Part shown: positions 1 to 64,000 of the stretch, one piece after another
Position numbering within the stretch: the first letter of the stretch is position 1
How the letters are laid out: each line of letters starts with the position of its first letter
Assembly (NCBI GenBank): GCA_051294905.1
Contig: CM119371.1
Coordinates: forward strand, 21,454,001 to 21,518,000
DNA length: 64,000 nt
Reading direction: 5' to 3'
DNA from: Botryllus schlosseri
Lineage: Eukaryota
The notes under the pieces: model-generated
The model's database searches: none
What the model was told of the DNA's origin: nothing
Seen by the model: the letters and a program-made list of their open reading frames with translations, nothing else
Program-made: the position numbers and the translations under genes

Positions 1-34
1 TTTGATTTTTTTCGTAACAATTTTCCGTTTCAGG

Positions 35-600
35 CAAATAATATCACCCTAATTAAAAGATAATATTGGTAACAGATTTCTTGAGTGCCAATTTCACGAC
101 TATGAAGAAGATAACATGGTACTACATCAATGATTAGACAAGTAATCACCACCAGCTGATGCAATCACAAGTTGGGTTTGCAGGGTTGAAAGAAGTGATG
201 GTGCCCAACCTCCAACTACGCAGACCACATGGATTAACGTTTCGTTAGACATTTATCTGGAGTCCTCTTTCCTTCTGTATTTACTGTGTCAAATCACAGA
301 GATGTAGAAAAAAATCTAATACCAAAAACAACAATGGAGAGATGAGAGAAGTAAAATTTCAAAATCCAAGCAATGTTACCTTAGGTAGCAGAGTCGAGCC
401 GAGCTGGATGCCTGTTGCGGTCGCTGCTGCCCGTATGATTCCTTGTAAAGCTGTCTTCCCTTCATCTATTAGCGCCGCAAACTCCTATATTCTCCCCAAT
501 GTAAACATCCGCGATCCTGAAGCATTTTCAGTATATTGCCCAACAAGACTGGTAAATACAGTGGGGGACGTCCAGAGAGCCGATTAATATTGTTACACAC
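35..600 (+). pseudogene. Degenerate immunoglobulin-domain-like coding remnants
   Basis: Translations ADAITSWVCRVER...TWINVS (~155-245, stops upstream) and NPSNVTLGSRVE...SYILPNVNIRDPEAFSVYC..LVNTVG (342-587) follow I-set Ig strand patterns. The B-strand Cys and C-strand Trp are not clearly present. Confidence 0.35.
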
Positions 601-1034
601 AGTACGCTATGACAGCTATATCCGGAATAGTCCCGTAAAAAATACCAATTAATGTAGTCAAGCATGCGTAATCCGAATACAAATATGGCTCTTAAATTAT
701 TGACCCCCAGAACGAAACATGAAATGCCCAAAGTAACAATGTCAGATGGATAGACCGTAGCTGGCCGTTTCGGCATCCTCTTCTATATCTTGTTTATTGC
801 ATGTTTGTTACGTAACGGATGAAAAGATCTGAATTGACGAATATTACAATCATTTCTGAATTATAAAGTAAAGACATGTTATAGTGCGACTATAAACGGA
901 ATTTTTGAACTTCGACAATTTTAGCTAGGTATGATTCTGACAATTCTGTACAGGCTACATTTCATCAAAGTTTGTGTAACCATATCTATTAACGACAAAC
1001 TACCCAGGATACAAATGAGAATATACATTTGCAG

Positions 1035-4000
1035 GATGTAGGTGGCGAATCGGAAGAAGAAGTCGAGAGTTCTTGTAGAAGTCTTTCAAAAACAATCCTT
1101 CAGAAGTTCAATGAAGAAGTATCACAATGGAAAGTCAGTGATGGCGGAAAGCAGTACGAAACGAAATACAGAGATAGACTCACGGAGCAAATCAAAATTG
1201 CCATATCAGGGCGGGTTTCGAAATGGATCAACCAGCAGGTATATTCCGGTCTTAAGCGAATTCATGAAAATATGTTAATTGTCCTTATGTTTATATTATA
1301 TATATATTCAAATGAGGGTATACTGCTTATGAAATTGGTAATGCTTTCGGATGCGCCCTGTCAGTGCATTGAATTTATTTAAGTTATGTTCGTAATCCAT
1401 CATAGTCATAATGTAATTGAATATATAGAAACACATTTTATTTTAATATTGCAGTATTCCTGATAAGAGCCTGACTGATTGTGTTCAGACAATATACCGA
1501 CTCCATATCCTATTTGAGATAATTATTAATATATGCCGTGTTGTGTTGACATTTTTAACCCATACCAGATGATATCATAGTCTCTTCACACACCACTAAT
1601 CACGTTATTGCAATGTGCCAAGCAGAATCGGTAAAGAACATGTCTTCGACATAGCGTTCGCCTTCTGTATATTGAAAATCTCGTCAAGTTTAGATATCGA
1701 TAACAATTGCCTAATAGTATTTTTATTATTGTGGGATTACAATTGTTATGTCGGGATTAAGTTCCAAAAATATATAAATTACGATCATAAAGCGTGAAGT
1801 ATGTCTTCAATAATTGTATTATTACTCTTACATCAGGCTAGAAAGAAGCTGGAAATGAAAATTCAGACTGAACATTTATTGAAAGAGTACGATACCAGTA
1901 TTAAGGTAAATATCGTTTGCACTCAATATTCAGCAGACATTGACGTACAATATCGAAATACCGGTTACAGTTGTAGGCAATGTTCCCTCTAATTTTTGAC
2001 GAGTCTGTGCGCACTCACCAACTAACTGCGCGGTCCCTTGGACAACAATGCGTAACGACAAAAAAGGTCATCACTTCGAATTTTTTGTGGGCAGCATAGA
2101 TTTCCATTGCGCGGAGACCGTGTCAGCACTGCGCAATTGCGCTCATACGCAGCTTAGAAGGAACATTGGTTGTAGGTACGCGTTTCATGTACAACGATCA
2201 ATTAACATCCTTACAAGCTCTCATGCTAGTGATACGCTCCATCTGTTTGTGAAAGGTTCACACTGACGTCATACGGAGAAATCGGTGTGGACATCTATTA
2301 CGCTGGCCAATAAATTATTTTTACTGCCAAAATATTTTAATGGCGTCTGGCTATTTTGGGGCTGCAGAGTCCGAAAATCACATTGGTCTCTTTGAATAGG
2401 CTCTATTCTTTGAGATAATATTATTTTCTATTTATAAAAAATCGTTAACTTTAGTAACTGGCAAATGTGAACAGAAGTATCAGTATCTTGCATTTAGGAA
2501 ATGTCTTTTAAGCCAATGCATTACTAATTCCGGATCAGATTATTCACTGTGTCTATTCACAATTGTAGTATCCCATTACTTCAGAATAGGACATTGTAAA
2601 CATTCGATTTCGGACACACATTTTATTTAGCTGCAACCTACAGTATGTTGCTAATTGCTGTATATCTATAAAGAATTGGTCACTGTAAATAATATTTTAT
2701 TCAAATCCAAATTTTTTCGACGGGAATAACTACACTTCCATTGGTTAGAATTGAACCGAATTTGGTGAGCATCGTTTCAAAAGACAACCTCACAATGTCA
2801 TGGAGTGGACATAAAATTTTGAATTTTTATTTTTATTTTTATGTAATAAATAAAAAAAAAACTTTCTTTGCCGGTAGCAATGCACCAAATTTGGTGTGCA
2901 GGCTTCAACTGCGTAACCTAACAATTTTATCAAGTAGCCAGTATCATTTGAGAAAAATTAATCATATTCGAACACCCATAATGTATAGTGTCGAGTATTC
3001 CCTTAAGTTATCACATGACACCAATATACCAATTTATAGCCATGTAGCTATAGCGTAGTTCTATAATCGCGTAAGGCGCTTTGACATCTTACTAAATGTA
3101 CATTAAGTGTTACTAAAAGCAGTTCTTGTACTTTGACGTCAGCAGTTTTTGTTTACTACTATCGCCTAATTCTGGCTTGATCTTCACATGAAACATGATT
3201 CCCGTTTACAAGGATCTCTGTGTTAACGATTGCGCGATTAGCGATATCGCTTCAGAACTAGAAGAATACTGTATGCAAATGCATGAAGCCATATGTAGGG
3301 TCATCAAAGTTGTAGAAAAAGAAAATTTTACCTTCGTCGAGATTGGGTATTTTTAGTATTGTTTTTAAACTCATAAATATCTCAGAATATAGAGCCAATT
3401 CGGAAAAAGTAATGTCATTTTGGGATGCAAATACCCTGAAACCGTTGAAATTTACTTGGCACTAAAATGTCAGTCATGAATAAACCATACCACTGCTCTC
3501 CCCAAACATCCGTCAATAAATTGATTTAGCAAGCACCTCAATGGTACTGCCTTCCATAACATGATTATATTTCCCTGATTGTGGTGCAGGACTTCAATCA
3601 AATCTTATGATCTCATCTTCAACTCGATCTTAGTAGAACTCGATAAATACAAGTAAGTATAAAAAAGTCGGTATTCTATATTAGGCCTAGTTTTGCTTGA
3701 AAATTAAAACTGCCAAGTAGAAGAAAAAGCAGCATTCCGAATTCATGACCCTACTTAAAATGGACACCAATTGTTATTTCACAATTATTGACTTAACATT
3801 TGGATCTGCCACCATAGCCGCTTATACGTGGCAAGCTTGACTAGTAAATAACAATTTCACGGTGTTTGATGAATGCCAGTCTGCAAGGTTCTGTCAAATA
3901 AGGCCTACATGGAAATTATGCATTGAATTACCCTATTATTGATGCTGCGGCCGCGACGATATCAAAAACTATGAATTCGGCCCTCGAAAACATTTTAGTG

Positions 4001-7000
4001 TAAGACCACAGATCTAGGATTAAGACATGGCCAATCAGAGAGGTTAATGATCTGCACGAAATTGCCGGTTAATTAAAGAGAAAATGAATCTCAAGATCGC
4101 TGGTCATATGAGGGGTGACTGCAGTCGATAAATTGATATGTCCCTCGTTGAAAACGAGTTTGACAGACCCACGTTTAATTGTACAAAAGAGATAATCTCA
4201 ATGGTGCAATTCGCTAGTTGAATACGCTTCAACTCATTGTCGAGATGTCGAGTCGTAATGCTTTCTGTTTTCAAGTTGAAGTTTCTAAAAATTGAGGATT
4301 TTGTATGCAATTTAGAAATTCGCCTTGTTTTGAATATTTCACAGAGCTGCGTTACCATGGAGCAGCTTGAAAGAAAACACGATACCTTCCTGGCCACTGT
4401 AATATCCCGTTACCCTGAAGCATCATACGATAAGGTCTTATTCCTTGATAGAATTGATGCCAAACGTAGCAAGTTAAAACAGTGTATCGAGAAAAAAGAA
4501 GAAGAGGAAAAGGAGGCAAAGGTGATGGATATGCCATTCTATTACTGATTCTTCAACCACTATACAAGTCAAAGTTGTGTTTGTCTAATGAAAATCTAGA
4601 TAACGATGTCACGCTGCGGTGGTAATACAATATATTAAAATACAAAAGTTATTAATTTACTAGGAACATGTAATTGTTTATAAAAGAAGTCATATTTAAT
4701 TTAACGAATTAAATACTAATTTATCGGCGATATAAAAAATATTTACTATATCATCGATGGAAAACCACACTGGGCTATGTCCATTTTTAGTCTTTTAGAA
4801 CTTTTCTTTCTATCACTATTAGGACATAGATTTTTTGTTATAACCGGGTTCCATGTTCCAGGTAGCATGAATATCTAGGGTACTGGATATATACACCAGA
4901 ATTTCCAAGGTAAATTAAAAACAGCACTGGTTTAATATATGGTCAATTATATGGTCTAAGTCAAAATTTTCAGAAATGGGCATAACACTGTTTGGTTTTC
5001 CAGGGACGATATGGTGATATAAAACAGCATATTAAGATAGGCTACTGTGAATCTTGGGTGACCACGTTAACACCATTCAACCCAATTAAAATAGGACGAT
5101 TGATTCAAATACAATAGGTGAAAAGATATCGATTTACATTTCATATACAATTCAAATTTCAATAAAATGTGTCACATCCGCACTGATAAATGAGTTCTTG
5201 GATTTATCAATTCAGATAATATTCCCATTGAAAAAACTCATTCATAACATAAAAGATCAAAGAAAAGGGGATATAGATGCCACGTCTTCATATTTTTGCC
5301 GAGTAACATCACATCCTCTGATTTCAATGTTTCGTATTTGAACAAATATACAGTGTACAGAGAAAAGCAGCGAATACTTTTTTCACCAAACCCACGCCCT
5401 AATAACATCCAGGACGCGTGGCAGGGGCTAATCATAGTAATGATCTGTCTACAACGAATCAAGCTGAATATGTAGCTGTTCACGTCACACTATCTTGTCG
5501 AAATCGAATCGAACAACATAGTGGGCGCGCAAAACCGGTAAATCGATTTAAGTGAGATTAATGATCGAATTATGACAGCAACGCAAGTTGTCTCGCGCAG
5601 TAAAAATCTAATTAACTAGAATGAGAAACGTTAGTATTGTTACTTTCGAAAACAAATCAATGACCTGAACCTGAATTGTGGAACAGTATCTCGCCTGCTA
5701 TCCGACAGTCGTCCAGTATGTCCACATTGAAGTCGAAATACAAGCTTTTTTTCTGAATGACTAGTCTACTAGTCAGCCCTCAACATTTACCGGAATAAGA
5801 CCTGTCATATCGATCTCGCCTTCCGCCACATGCCACCTGATTTTGTCGCTCAACATTTTATATTACCTTCTTTTACTGTAATTCAGTGTACATGCATCCT
5901 ATTTATGTCACCTAGGCCAAAGTGGTACTCTGATCTCAAAGACTACTTCAATTCGTTTCGACACCTTCATATCTTTCATTGCATCGCCGTCTTGAAATTT
6001 TTGAAATGATGAAAATTTAAGAATGAGCTTGAACTTGAATGTAATGGTTTTAAATTGCACATCGAACTGTTAATTTGACGACTATGGAAAATCATTCAAC
6101 ATCCATGAATCTAACGTAATGTCAACATCCGATAATAGGGCGATAACTTCAAGTTTTCAACAGAAATTAGCAGAGACTGCAATCCAAAACGAGAGAGAGA
6201 AATCATTCGCAGAAAATAAGGCAAAGTTTGAGGTAAGAATACGTAAATAGTACTATCAGTGTCTGTAATATACTGTTAATGTTTATGCGGATGTATTATG
6301 ATATTGATACGGATACGCATTACGCATGATCTGAATTGATTGCTGAACACAATCTGTGTTACTGACTAAATAGGCGACAAGCACGAATGTTGCGACTGTA
6401 TAGTATTGCCATTGTTACCTTTGGAGATGTACAATCAGCAGTGCTGGAGAAAGACTCAAGCTCTAACTACGACACTGGGTTTGTATTCAGTTCAGTTTTC
6501 CTGACATATAAAGCAGGGCTGTGGAGTCGGAGTCGGAGTCGGAGAAGTCGGAGTCGGAGTCTGGGTAATTTTCGCTTGACGGAGTTGGAGTCGGAGTCGT
6601 GAAGACTATAAAAGTCGGAGTCGGAGTCGGAGTCGGTGGGAAAATACTGACTGGAGTCGGAGTCGGAGTTTGTGAGAATGACCGTGACTTCGACTCCGAC
6701 TCCAACTTCTCTATCATGAAAACATTTGCTTTCAAAGAATTTTCAATAGAATTTTTATGTACCACCAATCACTGTTATTAATGACCATACAGATCAGGTG
6801 CGGCCAGCCCGTGGCACGCAGGCCAAATTTGGCACACGAGAAGGTTAGGTGTGGCCTGCGAGGTAATTCTCGCAATTATTTATGACATCAGGTACAATTG
6901 CAAGGCCAACCAAAATTTGATTAGCATGACCACGAAATTTGATGATGACTAAAACAACAGTTCTGACGCATTGACGTATCCAGGGGCCAGCCACATTTAT

Positions 7001-9457
7001 CCCAAATCTTCGTATATGACCATTAAGTAGAATATTTCATAACAGATATATTTGACTTGAAATTATTCTCGGTACTTCGCATGATTCATTGTCACTAGAT
7101 TTCTTGCATTCAGTATATTTGAGCCCCCTTCTGAAAATTAGAAATACCTATTATTCACAGAATTGAGTCTAACTATATTCGCAATTAGGAGATAACGTGT
7201 CGTCCAACAAGCGGCTTTGCTAGTGCACTCGCAGCGAGATCGTCGACAAAACATTTGCACGAAATGATAGAGGCATGCTCACTGATACCGTCGATTTTGC
7301 TATGTTTAAACGTCGAATAATACTGTCCTTGCCAAATGAGCCCAGTGGTATACAGATGCGACCCCCAATGTATGCTAGCAACATATTTATTGATATAATT
7401 CAGTCATTATCTTGCCAAAAAAATCGCGCTTCGCGCGACCAGAACCTGATTGCGCGCTGCACAGTTGTTTGACATATTGTTAGCAATTTTAGAGCGTATC
7501 AATATAAGTCTTGTTTGCAAAGTTACCTAATTCGGTTCGCTCCTATCGGACGACTAAAAATGGTTATCTACATTCCAGTTGCCCGCGCAATGGTTCGTAA
7601 ATCTCATGTGTCCCTTTGGCCGATATAGTTGCCCACCCCTGACATAGATAAAATTAGATATTACTTGGAAATTACAACTCAGTTGCAGAGGGGAAGAAAA
7701 TCGCAATATGCGTTTTCGCGATGCAGGCCAAATAGATGCAATTTTGGAATTATACCATGATACTGTGACATAGCAAATGCATCGGCTGGTTTTGTAAAAT
7801 TGTAAAAATGATGTAAATATGACCAAACGGTGCTTCCCACTTGACAAAATTAAAAATATTTGTAAGGTAGATTAGCTGTTTGGGTCGAACAGATGATTAA
7901 GAAAGACTGCAAGTCCCAATCCTTGATTAAGTACATGTAGACTAGACATAGGCTATGGTCTTTGACTTAACTAAATTCCATTTATGACCAATGTCTATTA
8001 GTAGTAAGAGTGTGTGTGCTTGTAATCAGGTGTGCAATGACAAAATTAGTAAGTTCAATCTCTTTATTAGTTGCTGAATCATACACAAGAGCTACACTTG
8101 GATTTTTTATCTACATTTTTATTATACATGATTGGATATCTGCCATATATGAATGATTCATACATTTCAGTATATTAGAGAGTCGATGTTATAAAAACTT
8201 GAAAACAAAGGATATTTAGCAAATCCTTCTTTCATGTTAATTGCATAGTGAATAATTCGAGCTGTTCCACAATGAAAGAATTTAGCACGCTACCGTTAAT
8301 CATATGTTTGCATATGTTTAATGGTTGTATGATAGTCATTCAACCGACAATGTGGCATATAATTTACGAAGTAAATTGGTAATAATGCTGGAGTCGGAGT
8401 CGGAGTCGGAGTCGGTACGTTTAAAGACCCTGGAGTTGGAGTCGGAGTCGGTACGTTTAAAGACTCAGGAATCGGAGTCGCAGTCGGTATATTGAAAATG
8501 TGTGGAGTCGGAGTCGGAGCCGGAGTCGGTGGTAAAATTTACCGACTCGACAGCGCTGATATAAAGATAAGCGATATCTAATCTCAAAATATTTGTTTGG
8601 ATTCAGTACAAATCAGAGCTGTTGAGTCGGCTCATATTGCCACTGACTCCAAGTCCGACTGCGACTCAAGAAATTTCTAACATACCTACTCCTGAAACTT
8701 GAAACACACAGACTCCGATTCCAGCTCCGACTCCTAATATTTTCTATAGAGAACTCTAACTCCGACTCAACATTTTCTGTACATCGACTCTGAAAATCAA
8801 AGCCGTTCATTACATTTTAGTTTAGACTTTTATCATGTCAATCAACCCATTTTTCCGAATATGGCAAAAATTCAAACGTGCTAAAATTCACTGACGTAAG
8901 AAATTGACCATTTGTGTCGTTGCAGTGGCACTTTTTAGAACCATTTAAGTGTAGTTGGTTGAGCATTTTAAAAATCAAGATTTAATTTTCCAAGTGACGT
9001 ATACATTTCTATGCCCAACCATTTTACACACGCATAATAATTCATTTACACTATCTTTGAATCCATAACTTTTACTTGAGGTAACTTTCCATACAATATA
9101 TATATATATATATATATATATTGCCTGCAAATTGCAGGAACAAATACTTCATGTTCAATAAAGTTGTTACGAGAATTTAATTCGATGCCCTAAAAGGATT
9201 GAATTCATGCCAGATAGGGGATTTATTTGGTCACCTCAAGTCAAGGATTTGTAGTTTGACATTTTATTTACAAAAAACTCGCACACTTACTCAGTTAATG
9301 CTCCTCTTATAAAAAATTTCATACTAGTCGTAATCATTGTCTCGTGTTTCAGGTTTTGCGAACGCAAATTATCAAATCCAGCGTGGAGATGCAGAGAAAA
9401 CGCCTCTGGAGTATTTGGATCGAATTAATGAATGAAAAGGCAAATGCTAAACATAAG
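1035..9457 (+). CDS. 5' exon cluster of a spliced host gene encoding a helical/coiled-coil protein resembling GBP/atlastin stalk bundles (5' end probably upstream of the window)
   Basis: AG/GT-bounded open exons 1035-1238, 1837-1905, 3213-3346, 3590-3652, 4345-4521, 6164-6232 and 9353-9457. DGGKQYETKYRDRLTEQI resembles the atlastin/GBP 'GG.E....Y...L...I' helix. The 3652/4345 junction is out of phase by 1 nt. Confidence 0.6.
1978..2168. mobile_element. hAT-type MITE
   Basis: TIRs CAATGTTCCCTCTAA / TTAGAAGGAACATTG; perfect 8-bp TSD GTTGTAGG. Confidence 0.9.
2682..2958. mobile_element. Diverged half-copy of the TAGGGCTCTTC foldback family
   Basis: Aligns by eye to the right half of 11146-11806. 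Confidence 0.7.
6514..8558. mobile_element. Non-autonomous hAT element with (GGAGTC)n subterminal arrays
   Basis: TIRs CAGGGCTGTGGAGTCGG / CCGACTCGACAGCGCTG; TSD ATATAAAG on both sides. Confidence 0.9.
6795..7641. mobile_element. Nested Charlie/Buster-like hAT element
   Basis: Ends CAGGTGCGGCCAGCC / AGTTGCCCACCCCTG; imperfect TSD ATACAGAT/ACATAGAT. Confidence 0.55.
8594..8795. mobile_element. Degenerate end of a GGAGTC-array hAT relative, inverted
   Basis: CAGAGCTGTTGAGTCGG start followed by decayed GACTCC repeats. Confidence 0.55.
9097..9121. repeat. (TA)n microsatellite
   Basis: Direct reading. Confidence 0.95.
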
Positions 9458-10919
9458 GTAGACTGCTCTACTATCAAATACTAAATGAAATACACTATAT
9501 AATCGGACATGAGTTATAATTCTGCTGATTCGTATCACCGTATTAATTGTTGACGTCATTTAATAATTATACATGGAATAATTTTCATAATACAGGGATT
9601 ACATATTGATAAATTTCATGAGCGATGCCAGTGGCGGCTCGTGACAATATCGGGTGGTGGGGCAAGGGCTACGAGCGACTTTTATCAACATGACGTCACA
9701 ACGGCGTTTTCCAACGTAAAAAAGTAACTTTATGATGGTCACATGAATTTTCCGACAACAGTGATTTTAACGTAGGTGCCGCGAGAGGTTTGCCGGTGAG
9801 CCGTGACTTGAAGTGTGGTAACAAATGTTTTATTCATTTTTTTAATCAAAGGACTATTTTACAAAATGTACGTGAACTAAGAATCGTCCCTATGCCACGA
9901 ATCAATCATCAGGTCATCCTTAGTAGCATGCGTTATGATTTCATTGTAGAGATTATGCAAATCGATTGGCCCTAGTTTTTCCAAGCCCGTCCGAAAGTGT
10001 TTCGTACACGATCCTGGTGTGTTACGACCACTGAGCTGGTGCTTACGACCAGTTGATAGGCAACCAAAGCTGAGGCACCCGGCGTACTATTGGATCAATG
10101 GACTGGATAGGCTTACCATACGTCCTCTTTTAAGAGGATTTGTCCTCTTTTTTGGCTTTTTTCGGAGGACGCCCTTTTGTCCTCTTTTTTGAGATTTTGT
10201 CCTCTTTTTTGAAAATTTAGGCAGATTTAGAGCAAATTGCGAGTGATATGCCGCATATTAGCACAGAAGTGAAGCTGTGTTTCGGAGTGAAAAACGGTGA
10301 TTTTAGCTCTGAGGGAAAAGATGACCTTTTTTTTTTTTTTATTTAGTCAACCGATCACAAAGTGGGAAAAATTAACCGGTTTTTGAGAATTTTACTCCGG
10401 TTTTGCAAGTTGAAAATTTCTGAAAAAGTGTCCTAGGACTAGGACCGGACAACTTCTAGACCTCAAATTTTCGCTCTAAATGCAACTGCGTAATCTACGT
10501 ACGGAGCAAAGACTCAATACGATTCATGTTCGCACTTGACTTGACCTGACTAATTCCAATGACTAGAACTCGAGAGATTGCGTAAGCCTAACTGGAAAGG
10601 TCAACGAGTTCGGACACATACGCAATTGTTATCTCATAGATTGGGCCTGTCATATTGAATCCAGAACATCAATTTGAATGGTCTTTGAAGAACTAAGGAC
10701 AGCAGCCTCGGAACTTCGGTCTCGGAACAACATAGGACATTTTGGCCTTGAGACTTGAGACTGTGACACAACACATACGGCTTACTGTCTATAAGTCTGC
10801 TGCGAAATCGCCGTTGGAAAATATATTAATAAATAAATACATGAATGAAAGCCGTAAACTTAGTATACTGGTACAAGAAATCATCGAGAAGTAGCATACG
10901 CAATCTCATAACCCATTCC

Positions 10920-11926
10920 GACTGACGAGATAGCGTAATGGTAAAGCGTCCGGCTTCTCGATCGGTAGGTCGTGGGTTCGACCCCCGGCCGGGTCAGACC
11001 AAAGATCTCATTGGTAACACTGGTATCCATGACTTCCCTGCTTGGCGCTCATGCATTACTGGGATAGCATGGAGGGGTGGTGCAAGGCTTAGAAAGCCGT
11101 AAAAGGCTATATCTGCACCTTCCTTGTCCTGCGGCATATGCACATTAGGGCTCTTCAAAAATGACTTTTTTTCTCAAATCGTACTGGCTACTTGATAAAA
11201 TTGTTAGGTTACCTAATTTAAGCCTACACACAAAATTTGGTTCAATTCCAGCCAGTAACCGCTTTGCTACAGGAGAAGAAAGTTTCTATTTATTATATAA
11301 AAATACATAATATAAAATTTGAAAATTTTCTGTTCACCCCATGAAAGTGTTGGGCTGTCTATAGAAACGATGCTCACCAAATTTGGTTCAATTCCAACCA
11401 GTGGAAGCGGAGTTATTGCCGTCGAAAATTTGGATTTGAATAAAATAGTATTTACGGTGACCGATTCTTTGTTTATTTATTATAGTTGTGCTCACCGTAA
11501 ATACTATTTTATTCAAATCCAAATTTTTCGACGGCAATAATTCCGCTTCCACTGGTTGGAATTGAACCAAATTTGGTGAGCATCGTTTCTATAGACAGCC
11601 TAACACTTTCATGGGGTGAACAGAAAAATTTCAAATTTTTTATTATTTATTTTTATATAGTAAATAGAAACTTTTTCTCCTGTAGCAAAGCGGTTACCGA
11701 CTGGAATTGAACCAAATTTTGTGTGTAGGCCTAAATTAGGTAACCTAACAATTTTATCAAGTAGCCAGCACGATTTGAGAAAAAAAGTCATTTTTGAAGA
11801 GCCCTAATGCACATCATGCACTCATGATATGCCAATGTGCATATCGTGTGTATGTATATCATGAGTCGTTGTATATGCCGCAAAAAACACCAAGGACAAA
11901 AACAAACTACGTCCTCTCCTCTCCTC
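10920..11926 (+). mobile_element. tRNA-derived SINE with a Meta-like central domain, split by a foldback element
   Basis: A box TAGCGTAATGG, B box GGTTCGACCCC, then GGTCAGACCAAAGA...CTTCCCTGCTTGGCGCTCA. The body resumes at 11807 and ends in a (TCCTC)n tail. Confidence 0.8.
11146..11806. mobile_element. Almost fully palindromic ~660-bp foldback MITE (hAT-type TSD)
   Basis: TAGGGCTCTTCAAAAATGAC...GTCATTTTTGAAGAGCCCTA with ~310-bp arms; TSD ATGCACAT. Confidence 0.95.
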
Positions 11927-12199
11927 ATTCCGGCATGGTACACTGTCAAAATCAATACAAACAGACGAACACCGAACTTTGAGTAAAAGAGATCGAGGAA
12001 TAGGCTGATCGAATGATCAGCTGCTAGCCGACATCGAAAATGAAATAGCTATCGCATTTGACAGGGGATTGTAAGCAAATGGTTTGAAGGCCACAATTTC
12101 ACAGTGAAATGGACATTGGCGAACATAAAATTATGCGAATATTTGAATACAAACCGAGAATCTTAGTTAGCTGTTTCATGCGATCATCGAGATATACCA

Positions 12200-12810
12200 T
12201 TGGAAATATCATCACCGATCTCCTTATGGAACGCAGACTAGATTAGCACAGACCGACACCGGCTTTTGCGTGAGATCCGCAATGATGTTGGTAGGCTAAG
12301 TATCAGATCAGCGCACACCTCTACCATACTCCACCTCGAAAACGAAATACCTGCCTCAATCGTTGAGTGTCAACTTTCAGACATGGCACCGCGTTCCATT
12401 TTAATATCAAGACATACCGTGCAAAAGCTCATGACAGATCTAGGTATGGAACATCGTTAAAAATCAATAGAGACCAATAACGGCTTTTACGTAAATCTGT
12501 TAGCGATAAATGAAGAGTCAGCTCTCACTCGACTTAGGAAACGAAATTACCACCCAGATAGTTCAGTGACAAACTTAAAACTTGTTACAGCGGTCGATAA
12601 GACTTACCGTACCAAATGTCATGACCGATCTCGGAGTGGAACATCGTTAAAATGAATGGAGACCAATACCGGCTTTTGAGTAAAATCCGTTTGCTGTACA
12701 ATGTAGATAAGCACACACTGAACTTCTGAAACGAAATTACTACCCTTATCTTTAAGTAGTAATCCTGAAACTTGAAGCAGTGTTAAATACTACCTTCACA
12801 GCATGTCATA
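12200..12810 (+). repeat. Degenerate tandem repeat, about 3 units of ~190-220 bp
   Basis: GATCT...GGAACATCGTTAAAA...GACCAATA.CGGCTTTT...AACGAAATTAC recurs near 12215, 12435 and 12625. Confidence 0.7.
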
Positions 12811-12938
12811 CGAAGTTTCAAGAATTATCATAGTACGAAACACCATCAAAATCGACCTATACCAACAAAGGTCGACTCAACGCATATTACTGTAACCGAG
12901 TTCAGATATAGATACGATTGTTACATCACACCTTAAGG

Positions 12939-13485
12939 CAGGGGTTCTCAACTTCCCTTGTATAGTGGGCCGCATTTTGACAGCAACAGACGCTGCGGGC
13001 CGCAAAACATTATTACCATGTATTTGTAGGCTACTAATAAATTTAGGATACTGTAGCCTATTTACCAGTCGTATACAGGCCGGTATATCCCCATTTAAAC
13101 CCTTTCAACAGAGAACCGAACTCTCCGTCTCAAACCGCAGGAGAGCAAGTATAAAATTACGGTAACGCTTTCGTAAAAAAGCCATTATTACATTAAGCTC
13201 CAAGTTATATGAGAAGAAGTCTGGCGTTGGGGGTCATTTCTGAGCAAACCGATCAACCCTTCTCCTTTCATTGCATGGTGGGGCCCCTGCACCACTAGTT
13301 ACATTAGTTAGCTTTGTCAAGTTGATGTTTTTCGGTGCTCCCCCTCCCACGTTAGCCAGGCCTGCGTTTTCTCTGCAAATATGTCCACTCTGACATAATG
13401 CACCCAGATAATTAGCTGTGCAAAGTCTGTGAAATTTCGAATTTCGAAAAGTGGCCCGCGATCCATTTTGAGTTGGCGACCCCTG
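12939..13485. mobile_element. Charlie/Buster-like hAT MITE (possibly composite)
   Basis: CAGGGGTTCTCAAC / GTTGGCGACCCCTG ends with GGCCGC subterminal motifs; no clean TSD. Confidence 0.6.
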
Positions 13486-15159
13486 GTTTAAAACATGTTT
13501 TAAACAGTGTTCCAAACATAGGCCTTTTGAAAAAAAGTGTTTTGGTCAAGTTGTAAAATTATGCCATATTTGTGTAAACACTTCCCGAAAAAGAAGTTGT
13601 ATGAGCCTACGGACACTTACCACCCGATTAAGCCGACGTAAGTTGATATGGGATGATTGGAACCCTCAGAATAGTCGGTCCAACAGTTATAGTATAGATA
13701 TTTCGTCAAAGGAGCTATATTTACCCTATATTTTAAATTGCCAATGTCAAATCATTATGACATCACAGTTGAATATTCGTGACGTCATGGCTTGTTAGAA
13801 AAACGGTAAACAACTTGTTTTAAATACGGGCCTTGTTTTAAACATGTTTTTAAAAATTTATTTTTGATTCAATGCAACCCTGGCTGTGGGGGTCCTCTGT
13901 CCGATCTAGAAATTCCAGAATTCCAATATAAGCGCTGGACGTTTATCTAGGTTATTTTTCGTCATCTCATCCGTCATCTCATCTCATCCAATAGTTCTCA
14001 AACTGGGGGCGCGTTTCCTTTTGGGGGCGTGAAAGGATCTGACGAGGACGCTAATCTGCGATGATCTGAAAAAAATGCGCTGAGCGTGAATTAGGCCTAC
14101 CTCCGATTCGTTGTTCTGGCTCTGTGTATAGTGCAAATTTCATATTTGAAAATTCTCTCATCAAAAGTCATAATCTTCCATGCAATCAAACCATTCGTTT
14201 GGGTTGCTGGTATTTTGATTGAAAATTGATATTTGCCAATTAAAGGAGCGAATTTTTTCACTATCATAAAGGGGGGCGTGTCTAAAGAAGTTTGAGAACC
14301 ACTTGTGTTTGCGGTGTCTTTAAAAGAAATCATAGAAGTGGGTCGTGCTACAACTCGGCTGCTACGGAATAAACATGAAGAAAATTGCCCTGTTGTAAAT
14401 GACAACAGTAGTCGACAAACACTGTCAATACCACAAATAACAAGCACTACAACATATCATATCGTAGAATAACCTCAAATAAAATACGAATGTATCATGT
14501 GTATCGGTTGATTTACTGGGTTACTAACCAAACAACTGATGAGGGTTTGATCAACGATATTTAATCATTCACATCAGATGCTATCATACGTATCTGATCA
14601 TGAAAATATAGTTAGGAGTCCATGGATCAATCACAGCATCGTTAGAATGCGTAAACCGAATGGCACAGATTTTTACTCGCCTGCGCCTGCTAAGTAGGGC
14701 TGGACACAATGATTCGAGTACTCGAATCTGAATCGAGTATCAATTTTAATGATTCGAATCGAGTAGTAAAAGGCGATTTTTTCGAGTACTGAAATAATAC
14801 GCTCCTCGCCACTGAAAGTTAATTTATCAACGAGAATTATCGGTACGATACTAATTTTCACTGTTGAAGCCTTGAAGCCTTGATTGGCCGTATAGTAGCA
14901 TGCGAAACATATAGTACACAAAAATGTTGTGAGAAGACCATGACTTCAGAAATGTGCTATTTCCAGTAACGTTCGTAGCTTTGTACTATATGTTCGAGGA
15001 GGGTTGGTTCGATTTGATTGAAATGAGGTCAGTCTCATGTTTGAAATGAGGATAGTCATGTCAGAAATAAGGATAGTCATGTTTGAAATAAGGATAGTCG
15101 CTATATTCACTATAAAGTCAGTTGCAGTACCAGGCACGACTTCCCAGTGGTAACCCAGT

Positions 15160-15890
15160 CCGAACACATCCCAGACATGATGTCCGAACACGCCCCAGAC
15201 ACGATGTCCTAGCGTCAACTCAGTCCTAACACACCCCAGACATGATGTTCAAACACGCGCCAGACACGATATACGAGTGTCAATACAGGCCTGACACGCC
15301 CAAGACACCATGTATGAATGGCAACACAGACCGAACACGCCCAAGACACGATGTCCGAGTGTCAACTCAGATCCGAAAACAACCCAGACACCATGTTTGA
15401 ATGGCCGAACATGCCCCGGACGCGATGTCAGATTGGCAGCACAGGCCGAACACACCCCAGACATGATGTCCAAACACGCCGCAGATACGATGTCCGGGTA
15501 TCAACACAGGCCGAACACACCCAAGACACCATGTCGGAATGGCAACACGGACCGAACACGCCCCAGACACGATGTCCGAGTGTCAACTACGTCCGAACAC
15601 GACCCAGATACCATTTTTGAATGGCCGAACACGCCCCAGACACGATGTCCGATTGCCATCACAGGCCGAACACACCCCAGACATGATGTTCAAACACGCC
15701 TCAGACACGATGTCCGAGTATAAACACAGGCCGAACACGCCCAAGACACCATGTCCGAATGGCAACACAGCCCGAACACGCCTCAGACACCATGTTTGAA
15801 TGGCAATAGCACAGGCCGAACACGCCCCAGACACCATGTCCGAGTATCAACACAGGCCGAACTCGCCCAAGACACCATGTCCGAATGAAT
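15160..15890 (+). repeat. GC-rich minisatellite (left arm), ~21/38-bp units
   Basis: Repeated CCGAACACGCCCCAGACAC motif; source of the spurious ORFs in this interval. Confidence 0.9.
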
Positions 15891-16256
15891 AATAGACCAT
15901 GATAATGGGAATTTTATCGAGCAATCATTCCGAACGATGCCGATTTCCAGATTTCAGACTTGGACGGCTATATTTCTGGGTGGTTCCGTTGACCTGCCAG
16001 CTTTAAAATTGTATTTCCGGAATAGCTTTCGATAAAGATCGGTATTGTTAAATTGGAGTTTCAAAATTTATGTATGAGTTCGGCCAATACTAATGTCCCT
16101 TGCATTTATTGCGGGTCGCCTGTGTTTGCCGCTGGGATCATTTGACAAGGACAGGAATATTTGGGGCTCACACATATAAATATCGATGGTTCCTGCTTAC
16201 ACGTCTATAATTGCAAGCGCAGATGCAAAAAAGGATGTTGGACGACACGTTCTCTC

Positions 16257-16635
16257 ATTGTATTGTATTGTATAGATAGGCACTACTGAGTGGGGCTTAT
16301 CGCCTTTCTAGGCCTTGTGCCCCACGACATGAATTTCATAAAGTTCATGGAGCTTTGCTTTGATTGTCTTGTAGGGAACGTCTTTATCATTCCCTCTCGC
16401 AGCCATCTTCATTGTCTCTCACTCCCATGCGTCCCCATCGTGGTCTCTGCTGCCGACTTATAGCACGGCTCACTTTCAGTCTGGACTCTTCAATGCACTA
16501 CCGTAGTAGTGAGGTCGGCGATGAGGAGCCCAAAGAAACCTCCGACACGTAGACGTTGGTCAGAACCGTGATTCGAACCAGCGACCATTGTTGTCGTGAC
16601 TACAGTGTTTAACCAAATGCGCCACTCGCTTCCCC
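16257..16635 (-). mobile_element. tRNA-derived SINE, second family
   Basis: Minus strand shows A box TGGCGCATTTGG, B box GGTTCGAATC and an (ACAAT)n tail. Confidence 0.8.
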
Positions 16636-17719
16636 ACTCGTTCTCACATAATTGCGAGTATATCAGACTCAATTCGGTAAATTTTCAGGAGGGCGTGCTA
16701 AAATCAAGAAATCGAGCGACAATAAATCGCGCTTAGTACTTAGAAAAATATCAGGTCAAATAAATCTACCACGAAGTATTCTACTTTATGATTATACACG
16801 AAGATCTACGAAAAACAAGGCGAGCCCCGAACTACGCCAATGCGTCGGAACTAATGCTTCAAGTTACCAACAACCCAAATTACGCGGGCAATCTAATCAA
16901 TTTGACCCTGCAAATTCACAAAAATTACATACTTTGTCGCGCCGATATATATAAACGTTATAAATTACATGGAATATTTATTATTTGATATTACAGCTAA
17001 TTTCGGGAATTATCTCGCGGGCCAGTCAAAATTTTCTCGCGGGCAACGGGTTGGCCGCCCCTGGCCATATATACATTCGTTCACTATTTATTCTCTTCAT
17101 TATTTTTGGCCTTATAAACGATGAGACGACGAGGCTCCTGTCTCAAGCAATATAGAACTTCTCAGATGCGGCATATTATTTGACAAGATTGCTATACCAT
17201 GATACGATGTCGAAATTTGCTGCGGTCTACTTAGGGGGAGCGGCATTTCCAACAAAAGTCATCACACGCTGCTACCAGTCACCCCCATAAGTAGGTATCG
17301 TTTTTAAACACCATTTCATTTACCACAAATACGGGAGCTATTCCACGCGGTGCTGGTGACAATTTCGCTGGGAAAAGTGATGCAGACTCACTAAATAACT
17401 ACTTTCTACTTTCGGAAACGTAAAGCAGTGAACCATTTTTCCAAAAACACATTCAAGCAGAAGTCGTTTATAATGAACTATACTCGAGTAAGTGGATAAT
17501 GTAAACAAAATCTATAGAGCACTCTAAAATAGTACCAGTAGTTTGTTACTCTTACTGACGAAGTCCGATGTTCTTGCTCTAAGCAAGATGCAACAAGAGG
17601 AAGATTTGAACAACTGATTAGTTCTCCTGCATAGACCCCTCAATATGATTCCTACAAGTTCGATCTAGTAGCTGACTGCACAAATGCACATGCACACAAC
17701 CCAACCGACTCGCTCAAGA

Positions 17720-19228
17720 AGCAGGTTTTTCTTAAAGAATTTAACGAAACGTCAGAAACAACATATGAAGATGAGTTATTTACAGTGGGCACAGGAACAG
17801 AAATGCACGACTTCAATGTTACGGCATGTGATAAGAATCCTATGGTTATGAAACACTTGAAACGTTGCAGGTTAGCAAATTTTTCCTAAAAATACTTGGG
17901 TACAGGCCCAAAAATGCACGAATTCCATGTTTCAGCAACGGATATGACTCGGAGGATATGAAACACTTCAAACAGTACAGGTTAAAACATACAATAAAAT
18001 CAAGAGCAATGCAACAATGCAGGTTAGCAAGTTCTTACTAAAAATTTAACGAAACAAAAAAAAGGTCAGAAACAACGAATGAAGATAAGTTATTTACAGT
18101 TGGCACAGGAACAGAAATGCACGAATTCAATGTCACGGCATGTGATAAGAATCATATGGTTATGAAACACTTGAAACGTTGCAGGTTAGCAAATTTTTCC
18201 TAACAATTCTTGAGTGCAGGCCCAAAAATGCAGGAATTCAATGTTTCAGCAGCTGATATGACTCTAGATCAGGGGTGGGCAAACTACGGCCCGCGGGCCG
18301 CATGCGGCCCTCCACACCGTCCTGTGCGGCCCGCGAGAGTCTGAAGAAATTTACAAAATATTGATAAAATGCATACTAATAATCGAATTAATGCAGGCAC
18401 TTGATTAAACTTTTCCACGATAATTCTCAGGCAGTGGTGAAAAATTTTTTGCGCTTCGCGCGATCCTCATCTCGTTCATAATTCTTGCTTTGCATTTAGT
18501 CTGAATTTCATATTTGAAAATCTCCCATCCACAGTCTTAACCTTCAATGGCACCAAACTGATGCTAAACATCACAGAAATCCTAAACGAGATTGCTATAA
18601 TTCGGATCACGAGGGTGATGTCAGATCGGCCACCCCAGTTTTAATTATATCAGTGATGTGCTTATTAAAAACGATCTCGTAGATACGATCTCTGTATGCG
18701 TGGAATTAGGGTATTTGTATTTTAGCTAGACATACCAGAAGCGTGTTGGAGGCTGACATGGTTATGATGCAGTCAGCATTATGTGTCCTGGAACTGAACC
18801 AAAAGTGGAATTATTAAATCTATGAGCAGATCGCTTTTCACAGATTTAAATTTCAATCCTGTTCTAAGAATCGGGAAAACCGACTTTTATTTCTATAGTT
18901 TTGACAAATTGGCTATTGAGGTCGACCAGCCTATGAAATCAAGCCACTGTTTCTGACGCGTGTACGATATCATCAAAGCAATGTTTGGTTTGTTTTAAAT
19001 AAGCATATATATGATCTCCATATCCTCACTATATCATCGAATACCAATATGGTGTCTTGGTTTATAATCCCAATTTTACATAGTGCGGCCCGCGAACGGA
19101 TTCAGATGTTGAATGCGGCCCGCGAGCTCAAAAGTTTGCCCACCCCTGCTCTAGATGTTATAAAACACTTCAAACAGTGCAGGTTAAAATATAAAATAAA
19201 ATCAAGAGCAATGCAACAATGTAGGTTG
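17720..19228 (+). repeat. ~310-bp tandem duplication with internal subrepeat, interrupted by hAT 18270-19148
   Basis: 17720-18020 is repeated at 18020-18269 plus 19157-19228. Confidence 0.75.
18270..19148. mobile_element. Charlie/Buster-like non-autonomous hAT
   Basis: CAGGGGTGGGCAAAC / GTTTGCCCACCCCTG; TSD CTCTAGAT. Confidence 0.95.
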
Positions 19229-20460
19229 AGGTGTGTTCGGCCTGTGCTGCCAATCGGACATCGTGTCTGGGGCATGTTCGGCCATTCAAACATGGTGTCT
19301 GGGTTGTGTTCGGATCTGAGTTGACACTCGGACATCGTGTCTGGGGTGCGTTCGGTCTGTGTTGCCATTCAGACATGGTGTCTTGGGCGTGTTAGGCCTG
19401 TATTAACACTCGGACATCGTGTCTGGCGCGTGTTCGGACATCGTGCCTGGGGAGTGTTCAGACATCATGTCTGGGGGGTGTTCGGTCTGTGTTGCCATTC
19501 AGACATGGTGTCTTGGGCGTGTTCGGCCTGTGTTGACACTCGGACACTGTGTCTGAGGCGTGTTCGGACACCATGTCTGGGGTGCGTTCGGCCTGTGTTG
19601 CCAATTAGACATCGTGTGTGGAGCGTGTTCGGTCTGTGTTGTCATTCAGACATTATGTCTGGGGCGTGTCGGCCTGTGTTGACACTCGGACATCGTGTCT
19701 GCGCCGAGTTCAGACATCATGTCTGGGGCGTGTTCGGCCTGTGCTATAGCCATTCAAACATGGTGTCTGAGGCGTGTTCGGTCTGTGTTGCCATTCGGAC
19801 ATGGTGTTTTGGGCGTGTTCGGCCTGTGTTTATACTCGGACATCGTGTCTGAGGCGTGTTTGAACATCATGTCTGGGGTGTGTTCGGCCTGTGATGGCAA
19901 TCGGACATCGTGTCTGGGGCGTGTTCGGCCATTCAAAAATGGTGTCTGGGTCGTGTTCGGACGTAGTTGACACTCGGACATCGTGTCTGGGGCATGCTCG
20001 GTCTGTGTTGCCATTCAGACATGGTGTCTTGGGCGTGTTAGGCCTGTATTGACACTCGGACATCGTGTCAGGCGCGTGTTTGGACATCATGTCAGGGGTG
20101 TGTCCGGCCTGTGCTGCCAATCGGACATCGTGTCTGGGGCGTGTTTGGACATCATGTCTGGGGTGTGTTCGGCCTGTGCTGCCAATCGGACATAGTCTGT
20201 GGGGTGTGTTCCGCCATTCAAACATGGTGTCTGGGTTGTGTCCGGACTGAGTTGACACTCGGATATCGTGTCTGGGGTGTGTTCGGCCTGTGTTGCCATT
20301 TGGACATGGTGTCTTGGGCGTGTTAGGCCTGTGTTGATACCCGGACATCATGTCTGGGGCGTGTTTGGACATCATGTCTGGGGTATGTTAAGACTGTGTT
20401 GACGCTAGGACATCGTGTCTGGGATGTGTTCGGACACCATGTCTGGGATGTGTTCGGACT
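19229..20460 (-). repeat. GC-rich minisatellite (right arm), inverted
   Basis: Repeated GTGTCTGGGGCGTGTTCGG motif. Confidence 0.9.
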
Positions 20461-20477
20461 TGGTTACCACTGGGAAG

Positions 20478-22095
20478 CAGTGTTGGGATGACTCGAGTCA
20501 TGACTTGACTCGAGTCAGACTCGAGTCACCTTTTTCGTATGACTTGACTTGACTCGAGTCACTTTGCTAAAATGACTTTACTTGACTTGACTCGGGGTAT
20601 CAGAAATGTGGATTGACTCGTGACTCGGAGCAAAATTCACGAGTCAATTTCAAGTCATCAAGTAATCGGTATCGATAAAAATCACTGTATCTTGCATATG
20701 GTCGGATTGTTCGCGAAACGCCAGCGTAACCCGTGAGAGTGAGCAATCATTGAATGATTCAATGATTTAATGAGCCTCCATTGTTCTCTCACAAATAAAT
20801 TAACCGCAAACGAGGTGATCGAAGCTTACAGCTTACGTTGTCGTAAACTAATTTAGTAAAGTAATTTAATAGCAAAATGTCTATTTCTGTTCTTGCCTTA
20901 ATCAAACCTTTTTTTTATATTGAATTCGAATATAGTTTATAGCCGATAGTTCTCAACCATTGGCACGGGCTGAAATTGCATCATATCAATTTGTAAGTGA
21001 GTAATGTATTGCATCTTATCAATTCGTTTCTCTATTCTGCTGGGAACTATAAACTGAGGCTATGCAATTACTTACGTAGTTTAACAGATCTACATATATG
21101 TGAGCGATACAGCGTGTATATTAGGGCTCTTCAAAAATGACTTTTTTCTCTAATCGTATTGGCTACTTGACAAAATTGTTAGGTTACCTAATTTAAGCCT
21201 ACACACAAAATTTGGTTCAATTCCAGCCAGTAACCGCTTTGCTACAAGTGAAGAAAGTTTCTATTTATTATATAAAAATAAATAATAAAAAAATTTGAAA
21301 ATTTTCTGTACACCCCATGAAAGTGTTTGGCTGTCTATAGAAACAATGCTCACCAAATTTGGTTCAATTCCAACCAGTGGAAGCGGAGTTATGGCCGTCG
21401 AAAAATTTGGATTTGAATAAAATAGTATTTACGGTGACCGATTCTTTGTTTATTTATTAAAGTTGTGCTAACCGTAAATACTATTTTATTCAAATCCAAA
21501 TTTTTCGACGGCAATAACTCCGTTTCCACTGGGAGGAATTGAACCAAATTTGGTGAGCATCATTTCTATAGACGGCCTAATACTTTTATGGGGTGAACAG
21601 AAAATTTTCAAATTTTTTATTATTTATTTTTATATAATAAATAGAAACTTTCTTCTCCTTAGCAAAGCGGTTACTGGCTGGAATTGAACCAAATTTTGTG
21701 TGTAGGCTTAAATTAGGTAACCTAACAATTTTATCAAGTAGCCAGTACGATTTGAGAAAAAAAGTCATTTTTGAAGAGCCCTAGTGTATATTTAACTCTA
21801 CATTTATTCATCGATTCACAATCAATGACCACTCAATCTGTATTTCAGACAGCTAGCAAAATGCAATGACCTAATCATGCCCCACTTTGAAAAGGCAACT
21901 TGACTTGAATTGTGACTTGACTCGTGACTTGACTTGACTTGACTCGACTTGACTCGAGTCACCTCCAAAAATCGGGTGACTTGACTTGACTCGAGTCACC
22001 TTCGAAAATCAATTGACTTGACTTGACTCGAGTCAAAATATGCAGTGACTCGAAATGACTCGTGACTCGAAGGTAGTGACTTGATCCCAACACTG
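20478..22095. mobile_element. hAT element with (TGACT)n subterminal arrays
   Basis: CAGTGTTGGGAT / ATCCCAACACTG; TSD CTGGGAAG. Confidence 0.95.
21122..21783. mobile_element. Second full copy of the TAGGGCTCTTC foldback MITE
   Basis: Highly similar to 11146-11806; TSD GTGTATAT. Confidence 0.95.
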
Positions 22096-23218
22096 CTGGG
22101 AAGTCGTGCCTGGTACTGCAACTGACTTTATAGTGAATATAGCGACTATCCTTATTTCTGACATGACTATCCTCAATTCAAACATGAGACTGACCTCATT
22201 TCAAAGAAATCTGACCTTATTCCAAACCAATCGAACCAACCCTGTAGAATCACTCAAATACTCGATTTTGCCCAGCCCTACTGCTAAGAAGTGCTCGTCG
22301 CACTGTACACGAACCCTCGCGATAGGTTAAAGTTGCTACAATATTATACTTCTGGTTCGTCTGATTGTAATAGCTAGATCAGAGGTCTCAAACTCAAATG
22401 TGCTCGCGGGTCAATTTCCTAGTTGTTGATGAGGCCGCGGGCCGAAGCATCGATAAATGGGATATTCAATGAATAATATCCAAGTAGGCCTTGAACCTTG
22501 CAGACAGGCATTCCACAAACATCGTGGAAATGTAAATTACTATCGCAACTTCACGGTTGATACGGGAAACAAAATCACATTTTAAAATATTTGAATAAAA
22601 TTTGTGCCGGGCTTAATTTTGTTGATTAATGAGTTATAGACATCACGTGATAGGGTGCAGCACGACACCGTAAAACTGTCAGGTTATAATATTGCAGCTA
22701 GTGATCCCTTGACGTGCCACAATTTTATGTGGAATATTTTAAAATCAACTGAAGATTGATCTGACATCAAAGAGGTGTAACCTAATCTTGGTTTTGATAT
22801 AGTCGTGATAAGTATATTGTTAGATTTCACCCTTGATTATTATTGGAATATATCAATAACAACTTTAATATAATCAATATTGAGCCATAGTAATAGCATT
22901 GCTTATCGACGTTTTCAGCGATCGTACCCCTTGTGCTTTTAATAAAATTTATCGTAGCCCCTGTCAATTTTCAACCCAATTTCTGATGGTACCTATATTA
23001 AAAGTAAAAAAAAAACATTCACCAAAATCCAGTTGAATTATTTGGCTAAGAAATTATTTCACAGCATATAGGCCCAATTCCACAATGCATCTCGTACACC
23101 CTGATGTGGTGCATCGTACCCCGATGTGGTCTACGGAGCCTTGTTAAGGACTCCTGGAATAGAAATCTCCAATCGGCTAATAATTCATTGGTGTTACAGC
23201 TGTAGAGCGTACTACTAC

Positions 23219-24962
23219 CAGACATGGGGTGATTACTTCATGAATGTAATCGATTTCGATTACGATTACTTCTGAATCACGCGATTACGATTACTATTAC
23301 GATTGCAGCAAAATCCCCGAGTAGTCGATTACGATTACGATTAAATTTGAAATGTAATCACGATTACTCGCGATTACATTGAGTTTGCTTTTTAGAACTA
23401 ATCTTCCGAGATATAGGATTGCAATGAAATTCGTAATGAGATAACGGATTTCGTTACAGAAATGCGTAATTTACTTGTTACGTCATAATCTACCCAAATC
23501 CGAACTTTATAGGGGACGATTTATCGCACCCAGCGATATGCATTTTGCCAGGTCCGTGACTGATGCGCCCCAAACTCCCCGATAGGATGGGGACGAGCCC
23601 AAAGGGGGCTCAAAAGTATTTCGTAAAACAACATAACTCAAAGGAGATTATGCGATATTTCATTAACTTGAGAATTTTCTTCGCGATTTAATGTCTCTAG
23701 ATAACTTGATTTTGAAATGCATACGTCTCTCCCTCAAGAAAAAGGCATGCCTAATTTATGGGAATTGATATTTCGGTGCCGGTCATTATCGCGCCACGAC
23801 AAACCAAGAGACATATGTATATTGTATAGTTTCGGCCAACATGCGACTCCACGAAGTGTGCTACCAAATAATAGCCTAGGCCAAAACTTTGAGTATGTGT
23901 CCGTTATCACAGCCGCGCTGGATGGGCGTGGCGGATAGTCCTGTCCTTCCAATCTGAGTCCCACAGCCTTCGGAGGAGCCCACTTAGGAATGACGGCATG
24001 GCAATTTGTTTGAGCGTCTCATGAAAATCTGCTACGTTTGGTTGACTACATTATATTTTGATTACATGACATACGAAAGGTCACGAATTAACAACATAAA
24101 ATATAGTAATACTAACAACTTAACAGATATTATAAATATGAATTACGTGCCCCCAGCCTCTCTACCGGTAAATCTGACTATCAGGGGCTGAGAGAGGATT
24201 AAAATGAATAGTAATATAATGCAAATACCTATATTCAGAGTAAACTCCGTTATCAACCTGAATAGTGACCACCTCATGGGTCCCAAGACCATCATTTGGA
24301 GTGAAAAGACGGGGGCGAATTGCTGTTTTGGTCTTGATTCTAGCCACAACCCAAGCTAACGTGGTGAATAAGGGGATTGCTATGGCGGCAGGTCCAAATT
24401 TCAAATATTTGCCCGGTGTAATTAAACGTACATAGGCTACATATAGGCCTACTGCCCGCCAAGCAACAACTGCCGTGCAGGCTGCGTTTAACTAATCATA
24501 ACCTGTCAACAATGCATAAGTTTCTATATGAAACTATAGGCAGCGTGGTGAATATTATCCTGCTGCGAGGTAGGCCTACTGGAGTCTGGGTTGTATTGAA
24601 AACCTGATATACAGCAAGACAGGCGTTTTTATAATGACTCTATAATGTACATCGAATATATATTCACTTGTTTGGATACTTCATACGCGAAGACGAACAA
24701 CGTTTGATATAGGCTACGTCTGACGTAATAACGAGCAGTGGCGTTTGAATATCAGACGTTTGTGCTACCAATAAACCTGGTATAATACCTCTTCCTTGTT
24801 CATGAATGTTCAATTTATGTCATAGTCCTTGTAAAAATAATAAGTAATCGTTCTTTCACAAAGAAATCGATTAGATATATGAAGTAGTCGATTACGATTA
24901 CTTGAAAATGCTGTAATCGTCGTAATCGATTACGATTACTAATCGCGATTACCCCATCTCTG
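23219..24962. mobile_element. hAT element with (GATTAC)n subterminal arrays
   Basis: CAGACATGGGGT / ACCCCATCTCTG; TSD ACTACTAC. Confidence 0.9.
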
Positions 24963-25274
24963 ACTACTACTACCTTACTCGCCACCGATAATAACATAGA
25001 TAAGGAGAGCAATAAACACCCAGCACGTAACCAACTATACGTCACGGGGGTCACAGAATACAAATGGTGGTCATACTGACCTGATTAGATATCTATATAG
25101 CCTACCCTACGCAACGCAAGCTACGACCTTTTGATATATTACTATTCCCCGTGACAGTTTCATATATTGTTGCGTCCGTAGGATTACCAGGTCACCGTTC
25201 CGAGTCGCAAGTCCTTCTTTGAATTAACGTTAGACCCGACTCAACTCGAGTCATTTTTATTTAATCACCCAGTC

Positions 25275-27079
25275 CAGTGCTTTTCAACCTGTGTGACGGT
25301 TCGCACTTGTGCGAATGAAAAAAATTGCAGTGCGAATGACGAAGGTGGTGCGAACGGTGCGAATGAAAATCCCGGATGAGTGCGAATGAAAATCGCGAAT
25401 GATAATTGTTAATTTTTCTGACCTGAAATATTTCAAATAGACCTAATAGGAAATTCAAGGGCAGTGTAACTTTTGTTGTTGCGACGCAATTGTAAAAAGT
25501 ACAGTATCATCCCGTCCGAGCCTGCGACAGGCTGAAAAAATGACGTCGAATTGACTTCCTGCTTTCCTTCGCTAAACAATCTTTCGTAATAACTGTTCGA
25601 TTAGTGCGAGACACGAGGATGGTAGTAAATAACATCATTGAAGACTCGCATTTGCAAGTTTTTGTAACGCAGATTTTTACCCCTTCAAGGGTTATGAAGG
25701 TATGGACCGCAAAGGGTATAATTTTTGGTGGACACGGTGCCAGAGCTATCTGTTAATGTGTATGTGATATTTGTTAAATTCATTGCAAAAAACCTGCGAT
25801 ATAGTTTTTACAAATCTAAGGTCACGGTGTTTGGTACTGTAGCCAGAAAATATGGCTTTATCATGATAAGATTTGTCCGACTGGTAAACATGGTCGATGA
25901 TGACCGTTGGGATGAACTAGTGTAGGGACTAGAGATGTGCAACGAGCGAGTTCAGGTCTGTGACACTCAGCCAGCCAGCCAGCCAGCCCCTTTTGCGTCG
26001 GGTTACATGAAGACGTAAAGTTCTGGTCAACAAACCTCTGATGTAAATGCGGTGCTAAAACATCGACAAAACCTTGGTCGAAAATGACCTATGCTGGATG
26101 GCCAAACCATTCGATATGGATATTCTCCGTTGTCGGCAGTGAATAGTCCCGTTCTTGCAATCTGAGTAGACTGCAGTAATACAACTGCGACACGTAGAGG
26201 AATTTAATTCACCCTAATTTGAGATCGCGTGCGTCATACATATTTTGTAGAGCTGTGTTGGATAGAATTGTGGTGTGCGCGTTCTGTATGTCATACATGT
26301 CCCATTGTCCGTAAAATCTTAACATATACTACTGTAATATTAAAAATGAATTCTTTTTCATGGGTGAGGCTCTGGTCGTGAGATGCGACAAAAACTCAGA
26401 TTTTGGTGTTAGTCCAAAAAGCTGCATTGACGTTATTAAACTGTTATGAATTCTCAAGTTAGATTAAGCTCAAGAGCAGAACACAGAGTATTGTGAGTTC
26501 AGTTGCTCTTCCCACATACTCGCGAGACAGAAAATGGGAATTCGAAAAAAAAGTTGGAGCAACTTATCATAAGGTAGCGAGCTCTAATATGCCTACTCTC
26601 CTTCATTGTTTGGACCTTATTTTCCAAAACATAATGCAAAAGCCTCAACACAAACAAGTGGGTTTTTCACCCTTTCGACATACTGGAGCCTAATAGAACT
26701 TTTTGTCAGCGCTCAAAATCGATTTCTTCCAGCAAGCATTTTTTAATTGTGAAAAAATACGTTGTATTTTGGATAGGAGTGCAGAACAGATTCTAAGACC
26801 TTGCCATCCAAGCACTAATAGACGTTCTTGTACAAAACCCAACAACGTGTTTGGACTGAAAGGGTTTTAGTGAAATTTTTGAAATCGAAACGAGCGAAAA
26901 TAGTAGCCTTTTTAATGAGACACTTGATAGCTTAAGACACACCAATTTGTTGCAAATCCGATCAAATAAATGTTGTATTTTCATATTCTTTCTGTATAAC
27001 AATTTTCGGTTTGTTTGTGCAAATGAAATTTATTTTACGAAAAAGTGCGAATGAAGCTTAAAAAGGTTGAAAAGCACTG
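25275..27079. mobile_element. hAT element with TGCGAATGA subterminal repeats; its right TSD is displaced by the 16-kb insertion
   Basis: Perfect TIR CAGTGCTTTTCAACC / GGTTGAAAAGCACTG; TSD ACCCAGTC at 25267-25274 and 43157-43164. Confidence 0.9.
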
Positions 27080-27233
27080 ACAGTATTATAGCCTGTCTTT
27101 ATACCCCCTCCAATCAGCGTCGAGTATTTGATCACGTGACATCTGTTAGCCAATCAGAATGCAGAAGGATGTGGGTTTGGTTCCAATACGAGAGAGGTTT
27201 TGGTTGAGCGAGAGATAGCATAGCTCCAGTCCA

Positions 27234-27680
27234 GTAACGCTGAGATATTTATTACGTCATTGCGTAAGTTGATTACCTATGATTGCGTATTGCAGCATGT
27301 TCATGATTGCGTCACATGCGTAGTTGATTACTTTATTTATTACGAGAGCGGCTTTGCTTAGTTCCACGTGTAACGCTGAGATATTTATTACGTCATTGAG
27401 TAAGTTGATTACCTATGATTGCGTATTGCAGCATGTTCATGATCACGTCATATGCGATTACTTTAGTTATTACGAGAGCGGCTTTGCTTAGTTCCAGTAA
27501 TGCTCAGATATGATTACGTTATGATTGCGTCTAGTTCCAGTCCAATAACACTGAGAAACACGTTAATACGATTGTGTAGTTGAAGCATGTTCATGATTAC
27601 GTCGTATGTGTAGTTGATTACTTTAGTAACACCGAGATATGATTACGTTAATATTGCGTTGATTGCCTTTGCAGTTGAAG
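27234..27680 (+). repeat. Subterminal tandem repeats (~130-bp x2 plus decayed units) rich in bZIP-like motifs; mirrored at ~42550-42997
   Basis: GTAACGCTGAGATATTTATTACGTCA... at 27234 and 27369; TTACGTCA, TTGCGTAA and TCACGTCA motifs. Confidence 0.85.
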
Positions 27681-27749
27681 CAAGTGCAAGGTAATATATA
27701 ACGTATAATATTTATTACATGATTATTCGCTGTAGGCTGTAGATTGAAT

Positions 27750-28037
27750 ATGTCAAAGATTACTGCTAATGATATATACGTCATAATGGATCGAATTGAC
27801 CTGATGAACTGGTATAGGTTTGCACGTGAAAAACTTGAGCTATCTGACAATGAAATTGCCGAATGTCAATACATGGATTGCTATAACTTAACTGAGCAAC
27901 GATATCAAATGATACAGTTATGGATTCGTAAAAATGGTCGTTACGCTACGATGAACAAACTTGAAGAATTAGTTCACAGCTGTCAGATACCTTCGAATAG
28001 CAATTCAAATGCTCTGTTGAAAGACATAACGTACTAA
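27750..28037 (+). CDS. Stand-alone death-domain protein (95 aa), left arm
   Basis: WYRFAREKLELSDNEI...LTEQRYQMIQLWIRKNGRYATMNKL matches the DD pattern W..(L/F)AR.L.LS..EI...L.EQ.YQML..W....G..AT...L. A likely 5'UTR intron lies at ~27691-27742. Confidence 0.85.
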   Translation: MSKITANDIYVIMDRIDLMNWYRFAREKLELSDNEIAECQYMDCYNLTEQRYQMIQLWIRKNGRYATMNKLEELVHSCQIPSNSNSNALLKDITY

Positions 28038-30890
28038 GAGGAGAATTGCGCGGACTAGTGAATAATGAAGATGCTCTCAGAAGACTTCAATATCGATGAA
28101 AATGGCTAATTTCACGTAAAATCATAAGATATTCTAATCATTGAAATCATGTAGATTATAACAGTGAACGTCTTTTGTACAAACTAATTCTTCAACAAGA
28201 TAATCAACAATTTAACGAAAACTCAAATAGATATTCACAAAGCAACAATATTAAAAAAAAGATGTTCACCGTTATAAGCCACAATGATGTCAATGAATAT
28301 AGAAAAAATATTAATAATATTAATACTCCTCAGTTAGAATGAAATATTTTAAAAGATTCAAATCATGTTTTGATTCTTATAATAACGTAAGCTAATTATT
28401 TTCATCAACATCACAAGATAATTGATAAATTAACTAAATAATAAATAAGATATTCACAAAGCAGCAATATTAATAAAATAATCAGTGGTAACAACACATG
28501 GAAATGGCTAATTTCACGCAATATTATAAGATATTCATATTACTAGGTAATTTTTTGATATTATTACGTTGATTTGTGTGTCAATATTAGTGTAAAATGA
28601 AAGCATTTTGTAGTGCATACGCTAAGGTACTGCGACACTATCCATTAACCAAGAAGGTATTCAGTTAATTCCCTATAGAGCACAGCTGTTGTCACAATGA
28701 AATGTTGACTATCGAATGAAGTTTATTATTGTGTATTGATAGGATACACCTTCATGAGGTTGCAAGGTATTTGAATTTTGTGTAGCGCTAATTCTAATTA
28801 AACTTGGAGCTTGTTGTACAAAAGATGTTCACCGTTATAAGCTACAATGATTTCAATGAATAATGAAAGAAATAATAATAATCATTAATATTCCAAAGTT
28901 GGAACCAAAGTAATAATACTTGAAAAATGAAATATTTTAAACATATTTAAATCCAGTAAATTGTACTTCTACTCCAAGTAGCAATTCGCCTACTGACTGG
29001 AATTTAATCGAATTTGGTATGCCGCAATCATAGAGAAAAAGTAGATTTTCTCAAATATTTGATGTAGGTATTTATTGTTAGCTGCTGTTATAGGGATATT
29101 TCGCAATAGCAGTGCATTCGTATCACCGACTGTTTGCGGTCAAAGGAGATCGCTATAGACCAATAAATTACTTATAGCGGAAATGATGTTGAGCTGTACC
29201 AACGTAGTTAACTATCAAGTTCATCGTTATACACAATGATTTATCATTGATTAATTATCCACTTCGATTCGAGAGTTCAATTGCAAATTTTTAATCATTT
29301 AGTACCATCTTTCATCAAATTCTATAAGTCTTGCATTATATTGAAATCCCAGAACAACTAGAAATATGTATTAAAAATCCAGTGACGTAAACATTTTGAT
29401 AGCACTGTGTAAATGACATATCGCAATATTATCACCCTACTCGCCTCACATATGTCTCACTAAACAATGCATTCGCTATTTAGTATTAATATTGTTCCAC
29501 GCATTAGCCTGCAAATGTAGTATAATATAATGAGATAAGATTGTTTGATATGCAGGTCGCGCATGAAGCAGATCTCTCCACCCTGTACTATAGTAATGTG
29601 TTAGATGTGTGCTCAAATGTTTATTGTGAATAAGACCAGTTACGCTCCAGCTACCGTGTTGGTTAACCCGTTGTGAAATTTCTGCGGCCATATCTTCACC
29701 GTCACACTTATACTCTACGCGAACGCTATATTGTAGCTTAATTTCTTTATGTAGTACGTGCAAACATATGATGTGTGTCTCTCAATTTCCTTTCAAAATC
29801 CATATGATACAACAGCTGGCCTCTACAGGGAATTAACTGAATACATTCTTGACCAATGGATCGTGTCGCAGTACCTTACCCTATGCACTACAAAATGCTA
29901 TCATTTTACACAGTAATAATGAGACACAAACCAAAGTAATGATATCAGAAAATTGCCTAATAATATGAATATCTTAAGATTTTTGCGTGAAATTAGCCAT
30001 TTTCTAGTGTTGTTATTGTTTCACTAGCACTGATTTTTCTAATAATATTGTTGCTTTGTGAACATCTTATTAATTTTTTAGTTAAAGTATCAATTATCTT
30101 GTGTTGTTGATGAAAATAATTAGCTTGTACAAAAGACGTTCACTATTAAAATATACACGATTTCAATGATTATTAAAAAATAAGCTGATGCAAGTTTCCA
30201 GAATGCTGATGCTAACTATGCTGTTGGAGCCTTTCCAAATAGCAATACGCAGTACAGTTATCGCAGATGGATGCAAAATAGTCCTAATTCTCAACAATTT
30301 GAATTGTCTCGAAATCACACTTATTGCGATATCAAATCCCCGCATTTAGTTGTATTTAGGGCTATTGCACAAGCTATCTCCAATATGCTGCAATATAGAG
30401 AGGTTCAAACTTGTCTAGGGTATTCACTTCCCGTCAACTAGCTTTTAAAGACACATTGATAAGCGCGCCTATTTAATTACCTAATTTTCTTGACTGTCTT
30501 CGAATATTTCATCGACTATCATAAGGAACATTCGCTCATCGCTCATCATTCGCTCATCATATATATATTACATTGACTTTAATATCACTATAACGGAACT
30601 ATAACGAAATATGATGTGTATGAGAGCTGTCGGTGTAAATCAAGAAGTAAGCATATAATAGGTGTATGTAGCAGGTTTTCACCATAATGTAGGGTGCTTA
30701 TCAACAATTTTTGTATATCGAATGTTTGTAGCTCTAGGAAGATATTCGTATTGGAGACTACGATTATATCTTCAAGAATATCAACATAACCAGCATATCA
30801 ACCAGAACTTTTAGGTTCGTTTTCCGATAGAAACCTCGGAAATATCTCATCATAAGCAGCGTATTACGCTTACTCTTGGCTGTTCCATCA

Positions 30891-31057
30891 AGCTCCGTAC
30901 ACCTTGATCTTTTCGGATACATTGGCATTGCGGAATATGCAACGTTCAGCATTGGATGAACATTCCTAACAAAGGCATAGGTGTCCCCAGGGAACCAAGC
31001 TAACTTCGCTTCTATTCTTTTACATTGTTTGCAAAGCACGGTATTTTGTAATTCCAT
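30891..31057 (-). pseudogene. IAP-type RING-HC finger pseudogene, left arm
   Basis: Mirror of 39174-39340. Confidence 0.7.
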
Positions 31058-31694
31058 GAGACTTCAGTGGTTCTAGAATACAAAATTATTGAGAGTCGAA
31101 TAAACTGTCAATTAACTAAGCATAAAGTATATGATATTCAAAAATATTTAAAGGTTACGTCGTTGAACAACCCCGATATGATCATACAGCGAAAGTATAG
31201 CCCCAAATAGCGCTAATATCTCCCAAGCATAAACAATAACGTGGTCGAAATGTACGTTTTATTGCAAATTTATCTCTAAACAGAATGAGCTGTAGCTTAT
31301 CACATTCGAATTACTGAGTGAAATTGACATAGAACTATTAGGTCAAGCCGAAACATCTTCACTTCAGTTATCATTCCCATGGGGCTACTAGTTATAGCAG
31401 AGGCGGGCAAACTGCGATTCGCGCCTGTAGCACTTTATTGATTTCACGTGCGTTTCGCTATTTTGTTAAAGAAGTTCAACCTGATTATATGTTAATGCAT
31501 CTATAGCGTATTAGAAATATGCGAATGGTGGCCCTATACAGCCTTCGAAATTAGCAATTGAACTCTCGAATTCAACCTGATCATCAATCAATGACAAATC
31601 ATTGTTTTCAACGCTATTTTTTGTGGTTCACTGACTCACAACCTTTAGTGACCCGCAGAGCACTTACGTTAGTTGAACTTTGGCCTCAGTTGGA

Positions 31695-32287
31695 CTGTAG
31701 ATTACTAACCTACGGATAGATACGCAAGTCCCGTCGTTACGCTCCGACAAGCAGTTACACTTGTTGCTGAGCAATCCAAAAGAAGCATAATTGGTGGAGT
31801 TATAGCTTGCGTCCCGAGGGCTGAAATGTAATGAAACTGGTCTTAATCGAGAGCTACTGCCTCACTGATTCCGAAAATACAAATTCAAATCGTGCCGGGG
31901 ATATGGAACCACCTCAAAACATCTCTCAAAATCTGAAAATCGACATAGTTCCAACAATGGCACCACCGCAACAGGATGAACATAACAATGGCCAATTTCG
32001 TCAAGCGATTGTTCAGAGCAATTTCGATTTTCAGACTTTGAGGGATGGTTTGACATGGTTCCATTTCCTGACAAGATTTTAATTTGTATTCTCAGAATCA
32101 GTGCGACAGTAGCTCTCGATTAAGAGACCAGTTTCAATAAATTTCACCTCTCAGGTCGCAAGTTGTAATACCACCAATTATGGTGCTTTTAGATTGCTGA
32201 GCAATAAGTGTAACTGCTTGCCGGAGCGTAACGACGGGACTTGCGTATCTATCCGTAGGTTAGTAATCTATAGTTTTACCACCCCTG
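31695..32287. mobile_element. MITE with ~200-bp TIRs inside the left arm (mirrored at ~37943-38536)
   Basis: 31695-31895 is inverted against 32068-32272; hAT-like ACCACCCCTG right end. Confidence 0.75.
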
Positions 32288-32451
32288 CTCTAAACCATAA
32301 CCATAACAACTTGAGTAAGTACTGTCACTAGGCAAACCCTAGCAGAGTTATGCTCAAATTATATCAAATATTGCATGGAATATGGCAAATGAACACGCCA
32401 AGTATTATCAAGTGAAGGAAAACGAACGCCTAATTCCCTCTAGATACATAT

Positions 32452-34818
32452 TTATTCGGAAAATCTCCCATTACAGGGTGAGTACAGTTGATTTCTCAAG
32501 GTCTTCCTATCTTCCCCACTTAAGCGCGGTAAGACTAGTTTGACTTCGCGGCATTCAGGATTATATCTCACGAAGCTCTGAATGGAATTCACGTATTTCA
32601 CGTCGACTATCGTTCTGTTGCTATCACTGAGGTCGATTGCCTTTAGCTGTTCATTGAATAATAGGCGATTTAGATCAATTTAAAAAATACAGAAACGAAC
32701 TGCATCGCTACATCGGGATCTACTATTGAGCAGAAAGATCTTACTGTAGCGCATCGCTTTCCCGTCTCTTCGCTCAGATTCCTGATTTGCATGGAAAGCA
32801 TCTTGCAATTACTCAGATTAAATTCTTCCACACGGGAATTGCACAGGACTTTAGTTAGTGTTTTGTAGCAGGATGAAATGCCAGGATTTCTACTTAAATC
32901 CAGCGAGTGCAGCTAAAACATGGTGTAATGTTCAAATATTTTACGAGACTACAAATGACTCGACACCTGTAATAGATTAGTCATAATATTATTTATCAAC
33001 AGTTGAGCAATTTTCGCGATGTCTGCTCCTAATAGCAAAACTGATGCAACACCGAAGACAATAATGAAGCTCGAAAGGTTATTGAAGAAACCATCTAAAC
33101 TAGATTTAAAATGAATGAACGATTGAAAAAACCTCTTGCTTAGAAGCAGTGATAGTATTTATTTTCAGACGTGATCAGAAACACTTTATTGATGATAAAA
33201 GTTCTATCGATCGATGAAATGTCATGCTTGAGTATGACTGAAACTCACATAAGCATTAGACTGTGATTGATTATTTCAGTTACAAAACATAACGGATCTA
33301 GTTCAAATGATCACCTCATGAATTCCGAGACCTTTATTTAATAAGATTAGTGAGTCTTCGTCCAATTCGCAAGCTGAAAGTCGAACGTTTTTCGTGTTAT
33401 GCTTTCTTACAAAGCATCCAACTTCTTTCAAACCTGTCGGTTCCATATCCGTATTATAACTCAGATCAAGGTTTTCGACCTACAATTACAGTAATTTATT
33501 TCAAAATGACACACAAAACTATAGAAACGAGTGAGTACCTCGATAGAAGCAAAACTTTCAAAAGCGCGAATTTCCTCTGGTGTAAGGTCACACCCCTTCA
33601 TGATAAGAGTAACCGCTTTGTCTTTACAAAGTAAGGCAGGCAGCGCGGTCATACACTCTTCATCCAGCTGATTGTAGCTGATGTCAAGATATTGGAGCTG
33701 AACAAATATAGGAAACTGTCAATTTACGATCAGCATTGATCAGATATAAAACATTTCAAACTGATAACAGAAAAAAAATGTTGATTAGCCACTCACGTCA
33801 TAATATACGCGAAATGTGCTAAGAGTAAACTAGAATTTCCTCTATCCATCCATCTCTGTACAATCGCTCACACAGAATGTGATCATTAACGACTATACCC
33901 AGCAATAATCGCACATACCTTACTGTTTTTGAGCTGTAGAGCAACGAAATCTTTTGACTGCAAGTGCGAGTTCACAAGTGACAAATAGGTTAGATCGTTC
34001 GAAATAATAGTCGCGAGTTGCGTAAAGTTAATGTTTTCCCCGTAGCTGAGATTGAGGTTTCGTAATTTCACCTATGGGAACGAGGTATTAGGAAACCTCA
34101 CTTCGAGAGGTTCTATACTAGATTAGCGCCTAGCTTTTCCCATCATCAATACCTGATGCCGCCTGATAAGTTGATCCAAAATGATTAGAAAATCTTCGGA
34201 TCCATCACTTTCTTCCAGATTGAGCTCCGTCAAACCACACTCCTTCATCAACTCGCATATTACTGGGAGGAGGTTTTCAATGTTGTCGTGTGCTGTAACG
34301 CTGAGTTTTCTTATTTCGACCTGAACGAGCGCAAAACTTCACACATAAAATGCTAAATGAGCTATGAACAGTTTAACACTGATCAACTTTAGCTATAGCC
34401 TATCTAATAAGGCTATTGAGACTGATTCCTATACAAGTAGCAATTGAGCATTGTTCGCTACGTTACCTTCAATTCTCGCCTTAACACATCAGTAATAGGG
34501 AACAACGCGATTACGATAAAAGTTTTTTTAAAGTCGTATCTGAATACTTATATTGAACGTGAATTTATAATGATCAGTGACTACGAGTGAATGTGTGAAG
34601 GCGTTTACCACAAATTCAAATCCACGAATTTTATCCAGTAGAATCTTTACGAGGTTTTCATTGAGATCGCATTGGCGAAATTCTAACTCATACACGCGAC
34701 ATTGCTGAATAAGACCATTCGCGATATTATGTATATCCAATTCAGTCGTAGTTTGGTCATAGAGCCCATAAGGAATATTCACGTCATCATGATCCGTAAG
34801 TACTAATTGATGGTACAT
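32452..34818 (-). CDS. 7-exon RI/NLR-type leucine-rich repeat protein, left arm
   Basis: Mirror of 35412-37778 with a few substitutions. Confidence 0.8.
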
Positions 34819-35098
34819 CCTCTTTTCAGCTTAAGGATGTAAACTAAAAAATGTTGTATGCCGCCCTGATGAGTTTAATTATAATATACTTATAATGGTA
34901 CAGTGATTTTTCAATAACGAAACTCTTTTACAGCATGAGCAGAATAATTTCATAATAAACATAAAATACCTGCTGTCGATGATTTGTACTAATTTGCGGC
35001 GCGTTCAATTAACTCATGCGGCTCAAAAATATAGTAAGCATGGCGATTGGTATTCGTTGAGTTGAATAAACATTAAAAACAATATATTTCCGCGCCCT

Positions 35099-35131
35099 CC
35101 TAAACCTAATTCCTCCTAACCCTACAACCCA
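35099..35131. other. 33-bp non-palindromic loop at the palindrome centre, CCCTAA-like
   Basis: CCGCGCCCT[CCTAAACCTAATTCCTCCTAACCCTACAACCCA]AGGGCGCGG. Confidence 0.9.
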
Positions 35132-35411
35132 AGGGCGCGGAAATATATTGTTTTTAATGTTTATTCAACTCAACGAATACCAATCGCCATGCTTACTATA
35201 TTTTTGAGCCGCATGAGGTAATTGAACGCGCCGCAAATTAGTACAAATCATCGACAGCAGGTATTTTATGTTTATTATGAAATTATTCTGCTCATGCTGT
35301 AAAAGAGTTTCGTTATTGAAAAATCACTGTACCATTATAAGTATATTATAATTAAACTCATCAGGGAGGCATACAACATTTTTTAGTTTACATCCTTAAG
35401 CTGAAAAGAGG

Positions 35412-37778
35412 ATGTACCATCAATTAGTACTTACGGATCATGATGACGTGAATATTCCTTATGGGCTCTATCACCAAACTACGACTGAATTGGATATACA
35501 TAATATCGCGAATGGTCTTATTCAGCAATGTCGCGTGTATGAGTTAGAATTTCGCCAATGCGATCTCAATGAAAACCTCGTAAAGATTCTACTGGATAAA
35601 ATTCGTGGATTTGAATTTGTGGTAAACGCCTTCACACATTCACTCGTAGTCACTGATCATTATAAATTCACGTTCAATATAAGTATTCAGATACGACTTT
35701 AAAAAAACTTTTATCGTAATCGCGTTGTTCCCTATTACTGATGTGTTAAGGCGAGAATTGAAGGTAACGTAGCGAACAATGCTCAATTGCTACTTGTATA
35801 GGAATCAGTCTCAATAGCCTTATTAGATAGGCTATAGCTAAAGTTGATCAGTGTTAAACTGTTCATAGCTCATTTAGCATTTTATGTGTGAAGTTTTGCG
35901 CTCGTTCAGGTCGAAATAAGAAAACTCAGCGTTACAGCACACGACAACATTGAAAACCTCCTCCCAGTAATATGCGAGTTGATGAAGGAGTGTGGTTCGA
36001 CGGAGCTCAATCTGGAAGAAAGTGATGGATCCGAAGATTTTCTAATCATTTTGGATCAACTTATCAGGCGGCATCAGGTATTGATGATGGGAAAAGCTAG
36101 GCGCTAATCTAGTATAGAACCTCTCGAAGTGAGATTTCCTAATACCTCGTTCCCATAGGTGAAATTACGAAACCTCAATCTCAGCTACGGGGAAAACATT
36201 AACTTTACGCAACTCGCGACTATTATTTCGAACGATCTAACCTATTTGTCACTTGTGAACTCGCACTTGCAGTCAAAAGATTTCGTTGCTCTACAGCTCA
36301 AAAACAGTAAGGTATGTGCGATTATTGCTGGGTATAGTCGTTAATGATCACATTCTGTGTGAGCGATTGTACAGAGATGGATGGATAGAGGAAATTCTAG
36401 TTTACTCTTAGCACATTTCGCGTATATTATGACGTGAGTGGCTAATCAACATTTTTTTTCTGTTATCAGTTTGAAATGTTTTATATCTGATCAATGCTGA
36501 TCGTAAATTGACAGTTTCCTATATTTGTTCAGCTCCAATATCTTGACATCAGCTACAATCAGCTGGATGAAGAGTGTATGACCGCGCTGCCTGCCTTACT
36601 TTGTAAAGACAAAGCGGTTACTCTTATCATGAAGGGGTGTGACCTTACACCAGAGGAAATTCGCGCTTTTGAAAGTTTTGCTTCTATCGAGGTACTCACT
36701 CGTTTCTATAGTTTTGTGTGTCATTTTGAAATAAATTACTGTAATTGTAGGTCGAAAACCTTGATCTGAGTTATAATACGGATATGGAACCGACAGGTTT
36801 GAAAGAAGTTGGATGCTTTGTAAGAAAGCATAACACGAAAAACGTTCGACTTTCAGCTTGCGAATTGGACGAAGACTCACTAATCGTATTAAATAAAGGT
36901 CTCGGAATTCATGAGGTGATCATTTGAACTAGATCCGTTATGTTTTGTAACTGAAATAATCAATCACAGTCTAATGCTTATGTGAGTTTCAGTCATACTC
37001 AAGCATGACATTTCATCGATCGATAGAACTTTTATCATCAATAAAGTGTTTCTGATCACGTCTGAAAATAAATACTATCACTGCTTCTAAGCAAGAGGTT
37101 TTTTCAATCGTTCATTCATTTTAAATCTAGTTTAGATGGTTTCTTCAATAACCTTTCGAGCTTCATTATTGTCTTCGGTGTTGCATCAGTTTTGCTATTA
37201 GGAGCAGACATCGCGAAAATTGCTCAACTGTTGATAAATAATATTATGACTAATCTATTACAGGTGTCGAGTCATTTGTAGTCTCGTAAAATATTTGAAC
37301 ATTACACCATGTTTTAGCTGCACTCGCTGGATTTAAGTAGAAATCCTGGCATTTCATCCTGCTACAAAACACTAACTAAAGTCCTGTGCAATTCCCGTGT
37401 GGAAGAATTTAATCTGAGTAATTGCAAGATGCTTTCCATGCAAATCAGGAATCTGAGCGAAGAGACGGGAAAGCGATGCGCTACAGTAAGATCTTTCTGC
37501 TCAATAGTAGATCCCGATGTAGCGATGCAGTTCGTTTCTGTATTTTTTAAATTGATCTAAATCGCCTATTATTCAATGAACAGCTAAAGGCAATCGACCT
37601 CAGTGATAGCAACAGAACGATAGTCGACGTGAAATACGTGAATTCCATTCAGAGCTTCGTGAGATATAATCCTGAATGCCGCGAAGTCAAACTAGTCTTA
37701 CCGCGCTTAAGTGGGGAAGATAGGAAGACCTTGAGAAATCAACTGTACTCACCCTGTAATGGGAGATTTTCCGAATAA
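35412..37778 (+). CDS. 7-exon RI/NLR-type leucine-rich repeat protein (~405 aa), right arm
   Basis: Phase-0 GT-AG exons 35412-35621, 35910-36077, 36159-36311, 36533-36691, 36751-36915, 37318-37485 and 37584-37778. Motifs include LRNLNLSYG, LQYLDISYNQL, VENLDLSYN, LHSLDLSRNP and LKAIDLSDS. Internal exons are 51-56 codons. Confidence 0.85.
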
Positions 37779-39173
37779 ATATGTATCTAGAGGGAATTAG
37801 GCGTTCGTTTTCCTTCACTTGATAATACTTGGCGTGTTCATTTGCCATATTCCATGCAATATTTGATATAATTTGAGCATAACTCTGCTAGGGTTTGCCT
37901 AGTGACAGTACTTACTCAAGTTGTTATGGTTATGGTTTAGAGCAGGGGTGGTAAAACTATAGATTACCAACCTACGGATAGATACGCAAGTCCCGTCGTT
38001 ACGCTCCGGCAAGCAGTTACACTTATTGCTCAGCAATCTAAAAGCACCATAATTGGTGGTATTACAACTTGCGACCTGAGAGGTGAAATTTATTGAAACT
38101 GGTCTCTTAATCGAGAGCTACTGTCGCACTGATTCTGAGAATACAAATTAAAATCTTGTCAGGGAAATGGAACCATGTCAAACCATCCCTCAAAGTCTGA
38201 AAATCGAAATTGCTCTGAACAATCGCTTGACGAAATTGGCCATTGTTATGTTCATCCTGTTGCGGTGGTGCCATTGTTGGAACTATGTCGATTTTCAGAT
38301 TTTGAGAGATGTTTTGAGGTGGTTCCATATCCCCGGCACGATTTGAATTTGTATTTTCGGAATCAGTGAGGCAGTAGCTCTCGATTAAGACCAGTTTCAT
38401 TACATTTCAGCCCTCGGGACGCAAGCTATAACTCCACCAATTATGCTTCTTTTGGATTGCTCAGCAACAAGTGTAACTGCTTGTCGGAGCGTAACGACGG
38501 GACTTGCGTATCTATCCGTAGGTTAGTAATCTACAGTCCAACTGAGGCCAAAGTTCAACTAACGTAAGTGCTCTGCGGGTCACTAAAGGTTGTGAGTCAG
38601 TGAACCACAAAAAATAGCGTTGAAAACAATGATTTGTCATTGATTGATGATCAGGTTGAATTCGAGAGTTCAATTGCTAATTTCGAAGGCTGTATAGGGC
38701 CACCATTCGCATATTTCTAATACGCTATAGATGCATTAACATATAATCAGGTTGAACTTCTTTAACAAAATAGCGAAACGCACGTGAAATCAATAAAGTG
38801 CTACAGGCGCGAATCGCAGTTTGCCCGCCTCTGCTATAACTAGTAGCCTCATGGGAATGATAACTGAAGTGAAGATGTTTCGGCTTGACCTAATAGTTCT
38901 ATGTCAATTTCACTCAGTAATTCGAATGTGATAAGCTACAGCTCATTCTGTTTAGAGATAAATTTGCAATAAAACGTACATTTCGACCACGTTATTGTTT
39001 ATGCTTGGGAGATATTAGCGCTATTTGGGGCTATACTTTCGCTGTATGATCATATCGGGGTTGTTCAACGACGTAACCTTTAAATATTTTTGAATATCAT
39101 ATACTTTATGCTTAGTTAATTGACAGTTTATTCGACTCTCAATAATTTAGTATTCTAGAACCACTGAAGTCTC

Positions 39174-39342
39174 ATGGAATTACAAAATACCGTGCTTTGC
39201 AAACAATGTAAAAGAATAGAAGCGAAGTTAGCTTGGTTCCCTGGGGACACCTATGCCTTTGTTAGGAATGTTCATCCAATGCTGAACGTTGCATATTCCG
39301 CAATGCCAATGTATCCGAAAAGATCAAGGTGTACGGAGCTTG
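39174..39342 (+). pseudogene. IAP-type RING-HC finger pseudogene, right arm
   Basis: MELQNTVLCKQCKRIEAKLAWFP, then a 1-nt frameshift to GHLCLC*ECSSNAERCIFRNANVSEKIKVYGA*. This is a C-terminal IAP-like RING with a frameshift, a TAG stop and loss of the last Cys. Confidence 0.75.
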
Positions 39343-42193
39343 ATGGAACAGCCAAGAGTAAGCGTAATACGCTGCTTATGATGAGATATTTCCGAGGTTT
39401 CTATCGGAAAACGAACCTAAAAGTTCTGGTTGATATGCTGGTTATGTTGATATTCTTGAAGATATAATCGTAGTCTCCAATACGAATATCTTCCTAGAGC
39501 TACAAACATTCGATATACAAAAATTGTTGATAAGCACCCTACATTATGGTGAAAACCTGCTACATACACCTATTATATGCTTACTTCTTGATTTACACCG
39601 ACAGCTCTCATACACATCATATTTCGTTATAGTTCCGTTATAGTGATATTAAAGTCAATGTAATATATATATGATGAGCGAATGATGAGCGATGAGCGAA
39701 TGTTCCTTATGATAGTCGATGAAATATTCGAAGACAGTCAAGAAAATTAGGTAATTAAATAGGCGCGCTTATCAATGTGTCTTTAAAAGCTAGTTGACGG
39801 GAAGTGAATACCCTAGACAAGTTTGAACCTCTCTATATTGCAGCATATTGGAGATAGCTTGTGCAATAGCCCTAAATACAACTAAATGCGGGGATTTGAT
39901 ATCGCAATAAGTGTGATTTCGAGACAATTCAAATTGTTGAGAATTAGGACTATTTTGCATCCATCTGCGATAACTGTACTGCGTATTGCTATTTGGAAAG
40001 GCTCCAACAGCATAGTTAGCATCAGCATTCTGGAAACTTGCATCAGCTTATTTTTTAATAATCATTTAAATCGTGTATATTTTAATAGTGAACGTCTTTT
40101 GTACAAGCTAATTATTTTCATCAACAACACAAGATAATTGATACTTTAACTAAAAAATTAATAAGATATTAACAAAGCAACAATATTATTAGAAAAATCA
40201 GTGCTAGTGAAACAATAACAACACTAGAAAATGACTAATTTCACGCAAAAATCTTAAGATATTCATATTATTAGGCAATTTTCTGATATCATTACTTTGG
40301 TTTGTGTCTCATTATTACTGTGTAAAATGATAGCATTTTGTAGTGCATAGGGTAAGGTACTGCGACACGATCCATTGGTCAAGAATGTATTCAGTTAATT
40401 CCCTGTAGAGGCCAGCTGTTGTATCATATGGATTTTGAAAGGAAATTGAGAGACACACATCATATGTTTGCACGTACTACATAAAGAAATTAAGCTACAA
40501 TATAGCGTTCGCGTAGAGTATAAGTGTGACGGTGAAGATATGGCCGCAGAAATTTCACAACGGGTTAACCAACACGGTAGCTGGAGCGTAACTGGTCTTA
40601 TTCACAATAAACATTTGAGCACACATCTAACACATTACTATAGTACAGGGTGGAGAGATCTGCTTCATGCGCGACCTGCATATCAAACAATCTTATCTCA
40701 TTATATTATACTACATTTGCAGGCTAATGCGTGGAACAATATTAATACTAAATAGCGAATGCATTGTTTAGTGAGACATATGTGAGGCGAGTAGGGTAAT
40801 AATATTGCGATATGTCATTTACACAGTGCTATCAAAATGTTTACGTCACTGGATTTTTAATACATATTTCTAGTTGTTCTGGGATTTCAATATAATGCAA
40901 GACTTATAGAATTTGATGAAAGATGGTACTAAATGATTAAAAATTTGCAATTGAACTCTCGAATCGAAGTGGATAATTAATCAATGATAAATCATTGTGT
41001 ATAACGATGAACTTGATAGTTAACTACGTTGGTACAGCTCAACATCATTTCCGCTATAAGTAATTTATTGGTCTATAGCGATCTCCTTTGACCGCAAACA
41101 GTCGGTGATACGAATGCACTGCTATTGCGAAATATCCCTATAACAGCAGCTAACAATAAATACCTACATCAAATATTTGAGAAAATCTACTTTTTCTCTA
41201 TGATTGCGGCATACCAAATTCGATTAAATTCCAGTCAGTAGGCGAATTGCTACTTGGAGTAGAAGTACAATTTACTGGATTTAAATATGTTTAAAATATT
41301 TCATTTTTCAAGTATTATTACTTTGGTTCCAACTTTGGAATATTAATGATTATTATTATTTCTTTCATTATTCATTGAAATCATTGTAGCTTATAACGGT
41401 GAACATCTTTTGTACAACAAGCTCCAAGTTTAATTAGAATTAGCGCTACACAAAATTCAAATACCTTGCAACCTCATGAAGGTGTATCCTATCAATACAC
41501 AATAATAAACTTCATTCGATAGTCAACATTTCATTGTGACAACAGCTGTGCTCTATAGGGAATTAACTGAATACCTTCTTGGTTAATGGATAGTGTCGCA
41601 GTACCTTAGCGTATGCACTACAAAATGCTTTCATTTTACACTAATATTGACACACAAATCAACGTAATAATATCAAAAAATTACCTAGTAATATGAATAT
41701 CTTATAATATTGCGTGAAATTAGCCATTTCCATGTGTTGTTACCACTGATTATTTTATTAATATTGCTGCTTTGTGAATATCTTATTTATTATTTAGTTA
41801 ATTTATCAATTATCTTGTGATGTTGATGAAAATAATTAGCTTACGTTATTATAAGAATCAAAACATGATTTGAATCTTTTAAAATATTTCATTCTAACTG
41901 AGGAGTATTAATATTATTAATATTTTTTCTATATTCATTGACATCATTGTGGCTTATAACGGTGAACATCTTTTTTTTAATATTGTTGCTTTGTGAATAT
42001 CTATTTGAGTTTTCGTTAAATTGTTGATTATCTTGTTGAAGAATTAGTTTGTACAAAAGACGTTCACTGTTATAATCTACATGATTTCAATGATTAGAAT
42101 ATCTTATGATTTTACGTGAAATTAGCCATTTTCATCGATATTGAAGTCTTCTGAGAGCATCTTCATTATTCACTAGTCCGCGCAATTCTCCTC

Positions 42194-42481
42194 TTAGTAC
42201 GTTATGTCTTTCAACAGAGCATTTGAATTGCTATTCGAAGGTATCTGACAGCTGTGAACTAATTCTTCAAGTTTGTTCATCGTAGCGTAACGACCATTTT
42301 TACGAATCCATAACTGTATCATTTGATATCGTTGCTCAGTTAAGTTATAGCAATCCATGTATTGACATTCGGCAATTTCATTGTCAGATAGCTCAAGTTT
42401 TTCACGTGCAAACCTATACCAGTTCATCAGGTCAATTCGATTCATTATGACGTATATATCATTAGCAGTAATCTTTGACAT
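42194..42481 (-). CDS. Stand-alone death-domain protein, right arm
   Basis: Mirror of 27750-28037 with one D/N difference. Confidence 0.85.
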   Translation of the reverse strand: MSKITANDIYVIMNRIDLMNWYRFAREKLELSDNEIAECQYMDCYNLTEQRYQMIQLWIRKNGRYATMNKLEELVHSCQIPSNSNSNALLKDITY

Positions 42482-43582
42482 ATTCAATCTACAGCCTACA
42501 GCGAATAATCATGTAATAAATATTATACGTTATATATTACCTTGCACTTGCTTCAACTGCAAAGGCAATCAACGCAATATTAACGTAATCATATCTCGGT
42601 GTTACTAAAGTAATCAACTACACATACGACGTAATCATGAACATGCTTCAACTACACAATCGTATTAACGTATTTCTCAGTGTTATTGGACTGGAACTAG
42701 ACGCAATCATAACGTAATCATATCTGAGCATTACTGGAACTAAGCAAAGCCGCTCTCGTAATAACTAAAGTAATCGCATATGACGTGATCATGAACATGC
42801 TGCAATACGCAATCATAGGTAATCAACTTACTCAATGACGTAATAAATATCTCAGCGTTACACGTGGAACTAAGCAAAGCCGCTCTCGTAATAAATAAAG
42901 TAATCAACTACGCATGTGACGCAATCATGAACATGCTGCAATACGCAATCATAGGTAATCAACTTACGCAATGACGTAATAAATATCTCAGCGTTACTGG
43001 ACTGGAACTATGCTATCTCTCGCTCAACCAAAACCTCTCTCGTATTGGAACCAAACCCACATCCTTCTGCATTCTGATTGGCTAACAGATGTCACGTGAT
43101 CAAATACTCGACGCTGATTGGAGGGGGTATAAAGACAGGCTATACTACTACTACTGACCCAGTCAATCCGAAATCGAGTAACTGTACGAGAAGGTCGCAC
43201 CAAACCAAATCGCAATCTTCAGTCACGAATCATTAACAGGTCATGTTTTGTCATCATGAACTAGAAATGTCACGTATTAGCTGATCTTCTACCGCATGGC
43301 AGCTTGTAAAAGTGATCTGATAGAGAAGTTTGTTGACATTTCAGTGATTTTTATTGCAGTTTGAGCGTGAACTGCAAGCTGTCACATCTAAAGAATAGAT
43401 ATGGCACTTCAATATATCGTTGAATACTTGGTGACGTCATGGCTTTAAAAAACATAAATAGCATAAAAAACATATTTTAAATTAGGGCCCTTGTTTTAAA
43501 TGAAACCATAACTATATGGATGCAGACGTAGCCTATACGCCGGAATACTAGCGATACATGTTAGCCGTATCACTCCTTAAGG

Positions 43583-44679
43583 CAGGGGTCACCAACCCGG
43601 TGCCCGCGGGCACCAGGTAGCCCGCGAGGACCAGATGTGGTGCCCGCGAGCCTGTTCTGAAAATAGATCGAATAGCAACATTTGCCAATATTCGTCAGAT
43701 TATCACCAGCGAGCTTTTAAATAGATAAATTGAGTGATATAGCTATTGTCGTTTAAATCACACTATAGCATGAGACTTGGAAATGACAATACATATATAT
43801 AAACACTTAAAATGATGATAGCTAATATCCCCAATTACAACTAGTAATATACCAACATGTAGCCTAATCGAATCACAAGATATCGAAGACTGAGCACTGA
43901 GCACTACCTATACAGGCGACATATGGCGGAATGCTATCTACGGTCTCCTTGAAATGTCGGTGGTGAAGCTGGACAGTGGACATCCAGTACAATGACACAT
44001 GAGCAAATGGCATTACTATTCGGTAGCAGATAGCCGTGTTTCTCATTTTCTGTAATAGTTGTCACTGCCCGGTATAATGCTCGACAAGTGGATTCGCTTG
44101 TCAATCAAATCCTTTCGAGACTCTTTGGCAACATATACCTACCAAGGTCATTCTGACTTAACAATGCCCCAATCCCGAAGCCGGCGCTCGCAACGCTGAT
44201 AAAGCCGGCACAGCTCGTGTGATACGGCCTTTACAAACAAGCTAACGTTAGCGATCGCAGAAATGTCAGGAAAAAGAATGAAAACATATCATTTTCAAGA
44301 CGGATTCAGCGCAATAGCTGATAACATGCAATGCCAGCCTTCCCACTGACTGATATACGTAAATAGAGATAACAAGATGTCCACCGTCCAGTCCAAAGTT
44401 GACTTGATTTGAGTTGACTGTTGCATTATTTATACAAATAGGTGCTATGGTGCTAAGTAATTCATAATTTCTTAATAAATGCCAGTGAAGAGCTAGTTGA
44501 AATGAGATGTTTTGATTTTACGAGACTGTCTTGGAAAGAAGTCTTACCGCAATGTGATTACTGCCCCATGAATTTCGAAGTGGAAATTCAGGAGGGTAAA
44601 CGGCGGGAGTAAATGGTGCCCGTGGCATCAATCAGTATCAAAAAGTAGCTCTCGGGTGCAAAAAGGTTGGTGACCCCTG
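43583..44679. mobile_element. Charlie/Buster-like non-autonomous hAT
   Basis: CAGGGGTCACCAACC / GGTTGGTGACCCCTG; TSD CCTTAAGG. Confidence 0.95.
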
Positions 44680-44801
44680 CCTTAAGGTATGCAATTTTGA
44701 TGGGCGATTGTTAGTCATTCACATTGTCGAAATTTCCGAAATTCTAATTCACTGACATCTAGCGTAGTCACCCGGTAGATCAATAACTCTTTTCATTCTA
44801 G

Positions 44802-47800
44802 TCGATATTTCTGAAACCTTCAACTGCAAGAGAAGAGGACCAATGGAGAGTGAGTGTTAGCTGAATACCACGACAAGTTGAGGTACAATATTCTCACTTT
44901 AAATCCTATGATTCAGGAGATAAAGTCTCTTACGCTGACTCAAAATGACATGATTGATATTTACAATCAAGTTCAACGAAACGTGTATGACAATTATTGG
45001 AAGAGCAATCTGGACGACCTTGAAAAATGGAGCTTGCTAAAATTGAACAGAACATTATTTGGCGAATGGACCAACATCACTCAAACTTATCCTCCTCAAG
45101 TTTTTACACCGCTACAGCTACCAGCTGATACAACTCTGCAAATTAGTAAGGTGAGTTCTATGAAGATTGACGACTCTGTTTATTAGGCTTCTGCCTCGAA
45201 AACACCAAATAGAAATTTGATTTTACGGTACAATTTTCATTTAAGGTCAGTAGACACGCACCGATTACTTCAACGATCTAATCCCGGGGTTCTCAACACG
45301 CAGGCCGAATGCGGCCAGGAGATGCTAATTTTGCCGCCCGCAATATATTCAATTATGAAAGCAATCACTAATAATATGGTTTTGTTTATTGATGATTCAT
45401 CTTGGTTTTTTTATATCCTCAAGTTTCAATTGGCATTCGGTTGATAACAATCGGTAGTCGTCTAATGGACTCTGGTTTGAGAAAATATTGCAACACCCAA
45501 GAAGTCACATTTGTAGAGTAAATGATAGCAGGGCCAACGTCGGTGGGAATTACGTGCTCTGCAATGACGAAATTTTATCCGGGACCACCCAATACACCAA
45601 CTTGACAAAGCTGAATATGATCCAGCTATGGTAGAAATGTAAAAGGAGTTGATTGGTTTGCTCAAAAGATAGCTCAAAATCTCTTAATTCTTCTCGTATC
45701 ACTGTATTTTGCATTGGAGGCGGAGAGCAGGAGAGCTCAAAGTGACAATTGTCGCTGTGACGGTACAGTATTCGTAAATTGATACTTGCTCACGCATTGA
45801 AACAGAGAGTTCTGTGATGGAAGGGTGGGAATGTGCAAATTACTATTCGGCAAGACATGCAACGCACGCTCCAAGAATTTGCAACTAGTAGTAAGCATGT
45901 TTAAAGTGGGAAATCGACGTGATTCGCTTACTCTCCCGGAAGATAACATATTCAAACAATCACATCACTGCAAACTAGTGCGGAGTGGATCGACAAATTC
46001 TCTGGTTCGGCTCCGATCCGGTTGGCCAATTCTCTGGTCCGGCTCCGATTCGGCTCCGACCGTATCAGGAAAAAGTACTGATCCGGCTCCGATCCGGCTC
46101 CGGTCAAAAATGAAAAAGTCCTGCCGGAAATCCGGTCCAAAACGGTACGGTGGTTCCGAAAATTTAAAAAAAATGGCTCGTTTCCTTCCGCACTGGCTTG
46201 ACGGTTACTTGCGTGTAGTTATTTAGTTACAAACGTCATGCTTATCCAGAGAGATTCAGGCCTTATCAAAAAAGTACTGATCCGGCTTCGATCCGGTCCG
46301 GCCAAAATTGAAAAACTCAGGCTGGATATCCAATCCGGCTCCGGTCCATGCTCCGCGCTACTGCAAACTTGCGAACGGTGTAAATTATTCATTGCTTTAG
46401 AATGCATAAACACGTCGTCCGTATACGTGCGTACACGTCTCGTAAATACGGTGAAAGTAGTAATAGCCTTAGATTACATGGTAATAATGTTGTGCGATAC
46501 GCTGGACTTTTTCTGTTGAAATGAGGCTCGTTATATATATGCAATTGAGGTACCCACCCGTAAAGCGTGAGAGCATCCGCGCGAAGCGCGTTAATTGACT
46601 GTTGGCCGACATATATCACGTTGTCTGTTATTGCGAGTTTTTGGTCTTCTGAGACCATGGAGAATGATGTTCTCTCTTCGATATACCATATCAATCATTT
46701 GTTTTCTGAGAAAGAAGACAGCACCTTCCGCCTACCTATATATTAAGTAATACGAAACCACCGATATTGCGTGTATAACGAAGCTTAGGAATGCTACGAC
46801 ATACTTTATCTCAAAATTCAGATCGTCTAATAACTAATTAATGACCAGTTGGTTACCTTCGACCTGCTGAATTTTAAAATGTTTCCTGCTTACAAAATTA
46901 GGATCGAGCCAAGAGGTATATGTGGGCCATGGTGAATTTGCATAACTTTGACAATTAGATCATATTTGGAGCTGATGAGTTTCACGTATGATATCAACTT
47001 TCAAGATGTTTCTTCTCGCGCAAATTTGGTGAAATCAGTATCTGAATAAGAAAAGCGCTGCTCTAAAGGTAATATTGAAAATGTTTTCATCATAATAAAT
47101 ATATGGTGAAGTATTGCGATGTGCCCCTTTTGAATTTATTCCATGTTGGGCAAGTCGTGGATGTTCCCATGTTGCGAGCGATTGGCGGCCATAACGCGTT
47201 CAATTGATTTAGTTGACTATGTCGACACCTCCAACCATGATTTTATGCTCAATCACTTTTTATTATAGGATGGTCTAGCAAAGGCCGGTCGTATGATGGG
47301 CAAGGCTGTTGGGCTGGTAAAAGGTCGTGATGACGAGGTAGGTCTCGAACTTTTGTGTCAACGTTGTAGACACTTGTTGCCTCATTTATCGCGGCGATCT
47401 CTATAGCAGATCTGTACCGAACCACGATGTTCCGTGCACCTGTCACTTGAACCGAATTTATATCTTTATAGATAGCTCAAGTCTAAATGGCGATGGTACA
47501 ATAATTATGGCAGTAAGCACATATTTCTGGTTGAGATACCGACGTTTTGTACTTCCCAAAATCTATTTACATCTGCCAACATAAAACAAGCGACGTATAT
47601 GTCTCAGCGTAGCCTACCCCGTGTTGTGGAGAGTCACAATACATGAGTGTCGCAACGCATCCCACGTTAACTCACTTCCCCGGAAGTCGCGGTTATGCAC
47701 CAACGTCGCTTCTAATCAACAACACGATTTCCGCAGAATCTTTCACGTTTTGTGTATCCTAAAACGCTTCGAGCAGAATGATTCTACTCTTCGCCAATTC

Positions 47801-50800
47801 GGAGAGCCTTACAGACACCCTACTTCGTCCACATCAATCAGGTGACTGGATAGTCTGGCCTATTAAGCAACCACTGGCTCAATCGTAGTATTGAGGGTAA
47901 AATGAACTCCTTATTGTCCAATTTCACAGCAATGACTGAACCTTCAACCTTCATTACATATTTTGACTCGCGTCAAGTCAAGTCACTCGATATTTAGAGG
48001 TGACTCCGGTCAAGTCAAGTCAAATTAAGTCAAGTCACAATTTCAAGTCAAATTGAATTTTTGAACTAATAGTGATCGTTCAAAGTCATAACATTTTGCC
48101 GGCCGTGTGAAAGACAGGTTCATTAGCTTTTTATCTTGACTCAAATAACGAATATATAGTTAAATAGTTAAATATACATGCGAAAAGGCGTTGTACCGCA
48201 CACGAACACGTGGAACTGCTAATAAAATACGTGAGTAGCAGTACAGTTACATTCTACAGCAGGGGTGTCAAACATACGGCAATACGCATCCGGCCCGTGA
48301 AGCAATTTTTAGTAGATTGAAATATTCTTCTATTTTCCAGCACATTTGTAACAAATATTGAGATTTTTTGCAGGAAATACTTTCATGTTAATAGGCCCTA
48401 GTATAACCAGTAACTACGGCGTTGTGGTTTCACTCGTTACCACTAATGACAAAACTGTGAAATTGACACCCGATTTCAAGAAGGCACAAAGTACACACCA
48501 AGTTATGGAGAAATGGATCAAAAAGTAGTTATTCACAGAAGCGAAAACGCCAATGCGGAACCTTTATATGCAGTTTGCATGGAAAATATAATAGTTGTAA
48601 TGGTCGCAGTGCTATGTCACTTTCGATCCTATAGATTCCCAGACCTAATAGAAACCCAACTCGAGGTTTAATAATAAACCGAATTCCAACGTCCGCGTTT
48701 ACAGTTAAATATCTTGTATTCTCCACAACACATATGCAAGACTAACGCCAGATTACGACTAAATCAAAGGGATCACTAAACGTGTCAAGTTGTATCGTCG
48801 TTAACGAGATTGTTTTAGCGAAGTGGCGCCCCCTTGGGGGGGGGGAGGGGGGGTGAAAGCATCTGAAGGTGGGCGTGAAGAAGCAGTCAACTGAAAATAT
48901 TTTTCGCCGTCTGCTCGATTTGCCTCCAATTCACGCGTGTTTATCTATATATGGACCGATTTTCATATCTTTGAATTCTCTCGTCAACAGTCACAACACA
49001 ACCTTCCATGTCATCAAACAATGTGTTGGGGTTGCTAGCATCCCCGTTGGATTTTGTGATATGACGATAGGGGAGCGCGAAATTTTTCACAATCATGAAG
49101 GGGGGGCGTCTCTAAAAAAGGTTGGGAACCACGGTTTTAGCGGTTCTTAGCTGCATTTGACTGGACAATCATCGTACTTTCGCCAATTCCATTGTTCGCG
49201 AATAAAGATATTTCGACTTGCTATTTTAAAAACCCTGTGATCCGTGTATTATCTACATATGCGCTTAAGGCATTCATGTGAAGGGCAAGAGGACTAGGTA
49301 ACATTTTGGAATCGGTTGATTGGTCCGGCCCGCGATCGATCTGAAGGCTTGAATCCGGCCCGCGACGCAATTTGAGTTCGACACCCCTGTACTACAATCT
49401 GTTATTATCAGTTAAAATAGACGATCGAATACGAAGCTTCGAGAAGTTCCAACAAATTGATATGGTGCAATATACTACCCATCTACGCATCCGTGAGAAT
49501 ATAAATGCATAACCTATATACTCATCCGATTTAAATCATACACGACGCTTGATGAAGGTGAGCCCGGCGCAATGCTAGCACTGAACCGTCTACGAAACAG
49601 AGATAAATTGCAATTAATCTATTACTACTACGACAACGTAATCTGTCATCATTTTGTTTGCGGCCAATTCATTTGTGATTTAACAATGGAGGACCAGTGA
49701 AACGCACAATCAGTGAATGACTTGTTGCTCTCACAAGTGTCACCGGCGTATCGCGAATAATCCAAACATACGAATGATGCAGTTAATTATTCGACTCCAT
49801 TTCCTTATTGATGACTTGAAATTGAGACGTAAATTTTGCTCCGAGTCACTAGTCAATCCTCCTTTCCAAAGCTCCGAGTCAAGTCAGGTCATACGAAAAA
49901 GTTGATTCGAGTCTGACGTAAGTCAAGACGAGTCCTCTCATACTACTGTTTTCTCTATAATAATAATATTGACAAACCAATTGACCATAGAAACTCAAAA
50001 TGATATAAAGTTTTTTATTAGAAAACTATTTATATTTATTAGCATGCGAAAGAAGAACATCTTGCCACCATCAACGTCATCGGAAAAGAATTTGGTGACG
50101 CTTTGAAAGAAAATCCAGATGTTGCTCAATATAAAGCTGGGAAGGTAACTCTGGACTTTGATCTGCCTGCACATGAGATATTCAGAGTTTGGTTCAATAA
50201 GTACGGAATAATTTGATCAGATATAGGTTCAAGACGTTTTGAAATGTTCGCATTCCTGACATTTCTGAAGGTAATCTATGATGCAAACGTCATTCATAAA
50301 TAAAAAGGCAGTCAACCGTGCATAGGACAATTGATACGGGTAAGTGCTGAATCCACCATGAAAATTATTTCAGGTGTAAAACTTCGACTGAACAGGCCTA
50401 TGCAAACCGAAATCTCTAAAAAGACGACGGGTTCCATAAAAATGAAACTTGTCTTTTACCGCCCATTAGTACTATGATTTTGATATCACTTATAGTCCGT
50501 CGCAACTCGTCACAACATGTATTCGATTCAATCGGGCTTTTGCTTTGATTGAGATCGATAAAATGATGCCCCCACAAAAACAAAACTAATCATATGAATC
50601 AATATTGAGACTGCTCACAGATCAGAATAATGAGTAATGGAAGTATACAGGTAGGATATAGATTGGGCATGTCCGGTTTAAATTCACGAGTTCCTAGCGA
50701 TAGATGATCAGTGATCATATACCCCTATTACGAAGATGTGTACAAAGTAAATATATTTGATACTCAAGTAGAAGTGGAATACCATCGTAAATTTGACTCG

Positions 50801-53800
50801 TCTACCACTAGAAGTAGGAGCTTCTAAGGAAATAACGAAGTGTTTTTAGCAATGCTCATTTTGCAGCATCTCGAAATATATATTATTCGCGAGTCACTCC
50901 CGTCTGAAACGGCATACTACAATACCTTAACATTGATAAATGAGTTGGACATGTATGGTTCTACCCAGTGTACCGCGGCTTCAAATGGTGAAACAATGAT
51001 GACACAATGTTGAGGAGAGAGAAAGGGGTATTCGTTTTCGCCTGCATCATCTGAATTTGGGTTGTCAAACTCGACCTGTGTAACTGACCGGATTCAGACC
51101 ATCAAATAACTGGCGGACCGCACCAATCTAATGAAAAATATATAACCTCAAAATATATTCCCTTATTTGCCATTTGATTACTTCGTGATCAAGCTTACAC
51201 ATACGATAGTATATCACATTATATTGATGAAGATATGCCTGTTCCGGCCGGGGATCGAACACACAACCTAACGATCAAGAAGTCGGACGGTTAACCATTA
51301 CATTATCTTGCTCGGCCAATGAGCCTTCTTCACGCTTATTACAGAAGAGGATGGGAGAGATGATCCCTATATATGAGGAGAAAGTCACGACAGTGATCTC
51401 AAGCTATCTGGATAAGATTTGTCCTGCATTATTATTGGGATATACTCAACTTCGGTCCTTGGTGGATCAATCGAAGCGTGAAATTGTATCGATGCGGAAA
51501 AGAATTCAGGTATTCATCACTGCAGACGATTCACGGTATTGATGAATTCTATGGATAAACCTCCAGTCGATGTCAGATGATATTATCATTTTCTATACAA
51601 ATCCCGGATAAATGAATGTCTTACAGTATTTTTTTTCTATTGACCCTCAAAATTGAAATGCTTATTTATCCGCGTTGGCGAAGATATAACCTACGCGCAG
51701 TGTGACTATTAGGGTTGTTTAAAATTGGGAAATTGTTTGGAATACTGCGTATCCATGGCTTACTCTGTAGATTATTGTTAAAAACAATGATGGGCCTGAA
51801 AGAAGCTCTCAGGAAAGTCGATACGGTTTGTCTAATTGCGTTTTAAAATCATTTTAGTAGCTTGAAGGTATCAACTCTCATTGCTGCTCGTTCTCTAAGA
51901 CACATAGGAATAGTCAGAGTCTTGAATTTAATTTCTGTTTTCTGTCAAGACTGCTCAAGCTCTTCTTAAAGTGGCCATACCATGTGATCACGCCATCTTT
52001 CCTGCAAGTTTTGAAGTGATCGCACCACATGTGATTTCTGCATTGTCGCAATTCTCGCCATTTTTCATACTCATATCATCAACCACCACGTTACATAGTT
52101 CACGAGTAGGGCTTGGCTGAGGACAATGATCTTTCACATGCAGAAACAAACTTATTACTTCTCGTAAGGTAATCTCGAGGCACAGATGTAATCGCGAGTA
52201 TATCCGACCAAGTATTGCTCAGATTTAGAGCTTGTTCTTCGCTGCGGCATGTGTACAATCTTTCGCAGTTGCGCCACTGCGCCACTGCCATGACTCCAAT
52301 ATTGCTGCTCCAAATCAGGAATTACTGCTATCGACTCTAAAGCATTCAAAGAAAACGTGTTACAGTACTACTAATGACTCATTAACCCACAACGCGTTTG
52401 TACAAAACCACTTACCACGGCCTCTACTAACAGACTCAACCTCCGTAAACCAGACTTCAATTTCGTAGAGCGAAGGACCCGAATCCGAGTCAGCTGTTGC
52501 AGTAATCATTTAAGATTAGCCGATTGCCCAATCAAGAACCGAGCTTTCTTGATTGCCGTCCGTTTCGCAACTCTGCTGTCGGTGGCCCGCCCACTCTTCA
52601 ACAATGACTTTCAGACGTATCTCCACAAATCTTACCGAATTTCCTGCGAGCTTCTTTCAGGCCCTTTATTGTTTTTGAACACTAATCAATAGAAAAAGCC
52701 ACGGATACGCAGTATTCCTAACAATTTCCAAAATTTGAACCACCCTAATCACTAGGGCGATTTTTTTTTTTGACATGTAAAAAAAAGTCAAAATTAGGCC
52801 AAAATTTTAGCGTTAGGTAAGAATTTGTTAAAATTGTTTACAAAATCAAACATTTTTTGACCTCTACATTTCGTTTGTATCGTAGATTTTGCGCTGTCTG
52901 TGAACTTATCATTTGATAATTTACAGCTTGTAGCCTACTCTATAGGCCTACCGTTGTAAACGGCCCATCGTCTGCTCATTGTGAATCATAAATGGTCAAA
53001 TGAAACAAATAGTTACTTGGTTTTATGATCAACGTACCGCAATATCCTAACTGAAGCAAGACTGCTTGGGCATTGCATGGTTCTTACATCAAGAATCGCA
53101 AGCTGAAAATTTGTGATATAGTCAACATTGTCAGAATGAAGTAACATGGTGCATCACCAGCAAGCAGTTTGCACACAACTTCAGTGTTGTCAGCTAGCAA
53201 CTGCTGCTGTTGAACGTTCTTTCTCCATTATTGACAAGCTACTTCGTAAGAACACACACTTTCTACCCGAGATAGCGCAGTGGTATAATCCGCGGCACAT
53301 CATCCGCGTAAGCGGTGTCTTACAAAAAAGCCTAGAGGTGGGCCGTGCTATATGTTGCCAATACGGAAAATAATGAAGAATATCGGCCTTTTGTAAACGA
53401 CCATAGCATAGTTGACAAACACCATGAATACCACAAAACAAACACTTTCTACCCAAGAATGTAGGAAAGTATTTTTCGTTGTACTACAACAAATTTTAAT
53501 TATTCCACTATAATACGTAATGTAACTACTGCAATTCTTCATAGGGCCAGATTTCGTTAAAATACTAGTTTTTTTCATGTAAAAATTTGTCAGTTTATGA
53601 GCCAAAAGTGTTCCTTTAGGCCTATAAACTTTGTAAGGACAGACAGTTCCAACCAGAAATGAAGGTAAGTAGTACAATTTTAACGTTACGTGTGAAAACA
53701 CCTAATTTGCATACGTGAGGTCAGAATTTGGTCAAATTTCAGTTTTTTTAGTTCAAAAAAGTCAAAATTTAGATTATTTAAGTCAAAATCTTCCGTTTTT

Positions 53801-56800
53801 TAGCTAAAAAAATCGCCGTACTAATCACATACGCAATCCAAACCAAGCTCACCTCCGTTATTTCACTGTCTAATCCCTTCATGTAGGCAATCCAGTGAAA
53901 TCTACAAATTGAATGTATAGCATAGAATTTCAAAAGTCTCCGCATTTACTAACATACCGACCTTTTACAGGAAGACATCGAAAATAAACTCTCTATATTC
54001 ATGAGGCTTGTTGTGTCGAATGTTGAGGAAGAATTCAAAAAGGTAACAATATTATAAATGTTCCTGAATTAATTAGCTTTCGTGTATTGAACTCCAATAG
54101 CCCTATTTCGTTTCTGTCGGTGTCATTAACATAAACGAATCTCAAATAACCAAGATCACTGTATCAGCTCTGAGTGGATCGACGGGGCCAGCAATTCGGT
54201 GATCAAGTCAGATCCCTAGATTAAAAATGTCTCGGTCATAAAACTAAAATCTTGTGATCCACCCATGAAGGAAGATAACAACAATGAAGGGTGCCTTTCA
54301 GCTGATTAGAAAACCTGGTTTCAACATTGCAATCCATGCCATTAGAATAATTAAAAAATGCAGCAATAGTAATTCTTGTCAATAAAATGGGTAAGAAAGA
54401 GATGGCGAAAAAGTGCGTTGGAGAAGTGCGTCGACTAAATTGTCTTGGACTTTTCGGTCCTCATAGTTCTGTAAGGTAGTCATGATGGTCTAGTCTGGCA
54501 TTCATTGTATACTGATATACGACAGTACGTAATCAGAACTTGATATAATAGGCCTATACTGTAAAAAATACCATCGATTTACCGCGAAATGTCTGTAAGC
54601 AAGGTGCCCAGACACTTGGCAGAAATATATATATTTAATGTAAATTGCACTCAATGTTAATATAAGTTACACCCAACCGGTAATCTCGCTATACACGCCA
54701 GACTGTGATGTTACAGTCCGATCCACAATATCCAATTTACATGTTTTCCTGTACATTCACGACCGAAACTGTAATTTACCGCCTGCTTGCCCACATGCTG
54801 TTCGTGTAAATCAGGATTACATTCCAACTTGTAAATTCACGTACATCCATACCTATCGAAAGCAGAGCGATGCTAAAACATCGCAAAAGTTTCTTCACAC
54901 TCCCAAACGACATTGGAACAAACTGTATATTCATTCCCGATTCACGCTGACATGACATTATTTTGACTAAGACGAACAGGCTAACAACAATATAACAAGT
55001 TTTGAGGTTTTAGCGATGACGGTTCCTGATTTTATATGATATAACAGAGATTCATGGCGTACTTTATTTAATGTATTGAAGCAGACGGTTCCTCATTTGA
55101 GGGGTCATGTGTGCCAAGCATATACACCAGTGGATGAAAACAGATATAAGCGAGGGCCCGATAAATGTCAATAACGAGCCCACAATTTCAACTTACGCCG
55201 CGGCGGAGTAGCCTATGTGGTGTGTCAGGTCACTATACAAGTCGATTAACATCCCAAAATAGAACAGAGAATGCGGCGAATGAAATAATTCAATCAGGAA
55301 ATCGAATTCATTCGCTTGGTGTGCACATCAAAGGTCGTCAGTAACCATGCAAGTAGGTCTACTTTATTGCAGTTCTCAGGTAGTTTTCCGCTATTTTGGT
55401 ACTTACTCAAGTAGATCTAATTTCCCGCTACTTCTACTTCATAATATTTTGTTATATACCTACTTACTTTTCCCTATTTTTAGTTGGTCAAGTAGAAGTA
55501 GTTTAATCCTTTAATCAGAAAGATAACCTGAGGAATTTCGTGGCTGTTATCACAGAGTATCAGCATTTAATTTTCATAAAATTGGAGTAAAGTCCAGGAT
55601 TTTTGTCGCACTTCGCGCACAGTAGACTAATATGATTTCACAAACGTATACGTGATTATAATTTAGGCAGCGGGTTTAGTGGTTGCCTTCATGCCGCATT
55701 GTCGCCAATATAAATTATGTCATCGCAGTAAATATGGCCTATCATAGCGTTTGAAACTACCATTTCGCAATATAGCATTTACCAATCATATTATAATCTA
55801 GCAGCCCATGGCGTGTCCTAGTATGGAAAGTGAACTCTGACTTTTTTTTTAACTTTACTCCTGTTTTAGCAGATCAATGTTGAAACTTTGTAGACAAAAG
55901 ACATGAAATATATTTTCCGTTATTTTGAAGTAGTAATTAGTTTCAGTTCTTTTGCCTGGAGAACATATATGTTGAAGTATAAAAACATGTCTAGTTATAC
56001 CTCTAGTTTTCGAAAATAAAGCTACACAATATATGTCATTTTGCGATCAGCCATATTTATATATTAACGCTTACTAATCGCGCAAAGTGTTAGCACCGTA
56101 TCCGACACCACTTCTCCGTGTTGTATTTCGACTAAACTACAGGCCTTATAATATGGGGGAGGGCGCCATACCATGATATTATTTAAATTGGGGTTTACGA
56201 GTAAACAGAGGTTTAGTATCGTGTTCCGATATCAATGCTATCATTTTCATCCCATGATGTGGACGAGTGCTTATGTGGTCGAAATTGAAGATACTCGTTG
56301 GGGTGCAGAACTATAGGCCTACATTTTACTAATATATTCATGACCAAAAATATATTAAAACCCGAAGCATTTCGAACTGACACTCTTCAGGGCAATCGTC
56401 AGCGAATGGAGAATTTCAAAAACATTGCATTACATTGACGCCATAGAAACAAACAACATGAAATAAAAGCAAACAGACAGATGGAAATGAGTGCGACCTC
56501 TACCTAATACAGAGAATCTTTGGTCACGATAGTTTTTAGCGCAAGTTGCATCCTCAGGCAAATGCTTGCCGATTGCAAAGTTCATAACCATGGCCTGATT
56601 GCGTTCTAGTAATCGTAGATCAGTTACGGCTATATTTTCGCGAGAGTCTAATGTGAGCGATCTAACAGTGCTCGGAACATGTTGTTTCATGCTTTCTGCA
56701 AACGCTGAGCTGTTCTTCCCACGTACAAGTGGCACTTGAAATCATAGACTATATTGCTTTGTTGAGATGCAATAAGAACATCTTTTCGCTTTGCAGGAAG

Positions 56801-59800
56801 AAATTGTTTGGTGGTAAACACAACAATAGTTTTACCTCCTGGGATGCATCAATATGAATCAGCTCTGCACCTTTTGCATAGCTCAATTTGCAGCTTTGGA
56901 CAGCGACCGCATTACGATCATTTTCGCCACTACTTACTTACTTGAGTAGATTTGAAGTAAATTAATTCTACTTCTACTTGCCCTTGAGTATTTTTTTGCA
57001 TCTCTACTTCTACTTCTACTTGAGTAGCTTTTTTGACTACTTTGACCCACTCTGGTGCACACTGCACAGTCGTAGATATTCACGGTAACTAATACTATGC
57101 AGTACTGTACCTTTTGTTGTAATCTTTCAATATTTCCGTTTATGCTGTATAAGGCTTCAGCCTGCATCTTTGTTTCATCAATCAGTATGCCGACGAGTAA
57201 TAAACATGTAGGCCTACTCTGCAGTCTGTAGCTAAGCATACTACAGTTGCAGCTCTACATGGTGGCAGCGTTTGGATTCGAACCCGCGCTGTCGAATTGA
57301 CTGCAGCTAGTATTACATCTTTTACGATGGGTATCTCATTCATCATTCCTAAGAATCGTCAAGGAAAGTATCCACTTTCCTAATCCACGCATCGCATCAC
57401 CCTCAAAGCTCAATAATGACCAGGAGGCACGCAGACGACTTTGAAATAAGTGATATTCATCCGCTCATATATGTCACCAATAACATTCAGGCTACTAACA
57501 ACGTTTTCGTATAGATCCGGCCCGCCAAGCAAAATCGTCCGGCCCGCGACCAAGTAATTAGTTACCACAAGAATACGGCCCGCCGTTTCGTAATGAGTTC
57601 CAATCTGCAGTCCAGCACTGCTTGGAAAGAATGCGGCATTGCTACGATATAAGTATCTTACGTCGTATTAGTCTATTGTTACGCCATAAAACCAGTGCTT
57701 ATCAAGCGGGTGTATCGCGCAGCCAAAGGTATACCATATAGTCCATTTATTTTCCATCTAATTTCGTATATATTGATATTTATTCCATATGTGGTTCACG
57801 AAAACGCTGCTTGTGATGTCACAGTTGTGCCTTGCTTGTTTACAACAAATCAAAGATAAAACCGCAACGCGTAACCTAAGGTATCCTATTACAGGTCACC
57901 GTGTCCGCCATTACCAAATAGTCAACTGAGCAGGCGGTGCTGATATTTCTAGTTTCCCGAACAAGATTATACATCGTAAACTGATATTTTAACTTATCAG
58001 CCCTATCCGCGACGACAAATCTAACCAGTGACACCGACCGTATAGCCATAGTCTTATAATATAATATTGTGGCTATGGTGCAACCACATTAGCTACGATT
58101 GTCAGTTGCTTCTTGTACCCTACAATGTACTATGGGTCAACCAGTATGACCAATTCCTGTCTCGCGAACAAGATTGAATCTGGTCAAATCACAACGATAA
58201 TGATATCATAGTGACGTTCCGAACCGCGTGCGGACTGGTTGCCGGGGTATGGAGGCTAATCAATTCAGCCAATAGCCTGTAAAACTGCAGTAACGAGTAA
58301 CTGTAGGTAATTTTGTGAGTAAATTCTGGTAACCTGACTTTACAGCTAAAGACATATCAAATGTAAAATTACAAGCTACACATAGTTATTGGATGCGACC
58401 GGTAATTCGTTGTAAAATTGGCAGAGATTTTTTTCATAAATCTACTAGATTTTTGCAGTGCATGCTCTATTGCAGAGTTCTGAAACTCAAATGTGCTCGC
58501 GGGTCAATTTGAGAGATTTTGATAACACAGCGGGCAGCAGCACCAATAATAGGGATATTCAATGTATACTTTCCTAGTAGGCCTAACCTTGCAGACAGGT
58601 ATTCCACAAACATCGTGAAAATGTATTTCACTATTGTATTATTCATGCTCGACACGGAAAACATCATATTTTGTAATATTTGAACAAAATTGTTTCTGTC
58701 CCGGACATAATTTGTTAAAATAATGAGTTATAGAAATCATGCGAGAGGATGCATCATGACATCGTAAAACTTTCGGGTTATAATATTGCAGCTAGTTCTA
58801 GTTTTAATGAAGTCGCGAGAAGTATGCCATTGCTATATTTACTGGCATTACCAAAGTCAAGTTATATCAGCTTTAGATTTTGCCTGGAACATATCAATAA
58901 CAACTTAAATACAATCATTATTGAGGCATGTTAATAGCATTGCTTATTAACATTTTTGGCGATCGCAGCCCTTGTGCTTCCAATAAGATTTCCCTGGATA
59001 AGAATCCCTGGATTAGAAATATCCAATCGCCGATAAATTCATTGGTGTTACAGCTGTAGAGCGTACTACTACCGAACTCGCCACCGATAATAGCATGGAT
59101 AAAGAGAACAAACAGCATCCAGCATGTAACCAAGTCTACGTAACGGGGATCAGATAATGCCGATGGTTGCCATACTGGCAAGATTAGACAGCTATATATC
59201 GTACACAACGCAAGCTACGATCTTTTGATATATTAGTATTCCCCATAACATTTTCATAGATCGTTGCGTCCGTAGGATTACCAAGTCCCCGTACCGAGTC
59301 GCAAGTCTTTCTCTGATTTTAACGTTTGACCCGACCTAACTCGAGTCATTTTTATTTAATCGCCCCGCCAATCCCAAATCGAGTAATTTTACGAAAGGTC
59401 GCATCAAACCAAATCACAATTTTCAGTCACGAATGATCAACGGGTAATGCTTTATCATCATAAACCAAAAACGTGACGTAATAGCTGATTTTATACGGTA
59501 TGTTAGCTTTTAGAAGTGATGTGATAGTATAGTTTGCTAAGATTTCAGTGATTTTTATAGTAGATTTAGGGTGAACTTCAAGTTCGTATATCTAAAAAAG
59601 ATATGTGGCATAATAATATATTGTCGAATACTTGAAATTTCAGAATGCCGTCGCGGGCCGCACAAAATGTTCTAGTGGGCCGCGTGTTTGAGAGCTCTGC
59701 TCTATTGCCTGCTAGTAGCTAACTCGCGACGATTGATGCTTATTTATTGTAACGTAATTAAAAAGTTAGGAACATACATTAAGATATTTCATGAATGTCT

Positions 59801-62800
59801 AAGAATCTTCCAATGAAGACATCATCGTTATATTCACTGTTATTTACCAAAATATATACCTGCTACACATCGTTCCTCTGCTGATACCACGGCTTTGCAC
59901 TAAGAAACGCTTCACCATGCTACTCCGGCGGATATAAAATTACATATCAACTAATATCTGACAGAATCTGACGTATTAGAGTTGGCGCGATGTGATTTGA
60001 ACCTTTTGCAAGATTCCAATTTCATCAATAAAATATGTCAAGCAAAAACGTCAACAACCATTAATCTAATACAAGGGTCGGCAACCTACGGCCCGCGGGC
60101 CGGATCCGGCCCGCCAAGCAAAATCGTCCGGCCCGCGACCAAGTAATTAGTTACCACAAGAATACGGCCCGCCGTTTCGTAATGAGTTCCAATCTGCAGT
60201 CCAGCACTGCTTGGAAAGAACGCGGCATTGCTACGATATAAGTATCTTACGTCGTATTAGTCTATTGTTACGCCATAAAACCAGTGCTTATCAAGCGGGT
60301 GTATCGCGCAGCCAAAGGTATACCATACTTTTTAAGGGTTTGCCACTCTGCCATTTATCTGCTTCAAAAACGCTTGGAACATCTCAGACGCAATGACTAA
60401 ATCTCTAACTTTCCGTTTCATTATAGATAACTAGCCTCCGTATAGGTTAGTCATTTGCAGTTTAATTCACCAGAAGACATTGTACGCCAAGACAACAAAC
60501 CTGCATAATGTTTTGGACACAGTAGCGAAAGCTGATTTTGGTCTCACAAACTTAATCACCGACAGATAGCCTATTCCATATATTACTAGAAGCAGAAAAT
60601 CAATATGGCGATGTCCTGCATATCTGCCATGTTCGCGCATTAATTCGAGCAGCTATGCTTGCACGAGTGTATGAACTGAGAAACGAAATAGCAACTTTCC
60701 TTGAAAATACAAACATCGCCGACTCATAATCTTGTTATCGAAATGGGTATCCAATCTTGCTTTCGTAGTACATTAAACGTCACATCTAAACAAATTGAAT
60801 TTGCAACTTCATGGGGAAATAACTGAGTACATGAGATGTTGAGGCGCATTAGAAAAAAAACTGCGACTCTGGGAATTACACCAGTAAAAAGAAAATTATG
60901 CTCACTTTCCTATACTGAAGGAGAGTAAACCTAGTACCAGCTCTATACATTTGTAACTGTGATAGGAAATTTAATGACTGAATCTCCACCCGCTTTTCCG
61001 ACATTAGTTCTGTACAAAATAAATTCTGACTATTACTCAGTAATCCGTTTAATGTGAACGCCAATAGCATTGCCTGAAAATTTCAAATGGGCATTTTTGA
61101 AATGCGATGCAGTTAAATTGAATGACAAATTTCATACCAAGAGCATATCGCTGCACGACTTTGACAAAGAGTCCGTTATTGAAATGGGTCTTTATCCCAG
61201 CTTGACCAACAATGCAAAAGAAATGGCATCGACTTTTGGTAGCGCGTACGCATGTGAACAATAGTTTTTAACAATGGAATTCACGAAGAGCAAGCTAAGA
61301 TCACGTATTCCAACGCCTATTTAGAATATCGTCTGATTCTTGCTTCATCTGACTTGTTGCCAGAAGTTGAAAACCTTTCACAAAGCGAGCTGCGTCACAT
61401 TTATCCTGCGTTGTTGAAGTGTAGTGAAGTGTGTTTTGGCCTTTTTGTGATTTGTATGATTGAGATTGCAGCAATGTAGGGCACTATACCGACGTTAGCG
61501 TTAAATATGATGTTAAGAAAAATTCCGGCCCGCCAAGAAGATGTGCACTCGGAATTTGGCCCGTGACTAGCAAAAGGTTGCCGACCCCTGATCCAATATG
61601 TGCCGCCAGGAAACCACTTATGCTGCATACTGAAATTTGCGTTTGCATTTTCCGTTCCCACATCGTCTGTGATATATTCGTATAGTATATGGTTGGTGTA
61701 AAATCGCACCACACTCTACCACAATGAAAGCATTTTTCTGTTAGTGTTATGTTAAGAATAACTAGGGTTGCATTTAAAACAAAAATCAATTTAAACCAAA
61801 CATGTTTAAAACATACCCCATTTTCAAAACATGTTTTTGTTGTTATTATTTCCTTTTTCTTTGGGGCCATGACGTCATTAATCTTCAATTGTGACCTAAC
61901 ATTCGACCGTCATTGACAGTTGAAAATATTGGGTTAATATGGCTAACGACAACTGCCATAAATGGACCAAAAATATTTTTACCCAGGACTGCATCGTTAT
62001 GTAGCATTTTTGGGGTTGATGGTCTTCCCCATCAGATCACCCGTTCCGTACCAATGATTTACATCAGGGTTGACCAACCTATACGGCCGCGGAGTAATGC
62101 TTGTGTGACCGTCGTCACATAATTGGATTAGCTGGTCTTGGCAACCGTAAACATGCAATTTGAAATACCAAATTGGATCCCGATTTTTGAAGGATATTAA
62201 TTCAACTTCAATTTTTTTTTCGCAGTTCACGCGATTCCGGGTGCTAATTATTTTTTGTTATGAATAGATTAATGTCCTTCTCATCTGTGCCATATCGTAT
62301 AAATGTGAACCGCAGATGAAAAGGATGCGGCACATAAAGAGATAATATTTTGGAACCGTGTGCGTCTCACGAATGAATGTTTTTCTATTGCATTTGGTCA
62401 AATCCGCTATATATTTTGACCATCGAAGTTTTAGGTCACGAAACAACCACATGCAACAAAGTGATTAATAAAACCGGATGATACATCATAATTAATTTTG
62501 TGATGACAATTTTCGATGACTCCCCATCCATAACCTCTACCTGTAACTCTGATCACGTGTGCTGAGAATGGATAAATAGGATTGAAATATGAGCAACTGC
62601 CGATATCATCGACGAAAGACGCATTTTGCGCGCCGTGCGAATCGACAACGAGTGCCATTACCTTTGCATACCATCATGACTCGCGATTTTTGTGTGAAAA
62701 GTGAGCTTAACAGGGCGTTCTACTTCTACACTTGGAAACATTTATGCGCAAGATATTTAACGAGAAAAGAGTGTGGGCACGGAACCCCACAAGGACTGTC

Positions 62801-63780
62801 AGCGTTGCGAAGTCCCCCGGTATAGCCAACTTATCGTGCATATTGAGGTACACCCCCGTCTAGATGTGCCATCACGACTGTCAGCTGCAATGTGGCCTTA
62901 GGTAATCTAAATGCGGACGTGAGTAGCTAAAATGTTGCACACTGGCGTGTTTTCTATGGTTCCATCTATACCACCGTATCCGTCGACTCTATTGGGTGCA
63001 AATCGTCTGTAGGCTCACACTAGATGATTTTTCCGCAAGTGTTTTCGTGACTATGGGATAATTAGACAACGTTTGAATAAAAAACATTTTTTAAAGGCGT
63101 AAAAGTGTTTTAAAACACCGTTTGTCTTAAATGCAGCTGTAGCAATAATCTATGCTGCTACTCATAAGTGATATGAATCAAATGTTGAAAAATATATACG
63201 TTCACGTTGTACGGTGTTCTCATCATCTCTCTCTCTCTCTCTCTCTCTCTACAATTCATCATTAGCAACGAGGGTAATATAGATGTATTACATTCAGCAC
63301 GTTATATAGACTACATCTATTTGTAGAGCTTCTTGTAGTCACAGAACTTTATTAATTGTTCGATATGAATATACTACGTTTATGTCGTCAGGTATCAATG
63401 ATGAATGTGCGCCAGTTTATTTGAACCGTCACTGAAAAGAGTTTATGCAATCTAATTACACATTTTATACTAAGGTTATGGCTGCCACGCATTACGATCC
63501 TAAAATACTCGAAGAAAAGTACAAGAAACGGCTGGACGAAGGATATGAAGAAATGCACAAAGAGGTCACTGATGGCCTTAAAATTATACGCGATATTAAA
63601 GACTCGGTGTATGTGAGAGCAAAAGTGGAAGAAAGTCTGAAAAGGGTCTTGAAACAGAATGAAGCAAGCAAAGGTGGCGTCATAGATGAAGCAGTAGAGA
63701 ATATCCCAATCCAAGAAACCAAAAATATTTTTAAAAGGTTTCAGAGTTATGTCAAGTCTGTTTTTAAAAAGAAACAGTAA
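44802..63780 (+). CDS. 3' exon cluster of a spliced helical/coiled-coil gene, probably the same gene as 1035-9457
   Basis: All-phase-0 exons 44802-44849, 44917-45150, 50043-50144, 51345-51509, 53971-54042 and 63475-63780 (stop TAA), with AG/GT sites and an open charged-helical frame. Confidence 0.65.
45976..46360. mobile_element. hAT MITE with TCCGG(A/C)T repeats
   Basis: TAGTGCGGAGTGGA / CCATGCTCCGCGCTA; TSD CTGCAAAC. Confidence 0.85.
47960..49948 (-). mobile_element. Diverged relative of the (TGACT)n hAT 20478-22095, inverted
   Basis: AGTCA arrays at both ends; internal similarity at 49540-49930. Confidence 0.65.
48260..49389. mobile_element. Nested Charlie/Buster-like hAT
   Basis: CAGGGGTGTCAAAC / GTTCGACACCCCTG; TSD TTCTACAG/TACTACAA (6/8). 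Confidence 0.8.
51237..51317 (-). mobile_element. Truncated SINE head related to 10920
   Basis: Reverse complement aligns to the tRNA-like head at 10920-10995. Confidence 0.65.
51710..52747. mobile_element. DNA transposon remnant with ~50-bp TIRs
   Basis: TAGGGTTGTTTAAAATT...GAATACTGCGTATCCATGGCTT is inverted at 52697-52747. Confidence 0.75.
52753..53820 (+). mobile_element. hAT deletion derivative retaining a transposase dimerisation motif
   Basis: TAGGGCGATTTTTTT / AAAAAAATCGCCGTA; TSD CTAATCAC; CQLATAAVERSFSIIDKLLRK at ~53185-53250. Confidence 0.85.
55370..57054. mobile_element. Degenerate DNA transposon with CTACTT subterminal repeats
   Basis: TACTT/AGTAG arrays at 55395-55505 and 56930-57045; ends CCCACTCTG. 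Confidence 0.5.
58473..59699 (+). mobile_element. Intact non-autonomous hAT; reference copy for 22380-43430
   Basis: CAGAGTTCTGAAAC / GTTTGAGAGCTCTG; TSD CTCTATTG. Confidence 0.9.
60072..61590 (+). mobile_element. Charlie/SPIN (Buster-group) hAT with decayed transposase
   Basis: CAAGGGTCGGCAACC / GGTTGCCGACCCCTG; TSD ATCTAATA/ATCCAATA. Confidence 0.9.
60455..61400 (+). pseudogene. hAT (GTF2IRD2/SPIN-like) transposase pseudogene
   Basis: DVLHICHVRALIRAAMLARVYELRNEIATFLE and YPSLTNNAKEMASTFGSAYACEQ*FLTMEFTKSKLRSR motifs, with stops and frameshifts. Confidence 0.85.
63226..63250. repeat. (CT)n microsatellite
   Basis: Direct reading. Confidence 0.95.
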
Positions 63781-64000
63781 TCGGATCGAACTATATTTAT
63801 TGTAAATTGCATTATTTCAACAGACAGCATACCTATTACTCAATTTGTAATCTAGGTAATCCCTTTGTAAGCAACCGTGTTGCTATTTGAAATGATGAGA
63901 CGCAGTTTAACAGTATCAGTCTCTGTAATTATATTGGGCATGCGTGTATGTTGTGCGTATGCTATAATGCGTCGAATTGGATTACAAACATGCTCTGATT

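Follow-up and report, generated by a model that had tools for sequence, protein, structure and literature searches.

Palindromic element

The window, which is the whole 64,000-nucleotide stretch of Botryllus schlosseri DNA analyzed here (assembly GCA_051294905.1, contig CM119371.1, positions 21,454,001 to 21,518,000), contains a large palindromic element. Self-BLAST of the window retrieved a single inverted match from 27082 to 43149, with 99.6% identity over 16,072 columns, loop included. The limits of the element were set by the direct repeat ACTGAC on both sides, a 6-bp TSD of the Polinton kind. The element spans 27082–43152 (16,071 bp), and the window is N-free. These results confirm the 16,071-bp palindrome described in an earlier note on this DNA. 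The features are as follows (positions in the window):

27076..27081, + strand: left TSD, ACTGAC (from sequence)
27082..43152, unstranded: whole palindromic element, 16,071 bp, without Polinton core genes
27082..35098, + strand: left arm, tip short of one AGT unit that is present in sister copies
27082..28095, + strand: terminal segment of helper family A, ~90% identical to C14b over 1 kb and 95.7% to C10b over 740 bp
27750..28037, + strand: open 95-aa death-domain ORF (Pfam PF00531, E 3.4e-11)
29018..29175, unstranded: 158-bp fragment, 92% identical to the region of a helper's internal 261-aa ORF
31694..32274, unstranded: internal 580-bp inverted-repeat element, 82% self-complementary, in both arms
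32455..34830, - strand: multi-exon LRR cargo gene or gene fragment, running outward from the centre
34950..35098, + strand: conserved stem of the fold-back tip, common to otherwise unrelated arms
35099..35131, unstranded: 33-nt asymmetric loop, C-rich on one strand and G-rich on the other
35132..43152, - strand: right arm, a mirror image of the left arm that keeps the complete AGT AGT AGT end
35400..37775, + strand: mirror copy of the LRR cargo
42194..42481, - strand: mirror of the death-domain ORF region, with one private substitution (27789/42442)
43153..43158, + strand: right TSD, ACTGAC

Between the two arms there are 18 substitutions and a single-base indel (identity, ~99.7%). The left tip is additionally short by 3 bases relative to the right tip. 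The left terminus reads AGT ATT ATAG, and the right terminus (reverse complement) reads AGT AGT AGT ATAG. The difference in AGT count between the termini is therefore as the earlier note had it. The right end has the (AGT)2//(ACT)2 motif, and the left end has one AGT and then ATT. Sister copies carry the motif at both ends. The AGT/ATT difference in the third unit (position 27086) is also found in the sister copy C11a and is variable across the family. The loss of the outer AGT at the left tip is private to the window copy: slide-back may have failed, the register may have shifted at integration, or the unit may have been deleted later. The earlier note had taken the asymmetry as a trace of slide-back. 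The asymmetry is present, but it occurs in a single copy and is weak evidence for that process.

The loop contains 33 unpaired nucleotides (z −16.3, 0/200 shuffles). On the G-rich strand it contains several tracts of GG/GGG together with a word resembling TTAGG, and these are kept across lineages. It is a possible candidate for a binding site or a G-quadruplex. No ATG-started ORF of 100 aa or more was found inside 27082–43152. None of the 10 scanned frames of the element matched the Polinton core families (pPolB, integrase, ATPase, protease, and capsid). Among the other mapped relatives and helpers, 37 of 44 have a perfect 6-bp TSD of their own, and the family occupies many insertion sites.

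Helper Polintons in the genome

With 40 of 174 candidates scored, a search with the terminus retrieved at least 87 matches. Six end pairs were fetched, and each flanks a non-palindromic element (17,421–17,873 bp) with AGTAGTA ends and a perfect 6-bp TSD. We refer to intact Polintons of this genome as helpers. Long open frames are present in all four helpers whose ORFs were listed. They encode an integrase (rve and chromo), an A32-type ATPase, and Bcl-2 and ubiquitin-conjugating domains. A 425-aa helper protein has a predicted double-jelly-roll fold (pLDDT 77.5). Foldseek placed this model closest to the Sputnik and mavirus capsids (E 4e-16 to 4e-15), and a PDB sequence search with the protein gave weak chance matches only. 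From the predicted structure, the helpers encode a double-jelly-roll capsid protein. Among the matches listed, at least 99 are in the genome, most without stops, and they fall into four identity bands (A to D).

The helpers also contain a 1,300-aa ORF with a DTDS motif, which is taken as a putative pPolB from the motif and its context. A PDB sequence search with this ORF gave no match that names it. A search of the genome with the polymerase family PF03175 gave no match, and neither did its control. PF04665 gave one genomic match although the helpers carry it, so family searches under-count here.

Family A helpers are 17.4–17.9 kb (n=6) and have TIRs of ~250–330 bp. Family B helpers are 19.2–19.6 kb (3 of 4 fetched), and family C helpers are 17.5–19.2 kb (4 of 6 fetched). 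D1/D2 helpers are 16.4 kb, and D3/D4 helpers are 15.4–15.8 kb. Family A helpers (e.g., C10b) carry Bcl-2, ubiquitin-conjugating, and death-domain accessory genes, which are likely an apoptosis-modulating set. Polintons were also found inserted into one arm of a satellite: C15a contains a D-type Polinton of ~16.6 kb, and R7 contains an A-type end. At G000:C1:38196562-38211497, a 14.9-kb D-ended element contains one satellite-arm marker and a capsid gene. It is possibly a satellite–helper recombinant.

Content of the arms

The first 300 bp of the element match family A ends with 402 bits, against at most 38 bits for the other helper families. The terminal segment (27082–28095) likely contains a predicted origin and an integrase site. 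Its death-domain ORF is identical to the accessory gene of helper C10b over 93 aligned codons. Together with a few short pieces, this segment brings the cover by helper ends to ~1.3 of the 8.0 kb of the arm. Helper ends leave the other ~84% of the arm unmatched, and the 158-bp fragment is the sole internal match to a helper. The remainder is a mosaic of modules that are found in other orders in other palindromes.

The earlier note had proposed that both halves arose when a single ~8-kb end fragment folded back. Both ends are of one Polinton end type, and that part of the proposal stands. The ~8-kb fragment does not, because only the ~1.3 kb matches helpers and the rest is a mosaic of satellite modules. 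An arm co-linear with a helper from terminus to fold point was likewise rejected; the tip, as given below, is absent from the helpers.

Such elements carry ~7 kb of cargo, the LRR gene included. The LRR call is based on weak LRR Pfam hits below the cut-off, atlas leads, and joints that match introns. The LRR cargo is common to C-ended relatives at 88–92%. Its pN/pS is 0.46–0.73, calculated on segments from stop to stop, in which intron bases are included. No RNA datasets are listed for the arm. Two RNA runs gave 89 and 255 reads on it. These reads are mostly 90–95% alike, so they probably come from paralogues and say nothing on expression of the window copy.

Fold-back tip and related elements

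A stem-and-loop pattern of the tip gave 46 forward and 45 reverse matches and 0 in the control. These correspond to 47 sites in 45 elements. The tip lies within kilobase-scale inverted arms in 40 of the 45 elements and between mixed arms in 1, and 4 were not classed. It is not mostly free-standing, and a MITE or short foldback element was rejected as its source. C7a is 16,048 bp with a perfect TSD; in it, two unlike arms flank this tip. A variant tip was found in further C-ended copies that were retrieved through the LRR cargo. The 54 stretches tested (helpers, helper ends, and the D family) all lack the tip.

Satellite arm ends match family A (23) or family C (18) in 41 of 42 cases, so two helper end types occur within one tip lineage. 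The sisters of the window element are C11a and C14a, at 99.4–100%. C1b and R8 do not have the conserved tip and have micro-repeat junctions instead.

In the other palindrome family, 3 of 4 tested ends match D. Two D-type palindromes were confirmed, of 14.5 and 13.6 kb, each with a ~1-kb loop and D-type ends. The genome contains 464 and 473 D-type ends. Contig 1 has 27 pairs of them, with an inverted inner marker in 15; 12 are symmetric, at 12.9–14.7 kb. Family B ends belong mostly to capsid-bearing elements and to two older rearranged palindromes, so a third length point was not obtained. A module of ~750–900 bp is common to O1 vs C70 and the right arm of C7a, at 85–91%. From this shared module, the D-ended and C-ended palindrome families exchange cargo.

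R1 is a C-ended palindrome whose mirror symmetry continues gap-free for 1.4 kb past its ends, to 17.8 kb. This extension is either an outer element or a symmetric duplication. C11d, C4c, C7c, C2b, and C5a have 100-N gaps, with tripled arms or mirrored flanks. These are probably scaffolding errors at palindromes, with true multimers as the less probable reading.

Length of the family

Arm types were defined by under 80% mutual cover. Across the 21 arm types, median arm length is 7.9 kb (IQR, 7.7–8.1 kb). The shortest arm is 5.5 kb, and the longest are two left arms (9.5–9.7 kb) that have one-arm insertions. Pairwise comparison of 19 representatives (171 pairs) gave medians of 5.6 kb for unshared sequence and 264 bp for length difference, two measures that do not correlate (rho −0.01). 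Arm types with 0–4% shared sequence have the same length.

Lengths of 14.9–16.4 kb were found for 24 of the 33 mapped, gap-free A/C elements, and the wider range of 14.4–17.6 kb takes in 28. Six more elements, found by cargo, are 12.3–18.0 kb. The length counts leave out the N-gap copies (C10a, C11d, C4c, C7c, C2b, and C5a), C15a (which has a helper inside it), and copies whose ends could not be placed on the fetched sequence (17 of the 45 elements with the tip). About 10 kb was taken on each side of the tip, so elements above ~20 kb are invisible to this survey. Short copies of 10.4, 10.8, 10.9, and 12.3 kb, or ~0.55–0.65 of helper length, have perfect or near-perfect TSDs.

Symmetric A/C elements (n=18) have a median of 15.67 kb, with helpers of 17.4–19.2 kb. 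Symmetric D-ended elements (n=12) have a median of 13.85 kb, with D3/D4 helpers of 15.4–15.8 kb. The D elements are shorter (p=0.0004), and this p overstates independence since there are related copies within each family. The 14.9-kb D-ended element with a capsid was dropped from the helper lengths in this comparison (satellite marker inside). It was counted as a helper in the comparison of all 33 D-end pairs, where the D contrast is weaker (p=0.019).

Satellite length divided by helper length gives 0.89 (A), 0.83 (C), and 0.89 (D). For the window copy against family A the value is 0.90, and for a single arm it is 0.45. A- and C-ended satellites share a median of ~15.8 kb though C helpers, of which four were measured, mostly exceed A helpers in length. 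Scaling with helper length comes from one contrast (A/C vs D), with two D3/D4 helper lengths. Within these data, family content varies widely while length is constrained and tracks helper length. The earlier note had suggested a length fitted to the helper. The family lengths bear this out in being nonrandom and in tracking the helper (ratios, 0.83–0.89).

Copying and homogenization of arms

The window copy and C11a have 16 substitutions and 1 indel between arms in common. Two substitutions are private. C11a lies on a different contig and has a different TSD. Because these arm-to-arm differences are common to both copies, the palindrome is older than the insertion, as the earlier note had supposed, and the element was copied as a whole. 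Re-folding from one arm is not obligatory in each cycle, since arm differences are inherited.

In four groups, changes in both arms vs other changes, in one arm, number 163 vs 15, 57 vs 11, 49 vs 21, and 17 vs 6. The other two groups have 8 vs 8 (the window group) and 0 vs 4. Most changes between more distant copies sit in both arms, so the arms were homogenized in the past. Chromosomal copies have one-arm insertions or deletions (C11a, 941 bp; C11b; C4a; C15a; and C6b), and arm identity is only 93–98% in some copies (C3a and Bx1). That resident copies gather such indels, and that some arms are so divergent, argues that homogenization is tied to mobilization. The 941-bp one-arm insertion in C11a (L012, about 3185-4135) has short TIRs and an apparent 8-bp TSD. 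It is presumably hAT-like.

Proposed mechanism

The element is very probably a real, recently mobile, helper-dependent palindromic derivative of a Polinton. By its ends and TSD it is a non-autonomous Polinton, and it works like a virus satellite. It is neither an autonomous Polinton nor a simple snap-back defective genome. Its helper-type ends and TSD suggest that it is mobilized in trans by helper enzymes. We give a probability of roughly 0.6 to the mechanism as a whole, in which helper enzymes would replicate and integrate the element and capsid packaging would hold its length near that of the helper.

The protein-primed polymerase of the helper would initiate at either end of the satellite. 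The displaced strand would fold into an 8-kb hairpin, whose open end would rebuild a duplex origin in the manner of an adenovirus panhandle. If the hairpin were copied without repair, arm differences would be kept; if repair or template switching took place in it, changes would pass to both arms. Extended to the whole molecule, the panhandle model would fit the homogenization pattern. Recombination with helpers and other satellites would swap ends and cargo and give mixed-arm intermediates such as C7a. The capsid size window would select molecules of ~0.8–0.95 helper length. Under this window, an ~8-kb unit (0.45 of helper length) would persist as a mirror-image dimer. The helper integrase would then insert the linear duplex.

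Capsid packaging is the likely cause of the family length. A helper-dependent satellite could also have its length set without a capsid, by processivity, hairpin stability, integration efficiency, or ancestry with like-for-like module recombination. The arms are mosaics of shared modules, and co-linear exchange would tend to conserve length. The short copies did insert, and packaging, though likely, is a reading of sequence and length statistics. Against a capsid-free cause, arm types that share 0–4% are equally long, and length difference is independent of unshared sequence. The D family has a different loop and shorter helpers but a similar ratio to the helper. A processivity limit also gives no obvious lower bound. 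We consider this alternative unlikely, at a level that still gives it some weight. It is improbable that the element is a giant foldback DNA transposon of the cut-and-paste type, dependent on the Polinton integrase alone and with arms kept alike by chromosomal gene conversion. Whole-element copying with arm differences kept would fit cut-and-paste, and the two RNA runs give almost no signal from the arm. The one-arm indels and the 93–98% arms described above show that chromosome residence does not equalize arms, and the length window would be left unexplained.

The model of the earlier note, taken literally, is a recent snap-back defective genome from the ~8-kb end of one helper. The shared end type and the helper-like first 1 kb agree with it, but it is largely refuted by the unmatched ~84% of the arm with its sole 158-bp internal match and by a tip that is common to A- and C-ended lineages and absent from helpers. 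We regard it as very improbable. An assembly or fold-back read artifact is hardly credible. The copies with 100-N gaps do show that palindromes confuse this assembly. The window copy, however, is N-free, sits between unique flanks, and has a direct TSD, and the differences between its arms are found again on another contig. Pieces of the arm are also present in contigs of other samples, though none spans the whole.

Comparison with known systems

The element resembles Polintons/Mavericks in the end motif of its right terminus, its 6-bp TSD, TIRs, and size near 16 kb, and ~1 kb of it is homologous to local intact elements. Vertebrate Mavericks have 5'-(AGT)2//(ACT)2-3' ends and a 6-bp TSD, according to Barreat and Katzourakis 2021 (PMC8097293). 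The element differs in its lack of polymerase, integrase, ATPase, protease, and capsid genes. Its inverted repeat makes up 99.8% of the element, against the ~250–330 bp TIRs of family A helpers.

Like other non-autonomous Polintons, it is mobile without core genes and carries cargo, and long TIRs are possible in both. One preprint describes insect polintons without polB that have 2-kb TIRs and keep most core genes (bioRxiv 10.1101/2025.02.07.637071), whereas the window element has none. The partial texts searched, with the founding 2006 paper, Repbase, and supplements outside their scope, contain no description of palindromic Polinton satellites. The word "palindrom" is absent from those portions of the Polinton papers that were searched for it, and neither a conserved tip nor end swapping nor scaling with helper length is reported in the literature covered to the same extent. 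Kapitonov and Jurka reportedly described zebrafish non-autonomous Polintons in 2006. Some non-autonomous Polintons in Repbase are reported to have multi-kilobase TIRs; if they do, the architecture is already known.

Adenovirus and its helper-dependent vectors are the likely working model. According to PMC9863843, the displaced strand of protein-primed strand displacement refolds as a panhandle to rebuild the origin. Adenovirus genomes of <75% or >105% of normal length rearrange toward it, which gives a length selection of 75–105%. Adenovirus differs in its ITRs of ~100 bp, its lack of an integrase, and a size rule that comes from engineered vectors. AAV snap-back genomes also consist of one end and its mirror image and are helper dependent, but the source (PMC10924063) presents them as heterogeneous by-products of a single-stranded, hairpin-primed virus. 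The satellites here have a fixed fold point, heritable integrated lineages, and foreign cargo.

P4/PICI phage satellites borrow the helper capsid and have genomes whose length suits a capsid. Their integrase and replication functions are self-encoded, and they usually make the capsid smaller. The element here appears instead to fill a normal-size capsid by self-duplication.

We tentatively suggest, at slightly less than even odds, that these elements are a distinct class of endogenous animal-polintovirus satellite. It would be a tip-defined lineage that swaps ends between helper families, with an ~8-kb unit doubled to fill the helper capsid and arms homogenized in replication. It would ferry death-domain and LRR cargo, and its length would record a packaging constraint. 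The spread of animal Polintons as virus particles has been argued mainly from capsid genes. If the suggestion is true, satellite length is indirect evidence that animal Polintons make virions. A passenger without core genes, with changing content but a length held at a fixed fraction of helper length, would be a testable sign of packaging at the sequence level. The pattern of arm differences may also record the predicted fold-back replication intermediate. Palindromic satellites are in addition a source of assembly errors.

Other repeats in the window

Two foldback MITE-like copies of ~670 bp (11134-11819 and 21120-21787) are 95% alike and have nearly full-length inverted repeats. GC-rich tandem-repeat arrays lie at 15130-15890 and 19226-20477 in opposite orientation. 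A related piece adjoins the tip of C7a.

Follow-up and report, generated by a model that had tools for sequence, protein, structure and literature searches.

The DNA analysed here, the window, is a 64,000-nt stretch of the Botryllus schlosseri genome (assembly GCA_051294905.1, contig CM119371.1, positions 21,454,001 to 21,518,000). A repeat search and a direct comparison of the arms demonstrate that positions 27082-43152 of the window form a 16,071-bp palindrome (Table 1). The original prediction, two near-identical inverted arms of ~8.0 kb around a 33-bp loop, is confirmed: the arms of 8,017 and 8,018 nt are separated by 18 substitutions and a single 1-nt indel, corresponding to 99.76% identity. 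The window contains no letter N, and chance is far from able to produce an inverted repeat of 8 kb. The loop at the axis is clamped by CCGCGCCCT/AGGGCGCGG.

Table 1 The palindrome, its contents and its flanks, in window positions
Feature	Position	Strand	Details
8-bp duplication of the hAT-like repeat, left copy	25267..25274	.	ACCCAGTC
hAT-like non-autonomous repeat, host of the insertion	25275..27079	+	1.8 kb; 15-bp TIR CAGTGCTTTTCAACC; ends CACTG at 27079
6-bp target-site duplication, left copy	27076..27081	.	ACTGAC; read from sequence
Left arm	27082..35098	+	8,017 nt; repeat search, direct comparison
Terminal region homologous to autonomous-Polinton TIR	27082..27450	+	sequence comparison
Death-domain-only gene, left-arm copy	27750..28037	+	intact, 95 aa; Pfam Death E=3.4e-11
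Segment between ~300-nt inverted repeats (84-89%), probably a nested repeat	28389..30126	.	mirrored at 40105-41842
Fragment of the autonomous Polinton's 261-aa ORF	29005..29184	-	60 aa, 77% identity; arm positions 1924-2103
Nested foldback-type high-copy repeat	31694..32274	.	581 bp; mirrored at 37956-38537
Short-ORF run with RI-type leucine-rich-repeat-like motifs, putative coding	32455..34830	-	ORF list, Pfam, language model
Loop at the axis of symmetry	35099..35131	.	33 nt; degenerate CCTAA/CCCTAA (telomere-like) units
Right arm	35132..43152	-	8,018 nt paired (35132-43149) plus 3 extra terminal nt
Death-domain gene, right-arm copy	42194..42481	-	intact; one private change, D14N
6-bp target-site duplication, right copy	43153..43158	.	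ACTGAC; read from sequence
Remainder of the hAT-like repeat's right 8-bp duplication	43159..43164	.	CCAGTC; pairs with AC at 27080-27081

Polymerase, integrase, ATPase and capsid genes are absent from the palindrome. In the left arm and loop, 11 stop-to-stop ORFs reach 80 aa or more, with a maximum length of 107 aa, in agreement with the prediction that no long ORF for these proteins or for a protease is present. A Pfam scan of 48 ORFs returned no polymerase match and, in the arms, no match to the rve integrase. Each arm had also been predicted to hold death-domain, leucine-rich-repeat (LRR) and RING genes, of which the death-domain gene was clearly recovered, the LRR matches were marginal and below the Pfam threshold (E=0.002 and 0.036), and none of the 48 scanned ORFs matched RING at E<=0.05. 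A homologue search with the LRR-like stretch found none, and the only lead came from a language model. The 581-bp nested repeat has 2,886 first-look candidates, with stand-alone copies elsewhere in the genome.

The termini of the palindrome read AGTATT... and AGTAGTAGTAT..., with AGT repeats as in the terminal inverted repeats (TIRs) of Polinton/Maverick elements. One AGT is present at the left end, AGTATTATAGCC, and three at the right end, which reads AGTAGTAGTATAGCC when reverse-complemented from 43152, as expected from the predicted (AGT)n termini. The usual end of the family is AGTAGTATTATA, and the left end is one AGT short of it. The predicted target-site duplication ACTGAC is exact and has the 6-bp length of Polinton/Maverick duplications. 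The palindrome interrupts a hAT-like repeat, and in-silico excision of the palindrome together with one ACTGAC exactly restores the 8-bp duplication of this repeat. The predicted restoration of a hAT element's end and duplication was thus recovered, and the empty site was validated through the flanking repeat's own duplication. Of the 39 further copies of the hAT-like repeat among the genomic matches listed, 36 end no more than one base from query position 398, which is the CACTG end at window 27079, and the remaining three end at 396-397. This repeat has 1,563 first-look candidates in the genome, and its contig depth is very high.

The same genome contains at least 12 copies of autonomous Polintons with an unbroken polymerase frame (polymerase identity of at least 91%). 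The one that was fully read is a 17,421-bp element on C14, with a 331-bp TIR and the 6-bp duplication TAAACA. It encodes an integrase with rve and chromo domains (PF00665 E=2.1e-13), a Pox_A32 ATPase, Bcl-2, an E2 enzyme and a 1,310-aa protein for which PF03175 is present in 95 of the 120 homologues listed. The ends of the autonomous elements begin with AGTAGTAT, extended to AGTAGTATTATA in seven copies. A search for polymerase-bearing elements that share the termini had been suggested, and seven loci adjoining unbroken polymerase genes indeed share these first 12 nt, with 88-90% identity over the palindrome's first 300 bp. Both window arms start with the right-end sequence of the autonomous element, namely the TIR and the death-domain gene, and the right end of the C14 Polinton matches arm positions 24-1014 at 89.8% identity. 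The left-arm death-domain gene is also present in an autonomous Polinton, with 1 amino-acid and 4 synonymous differences, and the arm gene and the Polinton's own gene are 97% identical at the amino-acid level. Colinearity extends over about the first 1 kb only; the remainder of the arm consists of fragments, nested repeats and unrelated sequence, and includes fragments of three other Polinton ORFs.

Together, these comparisons show that the window palindrome derives from a Polinton/Maverick, is non-autonomous and is palindromic throughout its body. Its ends match those of autonomous Polintons of the same genome, and its 6-bp duplication is typical of their integrase. The TIR, the death-domain gene and the ORF fragments common to both point to descent from a Polinton. 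The palindrome shares with the autonomous elements the AGT-repeat ends, the 6-bp duplication, a length of ~16-17 kb, the terminal sequence and the death-domain accessory gene, whereas it is without their polymerase, integrase, ATPase, protease and capsid genes, and its "TIR" is the whole element (2 x 8 kb versus 331 bp). The arms had been read as immune and apoptosis cargo in place of viral genes; judged by homology, they are instead a reduced Polinton end with nested repeats and an LRR-like stretch. Mavericks are described as ending in AGT repeats, making duplications of 6 bp and being constrained to ~17 kb in size, with TIRs of 46-1,447 bp in vertebrates (PMC8097293). We found no equivalent of a whole-element palindromic Polinton in the published literature.

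The window palindrome is not unique but a member of a family with at least 37 palindrome centres in the genome (25 back-to-back centres detected by a probe from the window centre and 12 more by a second probe). The 6-bp duplications are perfect in seven of the nine end-pairs checked and all differ (ACTGAC, CATTTC, CACATT, CGATTG, AGTATG, CCAGTG and, for the autonomous C14 copy, TAAACA), while five and four of the six bases match in the other two. Six of the seven non-autonomous pairs fetched are palindromic over essentially their whole length, with arms 99.0-99.9% identical; the C3 element is palindromic only in part. The span is 14.5-17.0 kb in 9 of 13 non-autonomous pairs, and the elements on C15 (32 kb) and C2 (23 kb) lie outside this range. 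The palindrome family has recently transposed. Its copies lie at unrelated sites, each with its own duplication, as for a non-autonomous derivative mobilised in trans. The predicted self-complementary Polinton derivative is therefore supported by the shared ends, by other palindromic copies with different 6-bp duplications and by the validated empty site.

The C11 copy is the window element in flipped orientation. The window left arm and the C11 right arm are separated by one mismatch and a later 932-bp hAT-type insertion, and the window right arm and the C11 left arm by one mismatch. At otherwise identical ends, the AGT count differs between the window and C11 copies (one versus two repeats). 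These data bear on whether the second arm could have been created by the assembly, for instance out of chimeric fold-back long reads, with an 8-kb element or something else as the real insertion. A 100-N gap interrupts the loop of the C10 copy exactly at the axis, which shows that assemblers struggle at such positions. However, the element end is found at both junctions, which together restore the host repeat's duplication; 17 of the 19 differences between the window arms recur at the flipped C11 locus; and the same architecture with proper 6-bp duplications is seen at centres in different loci and in diverged sequence. An artefact is thus highly improbable.

Since 17 of the 19 arm-to-arm differences are common to the window and C11 copies, the entire palindrome was copied as a unit. 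Over 1.4-3.4 kb in five copies, the arm distance is 0.00-0.21% within a copy versus 0.33-1.9% between copies. The arms of the C10, C9 and C4 copies are rearranged relative to the window arm, and every rearrangement is mirrored in both arms. The loop is identical in four sequenced centres (WIN, the window copy, and C11a, C14b and C9); in C11b the loop sequence, with changes, lies within a wider unpaired centre of 92 nt.

To account for these features, we propose helper-dependent snap-back replication, with a hairpin monomer and a tail-to-tail dimer of near unit length, which we regard with moderate confidence as the best explanation of the whole. The helper's protein-primed polymerase would replicate the palindrome and its integrase would insert it. 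In this cycle, a half-molecule of ~8 kb would bear a Polinton end on one side and be closed on the other by a snap-back hairpin at the conserved, GC-clamped loop. Synthesis that sets out from the Polinton end, passes round the hairpin and returns would yield a tail-to-tail dimer in which both ends are functional. Resolution at the axis, or snap-back of the displaced, fully self-complementary strand, would give half-molecules or hairpins again. The half-molecule stage would reset the two arms to identity, and this would explain the near-identical arms within a copy and the mirrored rearrangements. The dimer may also be copied straight through, so that arm differences are kept, as between the window and C11 copies. 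Because the palindromes of 14.5-17.0 kb are close in size to the 17.4-kb autonomous element, they are probably packaged in the helper's capsid. The palindrome would then be a natural counterpart of a defective, helper-dependent virus genome.

A Polinton derivative mobilised in trans could also have done without any hairpin stage, through one ancient accident (for example a tail-to-tail fusion or a single template switch) and faithful copying of the 16-kb duplex since then, with arm-to-arm gene conversion in the chromosome keeping the arms alike. A single origin fits the identical loop and clamp in diverged copies, transposition did carry 17 of the 19 arm differences along, and the arms of palindromes in other systems are well known to undergo gene conversion. 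However, insertions that clearly arrived after integration remain one-sided; for example, a single arm carries the extra 932 bp of C11, the ~1.25 kb of C11b and the ~16 kb of C15. Homogenisation in place is therefore not fast. The large rearrangements of C10, including an inverted 1.5-kb segment, are perfectly mirrored between the arms, and the clustering of total length near the helper size is left unexplained. We consider this route rather unlikely.

Several observations count against the snap-back cycle itself. The arm is a patchwork that includes non-Polinton sequence, unlike the contiguous piece of a simple copy-back genome. Arm-to-arm gene conversion in the chromosome could likewise give concerted arms, and the common centre may simply descend from a single founding event. 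Only part of the C3 element is palindromic, the C15 and C2 elements are oversize, and two of the nine end-pairs are without a perfect duplication. In addition, at least one transposition left the 19 arm differences in place, and the half-molecule stage is thus not obligatory.

Alternatively, the palindromes may persist chiefly because they are useful, to the host or to themselves, as hairpin-RNA loci: if the 8-kb inverted repeat were transcribed right through, the resulting long double-stranded RNA would feed small RNAs that silence Polintons with the shared end and death-domain gene. The structure would suit such a role, as the many copies have arms that mirror each other almost perfectly and in part match the helper at 89-97% identity. 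Such a role does not explain the ends, duplications and size clustering, and is compatible with either replication model without replacing them. As the chief reason for persistence it appears quite improbable.

To our knowledge, Polinton/Maverick replication and movement is a model inferred from genes, and replication intermediates have never been seen. A large, young family of whole-element palindromes may supply the genomic footprints of this replication, namely integrase-type duplications, AGT ends in which sister copies differ by a single repeat, rearrangements mirrored between the arms and a near unit length, and such many-copy palindromes hint at the route by which Polintons copy themselves. 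Two testable predictions follow from the snap-back cycle: DNA of half length with a hairpin cap should exist, and particles should contain palindromic DNA of 16 kb. Long palindromes are usually unstable, and it is therefore unexpected that dozens of near-perfect palindromes of 16 kb, with spacers of 33 nt, can persist in the genome of an animal. For genome annotation, such loci should be taken as real and not as fold-back assembly errors. The family may offer a natural satellite or defective-genome system for an endogenous animal virus. Going further, and tentatively, the hairpin-monomer/palindromic-dimer cycle with copying, packaging and insertion by the helper might make the palindrome a heritable, transmissible "defective interfering" satellite of such a virus; its 8-kb hairpin transcripts may feed small-RNA silencing of the helper, and the variable AGT count (window versus C11) may be a footprint of jump-back priming. 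This extended scenario is possible but doubtful.

The window palindrome resembles copy-back/snap-back defective interfering genomes in the inverted duplication of one end, with two inverted copies of one genome end meeting at an axis, in gene loss and in its proposed helper dependence. Those genomes are usually transient products of infection, whereas the family described here is heritable, integrated, multi-copy and diversified, and its arm is not contiguous in the helper. Foldback-type transposons (FB, Galileo) and foldback MITEs likewise have very long inverted arms that leave hardly any unique sequence, or none, between them. Their arms are built from internal tandem repeats, the transposase superfamilies to which they belong are different, and so are the lengths of their duplications. 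Against this general definition, an FB-like transposon was rejected for the window palindrome, whose arms are complex sequence with Polinton ends, a 6-bp duplication and gene remnants.

Some virophages and polinton-like viruses have terminal palindromes, and hairpin-primed replication has been proposed for integrated relatives (10.64898/2026.07.28.741278); there, the palindromes are 52 nt at the tips, not whole-element, and the elements are mostly without a protein-primed polymerase. Butterfly polintons have ~2-kb TIRs that have extended inward over genes, giving two copies per element (10.1101/2025.02.07.637071). They keep a unique core with essential genes, whereas the inverted repeat of the window palindrome takes up the whole element. 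A precedent for the proposed cycle is provided by the adenoviral dual hybrid (Ad/AAV) genomes, in which only one end is adenoviral and the opposite end is a repeat that forms a hairpin; their dimers are preferentially packaged for size and resolved back to monomers (PMC2518115). The proposed cycle is alike in that a protein-primed replicon, functional at one end and hairpin-forming at the other, would be converted into a palindromic dimer that is functional at both. The hybrids differ in being engineered and without transposon-like integration, and the axis is a parvoviral repeat in the hybrids and a 33-nt telomere-like loop with a GC clamp in the palindrome. These vectors demonstrate directly that a strand-displacing, end-primed polymerase, acting on a template with one good and one snap-back end, produces palindromic dimers.

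The insertion lies on contig C1 (window at C1:21,454,001-21,518,000) of a 495-Mb, 219-contig assembly. A repeat search and a base-by-base comparison confirmed the predicted two inverted arms of ~8.0 kb, the 33-nt loop, the AGT ends and the ACTGAC duplication. The arms are 99.76% identical, with 18 substitutions and one single-base indel between them. At the left end the sequence is AGTATTATAGCC; at the right end, inward from 43152, it is AGTAGTAGTATAGCC. The element interrupts the right 8-bp duplication of a hAT-like repeat, splitting it into AC and CCAGTC, and in-silico removal of the element with one ACTGAC restores these 8 bp exactly, as the original prediction had stated; the empty-site junction is GCACTGACCCAGTC. 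Among the repeat copies listed genome-wide, 36 of the 39 others share its CACTG end within one base. Since the flanking hAT repeat has its own end and duplication, the boundaries and the 6-bp duplication of the element are established without recourse to the element's own sequence. Of the 23 listed short-contig runs, 19 contain some or all of the stretch. In four runs aligned to 26500-35200, the pieces reach at most about 0.6 kb, none listed crosses 35099-35131, and at 27079 the signal of loose ends is drowned out by the flanking repeat's other copies.

Features of the element and its insertion site (window positions)
Feature	Position	Size	Detail
Left 8-bp duplication of the hAT-like repeat	25267-25274	8 bp	ACCCAGTC, intact
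hAT-like repeat, left flank	25275-27079	1.8 kb	15-bp terminal inverted repeat
Target-site duplication, left	27076-27081	6 bp	ACTGAC
Left arm	27082-35098	8,017 nt	repeat search and base-by-base comparison
Nested foldback-type repeat, left arm	31694-32274	581 bp	halves about 82% complementary
Loop between arms	35099-35131	33 nt	
Right arm, inverted	35132-43149	8,018 nt	repeat search and base-by-base comparison
Nested foldback-type repeat, right arm (mirrored)	37956-38537	581 bp	halves about 82% complementary
Target-site duplication, right	43153-43158	6 bp	ACTGAC

The element is not unique but belongs to a family. In the genome, at least 62 matches to its first 600 bp were scored (from 40 of 173 candidates), mostly as inverted pairs 10-32 kb apart. 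Internal symmetry was tested in seven fetched non-autonomous pairs on contigs of this genome. Six of them (C11:14.11 Mb, C10, C1:3.29 Mb, C11:10.71 Mb, C4 and C9) are essentially full-length palindromes with arms 99.0-99.9% identical, and the C3 pair is palindromic in part only. A 400-bp probe ending in the loop has at least 25 sites of abutting plus and minus matches (40 of 582 candidates scored), and a probe from the second arm type adds 12 further centres; these at least 37 centres are local and do not imply whole-element symmetry. Other palindromic copies with different 6-bp duplications were found as predicted: among the nine end-pairs from which duplications were assessed, seven have perfect 6-mers, all different. 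The duplications are imperfect in C3 (5 of 6 bases) and at C11:10.71 Mb (4 of 6 bases). In the C14:8.07-Mb copy, the right end is not at the symmetry-predicted place (301 bases examined).

Several loci depart from the simple form. Two centres lie 8-12 kb apart at G000:C2:17023875-17047138, C16:3.65 Mb, C8:4.63 Mb, C11:8.55 Mb and C4:27.24 Mb, which suggests that palindromic elements are arranged there in tandem or nested within one another. A 32-kb member (G000:C15:22387154-22419452) has a perfect duplication, CCAGTG, and an off-centre axis, with ~16 kb extra in one arm; a right half near-identical to it stands at the very start of contig C1 (G000:C1:1-14859). Arm-like contigs (90-99%) also occur in sequencing runs X5, X17 and X6, whose labels name other organisms (B, D) or sea-water metagenomes. 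More than one species label carries the family or members close to it, which could be due to related hosts, environmental DNA or transfer.

The C11:14.11-Mb copy is the window element in opposite orientation. Its left arm differs from the window right arm by one mismatch, and its right arm matches the window left arm except at one base and for a 932-bp hAT-type insertion, acquired later and flanked by an 8-bp duplication of its own. The two loci have different flanks and duplications but share 17 of the 19 arm-to-arm differences, which excludes a fold-back artefact of assembly and shows that both arms were copied faithfully in the last movement. Thus, the palindrome is mobile as one complete unit. 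The otherwise identical ends of the two copies are one AGT unit apart. The 932-bp miniature element (fetched sequence L032, 4678-5609) has the terminal inverted repeat CAGTGTTGGGAT and the duplication GTAATTAA; it is present in one arm only and so arrived after integration.

The arms contain no long ORF, as predicted: 11 stop-to-stop ORFs reach 80 aa or more, and none exceeds 107 aa. Long ORFs were found in only one fetched pair, a 17,421-bp element on C14 (L045/L046, G000:C14:22577273-22594693) with a 331-bp terminal inverted repeat (99.7% identity) and the duplication TAAACA. Pfam identifies in it an rve integrase with a chromodomain, a Pox_A32-type packaging ATPase, a Bcl-2 homologue (E=1.5e-18) and an E2 ubiquitin-conjugating enzyme (E=2.2e-48). 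Its 1,310-aa ORF has no significant match by Pfam or solved-structure search. We nevertheless assign it as a polymerase, because family-B polymerase motifs are visible in the translation and, among its 454 homologues at E<=1e-5, 95 of the best 120 carry PF03175, the family of protein-primed polymerases from organelles and viruses. For a capsid, there was only a weak double-jelly-roll match (E=0.15), which was excluded from the evidence. By the definition in the available text of PMC5499653, a protein-primed polymerase together with a retrovirus-like integrase makes the C14 element a Polinton. The available part of PMC8097293 describes Mavericks with AGT-repeat ends, a 6-bp duplication and a constrained size of about 17 kb, features in which the C14 element and the palindromes resemble them. 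Twelve polymerase copies in the genome have uninterrupted frames (91-100% identity), and more distant families are also present. Seven loci beside unbroken copies start with AGTAGTATTATA, as the palindromes do, and are 88-90% identical to the first 300 bp of the element. Together, the shared ends, the 6-bp duplications and the autonomous relative on C14 support the predicted non-autonomous Polinton derivative.

Arm positions 24-1014, which include a 95-aa death-domain-only gene (Pfam E=3.4e-11), correspond at 89.8% identity to the right, polymerase-side end of the C14 element. This gene is intact in both window arms, the C14 element and the C9 copy, and truncated in C10. It differs by four synonymous and one replacement change in the C14 element and by seven and one in C9; this excess of silent changes suggests selection on the gene. 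It is the Polinton's own gene and not foreign cargo, which corrects the immune/apoptosis cargo originally proposed. The rest of that cargo fared unevenly. A 3.4-kb stretch holds short LRR-like ORFs with sub-threshold Pfam support, no homologue of the LRR ORF was found among longer proteins, and its language-model neighbours, LRR clusters with few features in common (151 of 256), offer a lead only; a Pfam scan of the arm ORFs found no RING domain. Deeper in the arm lie Polinton fragments, namely a 261-aa ORF (60 aa, 77% identity), a 213-aa ORF and part of the Bcl-2 gene (18 aa). The accessory set of the C14 element (Bcl-2, E2 and the death-domain-only protein) comprises apoptosis and ubiquitin genes of the kind found in animal DNA viruses.

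The two arms of a copy evolve in concert. Five copies were compared over 3.4 kb that they share (1.4 kb in the case of one arm): arm distances are 0.00-0.21% within and 0.33-1.9% between copies, and the closest relative of each arm is its partner in C10, C9 and C14b, a further family copy. Compared with the window arms, those of C10, C9 and C4 have undergone rearrangement, with deletions and an inverted 1.5-kb segment among the changes, and every rearrangement is mirrored in both arms. Clearly post-integration events are one-sided (932 bp in C11, about 1.25 kb at C11:10.71 Mb and about 16 kb in C15). The concert between arms and the mirroring of their rearrangements point to a palindrome that has been rebuilt again and again from a single arm; chromosomal gene conversion from arm to arm is a serious rival as the source of the concerted arms. 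The high-copy 581-bp repeat (2,886 first-look candidates), one of the repeats nested in the arms, occupies mirrored sites on the two sides of at least ten palindromic copies. We rejected it as proof of arm-to-arm copying, since its insertion may predate palindrome formation.

The 33-nt loop and its GC clamp are identical in four sequenced centres (this element, C11:14.11 Mb, C14b and C9). In the C11:10.71-Mb copy the loop, altered at a few positions, sits within a larger unpaired centre of 92 nt. The C1:3.29-Mb copy has a different loop of 26 nt, and comparison suggests that it arose when about 250 bp were deleted symmetrically from the centre. In C10, a 100-N gap interrupts the loop exactly at the axis (L033, about 8902-9001; G000:C10:27399377-27399491); the assembly is broken or scaffolded there. 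The loop (35099-35131; also the centres of fetched sequences L031, L037, L041 and L050) consists of degenerate, telomere-repeat-like CCTAA/CCCTAA units inside a CCGCGCCCT/AGGGCGCGG clamp, and the array is slightly longer at C11:10.71 Mb. It is pure conjecture that it might be a trace of telomerase healing of a broken linear molecule before fold-back. The 51-nt axis sequence has no exact match in either viral_contigs or metagenome_contigs.

We then propose how such elements may replicate. With functional Polinton ends on both sides, a self-complementary element could be replicated and integrated by the proteins of the autonomous helper. In the simplest scheme, a cycle would alternate between a half-length molecule of ~8 kb, which carries a Polinton end on one side and is closed by a hairpin at the conserved loop on the other, and a 16-kb tail-to-tail dimer, formed when the end-primed, strand-displacing polymerase rounds the hairpin. 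The displaced dimer strands, being fully self-complementary, would fold back on themselves to form that hairpin again, and cruciform resolution at the axis would lead to the same outcome. Nine of the 13 non-autonomous pairs span 14.5-17.0 kb, close to the 17.4-kb helper, which is compatible with a packaging constraint. Older work has dealt with hairpin and palindromic derivatives of yeast linear plasmids, with defective adenovirus genomes and with phi29 replication in vitro, and a 1997 paper reportedly described palindromic products of the latter.

A search of the full-text literature, with Repbase entries and subscription journals outside its coverage, found no account of Polinton derivatives that are palindromic over the whole element. 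Closest among published items, as far as the available texts go, are butterfly polintons with gene-bearing terminal inverted repeats of about 2 kb (preprint 10.1101/2025.02.07.637071) and the 52-nt terminal palindromes of some virophages and polinton-like viruses (preprint 10.64898/2026.07.28.741278). The window element is a structure for which no published description was found, derived from the known Polinton kind, and the palindromic family has a testable bearing on how Polintons replicate. In engineered adenoviral 'dual hybrid' genomes, according to the available portion of PMC2518115, dimers are preferentially packaged by size and resolution at the axis yields monomers. The cycle that we infer here from genome sequence would match this behaviour exactly.

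Follow-up and report, generated by a model that had tools for sequence, protein, structure and literature searches.

A death-domain gene of Polinton elements in Botryllus schlosseri, likely captured from the prodomain of a host caspase

Results

A death-domain-only gene in both arms of a palindromic element

The window, a stretch of 64,000 nucleotides of the Botryllus schlosseri genome (GCA_051294905.1, contig CM119371.1, positions 21,454,001 to 21,518,000), contains an open reading frame of 95 amino acids that runs from ATG to TAA at 27750-28037 on the + strand and encodes a death domain (DD) only. A mirror copy, different at one residue, lies in the right arm of the same element at 42194-42481 on the - strand. 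Both copies are intact and face inward just past subterminal repeats of ~136 bp, as a preliminary description made from the sequence alone had stated. Its domain assignment was upheld by a Pfam search, in which Death (PF00531) matched residues 8-78 of the frame and positions 3-73 of the 86-position profile (E 2.6e-11, 43.9 bits against a cut-off of 22.6). The same search found no second domain beside Death in the 95 residues.

The best PDB sequence matches of the frame were the death domains of TNFR1, RIPK1 and FADD. An AlphaFold2 model built from an 11-row alignment (pLDDT 80) predicted a death-fold helical bundle that matched the FADD DD (TM 0.68/0.73, rmsd 1.5 A; Foldseek probability 1.00, with an E-value of only ~3e-3) and also the TNFR1 DD. 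The model has five helical elements followed by a low-confidence tail (residues 81-95), and the sixth helix of canonical death domains is missing from it. The prodomains of the host donor genes described below likewise stop at profile position 68-76 of 86, so the absence of the helix seems to be characteristic of the family and not a sign of damage.

A TATA-like box at 27695-27701 (+), 55 bp ahead of the ATG, is a candidate promoter. The subterminal repeats (27234-27522, +) form a candidate enhancer region rich in CRE/ATF-like cores, of which 27082-27749 holds 14 and crude shuffles 1.5. The first 80 codons of the frame are identical to the DD gene of an autonomous Polinton (L042), and the final stretch common to the autonomous element lies at 28038-28095 (+). 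Because similarity stops at ~28095, the window element lacks both the polyA signal and the 3′ UTR native to the gene; AATAAA next occurs at 28440 and 28472.

The gene sits in a 16-kb palindromic, non-autonomous Polinton/Maverick derivative (27082-43152) with AGT ends and a 6-bp target-site duplication (TSD). The left duplication (27076-27081) matches the right one (43153-43158), which follows the (ACT)n end, and the left end is one AGT shorter than in sister copies. Two 8-kb arms, 99.76% identical, flank an unpaired centre of 33 nt (35099-35131), and the doubling of the DD gene is a by-product of this mirror structure. Terminal sequence at 27082-27328 (+) is homologous to the ~240-bp terminal inverted repeat (TIR) of autonomous family-C Polintons (~91% over 247 bp; L041, L043 and L045). 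Genes for PolB, integrase, ATPase, capsid and protease are absent from 27001-43200, which holds only short remnants of two Polinton ORFs. The window element is a helper-dependent palindromic satellite of a Polinton, and it likely kept the DD gene since this gene adjoins the end sequence.

Recent independent insertions, near-identical to the window element, were found at C14:8.07 Mb (~99.5% identity) and at C11:14.11 Mb, the latter with a different TSD, a 0.9-kb insertion and 99.97-99.99% identity in reversed orientation. As the match holds in that orientation, differences specific to one arm have been copied along. In a self-symmetry test, all 12 satellites tested, from 20 fetched loci, were near-perfect palindromes of varied content. 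The unit of end sequence plus DD gene is internal and outward-facing in satellites L062-L065, L068-L071, L073 and L076-L078, where it stands beside pieces resembling Bcl-2 or IAP; Polinton ends have thus been shuffled as modules.

Each arm of the window element also contains a 580-bp internal inverted repeat (31694-32274 and 37956-38537; its own arms 82% identical), part of which matches an abundant genomic repeat. The second cargo is a multi-exon LRR-like gene of the ribonuclease-inhibitor type at 32455-34818 (-), with its mirror at ~35412-37775 (+). Four RNA reads skip its 98-nt GT-AG intron (32647-32744), and one exon has 149 genomic matches, mostly as mirror pairs. No NACHT was seen beside this gene in the satellite, and it may be a second host-derived immune cargo. 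A fusion of the DD and LRR frames across the satellite was rejected: the two lie on different strands within an arm and 7.4 kb apart across arms, the DD stop codon is conserved, and no reads join them. Elsewhere in the window, inverted GC-rich minisatellite arrays of 24, 41 and 65 bp, ~4 kb apart (15135-15888 and 19227-20482), probably belong to another repeat element and are unrelated to the DD gene.

The gene in autonomous Polinton families

When the DD protein was compared with the genome, at least 145 matches were found, 150 of 161 candidates having been scored; among these 150, at least 87 matched at 84% identity or more. Of the 12 family-C capsid loci, 11 had a DD match within 14 kb, and of the 14 family-A capsid loci, 12 had one within 20 kb. 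The occurrence of the gene in autonomous Polintons, a question that the preliminary description had raised, is thus answered in the affirmative.

One autonomous family-C copy, C1:20441540-20459362 (17.8 kb, covered by L041 and L042), has open frames for an integrase and an ATPase, both recognized by Pfam, and for PolB-, capsid- and protease-like proteins, which were named from motifs, size and gene order; a weak jelly-roll Pfam match was obtained in family A only. Its accessory genes encode a Bcl-2 protein (Pfam 7.6e-20), a UBC E2 (1.9e-48), a BIR-only protein (7e-11) and the same DD. The Bcl-2, ubiquitin E2 and BIR-only genes are located at L041:779-2254 and L042:6044-7018. This copy holds a single DD gene, which lies beyond the 236-bp TIR at ~525 bp from one end, and in the four autonomous family-C copies measured the true TIR is 236-254 bp. 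The earlier placement of the gene in both arms, inside the terminal repeat, is therefore correct as to position in the window, but it follows from the 8-kb + 8-kb palindrome and not from the terminal repeat of the autonomous element. Longer repeats were seen in two further cases: a family-A copy on C22 (L032/L033) has a TIR of 837 bp in which the whole DD gene is duplicated, and at L052 the terminal repeat reaches 30 codons into the DD.

The DD is 54-56% identical in family A and 71-74% in family B. Three autonomous families (A, B and C) share a fixed gene order of DD, orf183, BIR, orf410, orf134 and PolB; in family B an additional ORF separates DD from orf183, and there are further BIR genes. 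In the most numerous sister family, B′ (sister of B, capsid ~69% identical), no DD was found in any of the eight sampled copies, seven of which reach orf183, and the gene is therefore dispensable for Polinton spread. The adjoining orf183 is conserved in all four families examined. A PolB tree gave ((A,C),(B,B′)) by midpoint rooting only, and the DD order B,(A,C) is consistent with it. On this midpoint-rooted tree, a single gain of the DD gene followed by loss in B′ would be the simplest reading.

Families A and B carry a metacaspase-like Peptidase_C14 gene after the capsid module (E 9.8e-13; L040:8501-9271 and L037:1986-2726), indicating that the cargo is not purely anti-death. Free DDs can seed DD filaments, and with such a protease at hand the Polinton DD could act as a nucleator or activator that seeds DD-caspase assembly, leading to lysis or to signalling useful to the element. 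We regard this as quite improbable, since family C, the parent of the window satellite, gave no match to the metacaspase-like gene but has Bcl-2 and BIR, and since ~100 DD copies, some of them transcribed, are tolerated in the genome.

Selection on the DD gene

Pairwise dN/dS was estimated by the Nei-Gojobori method over 80 codons. The values were 0.14 for the window copy against family B (p 1e-9), 0.34-0.38 against family A (p ~1e-3) and 0.23 against a divergent family-C copy, L051 (p 0.006), and 0.09-0.12 for family A against family B. Rows for L076 and L077 were set aside on account of a 6-nt deletion that misaligns the last codons, and state counts were made on 76 codons. In the 10 autonomous copies, 14 states were synonymous and 6 non-synonymous (p 2.5e-6 against neutral), compared with 13 and 23 in 24 satellite copies, a weaker constraint (Fisher p 0.025); the amino-acid changes in satellites are mostly private. 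Internal stops occur in 4 of the 111 Pfam DD matches of the genome. In three families the gene encodes a single death-fold domain of 82-95 aa with no effector domain. Comparison of these sequences thus shows constraint that is clear in the autonomous lineages, largely driven by one long branch, and weaker in satellites.

Transcription

Two raw single-cell RNA runs from one study, X23 and X24, were sampled at 22.2 million read pairs each (3-4% of each run), and reads were placed on L042 at 85% likeness and on the window arm at 95%. On L042 the DD coding bin had sense/antisense depths of 3.1/0 in X23 and 2.46/0.28 in X24, and the bin at the 3′ end of the gene 9.28/0 and 4.28/0. For comparison, depth reached 12 on BIR in X23, stayed below 1 in PolB bins, and was 78.5 (X23) and 16.2 (X24) on orf183, the most highly transcribed gene in this half of the family-C Polinton. 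Strand assignment was consistent for genes on both strands of L042. The DD bin of the window arm gave 3.91/0 (X23) and 1.46/0 (X24). Contig runs X1 and X3, guessed to be RNA, were left out of the expression evidence, their cover being even and including PolB. The DD gene family is transcribed in sense at a low level in these two runs, with reads that are not assignable to a single locus.

At window position 27963, all seven reads carry the letter of another subfamily. Ten reads depart from the window sequence at 28095 and enter a motif found, among the fetched loci, only in L071-L078, so that some satellite copies may be the expressed ones. These observations bear on whether the window copy itself has a function. 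It could be a neutral hitch-hiker beside a cis-acting end, with function confined to autonomous elements, which is compatible with a decoy role for the gene family as a whole. We consider this somewhat the better guess for the window copy: satellite copies gather mostly private changes, this satellite has lost its native 3′ UTR, the reads with diagnostic letters belong to other subfamilies, and many satellites with the same ends hold only broken DD pieces (e.g. L079). Set against this, some satellites keep an intact, rearranged DD unit, and the ten reads above run into satellite sequence.

Taken over all copies, the frame could instead be a non-functional captured fragment, as its low expression and its absence from the large family B′ might suggest. 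This is already largely refuted, and we give it very little credence: dN/dS is 0.09-0.38 across saturating synonymous divergence, in three families the gene has a start (ATG) and a stop of its own at comparable positions, and the reads are strand-specific with a 3′ peak.

A host caspase as the nearest relative

Among host sequences, the closest is the N-terminal part of a DD-caspase (L021:5840-7501), which belongs to a cluster of five genes at C8:2.35-2.40 Mb (L021-L026). Each of the five is an uninterrupted frame of 521-569 aa, and four were confirmed to contain Death and Peptidase_C14. The Polinton DD is 60% identical to the L021 DD in protein and 78% in DNA over 166 nt, the similarity being limited to the DD. 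The donor caspase retains the His/Cys dyad (SHG, QFCCG). In the cluster paralogue L024 the dyad motifs are lost (SYG, QFGRG), and that gene may be a decoy of the host's own.

When 22 DDs were placed in a tree, the six Polinton rows formed one clade (89/92, not among the starred nodes), sister to the host DD-caspase L021:5840-7501 (98/99), and the two together were nested among ascidian DD-caspases. An earlier tree of 15 rows did not resolve whether the Polinton DDs are monophyletic (AU p 0.33). When 1.84 billion representatives of all lengths were searched with HMMER, the top single-domain N-terminal matches were Styela clava DD-caspases and Logan proteins. Among relatives of 45-167 aa, the homologue search returned one, P0001, of 83 aa and the same family, and ESM Atlas gave generic Death clusters only. 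On these sequence comparisons, the DD-caspase family is older than the B. schlosseri genome, and the nesting in the tree suggests that capture went from host to element. The Polinton DD is likely a captured caspase prodomain, probably captured once.

The preliminary description had named as its own refuting case a captured terminal exon, never expressed and not conserved among copies. A terminal exon was rejected as the source: the nearest host DD is N-terminal, the first part of an uninterrupted DD-caspase frame of 554 aa. Conservation in three autonomous families, purifying selection, sense RNA reads of the gene family and the sister placement to a host DD-caspase argue together for a captured prodomain and not a dead exon.

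The partner of the protein might lie elsewhere, since DD surfaces can be promiscuous. The DD-only protein could be a decoy or modulator of another DD platform (TNFR/FADD/RIP-like, MyD88/Imd-like NF-kB, or DD-NACHT receptors) and not of DD-caspases. The divergence of the Polinton DD from its donor would allow this, the PDB matches listed above name components of such platforms, DD-NACHT proteins are present among the DD profile matches, and the satellite also bears an LRR-like gene. We nevertheless think it unlikely, as the PDB matches reflect what has been solved and the DD-caspase is by far the nearest host protein, with 97 bits against at most 68 for the next cellular DD.

Discussion

A possible decoy of DD-caspase signalling

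The gene belongs among the accessory genes of a Polinton/Maverick clade of animals. In our analysis its product is probably a decoy against DD-caspase signalling. As a protease-less copy of a caspase prodomain, it would compete for the DD-DD contacts that recruit host DD-caspases; with their docking sites occupied, host cell death or inflammation would be reduced for as long as the element is active, and the DD would act alongside the Bcl-2 and BIR proteins in keeping the cell alive. As the donor caspase retains its catalytic dyad, its prodomain alone would have the classic form of a decoy. In this scheme we infer that the protein is made, that it binds through homotypic DD-DD contacts and that it inhibits instead of activating. 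The earlier suggestion of an element-encoded modulator of death-receptor or innate signalling is thus upheld in part: a modulator of death signalling is well supported, the gene being conserved, under selection, transcribed and placed beside Bcl-2 and BIR genes, but its nearest host DD is the prodomain of a caspase and not a death receptor, and the copy in the window travels as the passenger of a satellite.

A wider reading, which we put forward tentatively and hold to be rather doubtful, is that the clade is equipped with a full toolkit of host-derived genes for the death pathway (a DD decoy, Bcl-2, BIR-only IAPs, E2 and metacaspase-like protease) and that palindromic satellites amplified the DD gene to ~100 copies, some of them transcribed, which now tune the host DD-caspase pathway. 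If true, this would be the first viral decoy of the DD class and a way for satellites of viruses to rewire innate immunity in animals. Such a toolkit would fit an infectious virus that has to counter the suicide of its host cells, and the field has yet to settle whether the Polintons/Mavericks of animals still exist as viruses. Selection for a caspase-prodomain decoy beside Bcl-2 and IAP would be the pattern of a replicating virus under host apoptotic attack. It would also single out the ascidian DD-caspase cluster, which has been little studied, as a likely effector of antiviral defence, and the DD-only gene with its donor caspase makes a small, directly testable inhibitor-target hypothesis.

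Comparison with known systems

AGT-repeat ends, a 6-bp TSD, autonomous elements of ~17 kb and core genes with flanking accessory regions are described for Polintons/Mavericks (Barreat and Katzourakis 2021, PMC8097293), and Starrett et al. (2021, PMC8502044) noted homologues of Bcl2 and IAP in adintoviruses. The elements studied here share with them the ends, the TSD and the accessory death genes; the window element differs from those on record in being a fully palindromic satellite with no core genes. The word 'death' does not occur in PMC8097293, and no death-domain gene was found in the accessible text and supplement of PMC8502044. Our literature search for a DD-only gene in Polintons, a Polinton DD or palindromic satellites found nothing. 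Long-TIR non-autonomous Polintons may already be described in work by Kapitonov and Jurka from 2006. A BFVD fold search gave no meaningful match to a viral DD structure, and of the 33 pattern matches from an IMG/VR scan with the DD alignment none was confirmed.

Host apoptosis genes are also carried by mobile elements of another class. Burro giant LTR retrotransposons, treated by Arkhipova and Yushenova (2019, PMC6431247), bear domains of the BIR and Bcl-2 types; like the Polinton clade they are mobile elements with host apoptosis- or ubiquitin-related domains, but, as far as the sections seen of that account go, they are retroelements with the domains embedded in a polyprotein and have no DD. 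A DD-caspase is mentioned for Hydra in bioRxiv 10.1101/2019.12.13.875351, and only CARD and DED prodomains are named in what was seen of a paper on Ciona caspases (PMC10923776). The DD-caspases of invertebrates (Hydra, Styela clava) belong to the same DD subfamily as the Polinton DD, which differs from them in having neither linker nor whole caspase domain and in stopping 5-17 residues past the DD.

The Polinton DD resembles the known death-fold-only decoys in being an isolated homotypic domain from a caspase or adaptor with no effector part, and it shares a virus-like carrier with the viral cases. It differs in its DD class, its DD-caspase donor, its five predicted helices and its carrier, an endogenous Polinton with satellites, present in ~100 copies; its inhibitory action would be the inferred part of the likeness. 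The human CARD-only proteins COP, INCA and ICEBERG come from duplication of the CASP1 prodomain, and other such decoys are the pyrin-only proteins, viral FLIPs, the poxvirus PYD-only protein M013 and a ranavirus vCARD. To our knowledge all of these belong to the DED, PYD and CARD classes, and the Polinton gene would extend death-fold-only decoys to the DD class. Bcl-2 and IAP in adintoviruses are known already; new here are a DD-caspase prodomain as donor, the presence of the gene in autonomous families, its selection and its expression.

Follow-up and report, generated by a model that had tools for sequence, protein, structure and literature searches.

What sort of DNA carries two intact LRR genes head to head around the axis of a long palindrome, and what might such a pair be for? 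The 64,000-nucleotide stretch of the Botryllus schlosseri genome analysed here (the window) poses this question with a pair of genes that are real, intact, intron-containing and LRR-only, and that meet at the axis of a mobile element. The right gene (35412..37778, + strand) has seven exons (35412-35621, 35910-36077, 36159-36311, 36533-36691, 36751-36915, 37318-37485 and 37584-37778), each of a length divisible by 3 and separated by introns that all read GT..AG; its 1218-nt CDS encodes 405 residues followed by TAA, a stop codon overlapped by an AATAAA at 37774-37779. The left gene (32452..34818, − strand) consists of the mirror exons (34609-34818, 34153-34320, 33919-34071, 33539-33697, 33315-33479, 32745-32912 and 32452-32646), likewise keeps an open 405-aa CDS, and its protein differs from the right one at three residues (H21D, S100L, V276L), with no synonymous differences between the two.

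A sequence-only reading of this locus had described the head-to-head LRR-only genes at the axis, the seven phase-0 exons giving an open protein of ~405 aa in each arm, and an in-frame TAA before ATG 35412, all of which hold, the TAA lying at 35397-35399, five codons upstream. Its candidate 5'UTR intron, placed at 35261-35387, does begin with a GT at 35261 and end with an AG at 35385-35386, one base earlier than proposed, and no junction read spans it; the segment (35261..35386, + strand) is a candidate leader intron or, alternatively, an outron accepting a spliced leader 25 nt upstream of the ATG; its donor and acceptor are retained in all 12 intact copies examined, and its mirror (34844..34969, − strand) follows by symmetry and has no supporting reads. 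The symmetric central promoter suggested in the same reading fared less well: the reads show no transcript start, and it is in the 5' region (17 variants in 217 nt) that constraint is lowest. The absence of NACHT or effector domains is correct for the LRR gene itself, and none of the 94 NACHT matches scored in the genome falls in the window or in the sampled elements, but each arm does carry a Death-domain ORF.

The 16,071-bp palindrome that contains the pair (27082..43152) is a discrete mobile element, very young at this site. Its arms (27082-35098 and 35132-43149) are 99.76% identical, with 18 mismatches and one single-base gap over 8,018 positions, and are joined by an asymmetric, telomere-repeat-like loop of 33 nt (35099..35131) with GC clamps on either side, which is kept in six of the seven centres examined (the window, C11, C14, C9, C6 and C1b), that of C2 being rearranged. 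The left terminal inverted repeat with its subterminal repeats (End A, 27082..27500, + strand) starts AGTATTATAGCC, and the right one (End B, 42600..43152, − strand), which includes subterminal tandem units of ~130 bp, ends ...GGCTATACTACTACT; directly outside lie two identical 6-mers, ACTGAC, at 27076..27081 and 43153..43158. An AGTAGTA start was found in 17 of 18 ends examined at 10 loci; the window's left end has one AGT fewer. Genome-wide, End A has 87 matches of 73-100% identity (82-100% for the longer ones), of which at least 13 form +/− pairs spaced 10-32 kb apart. Perfect 6-bp duplications flank six of the eight elements complete at both ends (ACTGAC in the window, CATTTC in C11, CACATT in C10, CGATTG in C1a, AACGGT in C9 and GTGCCA in C2), with five of six bases matching in C3 and no duplication in C6. 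Elements of the family are 10-17 kb long and have terminal repeats of 0.3-8 kb, which in the window cover the whole arm.

The sister copy at C11:14114012-14131026, with the same termini on another contig, lies between unrelated flanks and differs from the window element by two mismatches, one in 12,680 nt and one in 3,400 nt. Arm divergence within a locus is 0-0.14%, as against 0.3-2.7% between distinct loci, and the figure for these two sisters is 0.14%. The window's arm-specific variants are found again in the C11 copy; the last transposition thus carried the 18 arm differences over unchanged, and arm homogenisation is therefore absent from some moves. The structure of the element and its mobility are conclusions held with high confidence.

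As to the nature of the carrier, the signature most common among vertebrate Mavericks, according to the accessible text of PMC8097293, combines 5'-(AGT)2//(ACT)2-3' end motifs and perfect 6-bp duplications. Maverick/Polinton ends may alternatively have the motif (AG)3/(CT)3. The family shares with Maverick/Polinton elements (Barreat and Katzourakis 2021, PMC8097293, in its accessible text; Kapitonov and Jurka 2006, cited therein) the end motif (17 of 18 ends), the perfect duplications (6 of 8 elements), terminal repeats of hundreds of base pairs and a similar size (~15-20 kb there, 10-17 kb here). It departs from them in that the ~8 core genes (pPolB, integrase, ATPase, protease, capsid proteins) are all missing from the window element, 99.8% of which is inverted repeat, and in that its cargo is host-derived and has introns. 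Outside a repeat array, the window holds no ORF of at least 150 aa, and the element contains no Maverick gene; lacking the core genes, it is a non-autonomous Maverick derivative at most. Profile searches of the genome for an autonomous partner with Pfam pPolB (PF03175) and adenain (PF00770) gave no matches, a blank being weak evidence in searches of this kind, and matches in the rve search were swamped by retrotransposons. On balance, we consider dependence of the element on Mavericks probable.

The second cargo gene is a Death-domain ORF of 95 aa in the outer part of each arm, on the right at 42197..42481 (− strand, within an open frame spanning 42197-42508) and on the left at 27750..28034 (+ strand, 95 aa from its ATG, pointing inward), the two being 99% identical mirrors. 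Among 22 ORFs of the outer arm scanned against Pfam, it yielded the sole domain found, PF00531 (E 9.5e-11; 42.1 bits against a cut-off of 22.6). In a structure model of pLDDT 76, every one of its 10 best PDB fold matches is a death domain, with those of FADD, TNFR1, ankyrin-G, RIPK1 and RAIDD at the top (TM 0.57-0.67). A genome search with the ORF gave 146 matches, and its closest relative outside the elements, at 61% identity, is the N-terminus of a 569-aa open frame that includes a caspase domain (C8:2400960-2402495), in a cluster with four further Death + caspase open frames. Beyond this genome, the best matches other than family members are Death + Peptidase_C14 proteins, such as a 'caspase-1-A-like' protein of Styela clava. 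By sequence similarity, the Death ORF and the pro-domain of host Death-caspases are homologues.

The LRR protein comprises 13 LxxLxLxx(N/C) units (10 from a motif scan and three, at residues 101, 259 and 371, read by eye) with a mean period of ~27.5, and its exons begin at the beta-strand motif. It shares with RI/NLR-class LRR proteins a period of ~28 residues, the LxxLxLxx(N/C) motif, two repeats per phase-0 exon, a cytosolic-looking N-terminus and a paralogue beside a NACHT exon; it differs in being LRR-only, with neither NACHT nor effector domain, and its exon-by-exon matches stay below threshold both in Pfam (LRR_1, 18.4 bits against a cut-off of 20.6) and in PDB, where the exon-unit profile is closest to the LRRs of NLRP1, NLRX1 and NLRC4 (E 0.014-0.16). 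The paralogue is an unpaired gene on C16. A NACHT exon in a 460-aa open frame precedes it by 4.4 kb on the same strand, and the paralogue's exons come in the right order over a similar span (51% amino-acid identity in exon 1, 76% in exon 2 and 61% in exon 7). Exon identity and order show the element's LRR gene to be a homologue of the LRR portion of a NACHT-linked host gene, which makes plausible the earlier suggestion that the gene was captured, introns included, from an NLR-like gene of the host.

How large is the family, and is it alive? A DNA search with the LRR gene gave 65 matches and exon 1 alone gave 150, of which ~121 among the matches listed are near full length (65-100% amino-acid identity) and form, for the majority, −/+ (head-to-head) pairs 0.6-2.2 kb apart; the family amounts to roughly a hundred or more copies. 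Both kinds of ORF, LRR and Death, remain open across its subfamilies. Fifteen LRR-gene copies were extracted from eight loci, and 12 of them have the full open CDS, exactly 1218 nt long in each, with every splice site and a gene span of 2367 to 2383 nt, the other three being truncated at the 5' end. The LRR gene family is spliced and constrained. Four of the six exon joints (36311|36533, 36691|36751, 36915|37318 and 37485|37584) occur, at exactly the predicted introns 3-6, in contigs of X17, the presumed RNA run, and in none of those of the DNA run X1; joints of introns 1 and 2 went unseen. This is the check for junction reads proposed in the sequence-only reading. The dN/dS comparison among element copies proposed along with it gave omega ~0.4-0.6, only moderately below 1: the 12 intact copies vary at 17 synonymous and 26 non-synonymous sites. 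P runs from 0.005 to 0.07 according to the transition bias assumed, significance hinging on the mutation model. The LRR transcripts seen have the family's Ser276 codon in place of the window's Val or Leu and hence derive from sibling copies, not from the window copy. No member of the LRR gene family was found among 5.8 billion predicted proteins, a result that would be explained by masking ahead of gene prediction, which is probable for so repetitive a family. The Death-domain gene of each arm, the Maverick-type ends with their 6-bp duplications and the size of the family (~120 exon-1 copies) had all been overlooked when the locus was first read.

Taken as a whole, the gene pair is best explained, we think probably, as the cargo at the centre of a Maverick/Polinton-type element that is non-autonomous and palindromic almost throughout. 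From the outside in, each arm is ordered as the AGTAGTA terminal repeat, the inward-pointing Death-only gene (95 aa), variable filler with nested repeats, the hairpin element and, nearest the axis and read away from it, the 405-aa LRR-only gene. Such an element would depend for its movement on autonomous Mavericks, whose integrase and protein-primed replication machinery would act on it in trans. Its palindrome would have begun when one end of a linear replicon was copied in snap-back fashion, and arm-to-arm conversion would maintain its uniformity. We infer that both cargo genes were taken from the host's NLR-to-caspase pathway and placed in a snap-back-like Maverick satellite. Both domain-only proteins might then serve as dominant-negative decoys in the host's NLR-to-Death-caspase pathway: the Death-only protein would cap caspase pro-domains, as CARD-only proteins cap caspase-1, and the LRR-only one would titrate a ligand or a partner NLR. 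In either case, cells with an active element or an active helper would be more likely to survive. The element may in this way blunt host cell-death defences. The decoy function, argued by analogy, is put forward tentatively, and the complete picture of a gene-poor snap-back Maverick satellite in a hundred or more copies, with a two-part anti-cell-death kit, one decoy of the caspase pro-domain and one of the NLR LRR, introns kept, is speculative and somewhat doubtful.

Viruses steal single death-fold domains and thereby silence inflammasomes and apoptosis. In the accessible text of PMC3775265, CARD-only proteins are decoys without enzymatic activity, derived from the caspase-1 CARD by duplication, and PYD-only proteins of poxviruses inhibit the inflammasome. 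ICEBERG, COP, INCA and poxvirus M013 (PMC3775265, PMC7555848, as far as their accessible text goes) are single death-fold domains of ~90 aa, like the element's ORF, and the identity of ICEBERG to the caspase-1 CARD is 53%, compared with 61% between the element's ORF and its caspase pro-domain. The domain in the window differs in being a Death domain and in being encoded by a transposon in ~90 or more copies, with a decoy role that is putative. The snap-back defective viral genomes described in the accessible parts of PMC13506859, and the AAV snapback genomes of PMC8235507, are like the window element symmetric palindromes from one replicon end that depend on a helper; the window element is, by contrast, chromosomal and present at many loci, with target duplications and expressed genes, and its own snap-back origin and need of a helper are presumptive. 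Nematode cargo Mavericks (Widen et al., bioRxiv 10.1101/2022.07.12.499685) likewise move host-type cargo genes, but are, in the accessible text, virus-like with genes of their own, whereas the carrier in the window is a palindrome free of viral genes. Very long inverted arms that evolve in concert are a further likeness, to Foldback/Galileo in Drosophila and to sex-chromosome palindromes. Foldback and Galileo make 7-9-bp duplications and have end sequences unlike those of the window element, and sex-chromosome palindromes, which undergo arm-to-arm conversion, are not mobile.

Might the cargo serve the host instead, the LRR-only and Death-only proteins being immune regulators or sensors that the transposon has multiplied and that are selected for the host's benefit? 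The genome does have a large NLR repertoire (94 NACHT matches scored among 224 candidates) and many caspases (70 matches in a caspase search), the cargo ORFs are under constraint, and host regulators of the CARD-only and PYD-only kind are known (PMC3775265, accessible text). Yet around a hundred near-identical copies bring no obvious benefit to the host, both genes accompany the element across subfamilies that are 65-100% identical, and the LRR beta-face bears no sign of diversification, with 4 of the 26 non-synonymous sites falling in LxxLxLxxN windows that make up 29% of residues, all of which leaves this explanation unlikely.

A cargo of functionless captured fragments, comparable to those of Pack-type transposons and intact merely through youth, would fit the recent origin of the copies in the 94-100% tier (divergence 0-2.7%), an omega (~0.4-0.6) fairly close to 1, with P as high as 0.07, the 5' truncation of 3 of the 15 copies, and the stops present in ~7-9% of exon copies (12 of 134 matches for exon 2, 10 of 150 for exon 7). 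It is distinctly unlikely nonetheless, given that stops occur in only one of the ~121 near-full-length exon-1 copies and that frames stay open across subfamilies down to 65% amino-acid identity, that in the 12 intact copies, all with every splice site, variation is lower in exons (41 variants in 1218 nt) than in introns (68 in 1149 nt; Fisher p = 0.003), that transcripts in the presumed RNA run X17 are correctly spliced, and that two unrelated cargo genes of one pathway have both been retained. Finally, near-perfect palindromes with tiny loops are a known type of artefact, and a 100-N gap interrupts each of the C10 and C14 copies at its centre, but a fold-back chimera of long reads is extremely improbable here and effectively refuted by the head-to-head layout at dozens of loci with locus-specific variants common to both arms, the 19 arm differences reproduced in the C11 copy, the loop conserved in six of seven centres and the target-site duplications at the ends.

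Returning to the palindromic Maverick-type element with its putative decoys, a search of the accessible papers turned up no report of a transposon using death-fold domain theft in an animal genome, nor of LRR-only or Death-only cargo in Maverick-type elements or of fully palindromic Maverick derivatives. If the decoy kit is real, it would amount to an animal transposon that carries an immune antagonist, and to a defective genome whose architecture has become a successful genomic parasite in its own right. It would also offer a natural tool kit for finding the invertebrate NLRs and Death-caspases that police mobile DNA, a form of policing relevant to the very large NLR families of non-vertebrate deuterostomes. 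The family provides, moreover, about a hundred natural replicates of the stability and uniformity of long chromosomal DNA palindromes.

Three further features complete the arms. A nested unit with inverted ends of ~318 bp occupies 28389..30126, with its mirror at 40105-41842. A conserved non-coding block of ~330 bp (39126..39913, composed of 39126-39279 and 39746-39913) is split in the window copy by a 466-bp insertion; it contains no convincing ORF and is 86-94% identical in elements C9, C1a and C3, elements devoid of LRR genes included. Lastly, a 590-bp hairpin element, 82% self-complementary, lies just 3' of the left LRR gene (31694..32274) and again 3' of the right one (37956..38537); it forms the outer boundary of a 3.4-kb core common to the LRR-bearing copies, and its right copy has the deepest coverage of the whole stretch in runs X16 and X17.

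The palindromic element of the window (27082-43149) is a mobile, multi-copy structure with Maverick-type ends and two conserved domain-only genes. Its arms of ~8,017 nt, which upon direct alignment differ by 18 mismatches and one 1-nt gap (99.76% identity), are separated by a 33-nt loop (35099-35131) that is kept in six of the seven centres examined. The surrounding window is AT-rich (GC 0.31-0.46) and includes only two stop-to-stop ORFs of at least 150 aa, both within one repeat array; it is therefore intron-bearing eukaryotic DNA. As for the axis loop itself, its sequence resembles degenerate telomere repeats, some four or five TTAGGG units flanked by GC clamps.

Each arm carries an intact LRR gene, as the sequence-only reading had proposed. 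In the right arm, seven exons on the forward strand (35412-35621, 35910-36077, 36159-36311, 36533-36691, 36751-36915, 37318-37485 and 37584-37778) join into an open CDS of 1218 nt (405 aa), with every exon a multiple of three and all introns GT..AG; the mirror gene of the left arm (32452-34818) is equally open, its product being distinguished from that of the right arm by three residues. The in-frame TAA reported upstream of the ATG is present at 35397-35399, and an AATAAA (37774-37779) overlaps the stop codon. The protein consists of 13 LxxLxLxx(N/C) units (10 recognized by motif scan and 3 by eye) with a period of ~27.5 residues, and a β-strand motif opens each of exons 3-7. Class searches were run on individual exons and on aligned exon units: exon by exon, Pfam LRR matches are below threshold, and a profile of the units ranks the LRRs of NLRP1, NLRX1 and NLRC4 first, at an E of only ~0.015. 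Exon 1, exon 4 and a profile built from exons 2-7, each searched for within longer proteins, recover no member of the family among 5.8 billion predicted proteins, probably because it is masked as repeat; the lone database match, P0001, is weak and RanGAP-like.

An origin of this gene can be proposed from a paralogue on another contig of the same genome, C16, where exon-1-like (8629288-8629488, 51% identity), exon-2-like (8628821-8628982, 76%) and exon-7-like (8627228-8627389, 61%) segments lie on the reverse strand. This paralogue is unpaired, and 4.4 kb upstream of it a NACHT match lies in a 460-aa open frame (8633881-8634387), an arrangement that supports descent of the element gene, introns kept, from the LRR region of a NACHT-LRR gene. 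Capture from a host NLR-like gene, as previously suggested, is plausible.

The proposal that the LRR gene is spliced held up in part. Contigs of one sequencing run (X17), which is only guessed to be RNA, contain the joints 36311/36533, 36691/36751, 36915/37318 and 37485/37584, corresponding to predicted introns 3-6, all GT..AG; none of the four is found in DNA run X1. Because the X17 contigs carry the family Ser276 codon, they derive from sibling copies. Introns 1 and 2, a transcript start and the leader intron are not seen in these contigs; for the suggested 5'UTR intron, all 12 intact copies retain donor and acceptor but no joint appears in X17, and the acceptor might just as well serve for spliced-leader addition. 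Raw RNA run X23 contributes only 34 aligned reads, 32 of them partial.

The second gene, absent from the sequence-only reading, is a 95-aa ORF that runs inward from its ATG ~650 bp from the terminus of each arm (42197-42481, reverse strand, in the right arm; its mirror at 27750-28034, forward strand, in the left). This outer-arm ORF encodes a Death domain, with a Pfam Death match (E 9.5e-11, 42.1 bits) and a structural model (pLDDT 76) whose top folds are the death domains of FADD, TNFR1, ankyrin-G, RIPK1 and RAIDD. It has 146 genome matches, most of them open, and many form +/- pairs, spaced 9-15 kb, with LRR pairs enclosed between them. Among sequences that do not belong to an element, the nearest (61%) is the N-terminal portion of a 569-aa open frame on contig C8 (2400960-2402495) that also contains a caspase domain, and four neighbouring C8 frames of 521-553 aa share this Death-plus-caspase build; Death domains adjoining host NACHT exons are only ~35% identical to that of the element. 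Among 1.84 billion representatives, the best match is an 83-aa Death-only protein with 92% identity, followed by four Death + Peptidase_C14 proteins (P0003, P0004, P0005 and P0008), one of them a Styela clava protein named caspase-1-A-like. Separately, at least 11 loci (C1:36371515/36392876, C16:14445972/14429888, C2:30487368/30503021 and at least eight more) combine a Death-like ORF, 53-55% identical to that of the element and with one internal TAG, with a caspase-domain ORF of 257 aa that is read from the same strand at a distance of 15.6-21 kb; this unit may represent another large mobile element, carrying a caspase.

Judged by sequence similarity, the nearest host relatives of the cargo are the LRRs of NLRs, at the sensor end, and the pro-domain of Death-caspase proteins, at the effector end, of one kind of pathway. 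By analogy, the LRR-only and Death-only products might act as dominant-negative decoys: they can be likened, as domain-only proteins, to CARD-only proteins, which a passage of PMC3775265 traces to the caspase-1 CARD and describes as binding its pro-domain, and to the poxvirus PYD-only proteins that it sets alongside them. We put this forward tentatively, as a possible rather than a probable function. The cargo could alternatively consist of regulators that serve the host, which appears unlikely, or of functionless passengers, a reading that we find more doubtful still and on which the variation among the 12 intact copies of the LRR gene bears directly. In these copies, there are 41 variants in 1218 exon and 68 in 1149 intron nucleotides (Fisher p = 0.003), and there are 17 synonymous and 26 non-synonymous variant sites. 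The resulting ω is ~0.42 without transition bias (P = 0.005) and 0.52 with an intron-derived bias (P = 0.027), its significance being model-dependent and P reaching 0.07 at κ 4. CDS length is constant among copies, with gene spans of 2367 to 2383 nt. Non-synonymous changes fall in LxxLxLxxN windows in 4 of 26 cases, against 29% expected (p = 0.09; avoidance, if anything), and bunch at the C-terminus, where 13 residues hold 5 of the 26. Nothing in their distribution among the 12 copies points to diversification of a binding face.

That the palindrome is an assembly artefact is effectively excluded. A sister element on contig C11 has 2 mismatches in ~16 kb, exactly the same ends and unrelated flanks. 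The window copy reads ACTGAC, AGTATTATAGCC...GGCTATACTACTACT, ACTGAC, and the C11 copy CATTTC, AGTAGTAGTATAGCC...GGCTATAATACTACT, CATTTC. An AGTAGTA start characterizes 17 of 18 ends (ten loci); among the eight elements with both ends, the 6-bp duplication is perfect in six, retains 5 of 6 bases in one and is missing in one. The left terminus of the window copy (End A) is one AGT shorter than that of its sister. The terminal 419 nt have 87 genome matches, at least 13 of which are arranged as +/- pairs 10-32 kb apart. Both end motif and duplications are like those of vertebrate Mavericks, for which Barreat and Katzourakis 2021 (PMC8097293) give 5'-(AGT)2//(ACT)2-3' as the commonest end motif, together with perfect 6-bp duplications. 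Unlike Mavericks, the element is devoid of Maverick genes: long ORFs are absent from the window copy and four other members, and Pfam recognizes one domain only among 22 outer-arm ORFs. Since no Maverick gene was found, the element is classed not among the Mavericks themselves but among their non-autonomous derivatives. A Polinton call by target-site duplication length alone was dropped, because Ginger2 also takes 6-bp targets; the TGTNR ends of the latter (PMC2836005) are not shared by the element. Pfam searches of the genome for pPolB and adenain of an autonomous partner were blank, such blanks being weak, and the best 150 of 1389 rve candidates are all retrotransposon-like long frames, none within terminal-repeat pairs.

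The element is probably moved in trans by a Maverick integrase and protein-primed replication. Adenovirus uses jump-back priming on a terminal triplet repeat, and the loss of one AGT at End A of the window copy would fit a slip at a repeat used in this way. The palindrome itself may be a snap-back product, by which two working ends would be regained from one; it has its symmetry in common with snap-back defective genomes, described in the review PMC13506859 as arising by reverse-complementary copying that, at full length, gives a highly symmetric palindrome. The literature searched yielded no description of palindromic Maverick derivatives, or of such elements with Death or LRR genes as cargo; nematodes are known to have Mavericks that carry cargo (bioRxiv 10.1101/2022.07.12.499685). 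A ~330-bp non-coding block (39126-39279 and 39746-39913), interrupted in the window copy by a 466-bp insertion, is 86-94% conserved even in LRR-less family members; it contains no ORF in six frames and may be a cis-acting site.

LRR gene DNA has 65 matches in the genome, and exon 1, searched as protein, at least 150 (168 candidates). Among the exon-1 matches listed, ~26 are 94-100%, ~50 are 81-87% and ~45 are 65-71% identical, most form -/+ pairs 0.6-2.2 kb apart, and a single one of near-full length has stops; exon 2 has 134 matches (12 with stops) and exon 7 at least 150 (10 with stops among the matches listed). Head-to-head pairing is the rule in the family. A full open CDS with all splice sites is found in 12 of the 15 copies extracted (8 loci), the other three being 5'-truncated by rearranged centres. 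Gene regions diverge by 0-0.14% between the arms of a locus and by 0.3-2.7% between distinct loci, and in all but one of six independent palindromic loci each arm is most closely related to its own partner, which indicates concerted evolution of the arms. Variants specific to one arm of the window copy recur in its C11 sister; the most recent transposition thus carried over the two arms unchanged, and homogenisation is occasional, not part of each transposition.

Several further arrangements were observed. At C12:17220152-17243831 and C2:36230608-36239340 the LRR pair is tail to tail, the reverse of the usual arrangement, and at the former locus the flanking Death ORFs point outward; a pair of the 65-70% subfamily (C1:21215808-21222265) shares the contig of the window, which it precedes by only ~0.23 Mb. 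The centres on C9, C10 and C6 (L035/L036, L027 and L022, respectively) have axes enlarged to 1.3-3.2 kb by tandem repetition of the initial ~380 bp or so, including exon-1 fragments with stop codons. The C11 copy (L034/L031) contains an extra 923-bp insertion with its own 9-bp duplication, at the equivalent of window 30473-30481, that is related to window 20476-22095. Foldback/MITE-like elements of ~690 bp, 92-95% self-complementary, are located at 11134-11819 and 21120-21790 of the window, with a more distant relative at 2670-2987, and satellite-like tandem arrays at 15130-15887 and 19226-20482 are mutually inverted, the second being the one that holds the only two long ORFs.
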